Shown: one piece after another, positions 1 to 64,000 of the stretch
How the letters are laid out: each line of letters opens with the position of its first letter
How positions within the stretch are numbered: the stretch's first letter is position 1
Assembly (NCBI GenBank): GCA_963850305.1
Contig: CAWKKR010000011.1
Coordinates: forward strand, 192,001-256,000
Length of the DNA: 64,000 nt
Reading direction: 5' to 3'
Origin: an uncultured delta proteobacterium
GTDB lineage: Bacteria > Myxococcota_A > Polyangia > Polyangiales > Polyangiaceae
The notes under the pieces: model-generated
Database searches by the model: none
Seen by the model: only the letters and a program-made list of their open reading frames with translations
Told to the model about the DNA's origin: nothing
Program-made: the position numbers and the translations under genes

Positions 1-829
1 CCGCGACCGCCCCGGGCCGATCCGGCACCGCGATGAGCTGCACCTTCGCCTCGTTCTTGTCGTAAGCGACGCCTGCCACGGTGACCGCTTCGAGGCCTTC
101 TTCTCCCGTAACGAGAGTGCCGGGCTTGTCATTGAACGACGAACGCACGTGAATCGGCACATTGTACTTCATCCCAACCTCCACCGAGCGGATCTGGAGC
201 ACTTTCGCGCCGAGAGACGCTAATTCCAGCATTTCCTCGAAGCTGATTCGATCGATCTTCCGTGCGGAAGGGCAGATGTTCGGGTCCGTCGTGTAAACGC
301 CGTCGACGTCCGTGTAGATCTCGCAGACGTCCGCACCGACCGCCGCCGCGACGGCGACCCCCGTCGTGTCCGAACCGCCGCGGCCGAGCGTCGTGATGTT
401 GCCCTCGGCGTCGACGCCCTGAAAGCCGGCGATGACGGCTATTCTGCCGGCGCGCACCGTCGCCAGGATCCGCGCACCCTCGATGGCGAGAATGCGCGCC
501 TTCGTGAACGCTTCGTCCGTGTGAATGCGCACCTGGTGCCCGAGGAGGCTCTGGGCTTGGCCGCCGAGGGCCTGGACCGTCATCGTCACGAGCGCCGCGC
601 TGACCTGCTCCCCCGTCGCCGCGAGCGCGTCGAGCTCACGCCGATCGGGCGCCTCGGAAATCTGGTGAGCGAGGCCGAGCAGGCGGTTCGTCTCCCCCGA
701 CATCGCACTGACGATCAGGACAACCTGGTTGCCGGCCCGCTGGGTGGCAAGGGCGCGCTCGGCGACGCTCCGCATTCGCTCGAGCGACCCGACCGACGTG
801 CCGCCGTACTTCTGAACGATGAGTGCCAC
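1..829 (-). CDS. lysC: Aspartate kinase (5' part; runs off the window start)
   Basis: Not in the ORF track. Manual translation from GTG at 829 gives (M)[14 protein letters not shown]...VSAMSGET...IAGFQG...[11 protein letters not shown]...[12 protein letters not shown]...[14 protein letters not shown], all aspartokinase motifs. Confidence 0.96.
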
Positions 830-1051
830 CGGAACGGTGGCGGGTAGCCCCGCGCCCGCCACGAGTCAATCCTCCCCCAATCGCAGCCGATCGCCCACGG
901 AGCTGGATCGCTTCCGTCGTCGATCGAACGCGTCCAATGCTCGAAGGGACGCCTCGATTTCCTGTGACTCTCGCGTCCGCGGCGCTTCGTCCCGCACTGA
1001 AGTTTCCGCACCCCGACGGCTTTGTCCTAGAGTCGCGCCGGGTCGACGGCG

Positions 1052-1327
1052 GTGGTCTCTTATTTGATCCAGACGGGCGTGACTTTGGCGGGCGTCATGG
1101 CGCTCGCGGTCGTTCTCCTTTACGGCGCACGGCGTGCCGGCGTGGGGCGGCCATCGGGACCCGCCGAGCTCGTCGGGAGATTGCCGCTCGACGGCCGGCG
1201 AGCGGTGTACCTGCTGCGCATCGGAACGACCATCTACGTGGTCGGATCGAGCGAAGCTGGACTCGTGAAGCTCGGCGAGATGCCACAGGACACGGTCTTC
1301 GTCCCCGATCGTCACGAGGCCGGATGA
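1052..1327 (+). CDS. fliO: FliO-like small membrane protein
   Basis: 91 aa. N-terminal TM then LVGRLPLDGRRAVYLLRIGTTIYVVGSSE, the FliO beta-domain pattern. ATGA-coupled to a FliP homologue. Confidence 0.7.
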   Translation: MVSYLIQTGVTLAGVMALAVVLLYGARRAGVGRPSGPAELVGRLPLDGRRAVYLLRIGTTIYVVGSSEAGLVKLGEMPQDTVFVPDRHEAG

Positions 1328-2040
1328 CGGCCGGCCTGATCGCCCTGGCGACAGCCCCGGCCGCGCCGGTCACGACGCCCGAGGATCTGTTGAACCGGCC
1401 CCTCGCGCTGGTGATCGCTCTCGCGATCGTCGGGCTTCTGCCGTTCCTCTTCATGACGCTGACGTCGTTCGTGAAGATTTCCACGGTGCTCCACATCGCC
1501 CGGAGCGCCATCGGCGCGCCCGAAGTGCCGTCGAGCACGGTCGTCACGGCACTCGCCGCCGCACTCACGCTGCTCGCGATGGCGCCCGTGACGACCCGCA
1601 TCGCGGACCGGGTCACGCCTCTCCTCGAACCGGCCGCGGCTGAAGCGCCGGCCGCGTGGGTGCGTGACGCGGTCGTGGCGGTGCGTGAACCTTTGCGTGG
1701 CTTCCTGTCGGCCAACGCGTCCGAGAAGCAGAAGGCCCGATTCTTCGAGCTCTCGAAGAAGGTGTCCGGACCCCACGACGGCGTTGGACGCGACGACATG
1801 GCCGTCGTCGTTCCGGCGTTCCTGGTCACCGAGCTGGTCGAGGCCTTCGCTCTCGGTTTTGCCATCTACCTGCCGTTCTTGGTGGTTGACCTGGTGGTGG
1901 CCAACGTTCTCATGGCGCTCGGCATGCAGTCCCTCAGCCCGACGCAGGTGAGCCTGCCCTTCAAGCTCCTCTTGTTCGTCGCGGCCGACGGCTGGGGGCT
2001 CCTCGCGCGGGCGCTCGTGAGCGGATATCGACCGGGCTGA
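1324..2040 (+). CDS. fliP: Type III secretion/flagellar export apparatus protein FliP/SctR
   Basis: LLPFLFMTLTSFVKISTVL, VPAFLVTEL..AF..GF.IYLPFLVVDLVVANVLMALGM..LSP..VSLPFKLLLFV..DGW are FliP/YscR motifs. The true start is probably ATG 1324, not 823. Confidence 0.92.
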   Translation: MTAGLIALATAPAAPVTTPEDLLNRPLALVIALAIVGLLPFLFMTLTSFVKISTVLHIARSAIGAPEVPSSTVVTALAAALTLLAMAPVTTRIADRVTPLLEPAAAEAPAAWVRDAVVAVREPLRGFLSANASEKQKARFFELSKKVSGPHDGVGRDDMAVVVPAFLVTELVEAFALGFAIYLPFLVVDLVVANVLMALGMQSLSPTQVSLPFKLLLFVAADGWGLLARALVSGYRPG

Positions 2041-2243
2041 GGAAAATTCTCACGACCGACGGGAATACTCGGGCCACTCGCGGGTTTTCGCCTCGCGGGA
2101 TGTGGTTGCCCGCCGCGCCCATACGTAAAACGAGGGCGATCGAAGGATCGGTTGTTGACTCTGATCGCGCTATCGCTACCATGCCGCGCCCGCTGGCGGG
2201 TGACGGGCCACAACGGCCCATTTGGAGAGGTGATCGAACGGCC

Positions 2244-3314
2244 ATGACGGACGTGATGATCCAAGCAACGGGACTGACGAAGAATTTCGGACACGTCCGC
2301 GCGCTCGACAACGTGAATTTCGAGGTGCGAAAGGGAGAGGTCGTCGGTTTTCTCGGGCCGAACGGGGCCGGGAAAAGCACGACGATGCGCATCCTCACGT
2401 GCTTCATCTCCCCGACGAGCGGGTCGGCGACGGTGCACGGGCACGACGTCTTCGACGATCCGCTCGCCGTCCGGCAAACGCTCGGGTACCTGCCGCAGCG
2501 CGCGCCGCTCTACACGGACATGAACGTCTGGGAGTACCTGGAGTTCGCGTCGCAGATCCGGGGGCTCGACGAGAGCACCTTCAAGACTCGCCTGAAGCGG
2601 GTCGTCGAGGTGTGCGGCCTCGCGCAGGTGCTCGGGAAGGACATCGGCACGCTCTCGCACGGCTACCGCCAGCGCGTCGGGCTCGGGCAGGCGCTGATCC
2701 ACGACCCGCCGATTCTCATCCTCGACGAGCCGACGAGCGACCTCGATCCGAACGAGAAGGCCGAGGTCATCAAGTACATCAAGGAGATCGGCAAGGATCG
2801 CACGATCCTCCTCTCGACCCACAATCTCGCGGAGGTGGAAGACGCGTGCGCCCGCGCGATCATCGTGAGCAAGGGCCGCGTCGTCGCCGACGGACCGCTC
2901 GACGAGATCCGCGGGAAGACAGGCACGATCCGCTACTTCGTCACCGTCGACGAGCAGGGCGCGGAGGCAGGGCACACCGCGCCGAAAAGAGCGGAGCTCG
3001 AAGAAGCGCTCCGCGGACTCAAGGGCGGCGATCGGATTCGAGAGCTTCCCACGGACGAGAAGGCGCACAAGTTCGAGCTGTCGGGCCCGCAGACGTCGGA
3101 CCTTCGCGCCGAGATCTTCCGGATGGTCGTGCAGAAAGGCTGGACGCTCCTCGAGCTGCGCCGCGACGCGCAGAGCCTGGACGCGGTCTTCCGGGATCTC
3201 ACCCGCGGGGACGAAAAGCTCGACCGCGGACAGGACTGGGACGAAGACGAAGACGACGACGAAGACGATGACGACGGGGACGAAGAGGGCGAAACGGAGA
3301 GCGAAGCATCATGA
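2244..3314 (+). CDS. ABC transporter ATP-binding protein (GldA-like) with acidic tail
   Basis: Walker A GPNGAGKST, signature LSHGYRQR, Walker B ILDEP, poly-D/E C-terminus. Confidence 0.92.
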   Translation: MTDVMIQATGLTKNFGHVRALDNVNFEVRKGEVVGFLGPNGAGKSTTMRILTCFISPTSGSATVHGHDVFDDPLAVRQTLGYLPQRAPLYTDMNVWEYLEFASQIRGLDESTFKTRLKRVVEVCGLAQVLGKDIGTLSHGYRQRVGLGQALIHDPPILILDEPTSDLDPNEKAEVIKYIKEIGKDRTILLSTHNLAEVEDACARAIIVSKGRVVADGPLDEIRGKTGTIRYFVTVDEQGAEAGHTAPKRAELEEALRGLKGGDRIRELPTDEKAHKFELSGPQTSDLRAEIFRMVVQKGWTLLELRRDAQSLDAVFRDLTRGDEKLDRGQDWDEDEDDDEDDDDGDEEGETESEAS

Positions 3315-4048
3315 GCAGTCCGATGATGACGATTGCGCGGCGGGAGTTCCGGTCGAACTTCGACTCCCCGCTCGCGTACGTGGTGATCTGCCTGAGCTTT
3401 CTCGGCCTCGGGCTCTTCTTCTTTCTCTATCACGGCGGGTTCTGGCAGCTCGACAAGGCGAGCGTTCAGGGCCTCTTCGAGTACGCGCCCATCGGGCTCT
3501 CGCTGCTCGTCGTGCCCGTGGTGACGATGCGGCTCCTCGCCGAGGAGAAGCGTACGGGCACTCTCGAGATGCTCATCACGCTCCCGGTCAGGGACAGCGA
3601 CGTGATCCTGGGCAAGTACTTCGGCGCCCTCGGGCTCGTGCTGACGCTCGTCACGGCGACGCTCGTGTACCCGATCGCGATGTTCAAGTTCCCGTGGAAC
3701 CTCGGACCGCTCGACTGGGGTCCGGTGATATCCGGCTACCTCGGCCTCGTGCTCTTCAGCGCGGCGACCGTCGCGATCGGTCTTCTCGTCACGGCGCTGA
3801 CGGAGAGCCAGGTGATCGCGTTCTTCATCACCTTCTTCGTGCTGATGGCGCTGTGGTTCCTCGCCGACGTGGCGAGCTTCCTGCAGGGGACGGTCGGTGA
3901 CGTTCTCCAGTACCTGAGCTTCCAGACACGGCTCGACGGCTTCACTCGGGGCCTCGTCGACAGCCGTGACGTGGTGTTTTTCCTGAGCGTGACGGTGGTC
4001 GCCCTCGCGGTGGCGTTCCGCGCGCTCGAGCGCCGAAAGTGGGCCTGA
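3311..4048 (+). CDS. ABC-2 permease (GldF-like)
   Basis: Six TM segments, TMRLLAEEKRTGTLEML motif, C-terminal RGLVDSRDVVFFLS. Confidence 0.9.
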   Translation: MSSPMMTIARREFRSNFDSPLAYVVICLSFLGLGLFFFLYHGGFWQLDKASVQGLFEYAPIGLSLLVVPVVTMRLLAEEKRTGTLEMLITLPVRDSDVILGKYFGALGLVLTLVTATLVYPIAMFKFPWNLGPLDWGPVISGYLGLVLFSAATVAIGLLVTALTESQVIAFFITFFVLMALWFLADVASFLQGTVGDVLQYLSFQTRLDGFTRGLVDSRDVVFFLSVTVVALAVAFRALERRKWA

Positions 4049-4049
4049 G

Positions 4050-5892
4050 ATGGCGACCGAGCAACAGAGGCGCAAAGCTAGCCGCTCAGACCGGGTCGTA
4101 CCTGGTCGTCATCGCGGCGATCGCGATCCTCGCGAACATCCTGTCGGCGGGCGCGTACCGGCGCATGGACGTGACGCGGAACGAGCGCTACACGCTGTCG
4201 CAAGGCAGCGGAAGGCTCCTCCAGAGCCTCAAGAGTCCCGTCCAGGTCGACGCGTACGTCACCCACGGGCTAGCGCAGATGGATGCGTTCATCCGCGATC
4301 TGACCGATCTCCTGAAGGAGTACGAGCGCGCCGGACACGGCAAGTTCAAGTACACCATCATCGAGCCGAAGACGGACGAGCTGCGGCAGAAGGCAAAGGA
4401 CGCCGGGCTCGAGGAGATGGCGTTCGGCGAGGCGAGTGCGACCGGCAGCGACCAGGCATCGATCAGCCAGGGCTACATGGGGCTCGTCTTCAAGTACGGG
4501 AGCGAGAAGGGCGTCATTCCGCAACTGAACCCGGGCACGGCGTCGGGCCTCGAGTTCTGGATGACGAACAAGATCCGGGAAATCCGCGACAAGGCCGACG
4601 ACATCAAGCACAAGATCGGCGTCGTCACGGGCAAGGACGAGCTCAAGCTCAGCGACCAGAACCTCGTTCCCAAGCAGGGCCAGGGGGGCGCGAGCATCCA
4701 GAGCATCCTGGAGCGCGCGTTTCCGTTCTACAAGCTGGTCGACGTCGATCTGAAGAACGGCGACGCCGAAATCGACAAGAGCCTCGACGGGCTCATCATC
4801 ACGCAACCCCAAAAGGCGTACACGGACAAGGAACTCCGACGCGTCGATCAGTTCGTGATGCTGGGAAACAAGTCGCTCGCCGTGTTCGCGTCCGCCGTGA
4901 CGCTGAAGCCGCAGGACCCGTCGATGAGCGCGACGCTGGATCTGCACAATCTGGACAAGCTTCTGTCTGGCTACGGCATCAACATGAAGAAGGATGCGGT
5001 GCTCGACTTCGGGTCCCAGTTCCGCATCGGCGTGATTACGCCGACGGGTGGGATCGCACCGATCCGTCATCCAGGCATCGCACACGTCGTCGATGACCCG
5101 CGCTTCGAGGGCAAGGACAAGCTCCTCGACACGAGCTTTGCCGGCTTCTTCCGCATGGAGGAGATCATGTTCCCGTTCCCCTCGACGCTCGAGCTCTCGC
5201 CGGACAAGCAACCGAAGGCGAAGCTCTACGCCGTGGCGCGAACGACGCCGGCGGCGAGCGCCCTCACGGACGGCACCATCGACATGAAGATGCGCCCCGA
5301 CTGGCAGCCGAAGCCACCATTCGACCAGCGCATCATCGCGGCCGTCGCGGAGGGCAAGCTGAAGAGCGCGTTTGCAGGGTCGCCCGACGACGGCGTGAAA
5401 GCCAACGCGGAAACGCCTCAGGACTCGCGCGTGCTCGTCGTCTCGTCGAGCGAGTTTCTGACGAATCCGTTCGCATATTCGGGCAACGGTCCCGATCTCG
5501 GCGCCCAGTTCGCGATGTTCGGCGGAGCCGGTGGTGACCGGGAGCTCCTCATGATCGCCGGCCAGTATGCGAACCGGTACCTGACCAACACCATCCTGAG
5601 CGTGAAGAACACGCTCGACTGGATCAGCGGCGATGCCGATCTGCTTGCGGCGAGCGCCAAGCTCATCAGCGATCCGAACCTGACCTACAATGACGTCGCG
5701 AAACCGAAGATCGCGGCGGACGACGACGACGCTGCGATTCGCCGCAAGGACGACGAATACAAGGCCGCCCGGGGCAAGCTCCAGTCGGGCGTACAGTGGA
5801 CGTTGTCGCTCGGCGTGCCCCTGTTCTTCGCGTTCTTCGGGCTCTTCCGCTGGCGCGGGCGCCAGTCGAAGAAAGACAAGTACCATCTCTGA
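4050..5892 (+). CDS. GldG-like ABC auxiliary periplasmic component (1-nt frameshift near 4075)
   Basis: RMDVTRNERYTLSQGS is the GldG N-terminal motif, with TMs at both ends. ATG 4050 (MATEQQRRK) is one frame off the body, suggesting an indel. Confidence 0.85.
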
Positions 5893-5910
5893 GATTTTGC
5901 GGAACCGACC

Positions 5911-6972
5911 ATGCCAACCGACAAGAAGCTCATTTTTGCGCTGATCGTTCTGGCCGCGCTCGGCGGGGCGGTCTTCATGCAGCGGCAACGCCAGACCGCG
6001 GACAGTGCGTCGCACAGTCTCGAGGGCGAAGAGAAGACATTGCCGAAGATCACCTTCACCGACGACGACGTGAAGAAGGTCGACAAGGTCGTGATCACGC
6101 GCCCATCGGAGAAGGACTCCGGCGCACCGGAGACCATCGAGCTCGTGAAGAAGGGGGACGAAGCGTGGGATCTCGCAGAGCCTCTCGTCGCGAAGGGGAA
6201 CGCGAACAACGTGAAGTCGATGATCGACGACTTCAAGCGTCTGGAAGTGACGGAGCTCATCGACGCGAGCAAGGACGCCTACGCGAAGTACAAGGTGACC
6301 GACGCGAAGGCCCTACACGTCGTCGCGTACAAGGGTAAGGACGTCGCGCTGGATGCCTACTTCGGCGAGGACGGCTCGCGCGGACAGATGACGCGCCTCG
6401 CCGGCAAGGACGGGGTCTACGCCGTCAAGGGCTACTCGAGCTACCTCTTCAACAAGGGCGCGAAAGACTGGCGCGACAAAACGATCTTCAAGTTCGAAGA
6501 GAAGGACGTCTCGAAGGCCACGCTGGAGGATGAGAACGGCACCTTCACGTTCACGAAGTCCGGAGACGACTGGAAGGCAGAGTTTGCGAAGGACAAGGAA
6601 CCACCGAAGGACATAGAGCGGTTCGACAAGTCCAAGGCCGACAGCTTCGTGCGCGCCTTCCGAACCCTCAGCGCCTCGGACTTCGGCGACAAGAAGACGC
6701 CCGCCGAGACTGGACTCGCGACGCCGAAGGCAACGTTCACCTTCGACATGAAGGATGGCTCGAAGTACGTCCTTCTCGCCGGCGACGTCGATGGTTCGAA
6801 TCGCTGGGCCATGAAGAAGGGCGACGAGCAGATCTTCAGCATCAGCTCGTGGGCGGGGGACTGGGCGACGGCAAACGTCGACAAGTTCCAGAAGTCCGAC
6901 GACAAGAAAGACGACAAGAAAGACGACAAGAAGGACGACAAGGACAAGGCCGGCAAGGCCAAATCCAAGTAG
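5911..6972 (+). CDS. DUF4340-like periplasmic protein
   Basis: N-terminal TM, two repeated ...W....P..../KDWRDKTIF/GL..P units, and the usual position after a GldAFG-like ABC module. Confidence 0.75.
   Translation: MPTDKKLIFALIVLAALGGAVFMQRQRQTADSASHSLEGEEKTLPKITFTDDDVKKVDKVVITRPSEKDSGAPETIELVKKGDEAWDLAEPLVAKGNANNVKSMIDDFKRLEVTELIDASKDAYAKYKVTDAKALHVVAYKGKDVALDAYFGEDGSRGQMTRLAGKDGVYAVKGYSSYLFNKGAKDWRDKTIFKFEEKDVSKATLEDENGTFTFTKSGDDWKAEFAKDKEPPKDIERFDKSKADSFVRAFRTLSASDFGDKKTPAETGLATPKATFTFDMKDGSKYVLLAGDVDGSNRWAMKKGDEQIFSISSWAGDWATANVDKFQKSDDKKDDKKDDKKDDKDKAGKAKSK
6898..6948 (+). repeat. 12-bp coding tandem repeat (GACGACAAGAAA; DDKK x3-4)
   Basis: Directly visible in the sequence. Confidence 0.9.
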
Positions 6973-7049
6973 ACATCGTCCAGCTCTCACCGCACAGGCG
7001 GCCCGGGCCCGACGGCCCCGTCGGAACGGCTGCCATTGCGCCCGGTGAA

Positions 7050-8519
7050 TTACTTGCGGCTGCCGAAGCCGCTGAACGGGTCCACTGGCGCCGGGGGCGC
7101 CGCGGGGGACGCTTCGGCCTTCGCCTTTGCCGGTTCGTGCGGATGCGCGTGAGTCACGACTCTTTCGGCGGAGTTGACCGCGCGCTTTTCCGCAGGCGGC
7201 ACGGCCGCCGGAGCCGCTGGCGGGGGCGGCTCCGCGACAGTCGGCAGAGTGGGAGCAACCGTGATCACCGCCGGCGCGGGTGCCGGTTTGGCTTCGACTT
7301 TCGCGGGCGGCTGCGGCGGTGGAGCGGGCGGCTCCGCCGCAAGGTGGGGAGTCGACATGCCGCTCGTAGCGGTGGCCGGCGGCGGACCCCCGTTCCTGAA
7401 TACGAGAAAGCCGACCACGATGGCGACTGCGCCGACCGCGACGCCCCCACCGATCAGACGGCCACGCCCGGCGGCTCCACTCGGCGGTGTGGCGGTGGCG
7501 GCACCCGAGTCGGTCCACGCAGCGGCCGTGAGCGCGTACGGCGCCTTCGAATCGCGCCGGGGCGGGGGCGCCTCGTTCGTGATGGATCCCCTGGACGAAA
7601 CTTTGAGCACGCGCCCCGCCCGCTCCACGTTCGCTCGGGTACGCGCCGGACCGAAGGGGGCCAGCGCGGAAGCGAACTCCGCGACGTTGGCAAAGCGTGC
7701 CGCAGGATCTTTCGCGAGCGCGCGGTTCACGGCGCTCTCGAGAGCTTCCGGGATCTCGCCGCGCACGCTCCGGATCGGAACAGGCTCATCCAGCAGCACC
7801 TTCGCCGAGAGCTCCGGGATCGATTCGGCGTAAAATGGCGGCTCGCCCGTCAGAAGTTCGTAGAGAATCACCCCGAGCGCCCACACATCCGTACGGGGAT
7901 CGACGTGCTTCGCCGACTTCATCTGTTCCGGCGACATGTAAAGCGGCGAGCCCATCATCGACGAAGTGCGGGTCAACGACGGATCGATCCCGGTCGTGCT
8001 CGTCACGAGCGCCTTCGAGATCCCGAAGTCGAGCACCTTGATGCGAACCGAGCCGTCGGGCTGCCGGGCGAGGAACAGATTCGCAGGCTTCAGGTCGCGG
8101 TGAACGATGCCGACCGAGTGAGCTTCGGCGATCGCGTCGCACGCTTCCAGGACGTACGCGACGGCTTCTTCGGCGGGCAGGGCCTTCCGCTCGTCCAGGA
8201 GCGCCGCGAGATCGCCGCCCTCCAGGTACTCCATCACCATGTAGGGAGCGCCGCTCTCCATCGTGCCGACGTCGATGACGCGCGCGACGTGCTCGCTCTG
8301 GATCTTGACGGCGGCGCGTGCCTCCCGAAGGAAGCGCTGCGCCGCCTCGTGCTGCTGCGAGTATTCGGGCAGGAGGAACTTGATCGCGACCCTGCGTTCG
8401 AGCTGCAGATCGACCGCGGCCACGACGACGCCCATGCCGCCTTCCCCGAGGACGCGGTCGACTCGGTACTTGCCGGCCAGGACGGCACCGGCAAGAACAG
8501 GGGCGCTCATCTGCGGCAT
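7050..8519 (-). CDS. Hanks-type Ser/Thr protein kinase with TM and Pro-rich C-terminus
   Basis: GEGGMG, VAIK, HRDLKPAN, DFG, YMSPEQ all intact. Start is one of 8510/8519/8522. Confidence 0.95.
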   Translation of the reverse strand: MPQMSAPVLAGAVLAGKYRVDRVLGEGGMGVVVAAVDLQLERRVAIKFLLPEYSQQHEAAQRFLREARAAVKIQSEHVARVIDVGTMESGAPYMVMEYLEGGDLAALLDERKALPAEEAVAYVLEACDAIAEAHSVGIVHRDLKPANLFLARQPDGSVRIKVLDFGISKALVTSTTGIDPSLTRTSSMMGSPLYMSPEQMKSAKHVDPRTDVWALGVILYELLTGEPPFYAESIPELSAKVLLDEPVPIRSVRGEIPEALESAVNRALAKDPAARFANVAEFASALAPFGPARTRANVERAGRVLKVSSRGSITNEAPPPRRDSKAPYALTAAAWTDSGAATATPPSGAAGRGRLIGGGVAVGAVAIVVGFLVFRNGGPPPATATSGMSTPHLAAEPPAPPPQPPAKVEAKPAPAPAVITVAPTLPTVAEPPPPAAPAAVPPAEKRAVNSAERVVTHAHPHEPAKAKAEASPAAPPAPVDPFSGFGSRK

Positions 8520-8689
8520 CATAGCGTGAGTGGGCCGCCGAATCCCAGTGGACGGCTTTTTCTGACTACGGTCGGGAAGGCCGATCGGTTTACGGTTTTC
8601 GCAAAAATAGCGCCCTGTAGTCCCTCGTCCCACATTGGCTGGTGGACCGTCTCCCTCGCGCTCCGTGAGGATGCTAAAACCCGCTGCCC

Positions 8690-11173
8690 ATGCGGATTTC
8701 GTACGGTTGGCTCCGCGAACTGCTCCCGAGCTTGGCCGCTTCGCCGTCCGAAGTCGCCGAGCGGCTGACCGCGGGCGGTCTCGAGGTGGAGAGCATCGTC
8801 GAGTACGGCGCGAGCAGCGATGACGTCATCGTCGCGAAAGTACTGAACGTCGAACCACATCCGGCGCGTGAACGTCTCCGGCTCGTCACGGTGGACGCAG
8901 GCGGCGCCGAGCAGCGAGTCGTGTGCGGCGCGCCGAACGTCCCTGCCCCCGGTGGCCTCGTCGTGCTCGCGAAGGTCGGCACCCATCTGCCCGCAGTGGA
9001 TTTCACGCTGACCCCGAAGACCATTGGCGGCGTCGACAGCGCGGGCATGCTCTGTAGCGAATCGGAGCTGGGTCTCTCCGAAGCCTCCGAAGGGATTTTG
9101 GTCCTCGAAGCGGGCGCGGCCGGCGCGGGGACGGCGCTGTCCAGCGCGGTGCGGAGCGCCAGAGACACGATCTTCGAGATCGGCGTCACGCCGAACCGCC
9201 CGGACGCGCTCGGCCACGTCGGCGTCGCGCGCGAGCTCGCGGCGCTGCTCGGACTCCCGTTCGAGCCGCCTCGCGCCGGCACGGCGGCCCGCGTCTCGGC
9301 GCGCGCGCTCGACTCCGTCGTCCGCGTCACGATAGAAGAGTCAGAGCGCTGCCCCATTTACGCCGCGGGGTTCGTGGAGGGCGTCACGGTCGCGCCGTCA
9401 CCCGCGTGGATGCGCTTCCGGTTGCAAGCACTCGGCGTGCGCCCCATCTCGAATGTCGTCGACGTGACGAACTGGTTGCTCCTCGAGTTCGGGCAACCCA
9501 TGCATGCATTCGACCACGCCCTCGTTGCGAACCGGACGATCGTCGTCCGGCGCGCGCGCCCGTCCGAGCCGTTCGAGACGCTCGATGGCGTGAAGCGAAC
9601 GCTCGACGCGGACGACCTGGTGATCTGCGACGGCGAGGGCCCGACCGCGCTTGCCGGCGTTATGGGCGGAAGAAATAGCGAGATCCGGGACACGACTCGC
9701 GACGTGCTGCTCGAGTGCGCGTACTTTCAGCCGCGGGGGATCCGGAGGACGTCGCGACGTCACGCTCTGTCGACCGAGTCGAGCTACCGGTTCGAACGCG
9801 GCGTCGATTGGGACGCGATCCCGCTCGTGCTGGCGCGCGCGAAGGTTCTCCTGACGGAGCTTGCCGGCGGAGCCGCCGTCGCGAACGACCTCTGCATCCG
9901 CGGGGAGCCGCTCGCGCGCCCGACCGTCCGCCTGCGTTCACGGCGTCTCGATGCGCTCCTTGGAATGCAGGTACCTTTCGGGGAAGCGACGCGCGCGCTC
10001 GAGCGGCTCGGGCTCCGGGTGAAGTCCGTGACTGGAGAGGGCTCCGACGCATTGGCGGAAGTCGAAGGCGCGTCGCATCGCCCCGATCTCGTGCGCGAGA
10101 CGGACCTGATCGAGGAGGTCGTGCGCCTCCGCGGCTTCGATACCGTACCGACGGTGCTACCCGCCATCGCACCCGGCACGCCGCGTCCAACCTCCAGGCT
10201 CGAGCGCGCCGTGCTGCGCGAAGCGATGAACCTGGGGCTCAGCGAGGCGGTGACCTACAGCTTCGTGTCGGAGCGCGAGCTTGCCGCGGTGTTTGCACCG
10301 GCGCCGGCCGTGACACTCGAAAATCCGCTCAGCGAAGAGCGCTCCGTGCTCCGCACCAGCCTGCTCCCGGGGCTCCTCGACGTGCTCGGGCGCGCGCGGC
10401 GTCGCGGCGAACGCGCGGCGCGTCTCTTCACCGTGGGGGCGCGCTTTCTGCCGCCGAGTGCGGGCTCCGACGGCCCTGCGCGGCCTCGGATCGACGCTGA
10501 TCTCGGCGCATTACCGGAAGAACGCCCCTCGTTCGCCGCCGTACTCGCGGGACCGCGCCCGGCGCATCTCCACAAACCCGACGACATGGACGTCCTCGAC
10601 GCGAAGGGGCTCGCCGTCGAGCTCGTGGAGCGACTCACCGGGAGGACTCCCGACGTCTGCGCGGCGCGCCCCGAGGAGCGGCCCGCACATCTGCATCCGC
10701 GCGGGGCCGCGTGGCTGTCGCTGGACGGGACGCGACTCGGTAGCCTCGGTCCCTTGCATCCCGACGTGGTCGACGCGCTCGGCGTGGGCGGCCCGGCACA
10801 GATCGTCGAGCTCGATCTGCGCGCCATCGAGCTTCTCGGCACGGTGCCGCCGCGATACAGGCCGATCCCGCGGTTGCCCGCGACGTCGCGCGACGTCGCC
10901 CTGGTCGCGGACGAGTCGGTGCCCGCCGCGGACATCGAGCGCGAGATCCGGCAAGCTGCAGGACCGCTCTGCGAATCAGTGGAGCTCTTCGATCTGTTCA
11001 CCGGCGGCTCCATCCCGACCGGATTCCGCTCGCTCGCGTATCGCATCGTGTATCGGGATCCGCGCGCGACGAGCGAACCGGATGCGGCGCGAACCCTCAC
11101 CGACGATGAGGTCGACAAGGAACACGAACGTGTTCGCGTAGCCATGAAGAGGCTCGGGGAGCTCCGGAGCTGA
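8690..11173 (+). CDS. pheT: Phenylalanyl-tRNA synthetase beta subunit
   Basis: MRISYGWLRE, VVCGAPNV, GMLCSESELGL, TPNRPDALG, SYRFERGVD, LRTSLLPGLL, C-terminal FDX-ACB domain. Confidence 0.98.
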   Translation: MRISYGWLRELLPSLAASPSEVAERLTAGGLEVESIVEYGASSDDVIVAKVLNVEPHPARERLRLVTVDAGGAEQRVVCGAPNVPAPGGLVVLAKVGTHLPAVDFTLTPKTIGGVDSAGMLCSESELGLSEASEGILVLEAGAAGAGTALSSAVRSARDTIFEIGVTPNRPDALGHVGVARELAALLGLPFEPPRAGTAARVSARALDSVVRVTIEESERCPIYAAGFVEGVTVAPSPAWMRFRLQALGVRPISNVVDVTNWLLLEFGQPMHAFDHALVANRTIVVRRARPSEPFETLDGVKRTLDADDLVICDGEGPTALAGVMGGRNSEIRDTTRDVLLECAYFQPRGIRRTSRRHALSTESSYRFERGVDWDAIPLVLARAKVLLTELAGGAAVANDLCIRGEPLARPTVRLRSRRLDALLGMQVPFGEATRALERLGLRVKSVTGEGSDALAEVEGASHRPDLVRETDLIEEVVRLRGFDTVPTVLPAIAPGTPRPTSRLERAVLREAMNLGLSEAVTYSFVSERELAAVFAPAPAVTLENPLSEERSVLRTSLLPGLLDVLGRARRRGERAARLFTVGARFLPPSAGSDGPARPRIDADLGALPEERPSFAAVLAGPRPAHLHKPDDMDVLDAKGLAVELVERLTGRTPDVCAARPEERPAHLHPRGAAWLSLDGTRLGSLGPLHPDVVDALGVGGPAQIVELDLRAIELLGTVPPRYRPIPRLPATSRDVALVADESVPAADIEREIRQAAGPLCESVELFDLFTGGSIPTGFRSLAYRIVYRDPRATSEPDAARTLTDDEVDKEHERVRVAMKRLGELRS

Positions 11174-11199
11174 ACGCCCGCGCCACCACACGACGTCTC

Positions 11200-12093
11200 A
11201 TGTTCCTCGCGTGCGCGTGCGTGACGCACGCGGGCTTCGCCTTGGCCGCACCGCCTTCCGGCGGCCCCACGACGGTCGCGCCGCAGACTGCCCCCCCACC
11301 CTCCCGATCATCGCAACCAGCACCGCCGACAGCCACGCCCCCCGCCAGCTCATCGGAACCGGCGCCGGCCCCCGGCCCATCGAAACCCGCGGCGCCCGAC
11401 TCGAAGGGAGCGAGTTTGCCGGATCCGAGGAGCTGGCACCAGAGTCCCGAGCCGGTGCTCGTTCCGTATGAACCACTGGGCAGAGAGCGGCGGACGGAGC
11501 TCGGGATGGACGTCGGGGTCGAACATCGGCCTTCGACGGGGAACGGAGTGCACTACGGCACGGGGTGGACGATCGGCGGACACCTGCGCGTCGATATTTT
11601 CCGATGGCTCGGCGTGCGCTTCATCGCGCGAGTCGAGGAGGCCAACGACGTCTCGTTCGACGACGGCTCGCTCGGCTTGCCTCGCGGCACGGATCTCGAC
11701 CAACCTTCGCTGCAGCGCGTGCTGCTGGGGCTCTCGATCGAACCGACCTGGAATGTCACGCGGAAGCTCGATCTGTGGGCAGGAGTGGGCGCCAACTGGG
11801 GCCGCACCATCGCCGACAGGGCTGCGGCGAGCGGCGCGCAGAGCCTCTTGCTGCCACCGCGCGCGGCCGTGTTCGTCGAAGTGCCGTTCTCGCTCGGCGC
11901 GCGCTACGAACTCCTGGACGACTGGCTCGTCGTGAACGCGTGCGGCACGCTCGGATTGTTGGCGGACCAGTCGGGCTCGATGATTTCCCCTTACCCAACC
12001 CCGGGCGCGTCAGGGCAACTCGTGACCGTCGGCGCGTTCCCGGAGCTCGGAACGTCGTGGACCTTCCTTGTGGGGGTCGGCGCGCTGCTCTAG
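11200..12093 (+). CDS. Hypothetical secreted protein, probable outer-membrane beta-barrel
   Basis: Signal peptide, Pro-rich linker, then alternating amphipathic beta-strands. Confidence 0.6.
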   Translation: MFLACACVTHAGFALAAPPSGGPTTVAPQTAPPPSRSSQPAPPTATPPASSSEPAPAPGPSKPAAPDSKGASLPDPRSWHQSPEPVLVPYEPLGRERRTELGMDVGVEHRPSTGNGVHYGTGWTIGGHLRVDIFRWLGVRFIARVEEANDVSFDDGSLGLPRGTDLDQPSLQRVLLGLSIEPTWNVTRKLDLWAGVGANWGRTIADRAAASGAQSLLLPPRAAVFVEVPFSLGARYELLDDWLVVNACGTLGLLADQSGSMISPYPTPGASGQLVTVGAFPELGTSWTFLVGVGALL

Positions 12094-12104
12094 CAATAAC
12101 TCCA

Positions 12105-14153
12105 ATGACGACGATGCCGGCATCCAATCCTCTGCTCTCACTCGAATTCGACATTCCCTTCGACCGGATCGAAGCCGCGCACGTCGAGCCCGCGATGGCC
12201 GGGCTCGTGGCGGACGCGACGAAGAAGCTCGAGGCGATCGAAGAGCTGCCGCATCGACGGACGTACGAAAACACCATACACGCGCTCGAGTGCGCAACGG
12301 AACGACTAGAAGTGGCCATGACAGTGGTCGGTCATCTGGAAGCCGTATCGAGTACCCCGGAGCTCCGCGCCGCGTACAACGCGGTACGCCCCGCCGTCAG
12401 CGCGTTCTTCGCCGGCATTCCCCTTCGCGCCGGCCTGTGGTCGGCCCTGAAGGAATTCGAGAAAACGACCGAAGGATCGCTCCTCGATGGACCCCGCCGG
12501 CGGTTCTTCAGGAAGACCGTCGATGACTTCCGTCGCCACGGCGCGGAGCTCGGTCCGGCGGGCAAAGCGCGCCTCGAGGCGATCAGCCGCGAGCTCGCGG
12601 AAGTCACGGGGCGCTTCGGACAAAATGTGCTCGACGCGACGAGCGAGTGGGAGCTCCTGATCGCGGACGAGAAAGCGCTGTCGGGACTGCCCGCGTCGGC
12701 GCTCGCGGCAGCGCGCGACAGCGCGGAACGGAAGGGCAAGACCGGGTTCCGCTTCACGCTCCAGGCACCGAGCTATATAGCGCTGGTCACGTACGCGGAC
12801 GACGGAGCGCTGCGCGAGCGTGCGTACCGCGCCTACAACGCGCGCGCGACGAAGACCCCGCTCGACAACGGACCACTCCTGCAAGACATCCTCCGGCTCC
12901 GGCACGAGCAAGCTACGCTCCTCGGCTACGCGCACTTCGCGGACCTCGTCCTCGAGGATCGAATGGCGAAGACCGGCGAGAAGGCGCGGGCCTTCATCGC
13001 CGATCTGACGGCCCGGACGCGCGCGGCGTTCGTCCGGGAGTCTTCGCAGCTCGAGACGTTCCGGCGAGAGCTCGAGGGCGACGGCGCGAAACGGCTCGAA
13101 CCGTGGGACGTCGCGTATTACTCGGAGAAGCAGCGAAAGGCCCTTTACGACATCGATGAAGAGGAGCTCCGTCCGTATTTCCCCATCGACCGCGTCATGA
13201 GCGGGCTCTTCGAGACGGCGCACCGGCTCTATGGCGTGAACATCACGACGAACCGCGGGCGCCCGACGTGGCACCCGGACGTCGCCTGTTACGACGTCAT
13301 GGACGAAGACGGGACGTTCCTCGCGGCGTTCTATACGGATTTGCATCCGCGCGAGGAGAAGCGCGGCGGCGCGTGGATGAACGGGCTCGTGACGGGTATT
13401 GCGGAAGGACTTCGCCGCAGCCCGCACCTCGGGCTCATCTGCGCGAACGTGACGCCGCCCGCGGCCGAAGGACCGGCGCTCCTCACGCATCAAGAGGTGA
13501 CGACCCTCTTCCACGAGTTCGGGCACTTGATGCACCACTGTCTGAGCCGCGTCGACGTACGGAGCCTCGCGGGAACGAACGTCGCGTGGGACTTCGTGGA
13601 GTTGCCGTCGCAGATAATGGAGAACTGGGCGTGGGAGCGCGTCGCCCTCGATACGTTCGCGCGGCACCATGAGACCGGGAGCCAGATCCCGGCGGGGCTC
13701 TTCGACAAGATGCTCCGCGCGCGCAAATACCGCGAAGCGACGGCGATGATGCGCCAGCTCGGTTTCGCCGCCGTCGATCTTGCGCTCCATATCGACTACC
13801 AGCCCGAGAAAGATGGCGACGTCGTCTCGTATTCACGTCGCATCATGCAAGACTATGCGCCCGCCGCGTTCGCGGACGATTACGCCATGATCGCGTCGTT
13901 CACGCACCTGTTCTCGAGCGCCGTCGGCTACGCCGCGGGGTACTACTCGTACAAGTGGGCGGAGGTCCTGGAGGCGGACGCCTTCACACGGTTCCGCGAC
14001 GCGGGGGTCTTCAGCCGCAAGGTGGGCGACGAGTTCAGACACCGGATCCTCGAGCGCGGCGACAGCGACGCGCCGGAGGCCCTCTACCGCGCCTTCATGG
14101 GCCGCGAACCGTCGCTGGACGCGCTGCTGGAGCGGACCGGACTCGCCCGGTGA
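12105..14153 (+). CDS. prlC: Oligopeptidase A (peptidase M3A)
   Basis: LFHEFGH zinc motif, WDFVELPSQIMENW, GYAAGYYSYKWAEVL, N-terminal NPLL. Confidence 0.95.
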   Translation: MTTMPASNPLLSLEFDIPFDRIEAAHVEPAMAGLVADATKKLEAIEELPHRRTYENTIHALECATERLEVAMTVVGHLEAVSSTPELRAAYNAVRPAVSAFFAGIPLRAGLWSALKEFEKTTEGSLLDGPRRRFFRKTVDDFRRHGAELGPAGKARLEAISRELAEVTGRFGQNVLDATSEWELLIADEKALSGLPASALAAARDSAERKGKTGFRFTLQAPSYIALVTYADDGALRERAYRAYNARATKTPLDNGPLLQDILRLRHEQATLLGYAHFADLVLEDRMAKTGEKARAFIADLTARTRAAFVRESSQLETFRRELEGDGAKRLEPWDVAYYSEKQRKALYDIDEEELRPYFPIDRVMSGLFETAHRLYGVNITTNRGRPTWHPDVACYDVMDEDGTFLAAFYTDLHPREEKRGGAWMNGLVTGIAEGLRRSPHLGLICANVTPPAAEGPALLTHQEVTTLFHEFGHLMHHCLSRVDVRSLAGTNVAWDFVELPSQIMENWAWERVALDTFARHHETGSQIPAGLFDKMLRARKYREATAMMRQLGFAAVDLALHIDYQPEKDGDVVSYSRRIMQDYAPAAFADDYAMIASFTHLFSSAVGYAAGYYSYKWAEVLEADAFTRFRDAGVFSRKVGDEFRHRILERGDSDAPEALYRAFMGREPSLDALLERTGLAR

Positions 14154-14163
14154 AAGCGTCGCA

Positions 14164-14310
14164 GTAGTTCCGCATCGACGAGCAGCGTCGTTCCCGACGG
14201 ATGAAACGAGCGCGGAACTACGCGAGCGGAGCGAGCCCGCCGAAGGCGGCGGGGGAGCGGTCGCGAAGCGAGCCGCGGGGGGCAAGGCCTGCAAGGCCCC
14301 CCTTTCCTAA
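14164..14310 (+). repeat. REP/MITE-like hairpin element, copy 1 (subfamily A)
   Basis: 14212-14281 is identical to 37868-37937. Contains inverted repeat GTAGTTCCGC/GCGGAACTAC and GAA-loop hairpins. Lies between convergent genes. Confidence 0.9.
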
Positions 14311-14870
14311 TACCCCGGCTCGTTGCCGTCCTTCCATTTGATGCTGCACCCGATCGAGGGGTGCTGATCGATCGACGGTGCAGCGCCGCGTAGCACAGCG
14401 TCGAGCGCGGCGCGGAGCTCACGACCGGTGACGGGCTCGCCGTTCTTCGGCGTGCTGGCGTCGAAACGGCCGCGGTACGCGAGCTTGCCGTCACGGGCAA
14501 AGACGTAGAACTCCGGAGTGCACGCGGCGTGGAGCGCCTTCGCGACGGCCTGGGTCTCGTCGTAGAGGTAGGGGAACGCGTAGCCGGCCTTTCGCGCCTC
14601 GGCGGCCATGGCCGTGGGGCCGTCCTGAGGATACGCGGCCACGTCGTTCGAGCTGATCGCGACGATGCGAACAGCAGGATATTCACGAGCGAACGCTACG
14701 AAGGCACTCTGGATGTGCTTCACGTAGGGACAGTGATTGCAGAACAGCGCGATGACCAACACGGCATCCGCGAGACTTTCGGAATCGACGAGCTTGCCGG
14801 TAGTTGCGTCCGGGAGGGCGAACGCCGGCAGAGGCGTCCCGAGGTCGAGCATCGTGGAAGAAGCGGCCAT
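14307..14870 (-). CDS. Thioredoxin-fold (AhpC/TSA, redoxin) protein
   Basis: LFCNHCPYV, AISSNDV..YP.D, YLYDETQAVAK...AACTP, YRGRFD, PSIGCSIKW. Start MAASSTML at 14870. Confidence 0.93.
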   Translation of the reverse strand: MAASSTMLDLGTPLPAFALPDATTGKLVDSESLADAVLVIALFCNHCPYVKHIQSAFVAFAREYPAVRIVAISSNDVAAYPQDGPTAMAAEARKAGYAFPYLYDETQAVAKALHAACTPEFYVFARDGKLAYRGRFDASTPKNGEPVTGRELRAALDAVLRGAAPSIDQHPSIGCSIKWKDGNEPGY

Positions 14871-15069
14871 GTCGGGATCTGTGTGCCACGGCCGTTTCGG
14901 GGGGTCGACCCCGCGGCGACGGAGCGAGCCCCAATCTGTGCCAACGCCCTCCTGAAACGATGGAGTAGCGACAGGAGTGTCGCGATCGCTACCCCGCTGG
15001 GCGGCGCCTGTTTCGGCGGGGTTGCTGAACCCCGCACCTTGGAACACTTCGTGCACAGACTCGCGGACC

Positions 15070-16867
15070 ATGCGGGACCCGGGACTTAAATGGCACATGG
15101 GGGGGTCGGGACTGATCGCGGTTTTGATCGCCGCGGCATGTTCGGCGGGGCTGGGCTCGTCGAAGTCGGACGCCCTCGGCAATGACACGCCGACCACGGG
15201 CGGGGGCTCGGGGGCCTTTGCGAACGAGGGCGCCGGCGGATCGTCCGCCGGCGGCGGACTTTTCCTCACGGCAGACGCAGGACTGCCCCCGGAACATGAA
15301 GCCAGCGTCAGCTTCCAGCTTCCCGCAGCGGGCCAGCACTACGTTTACGTCGCGAACCCGAGCGACAATACCGTCTCGGTCATCGACGCGAAGAGCCTCG
15401 CGATCCAGACGGTGAAGGCCGGCTCGCAGCCGACGTACCTGCAATCGCTCGGTGGCATGGACGCGGCGATCGTCCTGAACGTGGGTTCGTCGGACGCGAC
15501 GATCGTTCGCACCGCGAACGGCGCTTCGACGACCTCCACCGTTCCCGTCCAGGCGGGCTCGAACGCGATCGCGGTCGCCCCCGACGGCGCGCACGCCATC
15601 GTCTATTACGACCCGACGGTCGCGACCGCGAACGGTGCCTCCGGAAGCGTCCAGGACGTGAGCGTCGTCTCGCTCGCTCCCGGAAACGACCAGGCCGTGG
15701 ACATGACCGTGGGCTTCCAGCCGTCGGCAGTGTTTTTCTCGAGCGACGGTCTGAACGGTTACGTCGTGACGCAGGACGGCGTCTCGATCCTGAATTTCGC
15801 GAGCGTGACGAAGAACGGCTCGGGCATCGCGAACACGGTGTCGCTCGGAGACTCGGCGAGCGCCACCCTCGACGTGTCCATCACCAACGACGGCCAGTAC
15901 GCCGTCGCCCGCGACGACACGACGAGCGAGCTCCGGCTCGTGACGCTCGCGACGGGCCAGATTCAGCGCCTGGATCTGGCCACCGTCGTGGGCAACGCCA
16001 AGGGGCCGCCCGCAGACGCCGGCGCGGCGTCCGATGGGGGCTCGTCTCCTGACGCGGGAGGAACTTCCGACGCGGGCCCGGTCGCACCGGTGACCCCACC
16101 TCCGCCCACGGGCCCAATCACGGTGACCGACGTCGATCTGGCTCCGCCGAGCCCGTACGCGATGAGCGCGTACGCGATAGCCGCCGTCCGGGAGCTCTCG
16201 GCGGCCGTGCGCATCCCGATCCCCGACGGGTTTTCGAATCCCTCGCTGGTGACGGTCACGCGCGTGCCGGGCGAGGTGATCGGCTCCGTCACCCTTTCGC
16301 CCGGGGGCCAGTACGCGCTCCTCTACACCACCGCGAGCGACACCATCGATCGTCTGACGATCCTCGACCTCGGACCGGGCGGACAACCGCGAAGCTATCA
16401 GCTCCGGAAGGCGATCGATGCCGTCGCCATCTCGCCGGACGACGCGACTGCATTCATCGTCCACAAGAAGCTCGCCGGCGATCCGAACGAACCCGGCATC
16501 GACCCGGTCATCGCGCTCGAACGCCAGTACGGCTACAGCGTGGTGCAGCTCTCGACGGGGTTCGCGAAGCTGGAGGTCACTGCCACCGCGCTCGGACCTT
16601 CCACGATTGTTCCGGACAGCAGCGAGCTCTTCATCCTCTTCAATGCGCCCGGGATTAGCGAGGTGCAGGAGTTCGGGCTCGGCAGCTTCGTCATGAATCC
16701 GATTCGAGCTCGGAAGTCCACCGACCTCGGTCGGAGCCGTGCCGTCGTCGAACCGGGTCTTCGTCGGACAGGACCACCCCGATGGCCGTATCTCGTTCAT
16801 CGACTGGACGACGGCGACCGTGCAGTCCGTGACGGGCTTCGAGCTCAACAGCCGGATCGTGGAGTGA
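15070..16867 (+). CDS. YncE-like beta-propeller lipoprotein A (frameshift near 16705)
   Basis: Lipobox IAAAC, YVYVANPSDNTVSVID repeat. Removing one T at ~16704 continues as NPIELGSPPTSVG...SVTGFELNSRIVE* (TGA 16865-67). Confidence 0.75.
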
Positions 16868-16872
16868 CGCCG

Positions 16873-18508
16873 ATGAAAAAGACGCTCTCCCCACTGCTCG
16901 GTGCATCCGGGAGCCTTTTTCCGGCCGGAGTTCTGGCGGCGTCGCTCCTCGTGTCCGCTTGCGGGAGCCGCGGAAAGGAAGTGACCGTCTCGGTAAACCC
17001 GCTCCCACCGGCGGCGATCGACGACCATGTCGTCTTTCCGGACACGGCGCGAGCGGAAGCGTTCGTCCTCGACGTGTCGGGGACGTCGCCGCCGGCGGCA
17101 CCGGCGATCGTACCGCTCGTGCCCAACCCGACGCACGTCGAGCAACGGCACTCGTACACGAACGAGCTCCTCGTGCTGTCGGCGGGGCAACCCGACGACG
17201 GCACCGCGCCGTACGCGCAGGCTGGCCTGGTCGCGATCGACTCCGACGGCAAGACACGCTCGTACCGGTACGATCCCTCGTTCGACACGATGGCCGTCTC
17301 CGACGATGGTCACTACGCGGTGCTCTACTTCAACCCGAACGCGACCCAGCAATCGGGCAACGTGTTCTCCGACGCCAACAACATCGCGATCGTCGATCTG
17401 ACGACGTCGAACGCGCCCACGCTGAAGACGCTACGAAGCTTCGGCAGCTCGCCGCGGAGCGTGGCCTTCACCAAGATGACGATCGACGGCGAGCTGCGCG
17501 AGCTCGCCGTCATCCTGTGCGACTCGTACATCTCCCTCATCGATCTGAACCACCTCGATCGGCCCGAGTACACGATCGGGCTGGCGCGACCGGGTGTCGA
17601 TCAGATCACCCTGTCGAAGGTCATCTTCTCGACCGCTTCGAAGAAGATTTACCTCCTCGCGAACGGCTCGAACGATGTCTACGTCGTCACCATGGCGGAC
17701 GGTGGAACCGGAACGACCGGCGACGGCGGCGTGACGGGCGACGGTGGCGCGACGCTCAACGACTTCACGCCGTCGCTGAACCAGCTCGCGGCCGGCGTCG
17801 GCCCGACCGACCTGGCCCTTTACACGACGACGACCGGCGTGGAGCAGCTCCTCGTCGTGGCTCCCGGCTCCCAGCAAGCCGTGATCATCGAACCCAACGG
17901 CAGCAACGTCACGAATGTCCCTCTTCCTGGGCCCGCGCAAGACATCTTGATGTTCAATCAACCGAGCCCGGGCGATCCGAACGTCGAACCCCGCGCGCTG
18001 CTCTATACGCCAGGGGTTTCGTCCGTCGCATTCCTGGATTTGAAGGGCGTGGAGCAGAGCGGCTCGCAGAACGTCGAGCTGGTACCGGTCCCGGAGCCGT
18101 ACACGAGCGCGGTCGAACTCGACCCCAACACGGTGATGTTGATCCAGCAGACCTCGGGGCTGAGCTTGCTCGAATCTCACCGATCGCACCGTAGCGCCGA
18201 TTCAAGGGCCGAACCTCGCGGGGGCCATCTCCGACACCGCGAACCAGAAGCTCTGGGTCTTCACGAACGACACGGTGGGCTTCCTCGATCTGAAGAACGG
18301 CGTGCACCCGAACCAGGTGCGTGTCGACGGAACCGTTCAGGCGCTCGTCCCGATTCCATCCGCTTCGACGCCGAAGGTCGTCGTCACTTACCCGAGCTCC
18401 ATGGGCTGGGCGACCGCACTCGACGCGACCGATCCTACCAATCTGAAGAAGGCTTATTCGATGCGCGGCTTCCTGTTGAGCAACGCCCTGAACGGAGGCG
18501 CCAAGTGA
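16873..18508 (+). CDS. Beta-propeller lipoprotein B (frameshift near 18173)
   Basis: MKKTLS...LLVSAC lipobox and beta-rich repeats. Removing one A at ~18173 joins it to ORF 18275-18508. Confidence 0.72.
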
Positions 18509-19552
18509 ACGCCTCGAAGACGTCACGAGTCGCGCTGTCACTATTCTTCGCCGCCCTTCCCGCCGTAGCCCAGCCCACACCTCCGGCGCAGTCGTCCCCG
18601 CACGCGGCAAAGCCCGCCCACGCTCCAGGCGCCGCTCCCGCTGCTCCCGCTCCCGCTGCTCCTGCTCCCGCTCCCGCTGCTCCCGCTCCCGCTGCTCCCG
18701 CTCCCGCTCCCGCTGCTCCCGCTCCCGCTGCTCCCGCTGCTCCCGCTCCCGCTCCTGCTCCCGCTCCCGCTGCTCCCGCTGCTCCCGCTGCTCCCGCTCC
18801 CGCTGCTCCCGCTCCCGCTGCTCCCGCTCCCGCTGCTCCCGCTCCTGCGCCTTCCCCGCACGTCACCTCGCTCCCCACCGTGCCGGTCGAAGCCGCGCCG
18901 CCCCCGGACGCCGACGCTCAGCAGTCCGATATCCCGGAGAGCCGCTTCAACCTCGGCTTCAATCTCGACACGACCTTCTACAAGGACAAAAGCTTCAATC
19001 TGTTCTCGTCGAGCGACGCCGGCCAGACCGGCGGCATTTTCGTCGGGTACGCCGTCGTTTCGGGCGTCGTTTCCGTGGTGCCCGAGATCGGGTTCACGAG
19101 CGGCTCTGATTCCTCGTCGGGTCTTTTCGGCGGAGCGCTCACGAGCACCGAACTCGACACGATGACGTACTACGGAGGGGTCGGACTCAGGTGGGCCGCG
19201 CTCCCGTATCTCGAGCCCGAAGCGCGCATCGCCGCGGGCGCGGCGTCCCTCAAGATGAGCTTCAAGCCGAGCTCGGGACCGTCGGAGCTCGACGAGAATC
19301 GGGTGACGCCGTTCGGCACGCTCGGCGCGGGGCTCACGCTCCACACACCGCCCGGCTGGAATCCGACAGCGTGAACTGCGGAGCGTCCAGATCGGACTCA
19401 CGATAGAAGGCGGTTACGTCGTCGCGAGCAGCGTGACCCTCGATCCGAAGCCTGCGCACGACACCAGTCGCATCCCAACCGAGGACGCGACACTCGGCAC
19501 GCTCGAACGCTCGGCTCCGTATTTGCGCACCGCCCTCGTATTTCGCTTCTAG
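18505..19552 (+). CDS. Pro/Ala-rich outer-membrane beta-barrel protein (frameshift ~19360-19395)
   Basis: GTG start overlaps the previous stop. Signal peptide, long PA tract, beta-strands; the shifted frame ends GLTIEGGY...YLRTALVFRF* (terminal Phe typical of OMPs). Confidence 0.68.
18630..18850 (+). repeat. Low-complexity coding tandem repeat (GCTCCC/GCTGCTCCC units; Pro-Ala linker)
   Basis: Directly visible in the sequence. Confidence 0.95.
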
Positions 19553-19631
19553 GCCCGATGGGGCAGGCGCCGCCTGTCGTGCGGCGAGGCCAGCTTGTCG
19601 TTCGCAATGCGATCGGTATGCTGGCACGTGA

Positions 19632-20000
19632 ATGCCGCACCTCGGGATCCGCGCACTCCGGAAGGTCGAACGAAGCTTCCGCCGAGCCGACCTGGCCATG
19701 GCGCTCGGCGCTTCATTGTGCGCAGGCCTGAGCTGCTCGAGGCGCGCGCCCGGCCCGGACGAGTGTCACGACGCGGCCGTGCGGATGCTCCTCTCGGAAC
19801 AAGCGCGTGCGTGGGGCGGCTTGCCGGTCTCGGAGGCCAATCTGCCGGAAGACGAAGTCCTGGCTCGCACCACGGAATGCATCACGACGCCGTACGATCG
19901 AAAACTGGTCCGTTGCCTGACGGCAGGCGTGCGAGAAGGCTCGTGTGTGCGCGCCTTCGAGGAAAGGCGAGGCGCGCCACTGCCAGGCTGGCAGCCGTGA
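19632..20000 (+). CDS. Small Cys-containing putative lipoprotein
   Basis: Hydrophobic stretch ending AGLSC, spaced Cys in a helical mature part, fits between co-oriented genes. Confidence 0.5.
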   Translation: MPHLGIRALRKVERSFRRADLAMALGASLCAGLSCSRRAPGPDECHDAAVRMLLSEQARAWGGLPVSEANLPEDEVLARTTECITTPYDRKLVRCLTAGVREGSCVRAFEERRGAPLPGWQP

Positions 20001-20063
20001 CCGGTCGACGGAGCTGCCGTCCGGGGCGACAGGTGGCGCGATTCGTGCGAGAGATCTGAACCG

Positions 20064-21845
20064 ATGCCGGGACCGAGACTGCTCGCCGGGCGTTACGCCT
20101 ACACGACCCGCATCCGCGGAACGGAGCGGACGATCATCTGGCTCGCTCACGACCGACTCACCGGCGGATCCGTCATCGCGAGCGTGCTGCCGGGACCGAG
20201 GGCCGCCGCGCTCGAAGCCGCAGTTGACGTCGAACACCCGCACGCGGCGACCGTCATCGCCGTCATCGACTCCGTGACGCCCGAGGAGATGCCGGACGTC
20301 GGGCCAATGGAGCCGGATGCGCGCGTCGTGGTCGCCGAGTGGTTCGACGGTGCGAGCTTGCAGCAGCGCCTGGACGCGAGTCCTGCGGCTCCGGAGCAGG
20401 CCGTGGAATGGATCGCCGATGTTCTGGACGCGCTCGCCGTGCTTCACGAGAGGGCGGCCGTGCACGGCGCGATCTCACCGCGTTCCATCGTCGTCGCCCG
20501 GGCGGACCGCGGCACGGTGCCCGTGCTCGCGCATCTCGTCGTGCCGCCGAGCGGCGTGTATTGCTCGCCCGAACGCGTCACCGGCGGCGGTCCTTCGGAG
20601 AGCGATGACGTCTGGGCCGTCGCCGCCACACTTTACACCGCGCTCTCGCGGCGACCGCCCTTTCGGGGCGCGACGCGCACCGAGCTCGCGCGCGCGATCG
20701 TCGCGGGAGCGCCAAAACCCATCGCGCACCTGGATTCCGAGCTGTGGGGCGTGCTCGAGCGGGCGCTCTCGTCCGACCGAAGGAGCCGCTTGCGCAGCGC
20801 CGCGGAGTTTCGAGACCTCCTGCGCAGCTGGCTCGACCGCTCCGGCGTGCCGAGCCTCGGTGACTTCGCGCCGGTGGAAGCGATCCCAGGCCAGAACGAA
20901 CCGCTGCCGAACGTCGGCGATTTGTCACTCGTGGCGGCCCTGGCGCGTCCAGACAGCGCGGAAGCGACGGCGCTCCTCAGCGTTCACCCAGCCTTCAGCC
21001 AGTCGTACCGCCCGCAACGGTCGGAGCCGCCGGTGGCCCCCTCGCCGGAATCTTCGCCCATCAGCGGGCCCTCCGCGCCGTCGTCACCGCCGCGGCCAGT
21101 CGTTACGGACCAAGCTGGTCCGCGTTCTTCGAAACGCCCGCCGCAACGACGGCGGTCGCGTGTGACCTCCGGTGCCTTGCTCGGCTTCGCGGCAGCCGCC
21201 GCGGCGGTCGCCGGACTCCTCATCGGACGATGGCACGCGAGCTCCGGACGCGGTGCTGAACCGTCGCGACCAGCGCCTGCCGCAGCGGCGAGCCTGACAC
21301 CGCCGACGGACGCCCAGGGTGTTCTTCCCCCGGGAGGGACTTCGAGCACGACCGTGCCTGGCGCCGTTCCCAGCGTGGCGGGGAGCACCGGCAAGGAACT
21401 CAACGCCTGCGTCGACGAAACCTTCGAGATGTTCAGACCAACCGCCAACCTCGGTTTTCTGTGCAAGGAGACGGACCTGTGGGGGTCGACACGCCGAATG
21501 GATCTCGAGGTCGGAAAACACGCTGAGGGAGAAGGCCTGGTCACCTGGGCGCACCTGGGTCGGTTCGATCTGGCCGCGACGGCCATTCTTCGCGAGCGTT
21601 GTTGCCCCGACGCGCCGGACTTCACCGCGGCCACGCCGAAGGGCGTCTGCGAGACCCTATCCCCTTCCTTGCACGAGCTCGCCAGGCACCCGTCGGCAGA
21701 AACGACGGACGCCTACGCCGCAAGTGTCGATTGCCTGCTCGGGCGCAAGGTCCGTTACCCGGCGGAATGGTGGGACCGCGTCGGCGCAAAGGCGTCAAGG
21801 ACGTACTTCGATACGTTCCTTTCGCGCGCCGTCCGCGCGAAGTGA
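20064..21845 (+). CDS. Ser/Thr kinase-like pseudokinase with TM and Cys-containing extracytoplasmic domain
   Basis: Kinase-fold remnants (LAGRY, VVAEWFDG, YCSPER, DVWAVAATLY...PPF), but HRDLKP is replaced by HGAISP and there is no Gly loop, VAIK or DFG. Confidence 0.85.
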   Translation: MPGPRLLAGRYAYTTRIRGTERTIIWLAHDRLTGGSVIASVLPGPRAAALEAAVDVEHPHAATVIAVIDSVTPEEMPDVGPMEPDARVVVAEWFDGASLQQRLDASPAAPEQAVEWIADVLDALAVLHERAAVHGAISPRSIVVARADRGTVPVLAHLVVPPSGVYCSPERVTGGGPSESDDVWAVAATLYTALSRRPPFRGATRTELARAIVAGAPKPIAHLDSELWGVLERALSSDRRSRLRSAAEFRDLLRSWLDRSGVPSLGDFAPVEAIPGQNEPLPNVGDLSLVAALARPDSAEATALLSVHPAFSQSYRPQRSEPPVAPSPESSPISGPSAPSSPPRPVVTDQAGPRSSKRPPQRRRSRVTSGALLGFAAAAAAVAGLLIGRWHASSGRGAEPSRPAPAAAASLTPPTDAQGVLPPGGTSSTTVPGAVPSVAGSTGKELNACVDETFEMFRPTANLGFLCKETDLWGSTRRMDLEVGKHAEGEGLVTWAHLGRFDLAATAILRERCCPDAPDFTAATPKGVCETLSPSLHELARHPSAETTDAYAASVDCLLGRKVRYPAEWWDRVGAKASRTYFDTFLSRAVRAK

Positions 21846-21858
21846 CGGCGGCAGCCCG

Positions 21859-22368
21859 TCAGTGCTTGCGCTGCGGTCCGGAGCCGTGGTCGGCGACTCT
21901 CGCCGTGACGGAGACGCGGTCACCGCTGACGTCGAGCGAGAGCGCCGATTCCATCGCGATCCGGGCGAGGCCAAGCATCGTCGTTCCCTCGGGCAGGCGC
22001 TGGAGTCTGTTGAGCGCCCGGGCGAACGCTTCGCGCGCGGAGTCCGTGTGCGTCCGTTGAAATTCGCGCTCCAGGATCGCGACGCGCGAAGGATGCGCCC
22101 TGTTCGTGACGCGAATCTCCATGAAAACGGGGGCATCGCTCGTGTGGATCTCGAATTCGATCTCCGTCGTCGGGTCTCCGTACTTGACGGCATTCTCGAG
22201 CAATTCCTGAACGATCATTCCGGCCCGGTCGGCGGCGCCATTCCTCATCTTCCCGCGCACCCAAACGTCGACGTACTGGCGCAGTGGATCGATGTGAGCC
22301 CACACTGGAGGAAACCGGACGAAGAGCATCAGGGCTTCAGCCCTTCGCTCCGGAGTTGGCGCCATCAT
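21859..22368 (-). CDS. HATPase-fold anti-sigma/switch-kinase-like protein 2
   Basis: IVQELLENAVKYG N-box, MLGLARI (altered G2 box). ATGA-coupled to the upstream STAS-like gene. Confidence 0.8.
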   Translation of the reverse strand: MMAPTPERRAEALMLFVRFPPVWAHIDPLRQYVDVWVRGKMRNGAADRAGMIVQELLENAVKYGDPTTEIEFEIHTSDAPVFMEIRVTNRAHPSRVAILEREFQRTHTDSAREAFARALNRLQRLPEGTTMLGLARIAMESALSLDVSGDRVSVTARVADHGSGPQRKH

Positions 22369-22746
22369 GCTCCCGTGCGCACGACGACGTGCTCCCCGCC
22401 GAGACTTTGAATCGCCGAGAGCGTGGTCGACTGCCACGTGATCTCCGGCTTCGTCAAAAAGTGAAGGACGTAGCGCTTATTCTCGGGCTCGGTTCGGATC
22501 CACTCCACCCAGTCGACCAGCGCGCGAATCGACGAGGAGTTCATGAACCGGAGCTTCGTCGAAATCGACGGTCAGCGCCTTGAGACCGGTCCCGATGACC
22601 GCGAGATGAATTTGCTTCAGGAACGGAGTCACCGTCTCCGAAGGACTGCGCATGGAGATGACGCCCACGAACCGCACCACGTTGTCGAAGACCGTGACTT
22701 CGACGCCATCCAGGACGAGGGGAGCTATCTGGGAGAGCTTGTTCAT
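22365..22746 (-). CDS. STAS/SiaC-like anti-anti-sigma protein (frameshift near 22560)
   Basis: Removing one base gives ...LTVDFTKLRFMNSSSIRALVDWVEWIR...KPEITWQSTTLSAIQSL...RTGA*. FMNSSS corresponds to the phospho-acceptor loop. Confidence 0.8.
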
Positions 22747-23252
22747 GGCGTTCCTCGTGCCGTGATGGCGACCCGTCCCGGGGAGGTTTCGAGCGTGAGT
22801 TCGACCGCGCCCTCGTAGCGTACGCGCGCGAGGCCGAGACCGCTCTGGTCGGCGGGGAGCGAGCCCGCGACACGCAGGGCGCGTTCGTAGGCCGCGCCGG
22901 GAGCCAGGCTGGTGAGCTCGGCGAGAACATGCCGAAGCTTCTCCGCGCGCTCGCTGGAAGTCGTGTTGACGACGCAGACGACGAACGAATCGTCCTTTCT
23001 CTCGATCCGAAGCTCGAGTTCCTTGTCGTCACCGTAGCGAACGGCATTCTCGACGAGCTCGTGCACGATCACGGCGACGCGTTGCCCGAGTCGGTCGTCC
23101 TCGAAGCTTGCGCGCGCGAAGAACCCGCAGAACTCCCGTACCGTATCCAGGTAAAGCCAGATCGGCTTGAACCGAAGCTGCACCAATCGATGCAAAGCTT
23201 CACCCGACGTCCCGCTCGCAGTTCCCAGCATCGAACGACTTGCCCCTGACAT
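22743..23252 (-). CDS. HATPase-fold anti-sigma/switch-kinase-like protein 1
   Basis: IVHELVENAVRYG N-box and SGLGLARVRYE G2 box. Paralogue of 21859-22368. Confidence 0.82.
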   Translation of the reverse strand: MSGASRSMLGTASGTSGEALHRLVQLRFKPIWLYLDTVREFCGFFARASFEDDRLGQRVAVIVHELVENAVRYGDDKELELRIERKDDSFVVCVVNTTSSERAEKLRHVLAELTSLAPGAAYERALRVAGSLPADQSGLGLARVRYEGAVELTLETSPGRVAITARGTP

Positions 23253-23635
23253 GTTTACTCTAGCCCTTTTTTCTCCAAGGACCTCTCGCTTCCGCGCCTT
23301 CGGTCGCGCGCGCCCGGGTGCTCAGCTGCTCGCTCACATGGTGCGCGGCCGGCGCCCTCGAGAGCACGTCCAGCCTCGAAACGATCCTTCGAACTCCAAC
23401 GAGTTGCACGCGCGGCCCCGAAACACCGAAAGCAGTACCGCACAGGGAACTCGGTCGTCCGAGTGAGCAGTGGAACAGACACTCGTTCGGCACGGGGCGC
23501 GGCGAAGAGCGCAGGGCCGGCCGCAGGCGCAGGCGCGATTGACGGGATTGAGGATCGAGACCGAACGGCGAAAAAAAGAGCTCTCGAAAAAATGGCAAAG
23601 GGAGTACCCTTCGAATCTTTCCGAGAGACTGGGGG
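23253..23635. promoter_or_regulatory. Divergent intergenic control region between the partner-switch trio and hypF
   Basis: About 380-bp gap between divergent starts with A-tracts (GAAAAAAAG, GAAAAAATGG) unusual for this GC background. No specific site identified. Confidence 0.45.
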
Positions 23636-25933
23636 ATGAGAACGGCTCGATGCTCCATCGATGTACACGGCCTCGTTCAAGGGGTCGGCTTCAGACCCTT
23701 CGTGCACGGCCTGGCGCGACGGTTCGCGCTCGGCGGCTTCGTCCGCAACGCGGCGTCGGGCGTGCATATCGAGGTGGAAGGCGAACCGTCAGCCATCGCG
23801 CATTTTCTGGACGAACTGCGCGACTCGCCTCCTACGGCGGCGAACGTCGCGCGTGTCGAGAGCCACGCCGAAACCCCCCGCGGCGAGCTCGATTTCCGGA
23901 TCGTTGCGAGCACGCTCCGGCAGCCCGCAGCGGCGCACGTCGCCGCCGACCGCGCCACGTGCGCGGAGTGCCAGCGCGAGCTTTTCGACGCGGAAAACCG
24001 CCGATTCTTGCACCCGTTCATCACGTGCACCACGTGCGGCCCGCGGGCGACCATCATCGAGCAAATGCCCTATGACCGGCCGCGCACGACGATGGCCGGC
24101 TTCGCGATGTGCGACGGCTGCCGGCAAGAATACGAGTCCGTCGCGGACAGACGGTTCCACGCGCAACCCATCGCGTGCCCGCAGTGCGGACCCGAGCTCC
24201 GGATCGTCGGCGTTCGCGCGGAGCCGAACGCGCTTCCCGTCGCCGTCTTCGCGCGGGAGATCTCGGCGGGCCGGATCGGGGCGTTGAAGGGCATCGGCGG
24301 CTTTCATCTGGTCTGCGACGCGGCGAACGACGGCGCCGTCGCCGAACTCCGCCGGCGCAAGCGGCGTGAAGCGAAGCCATTCGCCGTAATGGTCCGCGAC
24401 CTCGACGCGGCCAGGCGCCTTGCCCACATCGGCATGTGCGCCGAACGTTTGCTCTCGTCCGCGGCGAGTCCCATCGTGCTCGTCGAGCGCCGTGAAGACG
24501 CCGTGCTCTCGCGTGAAGTCGCGCCGGGGGTCGACACGGTGGGGCTCTCGTTGCCTTACACGCCGGTGCACCTGCTCCTGTTCCGCGAGCTCGGCGAGCG
24601 CCCGCTCGTCGTCACCAGCGGCAACCGTTCCGACGAACCCATCGCGCACGATGACGCAGAAGCTACGGAGATGCTCGCTGACGTCGCGGACGTATTTCTG
24701 ACTCACGATCGCGACATCCACTGGCCCTGCGACGACTCGGTCGTCCGCGTCGTCGCAGAGAAAGCGCTGCCGATCCGTCGCGCGCGCGGCTACGCGCCGC
24801 TCCCCGTGGGGCTGAGGTTCGAAGTGGCCCAACCGACGCTCGCGCTCGGTGGCCACCAGAAAGCCGTGTTCGCGCTGGGCATCGGAGCCCTCGCATTCCT
24901 CGGCACACATCATGGAGACCTCGACGGAATGCGCGCCTTCACGAGCTGGGCCACGGGGGCGGCGCACCTCGAACGTCTGCTAGGCTCACAGGCCCGACGA
25001 CTCGTTCACGATTTGCATCCCGACTATGCGTCCACGCGTCATGCGCTCGAACGCGCGGCGCCCGGCATCGAGCTCGTCGGGGTGCAGCATCATCACGCCC
25101 ATCTCGCGAGCTGCATGGTGGACAACGAGCTCGATGGCGACGTCATCGGCGTCTGCTTCGACGGCACCGGTCTCGGCACGGACGGCAAGCTCTGGGGCGG
25201 CGAATTCCTCGTCGGCGGTTACCGCGGGTTCGTTCGCGCCGGCCATCTATCCGAGGTCAGGCTCCCCGGAGGCGACCGAGCGGCGCGCGAACCGTTTCGC
25301 GTCGCGCTCTCGCACCTCCGCAATGCAGGACTCGGCGCGGGGGACGTCGGGCTCGATCGCCGGATCGAACGGGGTCTCCTCGCCTCTGTCGATCGTCTGC
25401 TCTCGTCGTCCGCGTGCCCCCCAACCACCAGCATGGGTCGCCTGTTCGACGCGATCGCGTCCATTGCAGGTGTCGTCGATCGCGCGCATCACGACGCCGA
25501 AGCCGGGATGCGACTCGAAGCGCTCGCGGCCCGCTCCGCCGATCGCAAGACGTACTCGGCGAACGTCGACGACCGCGACGCGCTGATCGTTCGGACGGCG
25601 GACATCGTGCATTCGGCGGCGAAGGACGTCGGAGACGGCGCATCGGCGGAAACCATTGCGCGACGTTTCCACACGGCCGTCGTCGACCTGGTCGAGGACG
25701 TATGCACTCGACTCCGTGCGCGGTTCGAGCTCGACCGCGTCGTTCTCTCCGGCGGCGTGTTCGCGAACGCCGTCCTGGTCCGGGAGATCCCCGAGCGGCT
25801 CGGAGCGCGCGGATTTGCGGTGTTCACGCACCATCGAGTGCCGCCGAACGACGGCGGCCTCTGTCTCGGTCAACTCGCGATCGCGGCGCACACGCCGACG
25901 CGAACAACGGCGTCGATCGCGAGGCTCAACTAA
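23636..25933 (+). CDS. hypF: Carbamoyltransferase HypF
   Basis: VQGVGFRPFV, two CxxC-x18-CxxC zinc fingers, KGIGGFHLVCDA, DLHPDY, QHHHAH, PPNDGGLCLGQ. Confidence 0.98.
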   Translation: MRTARCSIDVHGLVQGVGFRPFVHGLARRFALGGFVRNAASGVHIEVEGEPSAIAHFLDELRDSPPTAANVARVESHAETPRGELDFRIVASTLRQPAAAHVAADRATCAECQRELFDAENRRFLHPFITCTTCGPRATIIEQMPYDRPRTTMAGFAMCDGCRQEYESVADRRFHAQPIACPQCGPELRIVGVRAEPNALPVAVFAREISAGRIGALKGIGGFHLVCDAANDGAVAELRRRKRREAKPFAVMVRDLDAARRLAHIGMCAERLLSSAASPIVLVERREDAVLSREVAPGVDTVGLSLPYTPVHLLLFRELGERPLVVTSGNRSDEPIAHDDAEATEMLADVADVFLTHDRDIHWPCDDSVVRVVAEKALPIRRARGYAPLPVGLRFEVAQPTLALGGHQKAVFALGIGALAFLGTHHGDLDGMRAFTSWATGAAHLERLLGSQARRLVHDLHPDYASTRHALERAAPGIELVGVQHHHAHLASCMVDNELDGDVIGVCFDGTGLGTDGKLWGGEFLVGGYRGFVRAGHLSEVRLPGGDRAAREPFRVALSHLRNAGLGAGDVGLDRRIERGLLASVDRLLSSSACPPTTSMGRLFDAIASIAGVVDRAHHDAEAGMRLEALAARSADRKTYSANVDDRDALIVRTADIVHSAAKDVGDGASAETIARRFHTAVVDLVEDVCTRLRARFELDRVVLSGGVFANAVLVREIPERLGARGFAVFTHHRVPPNDGGLCLGQLAIAAHTPTRTTASIARLN

Positions 25934-26178
25934 TGTGCTTGGCAGTCCCGGGGCGAGTGACGGAAATATTCGCGGACGGGGACGTTCACATGGGCAAAGT
26001 CGATTTCGAAGGCGTGTCTCGGAGAATATGCCTCGAATACGTGCCGGAAGCGTCGCCCGGCGACTACGTGCTCGTGCACGTCGGCTTCGCGCTGTCGATC
26101 ATCGACGAGGAGGAGGCAATGCGCGTCTTCGACCTCATCCGTGAACTCGAGCCGGATGCCCTGGAGGCTCCCGAATGA
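25933..26178 (+). CDS. hypC: Hydrogenase assembly chaperone HypC
   Basis: MCLAVPG...[16 protein letters not shown] overlap with hypF. Confidence 0.98.
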
Positions 26179-27305
26179 AGTACCTGGACGAATACCGAGA
26201 CGCGGAAGCGGCCCGCGGCCTCTTGCGAGCGATCGAACGTGAAGCGACGCGCCCATGGGTGATCATGGAAGTGTGCGGGGGGCAGACGCACAGCATCGTG
26301 CGGCATGGCCTTGACGAGCTCTTGCCGGGACGAATCGAGCTCGTTCACGGGCCAGGGTGCCCCGTGTGCGTGACGTCACTCGATCGCATCGATCGCGCGC
26401 ACGCGATCGCCGCGCGCCCGAACGTCATCTTCTGCTCGTTCGGTGACATGCTGCGCGTACCGGGTTCGGATGGCGACCTGTTCCGGCTCAAGTCCAGGGG
26501 CGCGGACATTCGTGTGGTCTATTCACCGCTCGATGCCCTCAAGATTGCGGCCGAGAACCCGACGCGTGAGGTCGTCTTCTTCGCGATCGGGTTCGAAACG
26601 ACCGCGCCCGCGAACGCCATGGCCGTCTCACTCGCGCGCCGCCGCGGCATCCGCAACTTCAGCATGCTCGTCTCGCATGTCCTGGTGCCTCCCGCGATCT
26701 CCGCCATCCTGACGGCCGAGGACAATCGGGTTCAGGGCTTCCTGGGTCCTGGACACGTCTGCGTCGTCATGGGGACGTCGGAGTACGAGCCGCTGGCGGC
26801 GCGCTTCTCCGTGCCCATCGTCGTTACGGGTTTCGAGCCGGTGGACATGCTCGCAGGGATCCTGCGCGTCGTTCGCGCGCTCGAACACGGCGAGGCCGTG
26901 GTCGAGAATCAGTACGCGCGCTCGGTGCGCGAGCAGGGGAATCCCAGGGCACGCGAGATCCTCGGGGAGGTATTCGACGTGTGCGACCAGAACTGGCGCG
27001 GCGTCGGCACCATCGCCGCGAGCGGCTACCGGCTGCGGCGCGAATACGCCGCGTTCGACGCGGAGCGACGCTTCGACGTCGACCACGTCGCACCCAAGGA
27101 GCCCGAGGAGTGTATCAGCGGGGAGATCCTCCGCGGCGTGAAGAAGCCGCTCGATTGTCCCGCGTTCGGCATCCGTTGCACGCCGGACCGCCCGCTCGGC
27201 GCGACGATGGTGTCGTCCGAAGGCGCGTGCGCCGCCTACCACGCTTACGGGCGCACGACGGCGAAGCGACGGCTACCGCTCGCGGAGGGGGCACGGCTCG
27301 AATGA
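26175..27305 (+). CDS. hypD: Hydrogenase maturation protein HypD
   Basis: [39 protein letters not shown]. Confidence 0.98.
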
Positions 27306-28390
27306 CGGAGAGCGTCCCGTTCACGTCCCCGAGCGAGTTCGGTGCGGCCCTGACGTCCTTGTCCTGTGCCACGCCGCCCGCCTACGAAGGGATCGTCCTC
27401 GGTCACGGGAGCGGCGGACGGCTGAGCCATCAGCTCCTGACGCGGGTCATCTTGCCCGCGCTCGGGAAGGACGAACGCTTCGCGACGGAGGACCAGGCCG
27501 TGGTGCCGATGCCCGCGTCGGGGCGGCTCGCGATGACGACCGACGCATTCGTCGTGCGCCCGCTCTTCTTTCCGGGCGGCAACATCGGGAGCCTCGCGGT
27601 GCACGGCACGGTGAACGACCTCGCCGTCGGCGGTGCGCGCCCGCTGTACATGACCGCGTCCTTCATTCTGGAAGAAGGGCTCGAGCTCGAGCTCCTGCGG
27701 AGAATTTTGCACTCGATGCGGCGCGCGTGCGAGGCAGCGCCCATCGCGCTGATCACCGGGGACACCAAGGTCGTCGATCGCGGAAAGGGCGACGGGATTT
27801 TCGTGACGACGACGGGTGTCGGGGTCGTCCCGGACGGAATATCGCTCTCGGCGACGGCAGCGCGACCCGGTGATTCCGTGCTCGTGTCCGGCACGCTCGG
27901 CGACCACGGGATCGCCATTCTGGCCGCGCGGGACGGCATCGAACTCGAGACGACTCTGGAGAGTGACAGTGCGCCCCTCGCCGACCTCGTCCAGGCGATC
28001 CTCGCGACAGGAGCGGCGGTTCGCTGCATGCGCGACCCCACGCGGGGTGGCCTGTCGAGCGCACTGAACGAGATTGCCGCAGCGTCGAACGTCGGCATCA
28101 CACTCGACGAAGGCCGGATCCCTCTTCGGTCCGAGGTCTGCGGTGCGTGCGAGCTTCTCGGACTCGATCCTCTCTACGTCGCGAACGAGGGCAAGCTCGT
28201 CGCCATCGTCGCTCCGGAGTCCGCGCACGCCGTTCTCGACGCGATGCGCCGCCACCCGCACGGCCGCGACGCGGCGATCATCGGACGCGTCGTCGCGGAT
28301 CACCCGCAGATGGTCACCATGAAATCACGACTCGGGGGCGAGCGCATCGTCGCGATGCTCGCCGGCGAGCAACTTCCGCGCATCTGCTGA
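27302..28390 (+). CDS. hypE: Carbamoyl dehydratase HypE
   Basis: [39 protein letters not shown]-terminal PRIC. Confidence 0.98.
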
Positions 28391-28401
28391 AAGGCGAGCA
28401 C

Positions 28402-29453
<1,052 letters not shown>

Positions 29454-29457
<4 letters not shown>

Positions 29458-31226
29458 CCGCTGAATCCGGATCGCTCGTCGACATGTCGTGGGATCCGAT
29501 CACGCGGATCGTCGGCAGCCTCGGGATCCACACGAAGATCGATTTCGGACAACGACGGGTGGCGGACTGCTGGAGCACGTCGTCGATCTTTCGAGGGTAC
29601 AGCGTGTTCATGCAGGGCAAGGACCCGCGCGACTCGCACTTCATCACGAGCCGCATCTGCGGCATCTGCGGCGACAATCACGCAACATGCTCGGTTTACG
29701 CGCAGAACATGGCGTACGGCGTGAAGCCGCCGCACCTCGCGGAGTGGCTCGTGAACCTCGGGGAAGCCGCCGAGTACATGTTCGACCACAACCTGTTTCA
29801 GGACAACCTCGTCGGAGTCGACTTCTCGGAGAAAGTGGTCCGCGCGACGAACCCCGGCGTCTTCGAGCTAGCCGAAAAGACGGAGGCGCCGCACGCGGCC
29901 GATCACGGACACCGGACGATTGCCGGCATCATGCGCGCGCTGAATCCCTTCTCCGGAGAGCTGTATCGCGAAGCGCTCCATATGAGCCGCCTGACGCGCG
30001 AAATGTTCTGCTTGATGGAGGGACGCCATGTGCACCCCTCTACTCTCTACCCCGGCGGAATCGGCACCGTCCCGACCGTGCAGCTTCTGACGGATTACCT
30101 GACGCGCCTCATGAAGTACGTGGAGTACCTGAAGCGCATCGTGCCGCTGCACGACGATCTCTTCGACTTCTTCTATGAAGCGTTACCGGGGTACGAGCAG
30201 GTCGGCAATCGGCGCATCTTGCTGGGGTGCTGGGGCTCGTTTCAGAACCCCGAGACTTGCGACTTTCAGTACAAGACGATGTCGAGCTGGGGGAACGACA
30301 TGTTCGTCACGCCCGGCATCGTCGTGGACGGCAAGCTCGTGACGACGGACCTCGTAGAGATCAACCTCGGAATCCGTATCTTGCTGGGCAGCTCCTTCTA
30401 CGAGGACTGGGAGGGCACGGGCGAGCTCTTCGTGAAAGAGGATCCGCTCGGCAACCCCATCGACGCGCGCCACCCGTGGAACCAAACGACCGTCCCTCGA
30501 CCCCAGAAGCGGGATCTCGGTGGCAAGTACACCTGGGTCATGTCTCCGCGGTGGCTCGATCGCAGAACCGGCGATCATCTCGCGCTCGATACCGGCGGCG
30601 GGCCGCTCGCGCGGCTCTGGGCCACGGCGCTCGCCGGCAAGGTCGACATCGGGTACGTGAAAGCGACTGGACAAAGCGTGCAGATCCGGCTGCCGAAGAC
30701 GCAATCCCGTCCAGAAATGGAGCTCGACTGGCGCATCCCGGAGTTCAGCAACACCCTCGAGCGTAACCGCGCGCGCTCCTACTTTCAGGCCTATGCGGCG
30801 GCAGCGGCCTTCTTCTTTCTCGAGCGCGCGTTCGCGGAGATACACGCCGGTCGCACACGGACGTTCACGCCGTTCGAAGTTCCGGACGAGGCGATCGGTT
30901 GCGGCTTTCACGAAGCGGTGCGCGGCGTCCTGTCGCATCACATGGTCATCCGCGACAAGAAGATCGCAAACTACCACCCTTACCCGCCGACCCCCTGGAA
31001 CGCGAGCCCGCGCGATTCGTTCGGCACCCGCGGTCCTTACGAGGACGCGGTCACGGGGATGCCGCTCTTCGAGGAAAACGGCAAGGACGACTTCAAGGGC
31101 ATCGACATCATGCGCACGGTCCGGAGCTTCGATCCGTGTCTTCCCTGCGGCGTTCACATGTATCTGGGCGAGGGCAAGGAGCTCCTGGTCCGTCACTCGC
31201 CGACGTTCGGGGTGACGGTGAAATGA
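29454..31226 (+). CDS. hhyL: Group 1h [NiFe]-hydrogenase large subunit
   Basis: WDPITRIVGSLG; L1 TSRICGICGDNH and L2 RSFDPCLPCGVH are the group 1h/5 signatures; C-terminal extension present. Confidence 0.97.
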
Positions 31227-31765
31227 CGTCGTCGAACGAGTTTTCCGGGCGCATGCAGCGACTCGAAGAGCTGCTGACCGAAGTGGAGCTCGCCGCGGAC
31301 GAACGTTCCCTTACGCCGGTGCGCGCTCTCGTGAGGACGCTGATGGACGTGCACTGCGGAGCCCTCGAGCAGATCCTCGGGACTCTCGGCGACGCACGGA
31401 CGGCGGACGGACGCGACCTGAAGTCGGTCCTGCTCGAAGACCCGGCGGTGTCGAGCCTGCTCCTCATGCACGACCTCCACCCGTCGAGCCTGACGGACCG
31501 TGCGCGGCGCGCCCTCGACGAAGCCCACTCCCTCGCCGGAGCTCACGCAACGGCCGAGCTGGTGCGCATTGACGGCGAACGCGTGTTCGTCCGCATTCGC
31601 GAGGAGAAGCGGGGCGCCGCGGCCCTGCTCCGCAAAGCCGTCGAGCGAACGCTCGGCGAGCGGACCCCGGACGCCCTGTTCGAGATCGAGGGCGGAGACG
31701 CGACGGACGGCGGCTTCGTGCCGGTTTCGCGCCTTCACTCGCGGTCGCGAGGTGCCGCGCCGTGA
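31223..31765 (+). CDS. NifU-like accessory protein of group 1h loci (CxxC missing)
   Basis: R...LEELL...LV..LM..H..AL..I and LLEDPAVSSLLLMHDLHP match the gene normally following hhyL. Confidence 0.75.
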   Translation: MTSSNEFSGRMQRLEELLTEVELAADERSLTPVRALVRTLMDVHCGALEQILGTLGDARTADGRDLKSVLLEDPAVSSLLLMHDLHPSSLTDRARRALDEAHSLAGAHATAELVRIDGERVFVRIREEKRGAAALLRKAVERTLGERTPDALFEIEGGDATDGGFVPVSRLHSRSRGAAP

Positions 31766-32358
31766 CCGCGACGCGCTTCTACTCCGCGCTCGGCGCTCTG
31801 CGTCGATTCACGGCCCCGCCTCGAACCGACGAACGGTGTGACCTGTGCGGCGCTCGCGTCGCGGAAGAACACGAGCATCTTCTCGATCCCTCGAGTCGGG
31901 GATTGTCGTGTGCATGCGTCGCCTGTGCCACGTTGTTCTCCGGCGACGGCGCGACTCATCGCCGCCGTGTCGTGTCGCGTGCGGTGCCGCTCGACGACGT
32001 GCGCCTCGACGAGGGAGACTTTCGCGACCTGGGCGTTCCCGTCCGCTTCGCGTTCCTTTACCCGAGCCAGATCCACGATTGCGTCTTCGCGACGTACCCG
32101 AACACCGCGGGCGCGACCGAGTCCGTGCTCGCGAGCGAGACCTGGGCCGCGCTCGTCCGCGCCCATCCGTCGCTCGCCGTCATCGAGGCGGACCTCGAAG
32201 GGCTCCTCGTGTGTCCGTCCGGGGGCGCCGTGAAGGCCTATCGCGCGTCGATCGACGTATGCCATCGCATGATCGGTGCGGCTCGGGGGCGTCGTCCGGG
32301 TGACGTCGAATGGGTCGAGCGAGAGTTCGCGAAGCTCTCCGAGGGCCGCCATGGTTGA
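31762..32358 (+). CDS. Conserved group 1h hydrogenase-associated protein (DUF5947-like)
   Basis: ERCDLC...HEHL...CACVACATLF, PVRFAF, YPNTAGATES. Confidence 0.85.
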   Translation: MTATRFYSALGALRRFTAPPRTDERCDLCGARVAEEHEHLLDPSSRGLSCACVACATLFSGDGATHRRRVVSRAVPLDDVRLDEGDFRDLGVPVRFAFLYPSQIHDCVFATYPNTAGATESVLASETWAALVRAHPSLAVIEADLEGLLVCPSGGAVKAYRASIDVCHRMIGAARGRRPGDVEWVEREFAKLSEGRHG

Positions 32359-32980
32359 CTTTCGCGCGGTCGCGGCGACCGCCATGCCCTTCTCGGCGAG
32401 TCCGCGAATCGAGCTCACGATCGAGGCGGCCTCTGCCGAAACGGTCCGGAGTCTGCTCCTGAAGTGCGTCGTCCGGATCGAAGCAGGGCGGCGGCTTCAC
32501 GACGAGCGTGAGCGCTCTCGTCTCGAGGAGGTCTTCGGGCGCGCGGACGTCTGGGCACGCTCGCCGAAGAGCCTGGTGTGGACGAACACGACGGCCGTCG
32601 TCGGGGGCTTCGACCGCGTGACCACGTTCCCGCTCGAGCTCCCGTGCAGCTTCGATTTCTCGGCTGCCGCCGCGCGGTACCTGCACGGACTCGAGTCGGG
32701 AGAAGTGCCTGTCGTCGTGTTCTTCAGCGGGACCGCGTTCGTCGAGGGTCCTTCGGGACTCACGGCGGTTCAAATTCCGCGGGATCGCGAGGCGGCCTTC
32801 GGAGTTCCGGTAGCGCTGTTCCGCAAGGCGATGGACGAGCACTTCGCGGGCGCGGCCCTCGTGTCCGTGCGCGGCGACGTCTTCGAGCGCCTGAACGATT
32901 ACCGGCGCACCCAGGGGCTGCGAAATGCCGATGACGCGATCGAGCGACTCCTCGTCATCGCCGCCCGAGGTGCGGCGTGA
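32351..32980 (+). CDS. Conserved group 1h hydrogenase-associated protein (DUF6084-like)
   Basis: RIEAGRR....E..RL..VFG...W, LPCSFDF..AAARYLHGL..GEVP...FSGT. Confidence 0.85.
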   Translation: MVDFRAVAATAMPFSASPRIELTIEAASAETVRSLLLKCVVRIEAGRRLHDERERSRLEEVFGRADVWARSPKSLVWTNTTAVVGGFDRVTTFPLELPCSFDFSAAAARYLHGLESGEVPVVVFFSGTAFVEGPSGLTAVQIPRDREAAFGVPVALFRKAMDEHFAGAALVSVRGDVFERLNDYRRTQGLRNADDAIERLLVIAARGAA

Positions 32981-34143
32981 GCTTCGGGGCGGCAGAAGCG
33001 ATCGCGCGGGCCCTGCTGTTCGAGGGGTACGTCCTCTATCCGTATCGCGCCTCGAGCCTGAAGAACCGGCAGCGTTGGTCGATGGGCACGCTGTACCCGA
33101 AGCAGTTCTGCACCACCGCGAACGAGAATGACCACAGCTCCATGCAGACGGAGTGCCTGGTCGCCGGAGTGAACCCTCGGGTGCGAGTGTCCGTTCGCTA
33201 CCTGCAGTCGCTGTCCCGGCAAGCGACCGACAGCGCCGCCTCGCACGAAGCCGTCGAACGGCGCGTCGAACCGGAGGAACTCTCGCTCGTCGAGCTGGCT
33301 TCGCAGCCGCGCGAACTCAGGGCGGAGGTTCCCGAGGACGTCGTGGGCGACACTGGCGCTCCGCTCCTCCAGAAGGCCCTGGCCATACGGGTGGTCGTCG
33401 CCAGCGAACGCCTGGACGAAGCGTTGTTCAAGCTCTCGGTCACGGTGGAAAACGAGACCGAAAGCACGGATATCCTGCAAGCTCGGACCGCGGCGCAGCT
33501 CGAGTCCCTGCTCTCCGCGCACACGCTGCTCGCGTGCCGGGACGGTGAGTTCATCTCCCTCCTGGAACCACCGGACGAGTTCGCGTCCCACGTCGAGGGT
33601 TGCCGGAACGTTCGCGTATGGCCGGTCCTCGTGGGCGCACAGAAGCGCGGCGACACGCTGCTCTCGTCGCCCATCATTCTGTACGATTGCCCGAGCATCG
33701 CCGCCGAGAGCCCCGGAGATCTCTTCGACGCGACGGAGATCGACGAGATCCTGTCACTCCGCATTCTGACCCTGACGCCCGACGAACGCCGCGAGGCCGT
33801 CGCCACGAACGCCCGGGCCCGTGAGCTCGTGGAACGGACGGAATCGCTCGGGGAGGATGAGCTTCTCGCCCTGCACGGCATCTGGCGACGCGGGTCCACG
33901 CCAGCGCCTCGCCCGTTCGAGACGGGCGATCACGTCGTGCTGCGCCCGGCTCGCGGAGGGGACGTGCTCGATCTCGCCCTGGCCGGCGAGGCCGCGACGA
34001 TCACGGGCATCGAGGAGGATCTCGAAGGCCGCACGCACTACCTGGTCACGGTCGACGCGGACCCGGGCAAAGATCTGGGCGAGCTGGGACAACACGGACA
34101 TCGATTCTTCTTCGCTGGAGAAGAGCTGGAGAGGGTCGGTTGA
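32977..34143 (+). CDS. Conserved group 1h hydrogenase-associated protein
   Basis: IARALLFEGYVLYPYRASSLKNRQRW, LSSPIILYD.P.IA.ESPGDLFDATEIDEILSLR, HRFFF. Confidence 0.85.
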   Translation: MSFGAAEAIARALLFEGYVLYPYRASSLKNRQRWSMGTLYPKQFCTTANENDHSSMQTECLVAGVNPRVRVSVRYLQSLSRQATDSAASHEAVERRVEPEELSLVELASQPRELRAEVPEDVVGDTGAPLLQKALAIRVVVASERLDEALFKLSVTVENETESTDILQARTAAQLESLLSAHTLLACRDGEFISLLEPPDEFASHVEGCRNVRVWPVLVGAQKRGDTLLSSPIILYDCPSIAAESPGDLFDATEIDEILSLRILTLTPDERREAVATNARARELVERTESLGEDELLALHGIWRRGSTPAPRPFETGDHVVLRPARGGDVLDLALAGEAATITGIEEDLEGRTHYLVTVDADPGKDLGELGQHGHRFFFAGEELERVG

Positions 34144-34667
34144 CGGGCCCGCGCATCCTGGTCGCCGGCATCGGCAATGTCTTCCTCGGGGACGATGGCT
34201 TCGGCGTGGCCGTCGCGGAGCGCCTCGCCCGTCGTTCGTTACCGGACGGCGTGGTCGTCATGGACGCCGGGATCCGCGGCCTCGATCTGACGTACGCGCT
34301 CATGAGCGGATACGACGTGGCCATCCTCGTGGACACCACACGCCGAGGGCAGCCCCCCGGAACGCTGTACGTCATCGAGCCCGACGCTTCCGGGGACGTC
34401 GAACCGACGCCGCTGGACGCACACGGAATGGACCCGGGCCACGTGCTCGCGTTTCTGCGCGCATCAGGAGCCGAGCTCCGGCGGCTCCGGGTCGTCGGCT
34501 GTGAGCCGGAGACGTTCGGCTCGGACGACGACCCTTGTCTCGGTCTGAGTGCGACCGTGACGGCGGCACTCGAACCCGCGATCGAGCTCGTCGAGTCAAT
34601 CGTCCGCGACGAGCTTTCCCAATGCGCGCGCGAAGCCACCGGAGCCGAGGAGCGCGCCGATGCATGA
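34140..34667 (+). CDS. Hydrogenase maturation endopeptidase (HupD/HyaD family)
   Basis: LVAGIGNVFLGDDGFG, AILVD, DAHGMDP, VVGCEP. Confidence 0.95.
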   Translation: MTGPRILVAGIGNVFLGDDGFGVAVAERLARRSLPDGVVVMDAGIRGLDLTYALMSGYDVAILVDTTRRGQPPGTLYVIEPDASGDVEPTPLDAHGMDPGHVLAFLRASGAELRRLRVVGCEPETFGSDDDPCLGLSATVTAALEPAIELVESIVRDELSQCAREATGAEERADA

Positions 34668-34989
34668 ACTCGGCGTGGCGCTGAACATCGTGGACATCGT
34701 CGTGGAACGTTCGCGCGGCGCTCGTGTGAGACGAGTCACCCTCGAGGTCGGCGCGCTCACCGCTGTGTTGCCGGACGCGCTCAGGTTCTGCTTCAATCTC
34801 GCGACCGAGGGAACCCCGCTCAGCGGCGCGACTCTCGAGATCCACGAACTGCCGGGCCGCGCGAGGTGCAGAGCGTGCACGACCGAGTTCGAGCTCGCAC
34901 GCCCGTTTGGTCACTGCACTTGCGGCGGGACGGATTTGGACTGGCTGTCGGGAGAAGAACTCTGCGTTTCCGAGATGGAGGTGGAATGA
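34660..34989 (+). CDS. hypA: Nickel metallochaperone HypA
   Basis: MHE N-terminus, CRAC and HCTCG zinc site, SGEEL. Confidence 0.96.
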   Translation: MHELGVALNIVDIVVERSRGARVRRVTLEVGALTAVLPDALRFCFNLATEGTPLSGATLEIHELPGRARCRACTTEFELARPFGHCTCGGTDLDWLSGEELCVSEMEVE

Positions 34990-35834
34990 TGTGCGGCATC
35001 TGCGGTTGCAATGAGGCCGACCTCGACGGTCGTCAGGACGGCGCGAGCGCGCACGCCCACGCGGCGACGCATGACCATCCACATCTTCACGAGCATCACG
35101 CGCCTCACTCCCACCCCCACACGCACGCCCCTGCGGACGAGACCCACGCCGCTCGCCGGGTTCGCCTGGAGGAAGATCTTCTCCGGAAGAACGCCCTGCT
35201 CGCCGAACGAAACCGCGGGTGGTTCTCCGGTCGCCGCGCGTTCGCCGTCAACTTCGTCAGCTCGCCGGGTTCCGGGAAGACCACGCTCCTCGAACAAACC
35301 GTCCGAAGGGCGGCGTTCGGCGCCAGCATTCGCGTGATCCAGGGCGACCAGGCCACCGATCGCGACGCGGAGCGAGTGCGGCGAGCGGGCGCACGCGCCG
35401 TCCAGATCAACACCGGTACCGGATGTCACCTCGACGCGGCGATGGTGTCCCGCGGGGCGCTCGAGCTCGATCCGGATCCGAATTCGCTCGTCGCGATCGA
35501 GAACGTCGGCAACCTCGTGTGCCCCGCGCTCTTCGATCTCGGGGAGCACGCGCGCATCGCCTTGATCTCGGTCACGGAGGGCGCCGACAAGCCACTCAAA
35601 TACCCTTACCTGTTTCGCGGAAGCCAGCTGATCGTAGTCAACAAAACGGACCTCCTGCCTTACGTCGACTTCGACATCGGCGAGTGCACGGCGGCCCTCC
35701 GTCAGGTGAACCCCGATGCGTCGCTGGTCACCATGTCAGCCAAGACGGGGGAAGGTCTCGACGGCTTCTTCGGCTGGATCATACGGCGGGCCGCGCTCGC
35801 GTCCATCGAGCTCGCGCGGGGAGCCGAGCCGTGA
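34986..35834 (+). CDS. hypB: Nickel-insertion GTPase HypB
   Basis: MCGICGC, His-rich linker, SSPGSGKTTL, GCHLDA, ENVGNLVCPA, NKTD. Confidence 0.97.
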   Translation: MMCGICGCNEADLDGRQDGASAHAHAATHDHPHLHEHHAPHSHPHTHAPADETHAARRVRLEEDLLRKNALLAERNRGWFSGRRAFAVNFVSSPGSGKTTLLEQTVRRAAFGASIRVIQGDQATDRDAERVRRAGARAVQINTGTGCHLDAAMVSRGALELDPDPNSLVAIENVGNLVCPALFDLGEHARIALISVTEGADKPLKYPYLFRGSQLIVVNKTDLLPYVDFDIGECTAALRQVNPDASLVTMSAKTGEGLDGFFGWIIRRAALASIELARGAEP

Positions 35835-37195
35835 CCGGTCCACAGAAGTCGCCCGTGCATCACGTCGAGACGGCCGACGACACCAATCTCGTGGACATTG
35901 CCGGCGCCGAGGCGTTTCTCACGAGCCTATCGTCCGCGCTGTTTCCCGCGGGGACGCCGGGCCAAGATCTTCTCACGTGGGCCGACGCGGTCGGACCGGC
36001 GACGGCCGGACCTTCGGGCGCGCGCATGGAGGATCGACTCAAGTCGGCCGAGAAGCGATTCACGACGCTGGTCGAGCAGATCCCGGCGGTCACGTTCATG
36101 GCCGTCCTGGGGGAAGGAGAGAACGAGGTCTACGTCAGCCCGCACATCGAACAGATGCTCGGCTACTCGCAGGAAGAGTGGTTGTCCGATCCGTTTCTCT
36201 GGTACACGCGCCTTCACCCGGACGATCGGCTGCTCTGGAACGAGGAGTTCACGCGCGGGTGCCACCACGGCGGCCCCTTCCGCGCGGAGTGTCGGTTCGT
36301 CGCTCGCGACGGCCGCATCGTGTGGGTCCACGGCGAGGCGCGCCTCGTCAAGGACGAGCGAGGACGGCCGCAGTTTCTCCAGGGCGTCGCCTTCGACATC
36401 ACCGAGAGCAAGCGGGCGCAGGAGATCATGCTGAAGGATGCCGTGAAGAGCGCCAAGATCGAGGAAGAGCTCGAGATCGCGCGGCGCGTCCAGACATTAC
36501 TCTTGCCGCAGAACCCCGTCCTCGACGGTCTCGAGATCGCCGCGGCGATGTTTCCCGCGGACGACGTCGGCGGAGACTACTACGACGTCCGCCCGACCCT
36601 CGATGGCGGCTGGATCACCATCGGCGACGTCTCGGGCCACGGGCTCGACGCCGGACTCATCATGCTCATGGTGCAGAGCGCGATCTCCGCCATCACCACG
36701 TCGCGCGGCAGCGTTTCCCCGAGTGAACTCGTCACCCTCGTGAACGAAGTCCTGTACGAGAACATCTCGCGTCGACTCGCGCGGAGCGACTACGTCACGT
36801 TCTCGGCGCTGCGCTACACGCGCCACGGCAAGGTCGTCTTTGCCGGCGCACATCAGGACATCCTCATTCGCCGCGCCGACACTAATCGCGTCGAACGCGT
36901 GCGCACCGCGGGACCCTGGGTCGGCATCCGCCGTCATATCCGCTCCATAGTGGACGACGCCTCCTTCAACCTCCATCACGGGGACGTTATGGTCCTCTTC
37001 ACCGACGGCGTCCTCGAAGCCGCGAATCGAGACGGCCAGCTCTTCGACGTCGACCGACTGTGTGCTGCGGTCGAAGAAGCCGGCGACATCAGACCCGCCG
37101 AACTCCGCGACCAGGTCGTCGACAAGGTCCAGCGCTGGACGCACCAGCAAGAAGACGACATCACGCTGATCGTCGCGAGGTACTCGAATCGGTGA
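35831..37195 (+). CDS. PAS-PAC sensor fused to SpoIIE/RsbU-type PP2C phosphatase
   Basis: PAS (YVSPHIEQMLGYSQEEW...LHPDD, DGRIVWVH, DITE), coiled coil ELEIARRVQ..LLP, VGGDYYD, IGDVSGHG, FTDGV.EA, EDDITL. GTGA overlap with the hypB stop. Confidence 0.95.
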   Translation: MTGPQKSPVHHVETADDTNLVDIAGAEAFLTSLSSALFPAGTPGQDLLTWADAVGPATAGPSGARMEDRLKSAEKRFTTLVEQIPAVTFMAVLGEGENEVYVSPHIEQMLGYSQEEWLSDPFLWYTRLHPDDRLLWNEEFTRGCHHGGPFRAECRFVARDGRIVWVHGEARLVKDERGRPQFLQGVAFDITESKRAQEIMLKDAVKSAKIEEELEIARRVQTLLLPQNPVLDGLEIAAAMFPADDVGGDYYDVRPTLDGGWITIGDVSGHGLDAGLIMLMVQSAISAITTSRGSVSPSELVTLVNEVLYENISRRLARSDYVTFSALRYTRHGKVVFAGAHQDILIRRADTNRVERVRTAGPWVGIRRHIRSIVDDASFNLHHGDVMVLFTDGVLEAANRDGQLFDVDRLCAAVEEAGDIRPAELRDQVVDKVQRWTHQQEDDITLIVARYSNR

Positions 37196-37637
37196 TCTTC
37201 GACGAGTGACGCGCTGATCTCGACCGGTGATGCACTGACCTCGACGGGGGTGGAATCCTCGAAACGCGGGGGCGGGCTCTTCGACAGCCGTCGCGCTGGG
37301 CTTCGGCGCCTTTGCCGTCCTTGAGCTCGACCCATGCAGAGACCGGAGAAACGATGGTGCATCGGGGCACCCGGCCGCACTGCGGTGCTGGTGCGCCTTC
37401 GTGACGGCGCTCCGGACGGACCCGCGCGTCTTCCACTGGCCTCTTCGGCGAGGGATCCGGCGCGATCCGCAGCAGGAAGTCCGCGATGGCAGCGCTGCGG
37501 GCCGTGATGCCGCGCGCCCTTGCCGCCTCCTGATATTCCTGACGGCTCTGTGCGCTCTTCGCGTATTCCTCACCTTCCGTAACTGGGCGACTTGCAGCAA
37601 TGGTTCGCCGACCCGCATACTCCCCGATCGGTTCTAC

Positions 37638-38406
37638 ATGCAGTCTCGGGCGGCGTCGAAAGCGCGTGGGGTGAGGCTCGCCCTCCCGTGGTGCTTCTTG
37701 TTTGGGGGCACGCTCATCGGCCGGGTTGCCCGGGCAACAGAGGATGAGCCGGCACAGACGGAGTGGTACGGCGCGCCCATCCTCCTCGGCGGTGGCGTGG
37801 CGGGCGCGGCGTTAGTTTAGGAGTTCCGCACCAACGAGCAGCGTCGTCCCCGAGGGATCAAAGAGGTGCGGAACTACGCGAGCGGAGCGAGCCCGCCGAA
37901 GGCGGCGGGGGAGCGGTCGCGAAGCGAGCCGCGGGGGCAAGGCCCCCGTTCCTAAGGCCGAGGCCATTCTTGCACTCGAAGGACACTCGGTTCCGGCCTA
38001 TGCCGTCCTGCCGACGCTGGCGCTCTATCTGGGAACCGGTCTGGTCGTTCACGGAATGCATCACGAACCCGGACGCGCCGTGGCGAGCGTCGGTATCGAT
38101 CTGATAACACCAGTGATCGGTGTTTCGATTGCATCGATGGCAATTCTGTTTGCGAGCGACTGTGACAACGGCTTGCCTCACGCAGACGAGTCGCAGCCCA
38201 GATGCTCGGTCGTGGTACCCCTGACCATCCTGGAGCTCGGCTTCATCGCTGGCCCTGTCTTCGACGGCGCGCTCGTCGCGCAGCGCCGCGTGAGACCCGC
38301 GGAACCCAGGGCGACCGACAGCGGTTTGCGGTGGACGCCGTGGTTCCTTCCCACCTACGAGCAGCGTCGCCAGGGCGCCGTCCTGGGCATATCGGGGGCG
38401 TTCTGA
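37638..38406 (+). pseudogene. Myxobacterial secreted/membrane protein gene interrupted by a REP/MITE-like element
   Basis: 5' half ends ...EWYGAPILLGGGVAGAALV at an element-derived TAG (37818-20). The 3' half resumes AEAILALEG...LYLGTGLVVHGMHHEPGRAVASVG...LGISGAF*. Deleting 37817-37955 restores one frame. Confidence 0.75.
37817..37955 (+). mobile_element. 139-bp REP/MITE-like element, copy 2 (ends TTAGGA...TCCTAA)
   Basis: Short terminal inverted repeat, 70-bp identity to copy 1, located inside a coding sequence. Confidence 0.82.
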
Positions 38407-38464
38407 GCGTGACCACGACAGCACCCGTTCGACCTCGAGCTCGACGGCGTTTCACTTCGATGTC

Positions 38465-39046
38465 TCACACGGCAAGGACGGACTCGAGCTTCGCCTTCAG
38501 ATCCTGGTCTCGGTGAAACCCGCGTTCGGTGATCCGCGCGAGGTGCGCTCGCACGACGTCGAGATCCAGGTCGGGAACGAACTGGATCAACCGCTGCGCG
38601 TCCAATCGATCCTGCAAGCGTGTTTCGCTCATGCTGAGGATCTTCATGGCAAGGAGCTCCTCGGCACTCGCAACGGGGACCCTCCCCGCACCCTGCATGT
38701 CGACGATGGACGCCGCGGCGATGATCTCGCTCTCGATGCCCGAACTCGCAAACAGGAGGTCGATCTTCACACCGTGCGGCGAGAGCAACCGAATCGTCGC
38801 GAGACGGTGCCGCGTCTCGTGCTCGACGCTTGCGACCGGCGCGTATCCTGCGGCGCGAAGCTCGTACACCAAGGCTTCAGCGTCCGCGTCGTCGATCACG
38901 CCGACGGCGAGATCGATATCCCGAGTGAAGCGGATCTCGGCGCGGACCGAGACCGCCAGACCGCCGACCAGTGCAAACGCTCTCCGCCTGTCCGTCAACT
39001 CCTTGCAGATCGCGCGAACCGCGAACTCTGGCACTGGCTCAGTCAT
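38465..39046 (-). CDS. Nucleotidyltransferase-fold protein (AbiEii-like), putative toxin
   Basis: FALVGGLAV...RFTRDIDL (GG...DxD), IDLL, ELLAMK...R.QDRLD. Confidence 0.8.
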   Translation of the reverse strand: MTEPVPEFAVRAICKELTDRRRAFALVGGLAVSVRAEIRFTRDIDLAVGVIDDADAEALVYELRAAGYAPVASVEHETRHRLATIRLLSPHGVKIDLLFASSGIESEIIAAASIVDMQGAGRVPVASAEELLAMKILSMSETRLQDRLDAQRLIQFVPDLDLDVVRAHLARITERGFHRDQDLKAKLESVLAV

Positions 39047-39230
39047 CGTGCGTGAGCCAGGCCATCAAGAGCCGATCGATGACCGACTCGCTCGCGTCGG
39101 GGAATTGTCGGCGCAAGTTCCCGCGCTTCAGGCGGATCCCGGTCGACATCATTTCGAGCGCTTGCGCGAGCTTCTCCCCGGGGCTGAGCCGTCGGGCGAG
39201 CTCGCGATCGTTGGCTTCCAGCGCGTCCAC
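39039..39230 (-). CDS. Small helical protein, putative antitoxin partner
   Basis: 63 aa, RLSPGEKL...LRRQFPDASE. Overlaps the NTase start. Confidence 0.6.
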   Translation of the reverse strand: MDALEANDRELARRLSPGEKLAQALEMMSTGIRLKRGNLRRQFPDASESVIDRLLMAWLTHDD

Positions 39231-39255
39231 GCGGTCATCGTACCATAGCGCCGCC

Positions 39256-40242
39256 CTACCGAGCCGGCACGGTCGGCAAGTAGTCGTCGATCGGAGGCGC
39301 GTGCTCCACGATGCCGAGGTCGACGAGCTCCGTCGCGAGCGTCTCCCAGCGTTCGCGAGTCATCGAGCCGAGGCCGCGCGCGCCGTCGGGGCCCTCGATG
39401 AGGGGCTTTTCCGCGGCGGCCGCGGCGGCGAAGGTCTGGGCGTCCATCGTGGGGTTGAGCTTCTGCATGACGGCGTTCGTGCTGGCGGGGTTCGTGAGGT
39501 AGGTCGCCCATCCCTCTCGCGCGGAGTCGACGAAGGCTCTCACCGTGCCGGCGTGGCCGGTGAAGAAGGAGCGTTTCGACGATGACGACGCCGAGGTACG
39601 GGTCGAAGCCCTCGTCCGCGATGAGGAAGACCTGCGGGTCGCTGCCCTTCTTCCTCGCGGCGAGCGGCTCGCTGGTGACGAAGCACTGCTGGGCGAAGTC
39701 CTTGTCGGCCAGGAAGCGCGCGACGCCGCCGTCGTAGGGGACGACCTTCAGCTTTCGAAGCCGTACTTCTTCTTGAGGACGACGGCGTACGGGAGGCCGG
39801 GCTCGATCGCGAGCGTGCCGACCGTGAGCGCCTCGCCGAGCGTCCGGCGCCGCGGGAGGCGTGGGCCATGATGCCCTGCGGCGAGGTCTGGAACGTCGCG
39901 AAGACGGGCACGACGTCGGCGCCGCGCGCGCGCGCGATGAGGACTTCGTCGGCGCCGGCGACGCCGAAGTCGACCTTGCCGGACGCGACCATCTGCACGA
40001 CGGGCACGCCCGCGCCGCCGCCCTGGATCTCGACGTCGAGCCCCTGCTTCCGGAACGCGCCGGCCTCGCGCGCGGCGTAGAAGCCGCCGAACTCGGGCTC
40101 GGGCACCCAGTCGAGCGCGAGGACGCATCCCGCTCCCTGGGCTGCCGGGTTTCGGGGGCTCCTCTTCGAGCAGCCGGGGAGCGTGAGGGCGAGCGAGGCA
40201 GACGGCGAGGAGAATCGCGGAGACGAGCTTCGTTGGTTTCAT
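39256..40242 (-). CDS. ABC substrate-binding lipoprotein, NMT1/THI5/SsuA-like (multiple frameshifts)
   Basis: Fragments across frames: MKPTKLVSAILL, LDWVPEPEFGGFYAA, QMVASGKVDFGV, AQQCFVTSEP, GFDPY, GLGSMTRERWETL. Confidence 0.8.
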
Positions 40243-41018
40243 CGCGCGTCGCTTGCGGAGGGGTGCCAGCGCCGGAGCAGGAGGTGCCCCGCGAGGTTGA
40301 CGGCGCCGAAGAGCAAGAGGCCGAGGAGGGACGCAGAAGAGCACGGCCGCGAAGAGCAGGTCCGTGTCGAGCTGGCGGTACGCCGCGAGGACGGTGATGC
40401 CCGAGGCCCGCGGCGAGCCCGAGAAGCCGGCGACGAACTCCCCGACGATGGTGCCGATGACCGCGAGGCCCGAGGCGACGCGCAGGCCGGTAGATGCATC
40501 TGGGAGCGACGCCGGTAGCTCGAGCTTCAGCAGCATGGCGAGACGCGGCGCGCGCCGTAGAGGCGGAAGAGGTCTCGCAGCGCGGGATCGACGGAGCGGA
40601 GGCCGGCGAGCGTGCTCGCGATGACCGGGAAGACGGAGACGATGAGCGCCGAGACGGCCACCGCGCGCAGGCCCGGGCCGAACCAGAGCACGAGGAGCGG
40701 CGCGATGGCGACGATGGGCACGGTCTGGAGGAAGACGGTGTACGGGTAGAGCGCGCGCTCGAGCGTCCGCGAGGAGGCGAGCAGCGACGCCGACGAGCAC
40801 GCCGAGCACGGCGCTGAGCACGAAGCCGGAGAGCGCGGCGCTGCCGGTGACCCAGGCCGCGCGCGACGAGCGCGCCGGCGTCGACGCGCGGCCGGCGACG
40901 GCGCTCGGGGGCGGCAGGAGGTAGGCGCGGCATGGCGAAGGCCCGGACGAGGGACTCCCAGACCGGCGAGCAGGAGCGGCGAGGGCGATCGAGCGGCGGA
41001 ACGACGGGAGCGGGCCAC
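40239..41018 (-). CDS. ABC permease, SsuC/TauC-like (multiple frameshifts)
   Basis: LYPYTVFLQTVPIVAIAPLLVLWFG, LKLELPASLP..TGLRVASGLAVIGTIVGEF. Confidence 0.82.
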
Positions 41019-41019
41019 G

Positions 41020-41814
41020 TCAGGCGCCTCCCCGCTCGAGGCGCCTCGGAGAGGACGCGCGTCTCGCGGGCGAAGGCCGGCTCGGTGCGCAGCGCGTCGT
41101 GCGCTCGCGCGGCAGGTCGATGCGGCGCTCGGCGACGACCCGCGCCGGGCGCGCGGAGAAGACGACCGCGCGCTCGGCGAGGTACGCCGCCTCGTCGATG
41201 GAGTGGGTGACGAAGAGCACGGTCAAACCGAGTCGCGAGCCAGAGCTCGCGGAGCTGGTCGTCGAGGCGCTGCGCGGGTGAGCTCGTCGAGCGCGGCGAA
41301 GGGCTCGTCGAGCAGGAGCAGGCGCGGGCGCGTGACGAGGGCCCGCGCGAGCGAGACGCGCATCCGCATGCCGCCGGAGAGCTCGCCGGGGCATCCGGGG
41401 TGCGCGTCGGCGAGGCCCACCTCGGCGAGCAGCGGCGCGCGCGTCGCGCCGCGCTCACCGGTCGCCACGCCCGCGAGCTCGAGCGGGAGCGCGACGTTGG
41501 CGAGCACGGTGCGCCACGGGAGCAGGTGCGCGTCCTGGAAGACGAACGCCACGCGTCCGCCCGCGGGCCGCCTTCGAGCGTCATCGTGCCGGCGTCGGCG
41601 CGAGTCGAGGCCCGGCGACGAGCCGGAGGAGCGTCGACTTGCCGCAACCCGACGGCCCGAGCAGCGCGACGAACGCACCCGCCGCAACTTCGAGATCGAG
41701 TCCATCGAGCACGATGCCACCGGCGAACGCCTTGACGAGACCCGACGCGCGGACGTGTACGCCTCTCCGACTCGCAGAGACTCTCGACGGATCGACATGG
41801 CTTGCGGCGCTCAT
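41020..41814 (-). CDS. ABC ATP-binding protein, SsuB/TauB-like (multiple frameshifts)
   Basis: [49 protein letters not shown] spread over three frames. Confidence 0.88.
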
Positions 41815-43046
41815 GTGATCCCTCGGCTGCCGGTCGGCTCCAAACCGAGCGCGAGCGCAGCGGACACGAGGGTGATGCCCGCGAGGCATCGGAAGCCGAG
41901 CGCGTAACCCCCGACGTCGAGCAAGCGCCCGAGCACTTCTCCGGAGAGGATGCCGGCGACGTAGCCCACGGCGTCGATCAGCGCTGCCGCCGTCGCGGCC
42001 GCGCTCACCCCGCCGGCCTCGACGGCGAGCACGCCGGCCAGCAAGCTGTACGGCCCGTACACCAAAAGCCCGACCGCGGCGATGAGCGGGACGCAGCGGC
42101 CCGGCGCCGTGCGGCCGACTTCGGGGAGAAGGGCGATGACGACCGCGAGGAGCGCGAGAACGACGGCGATGGAGAAGCGCCGCGCGCCCGGCGGGGTGCG
42201 GTCGTAGGCGACGCCGGTCACGAGGATGCTCACGGCGCCAGCGAGATCGAAGCCCGTCGATTGGAGCGCCGCCCTCGAGAGCGAGTGCGCTCCCATGGTC
42301 TCTATCGAAGCCAGAAAGTCCACGCTCCAGGTATTGAATGATTCCCGGACGAGAGTGAGCGAGAAGCTCAGCGCGCAGATCACAAGGAACGAGGGACGCG
42401 AGAGCAGCGAGCGGACGGAAGGCGTGCGGACACCGGCTGCTTCGACGTCGCGCGCGGTCCGAGGCCCCGCTCGCACCGACAGCGCCACGCCGATGGCGAT
42501 CGGGACGACGACGAGTGACGGCACGAACAGGATCGCCCGGAATCCACCGCCCTGATCGAGCACCGCGCGAGCGAGGAGCGTGGCGAAGACTCCCCCGAGC
42601 ACGTAACTCAGACTGAGAAAGGCGACGACCGAGCCCTGACTCTTGCCGTACCAGGTCGGGACGAGCTTCATCATCGACGGCCAGCCGCCCGCGCCGGCGT
42701 AGCGGTTCGCCGCGTAGGCGAACGTTAGCAAGAACAGAGTTGGGGATAGCGCGCCGAGTACGCCGAACCCCGCGACCACGAGAAGCGCCGCGACGAACCC
42801 CGCCCGCCCGCCGACCCGATCGACGACCGGTCCGAGCGTGAACTTGCCGAGCGCGTACGCGGCGGTCCCGACGCTCGCAACGCGGCCCACCTGGGCCCTG
42901 CTCGCGCCGAACGTCTGCTCGAGGAGCGGTACGGCGACGGAGAGGTTCTTCCGGCAAAGATAGATGCCGACGTAGCCGACCGCGAGCGCCGCGATCGTGG
43001 TCCTCGCGTCCCGCGGCGTCTCCTCGACGATCGAGTCCGCTCTCAT
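41811..43046 (-). CDS. MFS transporter, GlpT/UhpT (OPA)-like
   Basis: [30 protein letters not shown]....V..WY, YGPYSLL; about 12 TMs. Confidence 0.85.
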
Positions 43047-44279
43047 GCCACCCAGAACCAGAGCGCGAAGCGGGCGATGAAAAAGCCCTGGATCGTCGCG
43101 AAGGCAGCGATCGTGCAGGCCGTGAGCAGGGGTCGACGGCGGAGCACGACCGCCAGCGCCGCAAAGAGCGGAAAGATCACGACCAGGAACCGCGGCATGG
43201 ACTGGAGCGGTTGAAGGCGCGACGGAGTCATCAGCGGCAGAACGACGCCTGCGACGGCAAGCATTCCGTAGCTCGGGCGCAGGCGGAGAACCGCGACGAC
43301 CGCGAGCGCGATACCGCCGAGCGCGGCAAGAAGGTTGTAAGCGTGCGCCTCGAGGAACCCACCGGGATAGTCGGGAAGCCTCGGGAACCCGCCAGGGAGT
43401 GGTTCGAGATACGGCGGGTGCCCGGGCAAGAGCACGCGCACGCCGTCGATGAGGCCAACCCATGGCGGTTCGATGCGTCGCTCCCAGAACCGCTGAGCGC
43501 GGCTGAATGCCCACGGATCGCCGACGGCGTTCTTCAGGATGTGGAGCACGATCGGGAGAGCGAGCAGGGGCAAGAGAGCGCCCACGATGGCCACTGGCGG
43601 CGTCTTGAAGGCCGCCACGCGGCCTTCTCTCGACCACAGACCTTGCCATGTCGTCGACTCGGGTTCCGCATGCCTCGCGACGCCGGACATCCACGCTTCG
43701 ACGAGGAGCGCCGGGACGAGCGCGAACCCGGTCCATCGGGTGAGTGTCGCGACGAGCGCCGCGAGGCCGGCCGAGATCCACCAACCGCGCCGGGCGGCGG
43801 CGAACGAGCCCACGGTGAACATCAGGAAGATCGATTCCGTGTAGGCCGCGTGGAAGTAGAAGGCCGTCGGAAACGTCACGAGCAGCACGGCGGCCATCGC
43901 CGAGTCTTCGGAGCCGAGATCCTCGCGGAGCAGCCGGACGAGGATCGAAGAGCGTCACGGCGAGCGCCACCCACGAGATGGCGCACGCGGTGACGAGGAG
44001 ATCTCCCCCGAACACGGGCGAGAAGAAGCGAATCGTCCACGGATACACGGGCAGGAACGCGGTCGAGGCATCGTCCGCGAAGTAGCCGAGATGGGCGATC
44101 CTGAGGAACCATTGACCGTCCCAGTGTTGCCAGGGGTCGAACAGCAGGCGCCCGAGGCCCGAGTGGACCGCCGGGAAGTACGCAGGGACGGGGAGCGCGT
44201 GAAACTCGAACATCGTGAGGATCGCGTAGCCGCCGACGAACGCCGGCAAGAGCCATGCGAGCGCATAAATGCCGCTCAC
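43043..44279 (-). CDS. GT-C mannosyltransferase, PIG-V-like (frameshift near 43945)
   Basis: [48 protein letters not shown]. Confidence 0.85.
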
Positions 44280-44321
44280 GGTCGCGAGGAGCTTCGGGGG
44301 CGGCGCTTCTTGGCGGCTCGC

Positions 44322-46589
44322 TCAAGGCGACGCCTCGAAGACGAAGCCGCTCGCGTCGAACCGGATGCGGATCGTCACGCCGGCGTCCACGCCTCGGCCG
44401 AGGAGCCGCTCCGCGAGTGGATCCTGGACCTCCTTCAAGATGGCGCGCCTCAGCGGTCGGGCGCCGAGCGCGGGATGATAGCCGAGCTCGACGAGACGAT
44501 CGCGGGCCGAGTCGTCGAGCTCTATCTTCACGCCGCGCGGGGCGAGCAAGGACCGTACGCGGTCGAGCTGAATGTCGACGATCTTCGAGAGGTCCTCTCG
44601 GGCGAGCGGACGGAAGACGATCACGTCATCGATGCGGTTGAGAAACTCCGGTCTGAAGAACTTGCCGAGTTGATCGAGGAGCACGTCTCGAAGGGCTTCA
44701 CGCCCCTCGGCGGTATCGAAGAGTCTTCCGTCGGCGTCGAGGATGCGCTCGGAGCCGATGTTGCTGGTCAGGATGACGACGGTGTTCGTGAAGTCCGCCT
44801 GTCGACCGCGTCCGTCCGTCAGACGACCGTCGTCCAGGACCTGGAGAAGGAGATTGAAGACGTCCTGGTGCGCCTTCTCCACCTCGTCGAAGAGGAGGAC
44901 CGAGTACGGGCGTCGCCGCACGGCTTCGGTCAAGAAGCCGCCTTGCTCGCTGTCTGCGTATCCCGGCGGGGAGCCGAGCAACCGCTGCGCCATGTGACGC
45001 TCCATGAACTCGCTCATGTCGAGGCGGGTCAGCGCCGCCTCGTCGTCGAACAGGAACTCGGCGAGGGCCTTCGCGAGCTCGGTCTTGCCGACGCCGCTCG
45101 GGCCGAGGAACAGAAACGAGCCGATGGGCCGCTTCGGGTCGCGCAGCCCGACGCGGCCGCGACGGACGGCGCGTGCGAGCGCGCGAACGCCTTCCGACTG
45201 TCCCACGACGCGACGCTCGAGTCGCTCCTCCATCCTGAGCAGCTTGTCCGCCTCGCCCTCGAGCATCTTCGCGACGGGGATCCCCGTCCATCGACCGAGC
45301 ACGGCGGCGACCTGGTCCTCGCCGAGCTCCAGCATCGTCGTTGCTTCGCCGGCCGCGGGCGTGCTTCCGTGGACACCGTCGGTCTCGACGCGCAGCGCTG
45401 CGGCCGATTCGTCGAGCAGATCGACGGCACCGTCCGGCAAGAGCCGCTCCGGCAAATACCGCTTCGCGAGGGTCGCGGCGGACACGATGGCGCCGTCCGC
45501 AATGTGCACGCGGTGGTGCGCCTCGAGACGCCGGGCAACGCCGCGCAGGATCTCGATGGCCAGCTCGAGGGACGGTTCGGCCACCTCGAGGACGGAGAAT
45601 GACCGCGCGAGAGCAGGATCGCGCTCGTTGAGGCGACGGAGTCCCTCCGGGCTCGTCGTGGCGAGCAAGCGGAGGTCGCCGCGCGCAAGAGCCGGGCGCA
45701 GCGCGTCGCCGACCACGTTCCCCGACGCCCCCTGTCCGAAGAGTTGTTCGATGCCGAAGATGCAGAGGATGGGTTCGTCCTCGCCCCCGGTGGCTTCGAG
45801 GAGCTTGCGGACACGCGCGTCGATCTCCGACCTCGGGCGAGAGAACGCTGCGAGCGAACCCGCGTCCACCTCGAGCAAGCGAGCGCGCGCGAGACTCGTC
45901 GGGACGTGTCCGGCTGCGAGTCTCTTCGCGAGCCCGCGAACGATGGCGCGCTTGCCGATGCCAGGCTCTCCCACGAGGAGCGGGTGGAATTTGTCGCGAC
46001 GCGAGAGGATCGTGACGAGACGCCGGACCTCGGCGTCTCGACCGATCACGGGATCGTCGCTTCCGTCCCGGGCGGCCTGCACGAGGTCACGGATCTCGAA
46101 ACCAGACGCATCGAGGAAACTGGATGGCCCTTTGGGCGCGGCGCGAGCCGCCGCGAGATGCGGCCTCAGTCCGCCCGGCTCGACGCCGAAGGTGGACAAG
46201 ATCTCGCCCGCGGCTCCTCGAATCTCCTGGGAGAGCGCGTTGAGAAGATGATCGACTCGAACCTCGCCGGCGCGCTCGCGGTCCGCGTCGCGATCCGCGC
46301 GGCCGAGCAGGTCCAGGAATCGCGTGGACAGATACGCGGGTCCGGCGGCGCGCGGGGTTCCGGCGAGCGCGCGCTCGACCGCGGTACCCATGTCCGCGAT
46401 GCTGGCTCCGGCGCGACGCAGCGCTTCCGCAACCCCAGGGTATCGCTCGAGCCCGCGAGCCAGGAGGTGGAGCGGCGACACCTCGGCGTGACCCCGTTCG
46501 TCGGCGAGCGACTGCGCTGCGACGACCCAGCCCCGCGCATCCGGCGCGTAGCGATCGAGCGACAAGGTCGCGGACTTTTCCTTGCCCAT
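44322..46589 (-). CDS. Clp/Hsp100 (ClpA/B/C-like) ATPase with degenerate first AAA domain and no M-domain
   Basis: Clp-N repeats, DPVIGRD.E, D1 GEPGIGKRA; intact D2 GPSGVGKT, RLDMSEFME, LFDEVEKAH, GARPLRR. Confidence 0.9.
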   Translation of the reverse strand: MGKEKSATLSLDRYAPDARGWVVAAQSLADERGHAEVSPLHLLARGLERYPGVAEALRRAGASIADMGTAVERALAGTPRAAGPAYLSTRFLDLLGRADRDADRERAGEVRVDHLLNALSQEIRGAAGEILSTFGVEPGGLRPHLAAARAAPKGPSSFLDASGFEIRDLVQAARDGSDDPVIGRDAEVRRLVTILSRRDKFHPLLVGEPGIGKRAIVRGLAKRLAAGHVPTSLARARLLEVDAGSLAAFSRPRSEIDARVRKLLEATGGEDEPILCIFGIEQLFGQGASGNVVGDALRPALARGDLRLLATTSPEGLRRLNERDPALARSFSVLEVAEPSLELAIEILRGVARRLEAHHRVHIADGAIVSAATLAKRYLPERLLPDGAVDLLDESAAALRVETDGVHGSTPAAGEATTMLELGEDQVAAVLGRWTGIPVAKMLEGEADKLLRMEERLERRVVGQSEGVRALARAVRRGRVGLRDPKRPIGSFLFLGPSGVGKTELAKALAEFLFDDEAALTRLDMSEFMERHMAQRLLGSPPGYADSEQGGFLTEAVRRRPYSVLLFDEVEKAHQDVFNLLLQVLDDGRLTDGRGRQADFTNTVVILTSNIGSERILDADGRLFDTAEGREALRDVLLDQLGKFFRPEFLNRIDDVIVFRPLAREDLSKIVDIQLDRVRSLLAPRGVKIELDDSARDRLVELGYHPALGARPLRRAILKEVQDPLAERLLGRGVDAGVTIRIRFDASGFVFEASP

Positions 46590-46740
46590 CTTCGTGTAGC
46601 CGAGCGTAGTGCGCTTTGTGCTCCCGTGGAACCTGGAGGTCGTCACCCCATCCAGGTAGTGCGAGGCCGCGCGAGTCCGGGTGTATGAGTCGCACCAACA
46701 AAAACAACCCAAAGCATCGTGTCCGGGTAGCATCGGCCGG

Positions 46741-47700
46741 ATGCTCTCGGAGCTGCCCACGTGGTTTCTCACCGGAGTCGCCGTCTCGCTCGGACTGATT
46801 CTCGGGAGCTTCCTCAACGTCGTCATTCACCGCCTGCCGCGCGGCGAGAGCGTCGCGTATCCGGCGTCGCGTTGTCCCGCGTGCGGCGCGCCCATCCGCG
46901 CCTATGACAACATTCCGGTTCTCTCGTGGCTGCTCCTCCTCGGCAGGGCTCGCTGTTGCAAGGCAAAGATCTCGCCGCGCTATCCGTTGATAGAGTTCCT
47001 GGGAGGCATGTGCGCCTGGGCGGTGATGAGAAAGGTCCTCGAAGATTCACCGCCGAATGTGTCCATGGGAGCAGCCGTTGCTCTCTTCGCATCGTATCTC
47101 GCGCTCTGCCTGGGCCTGCTCGCCGGCATCTTCATCGATCTCGAGTTCATGCTCCTGCCGGACGAGATCACCGTCGGCGGAACGGCGCTCGGATTCGCGA
47201 CATCGTTCTTTCGACATTTGCCGTGGAAGGAGTCGCTCATCGGGGCAGCCGTCGGCTTCCTCGTCGCGTGGCTGCCGTTCGACGTGCTCTACCGTCGTGT
47301 TCGGGGCCATCCAGGCATGGGGCTCGGCGACGCGAAGCTGCTGATGCTGGCAGGCGCGTGGTTCGGGTGGGTCGGCGCGCTCTTTGCCCTTCTCGCTGGC
47401 GCCGTGCAAGGGACCATCGTGGCGCTCGCCGTGCTGCTGGCCAAGGGACGCATCGACGAACCGGCGGCCGTGCGCGAGGAGCGCGAGCGGCTCCGTCAGC
47501 ACCTGTCGACCCTGGAGCCAGAGGAGCGGCAGCGCCTCGAAGAGGAGCTCGCGAAGGATCCGCTGGGTACCGAGCCCGATCCGGGCATCGGCAAGGCTCG
47601 GCTTCCGTTCGGCCCGTTTCTCGCCATCGCGACGATCGAGTACCTATTCTTCGGCGACGCGCTCGTGAACGCGTATCTCTGGATGTTATGGAGTCGGTGA
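46741..47700 (+). CDS. pilD: Prepilin peptidase/N-methyltransferase
   Basis: GSFLNVVIHRLP, SRCPAC, YDNIPVLSW, IDLEFMLLPD, GMGLGDAKL, LPFGPFL. Confidence 0.95.
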   Translation: MLSELPTWFLTGVAVSLGLILGSFLNVVIHRLPRGESVAYPASRCPACGAPIRAYDNIPVLSWLLLLGRARCCKAKISPRYPLIEFLGGMCAWAVMRKVLEDSPPNVSMGAAVALFASYLALCLGLLAGIFIDLEFMLLPDEITVGGTALGFATSFFRHLPWKESLIGAAVGFLVAWLPFDVLYRRVRGHPGMGLGDAKLLMLAGAWFGWVGALFALLAGAVQGTIVALAVLLAKGRIDEPAAVREERERLRQHLSTLEPEERQRLEEELAKDPLGTEPDPGIGKARLPFGPFLAIATIEYLFFGDALVNAYLWMLWSR

Positions 47701-48119
47701 AGGCATTCGGCCGCGCCGGTGCGGTGCTCCTGGTCGTCGTCGGGTGCGGGTCGACGCTCCGGTTGGTCCCGACGGGGCCGCACTCGGAAAAGGACGTTCC
47801 GCCCGTCGTCGTCGGTTCTCCACCACCGCCAGCGAGAGTCGAGACGATCGGCGCGGACCCGGGACGTGCGTGCGCGTGGCTGGACGGTCGATGGGAGTGG
47901 GTCGACCAGACATGGCAGTGGGTGCCGGGCGGATGGGTGGTCCCGCCCGCCGATTGCTACTTTGCGCCGCCCGAGGCGCGCTGGGTTCCGGCCGCCGGCG
48001 TGGGACTGCTGTTCTATCTCCCGGGGCGATGGTATCCGAAGATCGGAAACGCCGCGTGCGAGGCAGCCAAAGCGTGCGAACCCGCGGCGCCCTCCGCACC
48101 GAAGACTCCGAAAACATGA
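47697..48119 (+). CDS. Small Trp/Pro-rich lipoprotein (YXWGXW-repeat-like)
   Basis: LVVVGC lipobox, PPPARVE, WLDGRWEW....WQWVPGGW. Overlaps both neighbours by 4 nt. Confidence 0.7.
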   Translation: MKAFGRAGAVLLVVVGCGSTLRLVPTGPHSEKDVPPVVVGSPPPPARVETIGADPGRACAWLDGRWEWVDQTWQWVPGGWVVPPADCYFAPPEARWVPAAGVGLLFYLPGRWYPKIGNAACEAAKACEPAAPSAPKTPKT

Positions 48120-49507
48120 CGAACCACATCTATCGCGAGTACGACATCCGCGGCGTCGCGGATCGAGATTTGACCACTCCGACGGTCAAGAACATCGGAC
48201 TTGGCCTCGGCATCCTGCTTCGCCCGAACGAGAAGGCGAGCGGGCCCTTCCGCGTCGCGGTCGGACGCGATTGCCGCCTCTCCGGCCCCCGGATCATCGG
48301 CGACCTGATCGCGGGGCTCCGGGAAGCCGGCGCGAACGTCGTCGACATCGGCGTCGGCCCCACGCCTTATCTGTACTTTGCCGCCCACCACCTCGGCACG
48401 GACGGCAGCGTGATGGTCACGGGAAGCCACAACCCCGCCGACGAGAACGGGCTCAAGATCATGCGCGGAAAGGCTTCCTTCTTCGGGGAAGACATTCAGC
48501 GCCTGCGCAAGCTGGTCGAGAGCAAAACCTTCGGTCCCGCGTCGGAGGGAACCTTCGAACGGGTGGACTTGCAAGACGCGTACGTCGCGGCGCTGACGGA
48601 TTCCGTCGAGATGCGCGATCCGTCCATCAAGGTCGTGATCGACGCGGGCAACGGCGCCGCGGGTCCACTCGCCGTGCGTGCGCTGACGCGCGTGGGACTG
48701 TCCCCGGTAGCTCTCTTTTGCGACATGGACGGCACGTTTCCGAACCACCACCCCGACCCGACAGTGCCGAAGAATCTGTCGACGTTGATCGCGCGGGTGA
48801 AGGAGATCGGCGCGCTGATCGGGATCGCGTTCGATGGCGACGGCGATCGCCTCGGCGTGGTCGATGCCGACGGGGAGCCGGTGTGGGGCGACAAGCTGCT
48901 CGCTCTGTTCGCTCGCGACGTACTGAAGCAGCATCCCGGCGCGACGGTCATCGGTGAGGTGAAGTGCTCGCAGACGCTCTTCGACGATGTGGCACGATGC
49001 GGCGGTCGTCCGCTGATGTGGAAGACGGGGCACTCGAACATCAAGACCAAGATGAAACAGGAGCACGCTCTCCTCGCCGGCGAGATGAGCGGGCACTTCT
49101 TCTTCGCCGATCGTTACTTCGGCTACGACGACGGGATCTACGCCGCGCTCCGCGTGCTCGAGATCGTTTCGCGCGAACGAAAGCCGGTGACCGAACTGCT
49201 CTCGGACTTGCCGAAGACGTGCTCGACGCCGGAAATCCGGGTGGAGTGTTCCGACGATACGAAGATGTCCGTCGTGAAAGCGGTGCGCGACCACTTCCAC
49301 TCCCACTACGAGACGAGCGAGATCGACGGCGTTCGGATCCGGTACCCGGATGGCGCGTGGGCGCTCGTCCGGGCATCGAATACCGGACCCATCATCGTCC
49401 TGCGGTTCGAAGCTCCCACCGAGCAACGGCTCACGGAGGTGCGGGGCCAGGTGGAACGCGTGCTATCGGAGGTCCACGGAGATCTCGGGGGCGGCGCTGG
49501 GCACTGA
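48116..49507 (+). CDS. Phosphomannomutase/phosphoglucomutase (AlgC-like)
   Basis: REYDIRG, TGSHNP, FPNHHPDP, DGDGDR, GEMSGH, VRASNT. Confidence 0.96.
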   Translation: MTNHIYREYDIRGVADRDLTTPTVKNIGLGLGILLRPNEKASGPFRVAVGRDCRLSGPRIIGDLIAGLREAGANVVDIGVGPTPYLYFAAHHLGTDGSVMVTGSHNPADENGLKIMRGKASFFGEDIQRLRKLVESKTFGPASEGTFERVDLQDAYVAALTDSVEMRDPSIKVVIDAGNGAAGPLAVRALTRVGLSPVALFCDMDGTFPNHHPDPTVPKNLSTLIARVKEIGALIGIAFDGDGDRLGVVDADGEPVWGDKLLALFARDVLKQHPGATVIGEVKCSQTLFDDVARCGGRPLMWKTGHSNIKTKMKQEHALLAGEMSGHFFFADRYFGYDDGIYAALRVLEIVSRERKPVTELLSDLPKTCSTPEIRVECSDDTKMSVVKAVRDHFHSHYETSEIDGVRIRYPDGAWALVRASNTGPIIVLRFEAPTEQRLTEVRGQVERVLSEVHGDLGGGAGH

Positions 49508-50402
49508 GGCCAAACATCCGAGCGTCGCGGCCGAGCCGGAGGCCGCGGACTGGACGGTGTCGAAGGTGCTCACCTGGGCCACCGACGACTTTCGTCGACG
49601 CGGCCTCGACTCGCCGCGACTCGATGCGGAACTGCTGCTCGCGCGCGTCCTCGAGGTCGATCGCCTGCGGCTCATCCTGGACGCGCATCGAGCGCTGGAG
49701 TCGCGCGACCTTTCGCGATACCGAGAGCTCATCCAGCGGAGGCGCAGGGCCGAACCCGTCGCGTATATCCTCGGCGAGCGGGAATTTCACGGACTCCCGA
49801 TGCGGGTCGATCGCCGGGTGCTCGTACCACGCCCGGACACCGAGACGCTCGTCGAGGTCGCACTGGAACGGACGCGGGCGCGGCACCTTCACGGCGAGGC
49901 CGTCGACCTGTGTACGGGGTCCGGCTGTGTTGCGATCGCGGTCGCACGACGCCGCCCGACGTGGAAAATGACGGGCGCCGATGTGTCGCCCGAGGCGATC
50001 GCAGTCGCGCGCGAAAACGCGGAGCGCCTCGGCGCCGTCTGGGGCGTGAACTTCGTCGTGTCGGACCTCGACGTCGCGCTCGACGAAAGCGCACGGTTCG
50101 ATCTCGTGACTGCGAATCCGCCATACATCCCGAGCGCCGACATCGCTGGACTCCCCGCCGATGTGAAGGACCATGAACCGCGACTCGCACTCGACGGCGG
50201 ACCCGACGGGCTCACCATCGTCCGGCGCGTCGTGGAGGCCGCACGGAGACGCTTGCGCAAGGGCGGGACCCTCGCACTCGAGGTGGGCCACGATCAAGCC
50301 GAACGGGTTGCCGCACTGGTCGCATCGGCCGGATTTTCCGACCTGGCCCGCCGTCGCGACTACGGGGGGAACGAGCGGGTCGTGAGCGGACGACGAGACT
50401 GA
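49497..50402 (+). CDS. prmC: Release-factor glutamine methyltransferase
   Basis: EPVAYILG, VLVPRPDTE, DLCTGSG, NPPY, ALDGGPDGL. Start uncertain (CTG ~49497). Confidence 0.95.
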   Translation: MGTEAKHPSVAAEPEAADWTVSKVLTWATDDFRRRGLDSPRLDAELLLARVLEVDRLRLILDAHRALESRDLSRYRELIQRRRRAEPVAYILGEREFHGLPMRVDRRVLVPRPDTETLVEVALERTRARHLHGEAVDLCTGSGCVAIAVARRRPTWKMTGADVSPEAIAVARENAERLGAVWGVNFVVSDLDVALDESARFDLVTANPPYIPSADIAGLPADVKDHEPRLALDGGPDGLTIVRRVVEAARRRLRKGGTLALEVGHDQAERVAALVASAGFSDLARRRDYGGNERVVSGRRD

Positions 50403-50508
50403 CGGCGCCGTTCTCCACGCACCCCGCCGGGGCGGCTCGGACGGGGCACGGTCCGTGAGAGGCCGCCTTCTGTGGCATGATTGACGACGGCCGTGTTACG
50501 AAGCTGGA

Positions 50509-51198
50509 GTGAACGACCTGCTGCCGACGCTCGCCCTTGGGTTCGTCCTCGGGATACGACACGCGACGGACGCGGACCACGTTGTGGCCGTGACGACCGT
50601 GGTGAGTCGCGAACGCACCCAGAGAGCCGCGATTGCCATCGGGGCCGTGTGGGGGATGGGTCATACGGCGACAATCCTGGCGGTCGGCAGCGCGATCGTC
50701 ATCTTCGGCCTCGTGGTTCCGCCGCGCGTCGGGCTGTCGCTCGAGATGTGCGTCGCGGTGATGCTGATGATACTCGGAGCGACGAATCTGTTCGGCGCTC
50801 GTCGACGTGCCGAGACGCACGACCACGGCCCTCCCGGGCACCATGAAGGGTCGCATCATGGGCTTCGAGGCATGGCTCGGCCGTTCGTCGTGGGGCTGGT
50901 TCACGGTCTCGCTGGCTCGGCCGCCGTCGCGTTGCTCGTGCTCGCCACCATCCGTTCACCCGGATGGGCTGCGCTCTACCTGGGGATCTTCGGCCTCGGG
51001 ACGATCCTCGGCATGATGATTCTGACCAGCCTCATGGCCACTCCGATCCTCATCGCGTCGAAGCGCTTCACGTCGGTGGACCGCGTCCTGTCGCGCGTGA
51101 CGGGCCTCATCAGCATGGCCTTCGGGCTCTTCCTCGCTTACCGGATCGGGATCATGGACGGCCTTCTGTTCGGCACGCCAATGTGGATCCCCAGCTGA
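50509..51198 (+). CDS. Nickel/cobalt transporter (NiCoT/UreH-like)
   Basis: LGIRHATDADHVVAV, WGMGH, His-rich loop, GLVHGLAGS. Confidence 0.88.
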   Translation: MNDLLPTLALGFVLGIRHATDADHVVAVTTVVSRERTQRAAIAIGAVWGMGHTATILAVGSAIVIFGLVVPPRVGLSLEMCVAVMLMILGATNLFGARRRAETHDHGPPGHHEGSHHGLRGMARPFVVGLVHGLAGSAAVALLVLATIRSPGWAALYLGIFGLGTILGMMILTSLMATPILIASKRFTSVDRVLSRVTGLISMAFGLFLAYRIGIMDGLLFGTPMWIPS

Positions 51199-51225
51199 CG
51201 GCTCTGGGCCCCCGACGAACTGACG

Positions 51226-53166
51226 TCAGCGTGGCCCGCAGTCGGCGCAGTCCGTGCCTTTGGCGCAGACGGCGGTGCTCGAGCCCTGGCCACCGTCTTC
51301 GCAGATGCCGTTGTTGAGGTGCCCGGTGCACGTGTCCTTGCACGTGCCGTACCCGCTACAATCCGTGCCCTCCCAGGAGCACGCGCCGTCGCAATCGCAG
51401 AAGCCGTCCGATACGTCGGGGTTGGTGTAGCTGCAGTACGAGCTGATGGTGACTCCGTCGCAACGCGGACCGAACGCACCGATGCCGCAGTCGTTCTTCT
51501 CCCAATCGCACCAGCCGCCGCAATCGCACGTGCCGTCGTTGTCGAGACCACAGGGATTGCCCGGCGCGCAGCACGCGCTGATGGCCGTTCCATTGCACTT
51601 GTTCGCGGTCACCACGCAATCCTGGGGACCCTTGTCCCAGGCGCAATCGGAGCATTGACAGGAGCCGTCCGCTATCTCGCCCCAGTATTCGCCGCCGGTG
51701 GACGTGCAATCGTAACCGGTGGAGCCGTCGCACGGGATCTGACCGCGGCCGCCGAGACGCGGACCGCAGTCATCGCAATCCGTGCCGAACGCGCAGTCGT
51801 CCGTGTCGGCATTCGAGCCGCCGTCGTCGCAGGAACCGTCGTCGTGAGACGGGCAGTCATCCGAGCACAAGCCGAGACGAGGGCCGCAATCCGTACAATC
51901 CGTGCCGAAACCACACGACGAACCAGTGGAGCCCGTTCCGCTGTCCTCGCAGCTGCCGTTCTTGGCGGTGCTGCACGAGTCGTCGCACAGAGAGAAGCCT
52001 CCGAGCTGCGGGCCGCAGTCCGTGCAGTCCGAACCGAGCGCGCAGTCCCCCGCGCCGCCCGAAGTGACATTCCCGTCGTTGCACGTCCCGCTCTTGGCGT
52101 CGTAGCACGTGTCCGTGCAGAGCCCGGCGCCATCGGTCGTGCACGTGGCACGACCCGAGGCGTCCTTCACGCAATAGGAAGTCCCTGACTGCGTGGCGGG
52201 ACAGTCGGCATTGGTCGTGCAGAGCGGGCGACAGATTCTCGGTCCGGCGCTGGAGTTCGGCGCGCACACGTTGCCCGAGCAGCAATCGGAGTCGACGTCG
52301 CAGGTCTCATCCGTGACGCGGCACTTGGCGCTGCACGAGCTTGCATCCGGCGCACACGCGCCCCGCCCGTTCGTGAGCAGCACACAGCACCCTGACGCGC
52401 AGTCACGATTCGTTTCGCAGAACGCGGTGCACGTCGCGCTCGTGGCGCCCGAGAACGTCACGCACGAGCCCGATCCAGACGTTCCGGAACAACAATCCGA
52501 ATTCAGAGTGCACGTGTTTCCGGCCTTCTTGCAGCTGGGTGCCGTGCAAGAGCCGGTGGTCGACACGCCGACTTCCGTCGGATCCACGCAACCGAAGTTG
52601 GGTCCGCCAACCGGGTCGAGCATCAGCCCGCAGGTGCCGCTTCCGGGCCGGCAGCATCCCTTCAGCGTGTCGCCGTTGCCGTTCGCGTCGTCGCAGTTCG
52701 AGTTGAGCTTGCCGAACTGATTCGGCTCCACGCACGAGATCACGCCGAGCGCGACCGTCTCCAGACCGCAAGCGGTCTTGCCCGCACCCGCGCAGCAGGC
52801 TGCAAGCGTGACGGCGCCGACGGCACGGTCGTGACACGTGGTGGTGCCGCACTTGATCCCCGGCAAACTCGCGTCCGGTTGTCCGCCGTCCGTGCCGCCC
52901 GCGTTGCCGGTGCCGCCATTGCCACCCCCGCCGCCATCGACGACCGTGCCTCCGTTTCCGGAAGAGCCGCCCGCTCCCGCCGTGCCGCCGCGGCCGCCTG
53001 CCGAAGAGCCTCCGCCGCCACCCGCCGCGGACCCGTCCACGCCCGAATCCGGGCCTCCGGCGCCGTACGACAGAAACTTCCGGTTCGGAATCGAAGTGCA
53101 CGCGACGCCGACACCGAAGAAGGTGCCGAGCACGAGACAGATCACGATGGGGGCGCGCTTACTCAT
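51226..53166 (-). CDS. Cys-rich repeat lipoprotein
   Basis: GVGVAC lipobox, Gly linker, then many Cys modules, including four C-x3-C...G.C.DGG...C..G[TS]DC.DCGP[RQ] repeats. Confidence 0.88.
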   Translation of the reverse strand: MSKRAPIVICLVLGTFFGVGVACTSIPNRKFLSYGAGGPDSGVDGSAAGGGGGSSAGGRGGTAGAGGSSGNGGTVVDGGGGGNGGTGNAGGTDGGQPDASLPGIKCGTTTCHDRAVGAVTLAACCAGAGKTACGLETVALGVISCVEPNQFGKLNSNCDDANGNGDTLKGCCRPGSGTCGLMLDPVGGPNFGCVDPTEVGVSTTGSCTAPSCKKAGNTCTLNSDCCSGTSGSGSCVTFSGATSATCTAFCETNRDCASGCCVLLTNGRGACAPDASSCSAKCRVTDETCDVDSDCCSGNVCAPNSSAGPRICRPLCTTNADCPATQSGTSYCVKDASGRATCTTDGAGLCTDTCYDAKSGTCNDGNVTSGGAGDCALGSDCTDCGPQLGGFSLCDDSCSTAKNGSCEDSGTGSTGSSCGFGTDCTDCGPRLGLCSDDCPSHDDGSCDDGGSNADTDDCAFGTDCDDCGPRLGGRGQIPCDGSTGYDCTSTGGEYWGEIADGSCQCSDCAWDKGPQDCVVTANKCNGTAISACCAPGNPCGLDNDGTCDCGGWCDWEKNDCGIGAFGPRCDGVTISSYCSYTNPDVSDGFCDCDGACSWEGTDCSGYGTCKDTCTGHLNNGICEDGGQGSSTAVCAKGTDCADCGPR

Positions 53167-53189
53167 GAATCACTCCGTCAAAAGGAATC

Positions 53190-54290
53190 TCAGAATTTAC
53201 CGCTCAGGCCGGCGGAACCCACACCAACCCAGGGCACGACCGTCGTGTTCGTCGCGGAGGACGAGTGCTTCGGCGTGGCGAACAGGAGCGCGATGCCGGT
53301 TGCGACGCCGGCACCACCGAGGACGAAGCTGACGATGGAAACCGTGCGGTCGGTCCGCGCGGAGCTGTCGAACGAGTTCACTCTCGACGCATCGGACGGC
53401 TGGCACCAGTTGCTCTGACCGTCAGGGCCGCCAAAGTTGCAGAGCGCGTTCCCGTCGTGCACCTTGCTGGTCTCCTCGAGCGCGAACACCGTGCCCAGGC
53501 CGATCCCGACCGCGCCCACTCCGAACGCAACCCACGTCAGCGGCGAGGGCCCGTTGCTCGAATCCGCTCCCGCCCCTGCCGGCTGCACTCCCGGTGCATA
53601 CCCCACGGGGTAGGGCTGCGGCGTCGCCGCAGGAGCCGCGGGCGAGGTCGTTGCGGGCGGGTTCGCGGACGGGTGCAGCGTCAGCACGACCGTCTCGGTG
53701 CGCCCCTCACCGACAGTGATGGTGCTCACGGCGCTATCCATCCCCTCGGCGACGGCCTCGAATCGGTGATCGCCGGGATCGACTGGATGCGGCACGCCGA
53801 CCAGCGCGGCCGGCACCTGAACGCCGTCCATCGTCACCGTGACCGGCTTCGGACCCGCGCCCTGCACGACGACGCTGACGTAGGGCAAGCGTGGCTCGAG
53901 TGCCGCGAGCTCCTTCTGGGCATCCACCTTGGCCTGCTTCATCGGGTCCGTCGCGGTCGCTGGCAGGTCCTCGTTCGTGATCTTGATGTAGGTCTCGTGC
54001 GCCTTCACGAGCGCGTGGAGCTGAACGTACGACCTCGCGAGGTAAAGAAGCTGCACGTTCGAGTGAACGAGCGACTCGGCACGAGTGAACATATCCACCG
54101 CGTCGGACCAGCGGTGCTCCTGGTACGCCTTGCCGCCCGCGTTCGCCGCGGCGCGCGCTCCCGAAAGCTGGTCGTCGGTCTGCGCCTGCGCGGGGCACGC
54201 GAGAAGCGCCCAGCCCAGCGCGGCAGCACAGGCCCTGCCCGAGAAAGTAAGCGAGCGTCGTCGCATTCCCATGACCTCGGACGATAACAC
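53190..54290 (-). CDS. TPR/PEGA-like secreted membrane protein of myxobacterial kinase operons
   Basis: Signal peptide, TPR-like helices, VTMDG...PVDPGDH (PEGA-like), hydrophobic C-terminal hairpin ending LSGKF. Start may be 54272. Confidence 0.8.
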   Translation of the reverse strand: MLSSEVMGMRRRSLTFSGRACAAALGWALLACPAQAQTDDQLSGARAAANAGGKAYQEHRWSDAVDMFTRAESLVHSNVQLLYLARSYVQLHALVKAHETYIKITNEDLPATATDPMKQAKVDAQKELAALEPRLPYVSVVVQGAGPKPVTVTMDGVQVPAALVGVPHPVDPGDHRFEAVAEGMDSAVSTITVGEGRTETVVLTLHPSANPPATTSPAAPAATPQPYPVGYAPGVQPAGAGADSSNGPSPLTWVAFGVGAVGIGLGTVFALEETSKVHDGNALCNFGGPDGQSNWCQPSDASRVNSFDSSARTDRTVSIVSFVLGGAGVATGIALLFATPKHSSSATNTTVVPWVGVGSAGLSGKF

Positions 54291-54390
54291 GCATCCCCGT
54301 ATTCAAACCCAGCGAACACACCGTACAGACCGCAGCCTTCATGTGGCGGCGCGCCCTGCACAGTGATGACGCAACCCGCTTGCTCCGCCC

Positions 54391-54503
54391 TTGCACGGCG
54401 GCGCCGAGCGCAGCGAGTGGGGTTCGGGCCCCCAAGGGGGGAAGCAGTCGCGAAGCGAGCTGCGGAGGGGTGGGTTACCCCCCTGAACCCAATCCCACGA
54501 CGC
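54391..54503 (+). repeat. REP/MITE-like hairpin element, copy 3
   Basis: TTGCACGG...GAGCGCAGCGAG...GGGGGGAAGCAGTCGCGAAGCGAGCTGCGG...CCAATCCCACG; shares the family core. Confidence 0.8.
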
Positions 54504-54507
54504 CTCG

Positions 54508-56037
<1,530 letters not shown>

Positions 56038-56182
56038 GGGTTCCGGGCTGTCCTCTGGTGCGATGGTACCTCAGTCCCCGTCGGCCTTCAGAGATTCCGT
56101 CCTGAACGGACGACGAGCGCTTCGTACCATTCCCGTCAGGCGCCCGGGCCTGCGGAGTTGCGAGCTCGGGGCGCCGGGCCCG

Positions 56183-56833
56183 TTACCCCGGACCGCCGTA
56201 GAACGCGATGCGTCCGCCAAGAAGCACGGCGCTGGCCGTCGTGGAGTCGCTGAACTGGTACATGAACTGGAGCAGCGGGCCCGCGCAGAATTTCTTGCTG
56301 ATGCGGAGCGGCTCGTACACGGCACCGAACGTGACGATCGACATGGCGCCGCCCGACCCGACCTCTTGGGTCCCCTTCATCATCTGCCGGCCGCCCGCGC
56401 CGAACTCCCCGAACAAGCCCACGTTCTGCCAGATGCCGCCCTGGTAAAAGAGCGGGAAAGCCTCGACGTGAAGGATGAAGGCGCTGCCGTTCGACGTGTA
56501 GCCGTGGCCCGAGACGGAAACGCCGCTCACGCCGACGCCGAACACGAACCAGTCGCGGAGCGCGGCCCCGAGCCAGAACCCGCCGCCGAGGCCGCCGCCG
56601 AGGCCCGTATCGGTCTCGTACTTTCCGACGCCGATCTTGGAGACGTCGTTCGGGTAAGCGCTGACACTGCCCGTCCCGGCGCCCAGGAACCCGCCCATCG
56701 CGAAGTCCGAGCGCCGCTGCTGCGGCCCGGGGTCGTAATTGCTGGATGCATCCGCGGAGCTCTCGAGCGCCAGGGCAGGCGTTGCCAGGAACGCCGCGAC
56801 GGCGAACGCCGGCAGGCACAGACGTCGCGACAT
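56183..56833 (-). CDS. Hypothetical secreted protein, probable small outer-membrane beta-barrel
   Basis: Signal peptide (ALA), Gly/aromatic amphipathic strands, C-terminal RIAFYGGPG. Confidence 0.7.
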   Translation of the reverse strand: MSRRLCLPAFAVAAFLATPALALESSADASSNYDPGPQQRRSDFAMGGFLGAGTGSVSAYPNDVSKIGVGKYETDTGLGGGLGGGFWLGAALRDWFVFGVGVSGVSVSGHGYTSNGSAFILHVEAFPLFYQGGIWQNVGLFGEFGAGGRQMMKGTQEVGSGGAMSIVTFGAVYEPLRISKKFCAGPLLQFMYQFSDSTTASAVLLGGRIAFYGGPG

Positions 56834-56956
56834 GATGCCCGAGACCTAGGCTACCTCGGGCGAATTGAAAAGAGCGAGCCTTCGCGGCGCCGAGCGCGCG
56901 GCCAATCCGCGCAGGAAATTGGGCCTCGCGAGGAAGCTCGTGCCACGCCGAGACTC

Positions 56957-58285
56957 ATGCCGTCGGCCGCGCGCGCCCGCTCAGTCACCGCGAGCGTGGT
57001 GCTCGCCGCGGTCGCCGTCGGCTGTGGACACCACGCGCCGGGGCCGTCCCTCGCGAAGACCGACGACGAAGACATCGGCATTCCCGTCGTCCCCGTGCCG
57101 AAGGAAGGGGGCCCGCGACTCGGCGCGATCGCCGCGGAGACGCCGATCTTCGACCGCCCGTCGCACCGCGGCACGCGCATCGGCACTCTACGGGCGGGCG
57201 AGACCGTCACCCGCGCCGCCGAGCCGTTCTCGACGCGAGGGTGCGCGGGCGGCTGGTACCCCATTCGCCCCGAGGGCTTCGTGTGCGCCTCGGGAACCGC
57301 CACGACGGACCTCACGCACCCGACGCTGGTCGCGATGGGCCTCGCGCCCGCACGCGACGCGACCCTGCCGTACACGTACGCACGCGCCGCCACCGACACG
57401 ACAATCTACTCGCCCGACCCCACGCACTCGGACGGCGTCATCCCCGTGGACACCCTCCGCGCGAAGAGCGGCTTCGCCGTCGTCGGCTCGTGGACGGCCG
57501 CCGACCCGTCCGGGAAGAAGCTCTCGCTCGCCATGACGACCGACGGCCGCTTCGTCGCGGCGAGCGACCTCGAAGCGGCGAAGCCGAGCGACTTCCACGG
57601 CGTCACGCTCGACGACGACCACCGCTTGCCGCTCGCGTTCGTCGTCAAGCGCGGTGTCCACCGCTGGTCCTTCCACGACGGCGAACCGGAGAAGGGCGGC
57701 CTCCTCGACTATCACGCTCGCATCGATCTCACCGGTCATTCACGGAAGGTCTCCGGCGTGGAGTTCTGGGCCGCCGCGAACGAACAATGGGTCCGGCTCC
57801 GCGACGTCACTCTCATTCGCCCGAGGTCCGAGTTCCCAGCGTTCGTGAAGGACGACCAGAAGTGGATCGACGTCAGCGTGGTGACGGGCGAGCTCGTCGC
57901 GTACGAAGGACGAAAGCCGATCTTCGCGACGCTCGCCAGCGTCGGCCGCGACGGGCTCGGCGCGCCCGGCGGCACCGCGGCCACGATCCGCGGCGAGCTC
58001 CAGATCACGGGCAAACAACTGACCGCCATCGGCCGGGACCCGGGCTCCTTCGTCGAAGGCATCACGATCCAGGATGCGCCGTGGGCGCTCGAGCTCTCGT
58101 CCGGGCAGCTCATCGTCGGCGCGTACTGGCACGACCGTTTCGGCATCGAGCACGGGCCGGGCAATCTCGAGCTTGCTCCCGCGGACGCCGCGAAGCTCTT
58201 CCGCTGGGCGGCTCCCGAGCTCCCCGCGGACTGGCACGGCATCACGAAGAAGATCCCCGACCCGACCCTCGTGGATATCCGCTAG
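56957..58285 (+). CDS. L,D-transpeptidase (YkuD)-like lipoprotein, catalytic His/Cys absent
   Basis: AVAVGC lipobox, KWIDVSV...LVAYEG.KP.FATL.SVG, AYWHDRFG...LAPADA..LF.W. Active-site segment reads VGAYW...HGPGN. Confidence 0.85.
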   Translation: MPSAARARSVTASVVLAAVAVGCGHHAPGPSLAKTDDEDIGIPVVPVPKEGGPRLGAIAAETPIFDRPSHRGTRIGTLRAGETVTRAAEPFSTRGCAGGWYPIRPEGFVCASGTATTDLTHPTLVAMGLAPARDATLPYTYARAATDTTIYSPDPTHSDGVIPVDTLRAKSGFAVVGSWTAADPSGKKLSLAMTTDGRFVAASDLEAAKPSDFHGVTLDDDHRLPLAFVVKRGVHRWSFHDGEPEKGGLLDYHARIDLTGHSRKVSGVEFWAAANEQWVRLRDVTLIRPRSEFPAFVKDDQKWIDVSVVTGELVAYEGRKPIFATLASVGRDGLGAPGGTAATIRGELQITGKQLTAIGRDPGSFVEGITIQDAPWALELSSGQLIVGAYWHDRFGIEHGPGNLELAPADAAKLFRWAAPELPADWHGITKKIPDPTLVDIR

Positions 58286-58345
58286 CGAGCGAAGTCGTCA
58301 TGCGGCGGCCCGCACCGCGATGAACGAAACCGATTGCTCCAGCCG

Positions 58346-58514
58346 TTGCACGGAGCCGAGCCGAAGGCGAGTACCGGGGGAGCAGTCGCGCAGCGAGCTG
58401 CGGGGGCGGGCACGCCCCCAGGACGAAACCCCACGCCGGCAGAGCCGTTTCTGGATAGCGAGTACCGGGGGAGCAGTCGCGCAGCGAGCCGCGGCGGCAA
58501 GGCGCCCTTTCCTG
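58346..58514 (+). repeat. Two tandem REP/MITE-like elements (copies 4 and 5)
   Basis: GCGAGTACCGGGGGAGCAGTCGCGCAGCGAGC occurs twice (~58367 and ~58458). Confidence 0.88.
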
Positions 58515-58553
58515 GTAGCGCGCCCCGGCCTGACCGGCGATGCTCGCGACATC

Positions 58554-59447
58554 GTGGCATCGGCCTTTCCGCGCATCGACCGCGCCGTGCACCTGCGCAA
58601 GGACACGGGACGTCTCATGGCCGCCCTCGACGCGCAGGGTACCCTCCTCATTCCCATTCATCGCGACAAGAACTTCCTCGCGCCCGGCGTCGAGCCTCGC
58701 GCGTTCATACCGTCGGCGTCGGAGGCTGCGGCGCTCGTCGACGTGGCGAGCGAGATCGTGTGGCTCGGCCGAGCTGGCGACGCGGACTGCTTCGCGCTCG
58801 ACGTCTCGGGACTCGACCACCCGCTCACCCACCCTGCCCTCGCCGGCCGGTGCGAGCTCTTCGATCTCCGCATGATGGGCGGACTGCTCCCGCTGGCAGA
58901 AGCGGAAGCGCTCGCCTACGCGCGCGGCATCCTGAACTGGCACGGGCGTCATCGCTTCTGCGGCTCCTGCGGGCAGCCGACGAAGCCGAAGGAAGGCGGC
59001 CACGTCCGCCACTGCGCGGCCGAGGACCTGAAGCATTTCCCGCGAACGGACCCGGCCGTCATGGTGCTCGTCGCGCGCGGCGACCGCTGTGTCCTCGCGC
59101 GACAACCCGGGTGGCCGCCGGGGATGTACGCGGTCGTCGCGGGCTTCGTCGAGCCGGGCGAGACCGTCGAGGACGCCGCGCGCCGCGAAGTGAAGGAAGA
59201 GCTCGGCCTCCGCGTGGAGGACGTCCGTTACTTCCGCTCCCAGCCGTGGCCGTTTCCGGGCTCGCTGATGATCGGGTTCACGGCCGAGGCCGAGGACGAC
59301 GTGCTCACCGTCGACCACGAAGAGCTCGAGGACGCGCGCTGGTTCTCGCGCGACGAGCTCCGGAACCCGCAAGGCTTCTTCTACCCGCCCGCGTACTCCC
59401 TCGCGCACTACCTGATCCGGGAGTTCATCGACGCTGCGGGGACGTGA
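58554..59447 (+). CDS. nudC: NAD(H) pyrophosphatase / NAD-decapping Nudix hydrolase
   Basis: WH..HRFCGSCG, FPRTDPAV, AGFVEPGETVEDAARREVKEELG (Nudix box), SQPWPFPGSLM. Confidence 0.96.
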   Translation: MASAFPRIDRAVHLRKDTGRLMAALDAQGTLLIPIHRDKNFLAPGVEPRAFIPSASEAAALVDVASEIVWLGRAGDADCFALDVSGLDHPLTHPALAGRCELFDLRMMGGLLPLAEAEALAYARGILNWHGRHRFCGSCGQPTKPKEGGHVRHCAAEDLKHFPRTDPAVMVLVARGDRCVLARQPGWPPGMYAVVAGFVEPGETVEDAARREVKEELGLRVEDVRYFRSQPWPFPGSLMIGFTAEAEDDVLTVDHEELEDARWFSRDELRNPQGFFYPPAYSLAHYLIREFIDAAGT

Positions 59448-59490
59448 AGCGAGACGATCGGAGCTCTCTCACGCGCTGACCGGCGCCGAT

Positions 59491-59590
59491 TCACGGCCCC
59501 GAGCGCAGCGAATACCAGGGGAGCAGCCGCGCAGCGAGCTGCGGGGGCGGGCACGCCAGGCACGCCCCCCACCAACCAATCCCACGCCGC
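59491..59590 (+). repeat. REP/MITE-like hairpin element, copy 6
   Basis: CACGG...GAGCGCAGCGAATACCAGGGGAGCAGCCGCGCAGCGAGCTGCGGGGGCGGGCACGCC...CCAATCCCACGCCG; near copy of the 58346 element. Confidence 0.85.
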
Positions 59591-59701
59591 TACTCGTCGT
59601 TTCGAAACACCCTGGTAAGACTTTTGACTACGCGGGGGCGCGTACGAGGCGCGCAGGCTCGCCCATTGTAGGGGGGCGTCCCGAAGTCTAATCTCCGCGC
59701 C

Positions 59702-61585
59702 GTGGGACTGGAGCTGGCGCCGGGTTCTGTCATCGCTGGGCGGTACCAGCTGGAGCGCCAGCTCGGTCAGGGGGGCATGGGGGTCGTCTGGTCCGCGATG
59801 CACACCGTGACGCGCAAGAGGGTGGCGCTGAAGCTCATCAAGGGCTCGGTCCATCTCCGGCCGGAGCTTCGAGCCCGCTTCCTGCGCGAGGCTCGCGCCG
59901 CAACCGCCGTGGAGCACCCGAACGTCCTCGAAGTGCACGACGTGTTCGAGCTCGACGATGCGACGCCGGTGATGGTCATGGATCTGCTCAAGGGGGAGAC
60001 CCTCGCCCAGCGTATCCATCGCGAGGGCAAGCTGTCCCTCGCGGATACCGCGACCGTCTTCGTGCAGGTCGTCTCGGGGGTCGGCAAGGCGCACGCGGTC
60101 GACGTCGTGCATCGAGACCTGAAGCCGGACAACGTCTTCCTCGTGCAGACGGGGAACGGACCGTCGTCGGTGCGGATTCTCGACTTCGGCATCGCCAAGC
60201 TCGTCGGCGCCGACGACCCGGCCACCGAGAGCGGCGTGATCACGGGCACAGGAACGATGCTGGGCACGCCCTGCTACATGTCGCCCGAGCAGAGCTTCGG
60301 AGAGAAGTCGATCGATTGCCGCACCGACATCTGGTCGCTCGGCGCCATGCTGTACGAGTGCTTGACGGGGTGCCGGCCCGTGGAGGGCGACAGCGTCGGT
60401 CAGGTGGTGAAGCGGCTGCTGAGCGACGGCATCACGCCGATCGAATCGATTCTCCCCGAGCTTCCGACCGACGTGGTGCAGGTCATCGGCCGGATGCTGA
60501 ATCGCGAGCGCGAGCGGCGCCCGCAAGACCTTCGCGAGGTCGTCCGCGTTCTGGCTCCCTACGCGAGTGTCGGCGCGCCGGAGTTCGGGCCACCCGGGTC
60601 CGAACGCATCGCGCAGGGCACGCTCCCGGCCGCGTACGCGCACGAACAGCAAGCGGAACCGGCGCCGGCGCCCGCCCCCTATCGCTCCTCGCTCGGACAT
60701 ACCTCGAGCGTCGACTCGTCGCGACCGCCCGGACCCGCGTCGTTCATGGCCAGGGTGACGGCCGTCTGCGCGGTCGCCGCGATAGCCGCCTCTGCCGCAG
60801 CCTTCCGGTGGCTCAACACCTCCGAGACGCCGCCCTTGTCACGGTCGGTCGAATCGACGCCGCTGCTGGCCACGCAGGTTCCAGCGATTGAGGCCCCGGC
60901 GGCGACGAAGTCTCCCATCGCCGCGCACACGTCCAGCGATTGGCCCGCGGGGCGCGGCTCCGTGCCCCGCTCGTGCGCCGAAGTTCGCAAGCTCACGCAC
61001 GAGGTGGAGGACGGCACGTACAAACTCGACGTGGACGGCGCGGGGCCCCAGGCTCCTTTCTCCGTCTACTGCGAGGGCATGAGCGACCCATCACGGGAAC
61101 CGGCGGAGTACATTTCCCTCGCCCGTGGGGCGGCCAGCGGCGACCGGGACGCGAACTCCACGACCTTCGTCTGGTCGGGTGGAGCCTGCCATTGTCCCGA
61201 ACTGACGAGGCGCTTCACCAAGGTGAGGATGGACCCCGTGACGATGACGGTGGACATCTCCGACGGACGGTTTGCCAGGTACACGCGGGCACGCGCGTGC
61301 GAGCACGCCGACCAGAACCACTGCGGCGCGGCTCAGGACCTGTCCTGGGGCACGGCGGGGAGCTGCCGCGCCGACAGGGACACGAGCGGTCGAGGGAACA
61401 TCGACCTGCGCGACACGCCGTTCTCGGTCGCGCCCGACGTCGAGTTCGAGGCGACGGGCCACGGCGCCGCCGGACACGCGTCGTTTTCTTCGGAGCGCAA
61501 GGTCGTGACCCTCGTGGGAGGGGGCCGGTGCGGTTCCCTGGTGCCCGGCACCGCTCCGGCGCTCCACCTGTCCCGAGACCGTTGA
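59702..61585 (+). CDS. Receptor-like Ser/Thr kinase with TM and C-terminal GON domain
   Basis: Intact kinase motifs, TM VTAVCAVAAIAASAAAF, then PRSCAEV...EDGTY...VYCEGM...PAEYISL...FTKVRMD...GTAGSC...NIDL..TPF...GGGRCG. Confidence 0.9.
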   Translation: MGLELAPGSVIAGRYQLERQLGQGGMGVVWSAMHTVTRKRVALKLIKGSVHLRPELRARFLREARAATAVEHPNVLEVHDVFELDDATPVMVMDLLKGETLAQRIHREGKLSLADTATVFVQVVSGVGKAHAVDVVHRDLKPDNVFLVQTGNGPSSVRILDFGIAKLVGADDPATESGVITGTGTMLGTPCYMSPEQSFGEKSIDCRTDIWSLGAMLYECLTGCRPVEGDSVGQVVKRLLSDGITPIESILPELPTDVVQVIGRMLNRERERRPQDLREVVRVLAPYASVGAPEFGPPGSERIAQGTLPAAYAHEQQAEPAPAPAPYRSSLGHTSSVDSSRPPGPASFMARVTAVCAVAAIAASAAAFRWLNTSETPPLSRSVESTPLLATQVPAIEAPAATKSPIAAHTSSDWPAGRGSVPRSCAEVRKLTHEVEDGTYKLDVDGAGPQAPFSVYCEGMSDPSREPAEYISLARGAASGDRDANSTTFVWSGGACHCPELTRRFTKVRMDPVTMTVDISDGRFARYTRARACEHADQNHCGAAQDLSWGTAGSCRADRDTSGRGNIDLRDTPFSVAPDVEFEATGHGAAGHASFSSERKVVTLVGGGRCGSLVPGTAPALHLSRDR

Positions 61586-61592
61586 GTCGCCC

Positions 61593-62640
61593 ATGCCGCT
61601 GCCCACGACCGTCCACTTTCGACCCCGCGCGCCCCGTGAGGTCCTCGTTGCGCTCTCGGTGGCCTGCGCCGGGCCTCTCGCCGGGTGCAGCCCCGACCCT
61701 CTGGATTATGCCGCCGATGCCTCGTCGCTCGCGCCACAACGTGCCGCGGTCGACGAGCCCTTGCAACCGCTGCAGCCGGGCCCCGCCGTCGATCCCGCTC
61801 GCGCCCGGATCGGCGAAGCGCTCTTCTCCGATCCGTCGCTGTCGGGAGACGGCACGGTGGCCTGCGTGACGTGCCACCCCCTCGACCGAGCCGGTGCCGA
61901 TGGTCTGACGCACTCGCGCGGAGTCGCCGGCCACGAGACCGCGCTGAACACGCCCACGATCTTCAACTTACCATTCTTGTTCAGATACAACTGGAGCGGG
62001 GCGTACACGACCCTCGAAGAGGAGTTCGACGCGCCGGTGACGAAGACCTTCGTCACGACGTGGCCGGAGATCGAGCGCAAGGTTCGCGAGAAACCGGAGC
62101 TGACCCTCGAGTTCGCGGCGGCATACTCCCCTGGCGGCGTCTCGATCGCGAACATCAAGGACGCGCTGGCGAGCTACCTCGAGACACTGATCACCCCCGG
62201 ATTCTCGCTTCGACGCGTTCCTGCTCGGCGACCCCGATGCCCTGTCCGTCGCCGAACGGCGCGGCTACGCGCTGTTCAAGGACCTCGGCTGTTCGAGCTG
62301 CCACCAGGGGACCGCCGTGGGCGGCGGATCCTTCCAGAGGTTCGGCGTCATGCAGGACTACTTCGAGGGGCGCACCGGTCCGGAGCCGCTGGGCGCGTCC
62401 CTCGGCCGCTTCAACACGACCGGCCTCGCCTCGGATCGCTACGTGTTCCGGGTCGCGAGCCTCCGGAACGTTGCCGAGACGGCGCCGTACTTCCACGACG
62501 GCTCCGCCGCGACGCTCGAGGACGCGGTGTCGACGATGGGTCGCGTCCAGCTCGGCGAGGAGCTGTCCAACGACCAGGTCGGGCTGCTCGTCGACTTCCT
62601 GGACTCTCTCACCGGCACCTTCCACGGGAGCCCGCTTTGA
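61593..62640 (+). CDS. Diheme cytochrome c peroxidase/MauG-like lipoprotein (frameshift near 62197)
   Basis: LAGC lipobox, LSGDGTVACVTCH, NTPTIFN. Removing one C in the CCCCC run gives TPDSRFDAFL...GCSSCHQG...FRVASLRNV..TAPYFHDG. Confidence 0.92.
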
Positions 62641-63488
62641 TGCGCGTGGGAATGGTCGTCGCGCTGGTCCTGGCACTCGGCGGCGTGTCGGCGCTCGAGC
62701 GCAACGTCCACGGCCGCCTCGAGCACGAGCACGCGACGCTCCGCGTCCTCGACACGCTCGCCGCAACCGACGCGGACCTGGCGACGAGCATCCTCGAGCT
62801 CCGTGCGGGAACGCTCGCCTACTTCGATCCGATTGTCCGCGACGTCAAACTGCTGCGCCAGGTGTCTGCGCTCCCCAGTCCGGCGGGCGAGGCGGACTCC
62901 GGGCAATGGCAACGGCAAGCCCTCGCTCGCCTCGCGGCGGATCTTCGAACCCAGGAAGACTGGGTGGAGACGCTGAAGACCGATCACTCGCTCCTCCGGA
63001 ACTCGTCCCTGCACTTTCCGATGGCCGCCGCGACACTCGAGCGAAACAGCGCCGCGAGCCCTGCCCGGCTCGACGCGCTCCGCACGGCTCTCGCGCGCTA
63101 CTCGATCGGACCGAGCAAGAGCCTTTCCGAGCAAGCGGCGCACGAGGTGGACGCCCTCGAAGCCTCCCCCGCCCCCGCCGATGCCGTCGGAGCCGAAGCG
63201 CGCCGGTCACTCATCGGCCACGCGCGGAGCATCGTCGAGCGACGTGAGCGCGTCGACGATCTGGTCCGCAAGATCCTGCGATCCCCCACCCGCGCCGGCA
63301 TCGCGGAGCTGGTCCAGTTCCACCGTCGCGTCGAGAGCCGCGCCCTGGTCGTGCTCATCGCCGCCCGCACCGTGCTGCTGGTCCTCGGCCTCCTCACGGC
63401 GATCGCGCTCGGCGAACTGCTGATGCGATGGCGCCCCCGGGCAAGCGTGCCCCCGGTGCGCGCCTCGGCGCGACCGGCGGACGGCTGA
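62640..63488 (+). CDS. DAHL-like periplasmic sensor-domain membrane protein with no cytoplasmic output domain
   Basis: TM, then ILELRAG...YFDPIV, VETLKTDHSLLRNSSLHFP, HARSIV, second TM and a ~20-aa tail. TGATG-coupled to the peroxidase. Confidence 0.7.
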   Translation: MRVGMVVALVLALGGVSALERNVHGRLEHEHATLRVLDTLAATDADLATSILELRAGTLAYFDPIVRDVKLLRQVSALPSPAGEADSGQWQRQALARLAADLRTQEDWVETLKTDHSLLRNSSLHFPMAAATLERNSAASPARLDALRTALARYSIGPSKSLSEQAAHEVDALEASPAPADAVGAEARRSLIGHARSIVERRERVDDLVRKILRSPTRAGIAELVQFHRRVESRALVVLIAARTVLLVLGLLTAIALGELLMRWRPRASVPPVRASARPADG

Positions 63489-63556
63489 GCCAGGCTCCAA
63501 GGCCTGCTTCTACAACACCCTGGGCGCCGTGCGGCGCCTCGGATAGAGTCTGCCTC

Positions 63557-64000
63557 GTGGTTCGAGACGGGACATCTCGCGCCCGGCGGGGGCGCGTCAT
63601 TGTGCTCGTGCTGCTCGCGGCAGGTTGCGGCAGCACCAGCGGCGCGAGCCTCTTCTCGGCGCAGAACACCGGCGGGACCCTCGGTGCGAGCGCGGGAGGC
63701 AGCGTCGGCACCGGTGGGACGACGTCGCTCGGCACGGGCGGGCAGACCGCCGCAGCCAGCGGCGGCACGAACGGCGGCGGAACCAGCGGCAACGGTGGGG
63801 CGATCGGCGGCGGCGCGAACGGCGCTGGCGGCGGCGCGAACGGCGCTGGCGGCATGGGCAGCGGAGGGGTCGCGGGCAGCAGTGGGTCGGGCGGGACGGG
63901 CGGCAGCATGTCGGGCGACGCCGGCGAGGGAACGGGGGGCACCGCAGACGATGCCGTCGCGTGCGACGGAGTGACGTGCTCGGTCAGCTCGCAAGAAGAG
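63557..64000 (+). CDS. Gly-rich lipoprotein (5' part; runs off the window end)
   Basis: GTG 63557: MVRDGTSRARRGRVIVLVLLAAGC, then Gly/Ser/Thr linker and VACDGVTC. Not in the ORF track. Confidence 0.7.
   Translation, partial: MVRDGTSRARRGRVIVLVLLAAGCGSTSGASLFSAQNTGGTLGASAGGSVGTGGTTSLGTGGQTAAASGGTNGGGTSGNGGAIGGGANGAGGGANGAGGMGSGGVAGSSGSGGTGGSMSGDAGEGTGGTADDAVACDGVTCSVSSQEE

Follow-up and report, generated by a model that had tools for sequence, protein, structure and literature searches.

The genes that bracket the group 1h [NiFe]-hydrogenase operon in the window (the whole 64,000-nucleotide stretch of DNA analyzed here) probably encode one serine-phosphorylation partner switch of the SiaABC/RsbUVW type, a reading to which we assign a probability of roughly 0.6. 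The proposed switch consists of a trio of minus-strand genes, divergent from hypF, and a PAS-PP2C phosphatase that ends the hydrogenase operon, and would thus be genetically wired to that operon. Its components appear, by sequence, to be drawn from the little-studied slr1658-like (GHKL) and slr1659-like (STAS/SiaC-fold) families. This gene set is present, is translationally coupled and is inherited together with the hydrogenase operon, and we found no paper in the literature on phospho-switch genes flanking a hydrogenase operon. The features of the locus are as follows.

21859-22368, minus strand: HATP2, the second slr1658-like GHKL (HATPase-like) protein, 169 aa (Pfam, NCBIfam, orthologue alignment)
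22365-22746, minus strand: STAS-like gene (slr1659-like, STAS/SiaC-fold), frameshifted near 22560
22743-23252, minus strand: HATP1, slr1658-like GHKL protein, 169 aa (domain and family profiles, fold)
23253-23635: divergent intergenic region between HATP1 and hypF, 383 bp (sequence and ORFs)
23636-25933, plus strand: hypF carbamoyltransferase (TIGR00143, 703.8 bits)
25933-26178, plus strand: hypC (junction overlaps and syntenic orthologues)
26175-27305, plus strand: hypD (junction overlaps and syntenic orthologues)
27302-28390, plus strand: hypE (junction overlaps and syntenic orthologues)
28402-29457, plus strand: hhyS, hydrogenase small subunit (TIGR00391 hydA, 133.5 bits, below the cut-off of 179.5)
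29454-31226, plus strand: hhyL, group 1h [NiFe]-hydrogenase large subunit (5aa5_C HofG)
31223-31765, plus strand: orf180, hhy-associated accessory gene conserved in synteny
31762-32358, plus strand: DUF5947, hhy-associated accessory gene conserved in synteny (Pfam, 1.9e-40)
32351-32980, plus strand: DUF6084, hhy-associated accessory gene conserved in synteny (Pfam, 7.2e-57)
32977-34143, plus strand: orf388, hhy-associated accessory gene conserved in synteny
34140-34667, plus strand: maturation protease (TIGR00072, 119 bits; junctions)
34660-34989, plus strand: hypA (junctions)
34986-35834, plus strand: hypB (TIGR00073, 265.4 bits; junctions)
35831-37195, plus strand: PAS-PP2C phosphatase, 454 aa, GTG start (SpoIIE and PAS_3)

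The hydrogenase cluster comprises 14 plus-strand genes, from hypF to the PAS-PP2C gene, the junctions of which overlap by 1, 4 or 8 nt with the single exception of an 11-nt gap. Among solved chains, HhyL matches HofG (5aa5_C) best at 1104 bits, with all others at or below 172 bits, and hhyS orthologues found in synteny are 81 to 88% identical. As the sequence-only reading of this DNA had it, the last gene encodes a PAS-PP2C phosphatase that overlaps the hypB stop codon (GTGA); its domains are clear (PAS_3, 2.3e-20; SpoIIE/PP2C, 1.3e-38), and the translation carries the PP2C motifs GGDYYD, GDVSGHG, TDG and DDIT. Translational coupling at the end of the operon would have the phosphatase made in step with the hydrogenase.

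The trio is joined by ATGA overlaps at 22746-22743 and 22368-22365 of the minus strand, the latter placing the HATP2 start codon over the STAS-like stop, and the gap to hypF, previously put at about 380 bp, measures 383 bp. No sigma-70-like promoter match is found in this gap, and its alignment with five relatives reveals no conserved block outside the coding ends. The genes and overlaps of an ATGA-coupled HATPase/STAS/HATPase trio are thus as first described, but the start of the STAS-like gene and its FMNSSS motif lie in different frames, so that in the window assembly this gene is two frames and not one ORF. The frame that opens at the ATGA (22746 to ~22561) encodes 62 native residues ending in LTVDF, after which the reading is out of frame until a stop at 22477. 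The motif originally quoted, LRFMNSSSIRAL...WQ, which contains FMNSSS, is in the other frame, which is open over 22571-22365 only. Aligned on intact orthologues, the two halves meet without gap or overlap (LTVD[I/L/F]-TKLRFMNSSS), which points to one extra base near 22560, and the gene is intact in a single frame in all 16 orthologues and homologues extracted and aligned. The break is thus either a one-base assembly error or a recent inactivation of the switch in this strain.

Evidence that these genes belong together comes from their distribution in relatives, where the genomes compared are related MAGs and not independent samples. All 12 full-length PAS-PP2C orthologues examined end a hyp/hhy operon, following a hyp or hup gene, and in genomes the HATPase/STAS pair accompanies them in 11 of 11 cases, 10 of these with the pair beside the operon in one of three gene orders. 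Within the genus, six of seven genomes (G000, G001, G002, G003, G005 and G006) have hhyL together with PAS-PP2C and, of the trio, the STAS gene at least; in G002, a run of N occupies the place where HATP1 would lie and HATP2 is not detected, and in the seventh (G004, 99% complete) hhyL, PAS-PP2C and the trio are all absent. The order of the window recurs beyond the genus in a Sandaracinaceae MAG (G041), with the trio divergent from hypF and, on the same contig, PAS-PP2C following hypB; in G042 the trio and PAS-PP2C are on separate contigs. All genes of the second order point the same way (HATPase-STAS-(Hpt-HATPase kinase)-hypF...hypB-PAS-PP2C); the Hpt-HATPase kinase gene can be read in G348 and L088, an unread 1.6-kb gap takes its place in G043, and hypF directly follows STAS in L094, with the sequences of L088 and L094 ending within hypD. 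In the third order (L101), HATPase-STAS converges on the PAS-PP2C gene that follows hypB. G044 retains PAS-PP2C after hypB and carries the pair on another contig. On metagenome contigs with close HATP1 orthologues (≥44% identity, ≥500 nt of upstream sequence), a hyp gene lies upstream in 9 of 11; none is found upstream of the close orthologues L069, L078 and L036. A second hhy operon of G001 (C100) has neither the trio nor PAS-PP2C.

The composition of sister operons and of hydrogenase-free loci further defines this module. In G011, G024, G037 and G045, the last gene of the hhy operon encodes a histidine kinase with the same PAS domain (52-69% identical), and three of these four lack the HATPase/STAS pair: no slr1659-like gene is found in G011 and G037 and no HATP1-like gene in G024. 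A trio or pair accompanied by a NIT-HAMP-PP2C or another PP2C, and without a hydrogenase, occurs in G026 and G013, in L036, L043, L044, L047, L049 and L053, and in metagenome loci L084, L087, L095, L097, L098 and L100. Natural HATPase-STAS fusions are found (P0106, P0151 and P0202), and in P0335 an slr1659-like domain (hhalign probability 99%, E 2.5e-18) is joined to a PAS-PP2C 57% identical to that of the window. Independence from hhyL, which the sequence-only reading held would count against it, therefore applies to distant relatives of the module, which do occur without hhyL, but never to the PAS-PP2C orthologues (0 of 12). The trio might in principle be an unrelated signaling cassette inherited by chance with a hydrogenase island that has a patchy distribution across the phylum (4 of 401 sampled genomes) and could carry passengers, as the hydrogenase-free relatives would allow; we consider this very improbable, given that the pair is kept at the operon in three different gene orders and is absent from operons that end in a kinase gene and not a PP2C gene, and that PAS-PP2C is translationally coupled to hypB.

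The slr1658 and slr1659 families are the best family matches of the two HATPases and of the STAS-like protein, nearly covering the full profile length with intact orthologues. The resemblance to Slr1658/Slr1659 suspected earlier is thus borne out as the best family match, although none of the three scores for the window reaches the curated cut-off of 100 bits: 48.9 bits for HATP1 and 41.2 bits for HATP2 (slr1658_superfam), and 26 bits for the C-terminal half of the STAS-like protein (slr1659_superfam; 38-43 bits for intact orthologues). HATP2 also matches Pfam HATPase_c (26.9 bits) and HATPase_c_2 (27.1 bits). The profile of the STAS-like family finds SpoIIAA as its best solved match (E 0.0035), with FMNSS aligned on FMDSS, and the N-S-S serine is widely retained, with 93 NSS and 10 SSS among 150 family representatives by a crude pattern. 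HATP1 has an N-box HELVENAVRYG and a G2 box QSGLGLAR, and HATP2 an N-box ELLENAVKYG and an altered G2 box (TTMLGLAR); in both, the G1 DxGxG of GHKL kinases is replaced by a motif with an invariant Asn, V-x-N-T-T in HATP1 (Asn96, at the position expected for the Asp) and V-x-N-[KR]-A in HATP2. The G1 Asp contacts adenine in other GHKL proteins, and ATP-dependent kinase activity is thus not assured.

Structure models agree with these assignments. The HATP1 model (pLDDT 86) has SpoIIAB (1th8_A), SiaB (6kko_A, TM 0.62) and RsbW (6m36) as best folds, with UsfX also matched, and the STAS model (pLDDT 92) matches anti-sigma antagonists, SiaC (TM 0.65-0.66) and SpoIIAA, such that the two proteins match both chains of the same co-crystals. 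A complex predicted for HATP1 and STAS of G001 with ATP and Mg gives an ipSAE of 0.88 versus 0.01 for the best of three controls, a score above a mark reached by 116 of 157 complexes of known structure and by 2 of 215 mismatched pairs; runs agree in ≥97% of contacts, with partner pLDDT ≥90. The predicted interface is confident and centered on the serine, with STAS Ser71 touching Glu54 of the N-box, Leu128 and Gly129 of the G2 box, and Arg132. Because like complexes have already been solved, this pass may reflect memory and shows likeness only.

The replaced G1 Asp and the altered G2 box of HATP2 could instead indicate that the slr1658-like proteins are pseudokinases, nucleotide-independent binding partners that regulate the STAS-like protein by binding only, with PAS-PP2C acting on another phosphoprotein, for example, the hydrogenase or a maturation protein. 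The separation of the pair from PAS-PP2C and hypB in G044 and the substitution of an Hpt-HATPase kinase for HATP2 in the one-direction order (G348 and L088) would fit such an arrangement. We judge it quite unlikely, since the family-wide N-box Glu/Asn and G2 GLGL argue for a retained nucleotide site, most of the STAS-like family retains the serine, the pair is found with PP2C genes in many unrelated settings, and a PAS-PP2C-STAS fusion exists.

In the partner switch that we favor, HATP1 would bind the STAS-like protein and phosphorylate the first serine of its conserved N-S-S, and PAS-PP2C, given the appropriate state of its PAS domain, would take this phosphate off again. Once unphosphorylated, the STAS-like protein would change partners, most likely to HATP2, and so pass on the signal; a third slr1658-like domain, at the end of a hybrid histidine kinase that is encoded 3' of PAS-PP2C in G001, G002 and G006 and missing from the window, may be the partner in some relatives. 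We infer in this scheme the phosphorylation of the STAS-like protein, which HATPase is the kinase and what the PAS domain senses, and the output may act on hydrogenase expression or activity. Of the original proposal, one switch flanking the hydrogenase is upheld by co-occurrence (11 of 11), sister operons, other contexts, fusions and structure; control of trace-H2 oxidation by that switch is not, with no output partner found, a non-canonical G1 box and a frameshifted STAS-like gene. Consistent with what had been noted at the outset, the neighbors of the trio and of the operon show no gene for a sigma factor, a cyclase or a DNA-binding protein. The same switch might run in the opposite sense, with the hydrogenase as input: PAS-PP2C, with a dose that follows operon expression as the last coupled gene, would report hydrogenase expression or an H2-derived redox state to an unlinked target (dormancy, development or stress genes). 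The lack of a visible output gene for the hydrogenase in the locus, the recurrence of this PAS domain on the histidine kinase of sister operons, which fits an outward-reporting sensor, and the hybrid kinase after PAS-PP2C lend this view some weight. It nonetheless seems unlikely, as the promoter region shared by the trio and hypF in the divergent order, or their cotranscription in the one-direction order, fits autoregulation at least equally, and no target is identified under this reading either.

Among known systems, SiaABC(D) of Pseudomonas aeruginosa has the same three parts, a sensor PP2C (SiaA), a GHKL kinase-like protein (SiaB) and a STAS-related phosphoprotein (SiaC), and its SiaB-SiaC co-crystal (6kko) gives the best TM-scores of both models. 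The phosphosite context of SiaC, N67-T68-S69 (PMC8457831), matches the N-S-S here. Output through a change of partner, and not a sigma factor, would be a further likeness. Sequence matches, however, are far under the family cut-offs (SiaB_fam_kinase, 21 bits versus 85; Pfam SiaC, E 0.066), and the hydrogenase locus has two HATPase paralogues where SiaABC(D) has one, no diguanylate cyclase, a cytoplasmic PAS in place of the TM-HAMP of SiaA, and its phosphatase gene 13 kb away at the end of the hydrogenase operon. The SpoIIE/SpoIIAA/SpoIIAB and RsbU/RsbV/RsbW switches of Bacillus share a PP2C of the SpoIIE Pfam family, the aligned serine motif of SpoIIAA and, as the top HATP1 fold match, SpoIIAB in complex with SpoIIAA, but differ in that the hydrogenase locus has no sigma factor gene, the invariant Asn replaces the G1 DxGxG, and Pfam STAS remains below its gathering cut-off (16-17 bits). 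Relative to the cyanobacterial slr1658/slr1659 pair, the genes here are expanded to a trio and linked to a hydrogenase; judged from the search listing, the nine papers that name slr1658 or slr1659 mention them only in passing, and we found no experimental study.

The HoxBC-HoxJ-HoxA circuit of Cupriavidus and Rhodobacter senses H2 through a hydrogenase-kinase complex. It resembles the present locus in that a signaling system is encoded with an uptake hydrogenase, whereas Ser phosphorylation and partner switching are proposed here. Its reported absence holds for the sensor hydrogenase as far as the [NiFe] large-subunit loci of the genome go: the two further ones (C4 and C5) lie in a soluble NAD(P)-linked context (Fer4_22, NAD_binding_1 and Oxidored_q6), and neither is a sensor hydrogenase with a kinase. 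The H2-scavenging operon of this soil myxobacterium is thus flanked by what would be the genes of one signaling module, an arrangement that is kept in its relatives.

The source genome (G000; 6.26 Mb on 11 contigs, estimated completeness 94.8%), whose named relatives are Polyangiaceae MAGs, carries in the window a 14-gene operon that runs in the order hypF, hypC, hypD, hypE, hhyS, hhyL, four accessory genes, a maturation protease gene, hypA, hypB, and a terminal PAS–PP2C phosphatase gene. At 12 of the 13 junctions checked, neighboring genes overlap by 1, 4, or 8 nt, and at the remaining one they are separated by an 11-nt gap; the GTG start codon of PAS–PP2C lies within a GTGA at the hypB stop. 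The best solved relative of the large subunit HhyL is the actinobacterial-type hydrogenase HofG (5aa5_C; 1104 bits versus ≤172 bits for other classes), a closest match that, with the two accessory genes encoding DUF5947 and DUF6084, places this sequence in group 1h (formerly group 5) of the [NiFe]-hydrogenases. Divergent from hypF across a 383-bp gap is a minus-strand trio, joined by ATGA overlaps at both junctions, that encodes two small slr1658-like GHKL proteins (HATP1 and HATP2) on either side of an slr1659-like STAS protein.

Features of the locus
23636-37195, plus strand, 14-gene hyp/hhy operon from hypF to PAS–PP2C (gene calls and junctions)
22743-23252, minus strand, HATP1 (ORF)
21859-22368, minus strand, HATP2 (ORF)

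The layout described in the sequence-only reading, with the trio divergent from hypF and PAS–PP2C last in the operon, is thus real, but that description was incomplete in that it missed a frameshift in the STAS gene; no such damage affects the locus's other 16 genes, which are all intact. When six intergenic regions were aligned with MAFFT, no conserved block appeared in the divergent gap outside the coding ends, and no sigma-70-like promoter match was found there. The surroundings are mixed. A 593-residue protein (20064-21845, plus strand) with a partial Pkinase domain (E = 1e-10, covering only profile positions 69-252) and an extended tail of low complexity is encoded convergently on HATP2, an adjacency not kept in relatives. 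Just past a stretch without a recognizable gene 3' of PAS–PP2C lies a 193-residue ORF (38465-39046, minus strand) that matches AbiEii, a type IV toxin–antitoxin nucleotidyltransferase (Pfam, 1.6e-11). Two very long ORFs (14977-19374, plus strand, 1465 residues; 39149-41647, minus strand, 832 residues) have no Pfam match at E = 0.001, and positions 40001-44000 show elevated GC (0.74) together with a pronounced AT skew (0.27-0.31). Elsewhere in the source genome, two further [NiFe] large-subunit loci (G000:C4:561696-562835 and G000:C5:31758-32849; L105 and L106) have Fer4_22, NAD_binding_1, and Oxidored_q6 neighbors, a context suggestive of soluble, NAD(P)-linked enzymes; the copy on C5 contains an internal TGA and adjoins a second hypF.

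The terminal operon gene encodes a full-length SpoIIE Pfam domain (133.4 bits, E = 1.3e-38, positions 6-191 of 192), and its translation contains GGDYYD, GDVSGHG, TDG, and DDIT, which we take to be the acidic metal-binding motifs of PP2C enzymes; as read from its sequence, it is a PP2C-type serine phosphatase with these motifs intact. A cofactor-binding Cys/His site in the PAS domain was considered and set aside, as the C-H-H of the window's protein is not conserved among 14 PAS sequences.

Both HATPase-like proteins have weak Pfam matches to HATPase_c, HATPase_c_2, and DUF6272, close to the gathering threshold. In NCBIfam, slr1658_superfam is the top match for both, at 48.9 and 41.2 bits (below the curated cut-off of 100), and the SiaB-family score (NF038262) is 21.1 bits, below its cut-off of 85. 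The HATP1 model (pLDDT 86) most resembles SpoIIAB (as solved with SpoIIAA), SiaB (as solved with SiaC; TM 0.62), RsbW, and UsfX. Classical GHKL serine kinases have an N box, a G1 box (DxGxG), and a G2 box; HATP1 and HATP2 retain the N box (ELxENAxxY) and a G2-like GLGL, the latter in HATP2 as the variant MLGLAR conserved among its own relatives, but lack G1, where an invariant Asn and no glycines are found in the relatives of HATP1 and HATP2 alike. This noncanonical G1 leaves room for reading the slr1658-like proteins as binding proteins that are not kinases, set against the kept N and G2 boxes; the modeled fold still resembles SpoIIAB, SiaB, and RsbW. A dedicated search for longer fused HATP1 relatives came back empty, though hybrid kinase fusions exist in the relatives G001, G002, and G006, which shows that search to be insensitive. 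These hybrids are HisKA–HATPase–REC proteins with a C-terminal slr1658-like domain 42-45% identical to HATP1 (L017:1808-3541, minus strand, and also loci L018, L021, and L022); the gene directly follows PAS–PP2C in G001, G006, and G002, lies on another contig in G003, and is absent from the window.

Intact orthologues of the STAS protein score 38.4-42.7 bits against slr1659_superfam over nearly the full profile length, and the C-terminal half of the window's own copy scores 26 bits (cut-off 100 in each case); despite these sub-cut-off scores, slr1658_superfam and slr1659_superfam are the best-scoring families for the HATPases and STAS. The intact orthologues also match anti-sigma antagonist models weakly, and the Pfam SiaC score is 13.3 bits, below the cut-off of 24.5. 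With a profile of 16 STAS relatives, the best solved sequence is SpoIIAA (E = 0.0035), with FMNSS aligned on FMDSS, which is presumably the phosphoserine motif of SpoIIAA. The STAS model (pLDDT 92) most resembles the anti-sigma antagonist 4qtp, SiaC (TM 0.65-0.66), and SpoIIAA. In SiaC, the phosphothreonine lies within N67-T68-S69 at a helix start (PMC8457831), an N-T-S context matched by the N-S-S conserved in the present family. Each of the 16 intact relatives has the conserved Ser/Thr expected of a small STAS-fold switch protein, at the beginning of the helix that follows the central strand; in the window, the frameshift divides the gene.

The frame that begins at the ATGA (22746) encodes 62 orthologue-matching residues ending in LTVDF and then runs out of frame until a stop at 22477, and the LRFMNSSS...WQ motif lies in a different frame that is open from 22571 to 22365 only. 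The STAS-like gene of the sequence-only reading therefore stands in part: its ATGA start and quoted motif both exist, but in different frames. Placed against the 16 intact sequences, the halves join with zero residues lost (LTVD-x-TKLRFMNSSS), so the break is accounted for by a single surplus base near 22560. The gene is a single frame of 125-128 codons in the same-genus genomes G001, G006, G003, G005, and G002 as well as in G045 (L036), G042, G044, and G041; a programmed frameshift was ruled out, since all 16 relatives use a single reading frame. The lesion may be either an assembly error or real. Public reads from X1, the sole sequencing run found to contain any of the stretch (17% of its words), and from two runs of the same study give zero coverage at 22,477-22,574. 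Breaks of this sort do occur in such data, as illustrated by the long-contig MAG G043, where hypF (L046 12444-14668) and hypB (L056 790-1399) are each split across two frames, through frameshifts that belong either to the assembly or to the genes themselves.

We modeled the HATP1:STAS complex with the intact proteins of G001, an alignment for each, and ATP and Mg. The predicted complex has an ipSAE of 0.88, versus 0.01 for the best of three controls, and passes a mark reached by 116 of 157 solved complexes and by two of 215 mismatched pairs, a calibration that is only rough for a prediction with its own alignments and ligands. At least 97% of contacts are shared between runs, the partner has a pLDDT of 90 or higher, and the tightest predicted contacts connect Ser71 (of N-S-S) with Glu54 of the N box, Leu128/Gly129 of the G2 box, and Arg132. 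The model gives the HATPase:STAS pairing a confident predicted interface, in which HATP1 would bind STAS with the acceptor Ser at the nucleotide site; since SpoIIAB–SpoIIAA and SiaB–SiaC complexes are solved, this outcome may reflect likeness to them and does not prove binding.

A synteny search shows that the HATPase–STAS pair and PAS–PP2C are kept together at hyp/hhy operons in three gene orders. Six of seven genomes of the same genus have hhyL, PAS–PP2C, and the trio on one contig, with the qualification that in G002 only the STAS gene of the trio was seen, with a run of N where HATP1 is expected and HATP2 not detected; the seventh, G004 (99% complete), is without hhyL, PAS–PP2C, and the trio. 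Outside the genus, the divergent order recurs on one contig of a Sandaracinaceae MAG (G041) and in G042, where the trio and PAS–PP2C are on two contigs. In the second order, all genes point in one direction with overlapping junctions (HATPase–STAS–(Hpt–HATPase kinase)–hypF...hypB–PAS–PP2C). Both G348 and the metagenome contig L088 contain the Hpt–HATPase kinase gene; G043 shows this order with 1.6 kb between STAS and hypF unread, and in L094 hypF directly follows STAS. L088 and L094 both stop within hypD and thus do not reach the operon end. In the third order, the pair is convergent on a PAS–PP2C that follows hypB (L101).

Full-length PAS–PP2C orthologues (53-71% identity) follow a hyp/hup gene in 12 of 12 cases, 11 after hypB and one after the protease gene, and all 11 of their genomes contain a HATPase/STAS pair, which adjoins the operon in 10 and lies on a separate contig in G044. 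Of the metagenome contigs that carry a close HATP1 orthologue, 11 extend at least 500 nt upstream of it (drawn from 38 scan loci, the others being too short upstream or distant relatives), and nine of these have a hyp gene in that stretch; the exceptions have a cytochrome c peroxidase-like gene (L069) or nothing recognized (L078). In a sample of the phylum, hhyL is found in four of 401 genomes including G000, and the other three all have PAS–PP2C.

Sister hhy operons in G011, G024, G037, and G045 end instead in a PAS domain, 52-69% identical to that of the window, joined to a histidine kinase. No slr1659-like gene was detected genome-wide in G011 or G037 at E = 1e-6, G024 has no HATP1-like gene, and G045 has a trio beside a different PP2C. 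The comparison of gene content indicates that the pair goes with the phosphatase and not with the hydrogenase as such, as expected if STAS is a phosphatase substrate. The same PAS is attached to a PP2C in genomes that have the switch proteins and to a histidine kinase in genomes that mostly lack them, which points to PAS as the hydrogenase-linked sensor. The hhyL match of G011 (L029 14656-15933) spans residues 164-590 only, with an internal TGA, and is possibly decayed; the operon ends in the PAS–histidine kinase. G001 has a second hhy operon (L026, G001:C100) with an hhyL 72% identical and a different gene order, without trio or PAS–PP2C. A module in actinobacterial hhy loci was ruled out in our sample of 251 genomes from the phylum of the Lentzea genome G436: no slr1659-like gene was detected in any of them at E ≤ 1e-6, and 37 (a count that includes the unpublished genome G485) have hhyL. 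The query found the independent positive G348 at 9e-38. The link between switch and hydrogenase thus seems to be particular to this lineage of myxobacteria.

More distant trios or pairs occur with NIT–HAMP–PP2C or other PP2C proteins and no hydrogenase in G026, G013, and several genome and metagenome loci. A genome-contig scan returned 21 loci, of which 12 were analyzed (five duplicate records and four short N-box-only matches from Halonotius and Lentzea were left out); a PP2C lies within 10 kb in six, at the end of the adjacent hydrogenase operon in three, and nowhere within reach in the other three. Two-component parts recur around the module as Hpt–HATPase kinases, REC domains, and the HisKA–HATPase–REC–slr1658-like hybrid. 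In a Spirochaetales MAG (L048 7393-10840), slr1659-like and slr1658-like genes alternate in tandem downstream of a gene for a PAS histidine kinase, where three hits are STAS-like and four regions HATPase-like. The STAS family comprises 1595 cluster representatives at E = 0.001 or better, and among the 150 of these listed are three HATPase–STAS fusions (P0106, P0151, and P0202). The protein P0335 (616 residues, encoded on a 62-kb contig) shares 57% identity with the window's PAS–PP2C over its first 450 residues, and its final 100 residues match the slr1659-like profile (hhalign probability 99%, E = 2.5e-18). An apparent HypB–PAS–PP2C fusion (P0311) was ruled out, as its linker looks like out-of-frame read-through, and was counted as adjacency only.

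Taken across relatives, these comparisons support well the proposal, made from the gene layout, that the trio and PAS–PP2C form one SiaABC/Rsb-like partner switch, and this is our best reading. HATP1 would bind and probably phosphorylate STAS; PAS–PP2C, whose amount would follow operon expression, would dephosphorylate STAS according to a PAS-sensed signal; and free STAS would then engage a second partner, with HATP2 and, in G001, G002, and G006, the slr1658-like end of the hybrid kinase as candidate outputs. No sigma factor, cyclase, or other output partner was found within the window. That the switch controls H2 oxidation is plausible, and the circuit may run in either direction, so as to control the hydrogenase or to report on it. 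A more far-reaching and doubtful possibility is that the PAS at group 1h operon ends serves specifically to sense hydrogenase activity, or the redox state fed by it, and closes a feedback loop through PP2C/slr1659/slr1658 on the amount of enzyme made or kept active, and that slr1658-like proteins with Asn for the G1 Asp are a distinct class of serine kinases with altered nucleotide handling; if true, this would provide the first regulator dedicated to an enzyme that oxidizes atmospheric H2.

Full-text searches found no paper that mentions hhyL together with partner switching or with PP2C, and none of the mixed-term matches listed brings hydrogenase and switch terms together; slr1658/slr1659 appear in passing mentions and not as a research topic, as far as the listing shows; the association of a switch kit with a group 1h operon was thus not found in print. 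Soil bacteria live on atmospheric H2 by means of group 1h hydrogenases and are a major sink for this gas, and to our knowledge the cellular decision to make or use these enzymes is poorly understood. The locus offers a concrete candidate regulator, a compact putative phospho-switch with its phosphatase built into the operon, and would give the widespread but unstudied slr1658/slr1659 families a defined physiological context.

Follow-up and report, generated by a model that had tools for sequence, protein, structure and literature searches.

A predicted receptor-type Hanks kinase with a GON ectodomain heads a conserved gene string with a di-haem peroxidase and a DAHL protein in a soil myxobacterium

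Introduction

What does a domain known from animal extracellular proteases do at the end of a bacterial kinase, and what might such a kinase sense? The question is raised by a reading frame from a soil myxobacterium, located in a 64,000-nucleotide stretch of DNA that was analysed as a whole (the window). A first-pass annotation made from the sequence had described it as a bacterial receptor Ser/Thr kinase carrying an animal-type GON ectodomain, and had proposed that the domain serves as a periplasmic ligand-binding sensor. In the literature, GON has been treated only as a metazoan ADAMTS/extracellular-matrix domain, the molecular function of which is unclear, and to our knowledge very few signals are known for Hanks kinases. 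Here, the protein, its GON domain and its gene neighbourhood are considered in turn. What is new is that the kinase-GON gene heads a conserved string with genes for a di-haem cytochrome c peroxidase (CCP) and a DAHL protein.

Architecture of the kinase-GON protein

The order along the protein is kinase, transmembrane (TM) segment and, at the C-terminus, GON. The features of the gene are the following, sidedness with respect to the membrane being predicted:

59702..61585, plus strand: kinase-GON gene, GTG start, 627 amino acids, stop codon at 61583-61585
59744..60526, plus strand: cytoplasmic Pkinase domain, residues 15-275 (Pfam Pkinase, E 5.6e-46)
60527..60733, plus strand: cytoplasmic juxtamembrane linker rich in Pro, Ala and Ser, residues 276-344 (from composition)
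60734..60814, plus strand: single predicted TM segment, residues 345-371 (Kyte-Doolittle)
60815..60964, plus strand: periplasmic linker rich in Pro, Ala, Ser and Thr, residues 372-421 (from composition)
60965..61582, plus strand: GON domain, residues 422-627 (Pfam GON, 206 amino acids)

The GTG start was accepted because it matches the equivalent first position of the ortholog P0155 in the alignment; the database gene call P0003 begins 25 residues further in, which would cut the glycine loop. The kinase domain scores 157.5 bits against a Pfam cutoff of 31.7, and its catalytic motifs are intact: GQGGMG (residue 22), VALK (41), HRDLKPDN (137), DFG (161) and SPE (194). By profile and motifs, the product is a Hanks-type Ser/Thr kinase with predicted enzymatic activity. 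The juxtamembrane linker (residues 276-344) has no Pfam match. The TM segment was predicted by the Kyte-Doolittle method with a 19-residue window, in which residues 345-371 reach a peak of 1.82; at the same relative place a segment exceeds the threshold in P0155, P0007, P0014, P0158 and P0159, but not in P0008. Since the kinase needs cytoplasmic ATP and the C-terminal domain is rich in cysteines, the protein is most readily understood as a receptor-type Hanks kinase, presumably with the kinase inside, one TM helix and the GON domain in the periplasm. The initial assignment to the receptor-type Ser/Thr kinases is thus borne out by the Pfam Pkinase match, the full motif set and the one TM segment between kinase and GON. 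An adhesin or a secreted enzyme is excluded, because kinase domain and TM segment share one frame without a stop.

The layout of cytoplasmic Pkinase domain, juxtamembrane linker, one TM segment and extracytoplasmic C-terminus is shared with the PASTA kinases PknB and Stk1. The NCBIfam profile PknB_PASTA_kin (NF033483) aligns with residues 8-372 at 243.4 bits, below its cutoff of 450, and Pfam reveals no PASTA repeats in the window protein. Unlike PknB and Stk1, the window protein has GON as its ectodomain, and CCP and DAHL genes are coupled to its gene.

The GON domain

In the whole protein, the Pfam family GON (PF08685, gathering cutoff 22.6 bits) matches residues 422-623 over positions 1-197 of its 199-position profile, at 68.9 bits (E 7e-19); the 206-residue piece by itself scores 75.6 bits. 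All of the motif strings on which the original assignment had been based, PRSCAEVRKL, EDGTY, VYCEGM, PAEYISL, FTKVRMDPVTM, DGRFAR, GTAGSC, GRGNIDL and GGGRCG, can be read, in this order, in the translated stretch 60965-61582, and the full-profile match identifies the C-terminal ~200 residues as a bona fide GON domain. The objection that a generic fibrinogen-like N-terminal motif is all that was recognised falls, because the C-terminal 147 residues score 46.1 bits unaided (profile positions 90-197); the N-terminal 59 residues by themselves reach 34.1 bits (profile positions 1-50), so that each half separately lies above the Pfam cutoff.

ADAMTS9, ADAMTS20 and C. elegans GON-1 belong to the same Pfam family over the whole profile, and their GON domains are likewise rich in cysteines and extracytoplasmic; the presumable kinship with the animal domain rests on this Pfam profile. 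In the animal proteins, GON follows the thrombospondin repeats of a metalloprotease, whereas in the window it follows a kinase and a TM helix. Pfam matches in the window protein are confined to Pkinase-type domains and GON, with no protease or TSP domains among them. In the available text of one report, a function of animal GON in ER-to-Golgi transport is described (PMC3338439); this role is without a bacterial counterpart.

The window's GON domain contains eight cysteines, at domain positions 4, 36, 75, 77, 112, 120, 134 and 189. All eight are invariant in an alignment of nine sequences of the kinase-GON clade wherever the sequences cover these positions; among 50 bacterial GON sequences, conservation reaches at least 90% at C4, C36 and C134. 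The position past the TM segment and the eight conserved cysteines, from which four disulfides are predicted, would fit an oxidising periplasmic site.

Structurally, GON consists of a fibrinogen-like N-terminal subdomain of ~58 residues and a beta-rich C-terminal subdomain; the AF2 model has a pLDDT of 95.9, and GON models overall range from 95 to 96. The likeness to fibrinogen-related and intelectin domains is confined to the first ~35-52 residues: the NCBIfam profile GGGWT_bact ('fibrinogen-like YCDxxxxGGGW domain') matches residues 424-458 at 32.6 and 34.3 bits (cutoff 30), and the first 52 columns superpose on the start of intelectin-1 (rmsd 3.5, probability 0.93). Fibrinogen_C has no Pfam match at E <= 1 in the whole protein, and in the structure comparison the remaining ~150 GON residues bear no resemblance to the fibrinogen-related fold. 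A sequence search of the PDB with the GON part returned 0 matches at E <= 10, and neither the whole domain nor the C-terminal subdomain had a Foldseek match at E <= 0.001. In VIA-align comparisons with 48,161 chains, Z peaked at 2.8 when the whole domain was the query and at 3.4 (8okh_B) with the C-terminal subdomain, the best rows being generic beta-sandwiches. In these searches the confidently modelled domain appears to have no solved structural relative, a weak or absent match being no proof of a new fold.

Distribution of GON and of kinase-GON fusions

GON-like domains match 846 representative protein clusters. Among the best 149 non-self representatives, 141 contain Pfam GON and none has an ADAMTS-type partner domain; the partners found in them include Peptidase_M4, Peptidase_S8, Stig1 repeats, a T9SS sorting tail, PKD and Big, and polysaccharide deacetylase, Laminin_G_3 and fn3 are further partners. 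In many bacterial proteins GON occurs in tandem copies. A search with the window's GON domain as query (E <= 1e-10) detected it in 51 of 401 genomes from this class; in the window's own genome it is single-copy. The nearest relatives of the window protein, at 45-66% identity, are other myxobacterial-type kinases. The epithet 'animal-type' in the first-pass annotation is misleading, because GON is common in bacteria and its closest relatives here have bacterial architectures. That bacterial GON domains are relevant to the origin of the animal domain, which the annotation had also put forward, is plausible.

The kinase-TM-GON architecture recurs: a survey placed the kinase-GON fusions in a small and patchy clade (14 tree rows, SH-aLRT 99), P0089 being a separate fusion, and a profile search among longer proteins extended the set by just two kinase-GON fusions, alongside one protein of fibrinogen type. 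Between the window protein and its ortholog, GON is the best-conserved part: its identity is 66%, while the kinase domain reaches 62% and the whole proteins 53%. A genome of the same genus, G717, contains neither GON nor DAHL. A contig search with the kinase-GON alignment recovered the locus L030 and a weak partial match, L031; a search of metagenome contigs yielded no further loci for members of the clade.

The three-gene string

Two further genes follow the kinase-GON gene:

61593..62640, plus strand: di-haem cytochrome c peroxidase gene (CCP_MauG, Pfam), 8 nt after the kinase gene
62640..63488, plus strand: stand-alone DAHL membrane protein, 282 amino acids (Pfam DAHL, 109 bits)

In both the window and L030, kinase-GON, CCP and DAHL follow each other in this order on one strand. 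The first two genes are separated by 8 nt in the window and by 90 nt in L030, and in both loci an overlap comes next; in the window, the ATG of the DAHL gene overlaps the CCP stop. The tight spacing and the start/stop overlap suggest that the three genes are co-transcribed. Upstream of the string the genes differ, NUDIX in one locus against CorA in the other. Since both hosts belong to the same taxonomic family, the common gene order may partly reflect inheritance. The comparison of kinase-GON gene contexts comprises these two loci, those of P0007, P0008, P0014, P0158 and P0159 lying outside it. The window's genome (6.26 Mb) has ~106 Pkinase matches, so that a kinase gene near any given locus is not rare.

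The window's DAHL protein has hydrophobic segments at residues 1-21 and 231-264 and is devoid of an output domain. DAHL is single-copy in this genome and lies ~1 kb from GON; the protein search with DAHL retrieved one other stand-alone relative, P0165, which is 62% identical. An apparent 1-nt frameshift near 62195-62206 splits the CCP gene of the window into two frames; against P0162, its intact ortholog in L030, the two parts show 64% and 78% identity. The read search listed one soil-metagenome DNA run, containing 7% of the words, and no RNA run; the contigs from the DNA run leave 62115-62241, the zone of the CCP frameshift, uncovered. Should the frameshift prove genuine, the module could be undergoing decay in the window's genome.

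Near 50 other GON loci, inspected with flanks of about 1.5 kb each, some of them overlapping, neither a CCP nor a DAHL gene was found; pairing with CCP/DAHL is therefore no general property of GON.

DAHL loci and their transmitters

The window locus is an instance of a CCP/DAHL arrangement, in which a di-haem CCP gene is positioned directly upstream of a gene for a DAHL protein with two TM segments. In a survey of 24 DAHL loci, 19 had a same-strand CCP gene directly upstream. DAHL has a transmitter of its own at 19 of the 24 loci, three loci have output-less DAHL and two are left unassigned; the fusion partners are HisKA+HATPase_c (7), a hybrid histidine kinase (4), Hpt+HATPase_c (4), Guanylate_cyc (3) and SpoIIE (1). 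The modules in the same bacterial class that combine CCP with a DAHL-transmitter fusion have the two-gene core in common with the window. There, in contrast, the pair is preceded by a gene for a Hanks kinase with GON, and DAHL is without a transmitter, whether by loss or from the outset. In the available literature text, no description of CCP/DAHL modules was found, and the DAHL family was met only as test data for alignment methods.

Each of the three output-less DAHL proteins, those of the window, L030 and L079, is encoded in a string that includes a Hanks kinase. The genome with L079 (G686) belongs to a different family, f13. The locus contains one 709-residue frame combining Pkinase, a TM segment and CCP_MauG, which is followed by a translationally coupled, output-less DAHL protein of 276 residues. 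Like the window, L079 couples a Hanks kinase to CCP and output-less DAHL, including translational coupling; unlike in the window, where the kinase ectodomain is GON, CCP itself is the ectodomain of the kinase. With the window's domain as query, no GON was detected in G686 at E <= 1e-10. By its domain composition, L079 represents a domain-fusion link between kinase and CCP that does not depend on the window's lineage, and independent support for the link between kinase and CCP/DAHL comes from this one further locus, which is without GON. At L066 and L072, a Hanks kinase gene directly follows the DAHL gene.

Proposed mechanism and alternatives

A mechanism may be drawn from the observed protein architecture and domain identities and from the gene order, including the way it co-varies across genomes. 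Gene context points to cooperation of the kinase with CCP and DAHL rather than to a free-standing ligand sensor, and cooperation could proceed in the following manner: The CCP/DAHL pair would sense a periplasmic signal, most simply peroxide or the redox state, since established CCPs reduce H2O2 using their two haems. The kinase would reach CCP or DAHL through its periplasmic GON ectodomain, and a change at this contact may then alter dimerisation of the kinase and autophosphorylation of its activation loop, both of which are features of receptor Hanks kinases such as PknB; the Hanks kinase would in this way take over the transmitter role for the CCP/DAHL pair. We give an even chance to the reading in which the kinase serves as transmitter for a periplasmic CCP/DAHL sensor and is docked to it by GON; in this reading we infer the contact, the signal and the direction of signalling. 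A complex prediction with the periplasmic part of DAHL, CCP and GON from L030 gave an ipSAE of 0.00 in two runs without controls, with CCP and DAHL alignments of 7-10 rows behind it, an outcome that weighs neither way on binding. The most extensive version, a three-part sensor in which the di-haem peroxidase reports to the Hanks kinase and GON docks, combined with animal GON as a bacterial offshoot, is unlikely to hold in its entirety.

Instead, GON could be an independent sensor that binds an extracellular glycan or protein, CCP and DAHL being mere neighbours. PknB-type kinases have PASTA domains that bind cell-wall fragments, and GON is a promiscuous extracytoplasmic module, found for example on secreted peptidases, as is typical of binding modules. 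The resemblance of its first ~52 residues to the start of intelectin and fibrinogen-related lectin domains and the lack of CCP and DAHL near the 50 other GON loci agree with such a role. However, neither the presence of all three output-less DAHL proteins in Hanks-kinase strings nor the kinase-CCP fusion in L079 would be explained, and the tight spacing and the overlap suggest co-transcription. An independent sensor is a serious possibility, albeit one with the odds somewhat against it.

It is rather improbable that GON is a structural or dimerisation ectodomain or an envelope anchor without any sensing function. For some receptor Hanks kinases, dimerisation is considered the main means of regulation, and the tandem GON copies of many bacterial proteins would suit a packing or scaffold role, but the domain is more conserved between orthologs than the kinase domain, and the kinase-linked clade persists with its SH-aLRT of 99, which together argue for a specific function. 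Recent transfer of an animal GON domain into the bacterium, in line with the literature's view of GON as solely an ADAMTS/extracellular-matrix domain and with the eukaryotic GON/COLFI clusters among the nearest large clusters of the ESM Atlas (a lead only), is extremely improbable in view of the 846 clusters, the best 149 non-self representatives of which have bacterial-type architectures, the myxobacterial-type kinases as nearest relatives, the occurrence in 51 of 401 class genomes and a GC content of the gene region of 0.70, the same as that of the window.

Implications

The gene cluster suggests a new mode of periplasmic sensing, in which the Hanks kinase would act as the transmitter of the CCP/DAHL pair, and its context offers a concrete signal hypothesis for a Hanks kinase. 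CCP/DAHL would be a recurring sensing module, with histidine kinases, cyclases, phosphatases and Ser/Thr kinases as possible transmitters. As a large bacterial family of many architectures, GON becomes open to simple bacterial biochemistry and structure work, and its bacterial breadth puts the question of the animal domain's origin in a new light. If the three-part sensor is real, GON would for the first time have a defined molecular function, that of a protein-docking module, and the GON domain of ADAMTS9 and ADAMTS20 would be an offshoot of a large, old bacterial family.

Domain architecture of the kinase-GON protein

The gene encodes a protein with a kinase domain near its N-terminus and a GON domain at its C-terminus:

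59702-61585, + strand: kinase-GON open reading frame, 627 aa, GTG start
residues 15-275: protein kinase domain (Pfam, E 5.6e-46)
residues 422-623: GON domain, PF08685 (Pfam, profile positions 1-197 of 199)

The GON domain was proposed in the first-pass annotation from a series of short motifs, all of which are present, in the same order, in the translation of 60965-61582. The assignment is correct: GON scores 68.9 bits over nearly the full profile in the whole protein (Pfam gathering cutoff 22.6), and 75.6 bits when the 206-aa piece is scored alone. A fibrinogen-like YCDxxxxGGGW motif is also matched at residues 424-458 (NCBIfam, 32.6 bits, cutoff 30), and the N-terminal 59 aa of GON alone reach 34.1 bits (Pfam); that only such a generic N-terminal motif is present is ruled out by the C-terminal 147 aa, which score 46.1 bits by themselves (profile 90-197).

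The kinase domain has the complete set of usual catalytic motifs, a single hydrophobic segment (residues 345-371) lies between Pro/Ala/Ser-rich linkers, and the 8 cysteines of the GON domain are invariant across the clade described below wherever sequences reach them. Based on these domains, motifs and cysteines and the one hydrophobic segment, the protein is predicted to be a single-pass receptor kinase with a Cys-rich periplasmic GON domain. In contrast to PknB/PASTA kinases, it scores 243 bits, under the cutoff of 450 of the corresponding NCBIfam model; the kinase-TM-GON arrangement is a new variant of receptor Hanks (eukaryotic-like Ser/Thr) kinases. The database gene call P0003 (602 aa) begins at an internal ATG at 59777 (Met26) and thereby lacks 25 N-terminal residues and, with them, most of the glycine loop; the GTG at 59702 is backed by an ortholog.

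AlphaFold2 models the GON domain with a mean pLDDT of 95.9 and a pTM of 0.91 (50-sequence alignment), and the C-terminal 147 aa alone with a pLDDT of 94.8. Foldseek yielded no solved relatives of either model at E <= 0.001, and the best Z among 48,161 chains in VIA-align was only 2.8 for the whole domain and 3.4 for the C-terminal 147 aa. Superposition on the beginning of intelectin-1 and fibrinogen-related domains is limited to the first ~52 residues (Foldseek, rmsd 3.5, probability 0.91-0.93), in agreement with the fibrinogen-like motif match. Judging from these models, GON appears to be without an experimental template, the absent match being no proof of a new fold.

GON as a bacterial module

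Queried with the 206-aa domain, an exhaustive HMMER search of 1.84 billion representatives matched 846 clusters at E <= 0.001; of these, 396 reach E <= 1e-10 and 28 reach E <= 1e-30. The representatives of the best 149 non-self clusters among the 846, together with P0155, an ortholog of the window's kinase-GON protein, were scanned with Pfam: GON was found at E <= 1e-4 in 79 of 85 and 63 of 65 proteins scanned, i.e. in 141 of the 149 non-self representatives. The scan showed no ADAMTS-type partner domain in these 149 or in P0155. Among the best 149, the partners are typical of bacterial secreted or surface proteins, among them Peptidase_M4 with WSC, Peptidase_S8, Stig1 repeats, Laminin_G_3, PKD, Big_9, fn3, SH3_3, polysaccharide deacetylase, a T9SS sorting tail and PASTA. 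A few representatives with EGF or Sushi domains may be eukaryotic, and three giant Fibrinogen_C/COLFI proteins (P0020, P0051, P0078) were matched via the N-terminal subdomain only (~45 residues).

Of 401 genomes sampled from the phylum, 17 are positive for the Pfam GON model, the window's genome included; with the window's GON as query (E <= 1e-10), 51 of 401 class genomes have relatives, none of them above 40% identity except the window itself. GON is thus a widespread bacterial module, and the label "animal-type" originally attached to the ectodomain overstates the surprise. The link drawn here between bacterial and animal GON is their shared Pfam membership.

The bacterial spread of GON is absent from the searchable literature, in which no paper describing a bacterial GON domain was found and "GON domain" leads, by title and abstract, to animal ADAMTS biology or to passing mention; adding "bacteria" to the search returned, by title and abstract, nothing on bacterial GON. 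The one paper found to cite PF08685 counts GON as a domain confined to proteins of the human extracellular matrix.

In P0025, P0098, P0112 and P0054 and at loci L003, L019 and L025-L029, GON behaves as two halves that can be separated: some proteins repeat the C-terminal half only (profile about 87-190), and in others the halves alternate in tandem. Another link of GON to cell-envelope sensing modules is seen in P0122 (1091 aa), which has N-terminal GON, PASTA and FKBP-type isomerase domains.

A small, patchy kinase-GON clade

Kinase sequence is present in 6 of the best 149 non-self GON representatives, three full-length (P0007, P0008, P0014) and three N-terminally cut (P0004, P0011, P0089). 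Other look-ups added three more full-length kinase-GON proteins: P0155, named "protein kinase [Polyangiaceae bacterium]" at source, and P0158 and P0159, named Ser/Thr kinases and carrying Pfam GON in precomputed annotation. GON domains were placed in a maximum-likelihood tree of 167 rows (IQ-TREE quick search, LG+G4). Left out of it were those 52 of the 222 domain hits that fell short of the full model, the cluster-mates P0153, P0154, P0156 and P0157, and P0002 and P0003, duplicates of P0001. The window's GON falls in a 14-row clade (SH-aLRT 99), nine rows of which have kinase sequence; the remaining five (P0006, P0012, P0013, P0015, P0016) are short entries beginning in the linker/TM region, and P0013 corresponds to an internal stretch of the full-length kinase P0159. 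P0089 lies outside this clade among Stig1-GON proteins, a position that points to a probable second, independent kinase-GON fusion.

The clade is small and patchy across genomes. Searches of 33 genomes sampled from the window's family, of a 100% complete genome of the same genus (G717) and of 60 relatives of the genome behind the ortholog contig L030 (see below) gave no kinase-GON ortholog. Among 51 loci (flanks ~1.5 kb), kinase and GON share one reading frame only in the window's own, present as two loci, and in L030.

About 106 Pkinase matches were counted in the 6.26 Mb of the window's genome; a large kinome is expected of myxobacteria, as the abstract of PMC2887360 likewise states. Three of these matches, besides that of kinase-GON, lie in the window, at about 54511-56070 (-), 7692-8468 (-) and 20280-20792 (+); one of them is ~3.6 kb upstream of kinase-GON and runs in the other direction. 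Positions 40001-44000 are unlike the rest of the window, with GC up to 0.74 and a strong AT skew of 0.27-0.31 over ~4 kb.

Conserved gene order with CCP and DAHL

The kinase-GON gene, which ends at 61585, has these neighbours on the same strand:

58600-59447, + strand: NudC-type NADH pyrophosphatase (NUDIX-like, zinc ribbon, NUDIX), directly upstream of kinase-GON
61593-62640, + strand: CCP_MauG di-haem cytochrome c peroxidase (CCP), directly after kinase-GON
from 62640, + strand: DAHL-domain protein, 282 aa, its ATG overlapping the CCP stop

The DAHL protein has a hydrophobic segment at each end and is without an output domain. L030, a MAG contig labelled Polyangiaceae bacterium from a different genus of the window's family, has the identical order and orientation of kinase-GON, CCP and DAHL, whereas the gene upstream is a CorA transporter instead of the NUDIX gene.

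Identity between the window and L030
GON domain: 66%
Kinase domain: 62%
Whole kinase-GON protein: 53%
CCP, two parts: 64% and 78%
DAHL protein: 49%

The window's genome has one GON and one DAHL copy; neither was found in G717. The window's CCP changes frame near 62195-62206: its first part is read in frame with 61593, the second haem-binding half in frame with 62206-62640. Both parts are free of other stops and match the intact L030 ortholog P0162, which reads through this site uninterrupted. The one public sequencing run with part of this region does not extend over the site; the frame change reflects either a mistake in the assembly or a frameshift that arose very recently.

CCP and DAHL genes were found in none of the 50 other GON loci (168 kb in total, some overlapping), so the CCP/DAHL link is specific to kinase genes and not general to GON. 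A DAHL survey gave 9 loci over the Pfam cutoff in 61 family genomes and 15 loci from 13 class-sample genomes, 24 distinct loci altogether (family locus L063 being the same contig as L030). At 19 of the 24, the gene immediately before DAHL, in the same orientation, is CCP.

Output domains of DAHL proteins at the 24 loci
HisKA and HATPase_c: 7
Hybrid histidine kinase with receiver domain: 4
Hpt and HATPase_c: 4, all without CCP upstream
Guanylate_cyc: 3
SpoIIE: 1
Not assigned: 2 (L061; L078, at a contig end)
None: 3 (window, L030, L079)

Each of the three DAHL proteins without an output domain shares its gene string with a Hanks kinase. The third, L079 (G686:C15, 2822-5775), comes from a different family (f13). 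Here a 709-aa frame combines Pkinase (75-309), a TM segment (363-384) and CCP_MauG with both haem motifs, and the GTG start of a stand-alone 276-aa DAHL protein overlaps its stop codon in translational coupling. Comparing this fusion with the window's string, CCP is covalently the kinase ectodomain in one lineage, whereas in the other GON is attached to the kinase and CCP is encoded by a gene of its own next to it. We are not aware of a described kinase whose ectodomain is a cytochrome c peroxidase. Because L030 and the window are related, the gene order they share is a single observation, to which L079 is added.

A second CCP-like gene precedes the L079 fusion (1496-2818). At L066 and L072, a Hanks kinase gene lies directly downstream of the DAHL-Hpt-HATPase gene. 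A two-gene module recurs in the class (L056-L062, L065-L077): CCP is followed directly by a two-TM DAHL protein whose fused transmitter varies (histidine kinase, hybrid kinase, nucleotide cyclase or SpoIIE).

A proposed model for kinase-GON signalling

Alongside the observed domain identities, topology signals, clade and gene order, the loss of the DAHL-fused transmitter co-varies with the presence of a Hanks kinase. A joint reading, to which we give about even chances, is the following: the kinase would act as the transmitter for a periplasmic CCP/DAHL sensor, GON would be the docking surface, and the signal would be peroxide or redox state, as bacterial di-haem peroxidases have an established peroxidase chemistry. 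The main alternative, which is possible but rather doubtful, is that GON binds a ligand of its own, perhaps a glycan, as the partner domains of GON in other proteins suggest; the CCP/DAHL neighbours would then be coincidental or loosely related. That GON serves only for dimerisation seems improbable, and a recent acquisition of GON from animals is effectively excluded. Coupling of the kinase-GON protein to the CCP/DAHL pair, with GON as the docking surface, is a new and testable hypothesis.
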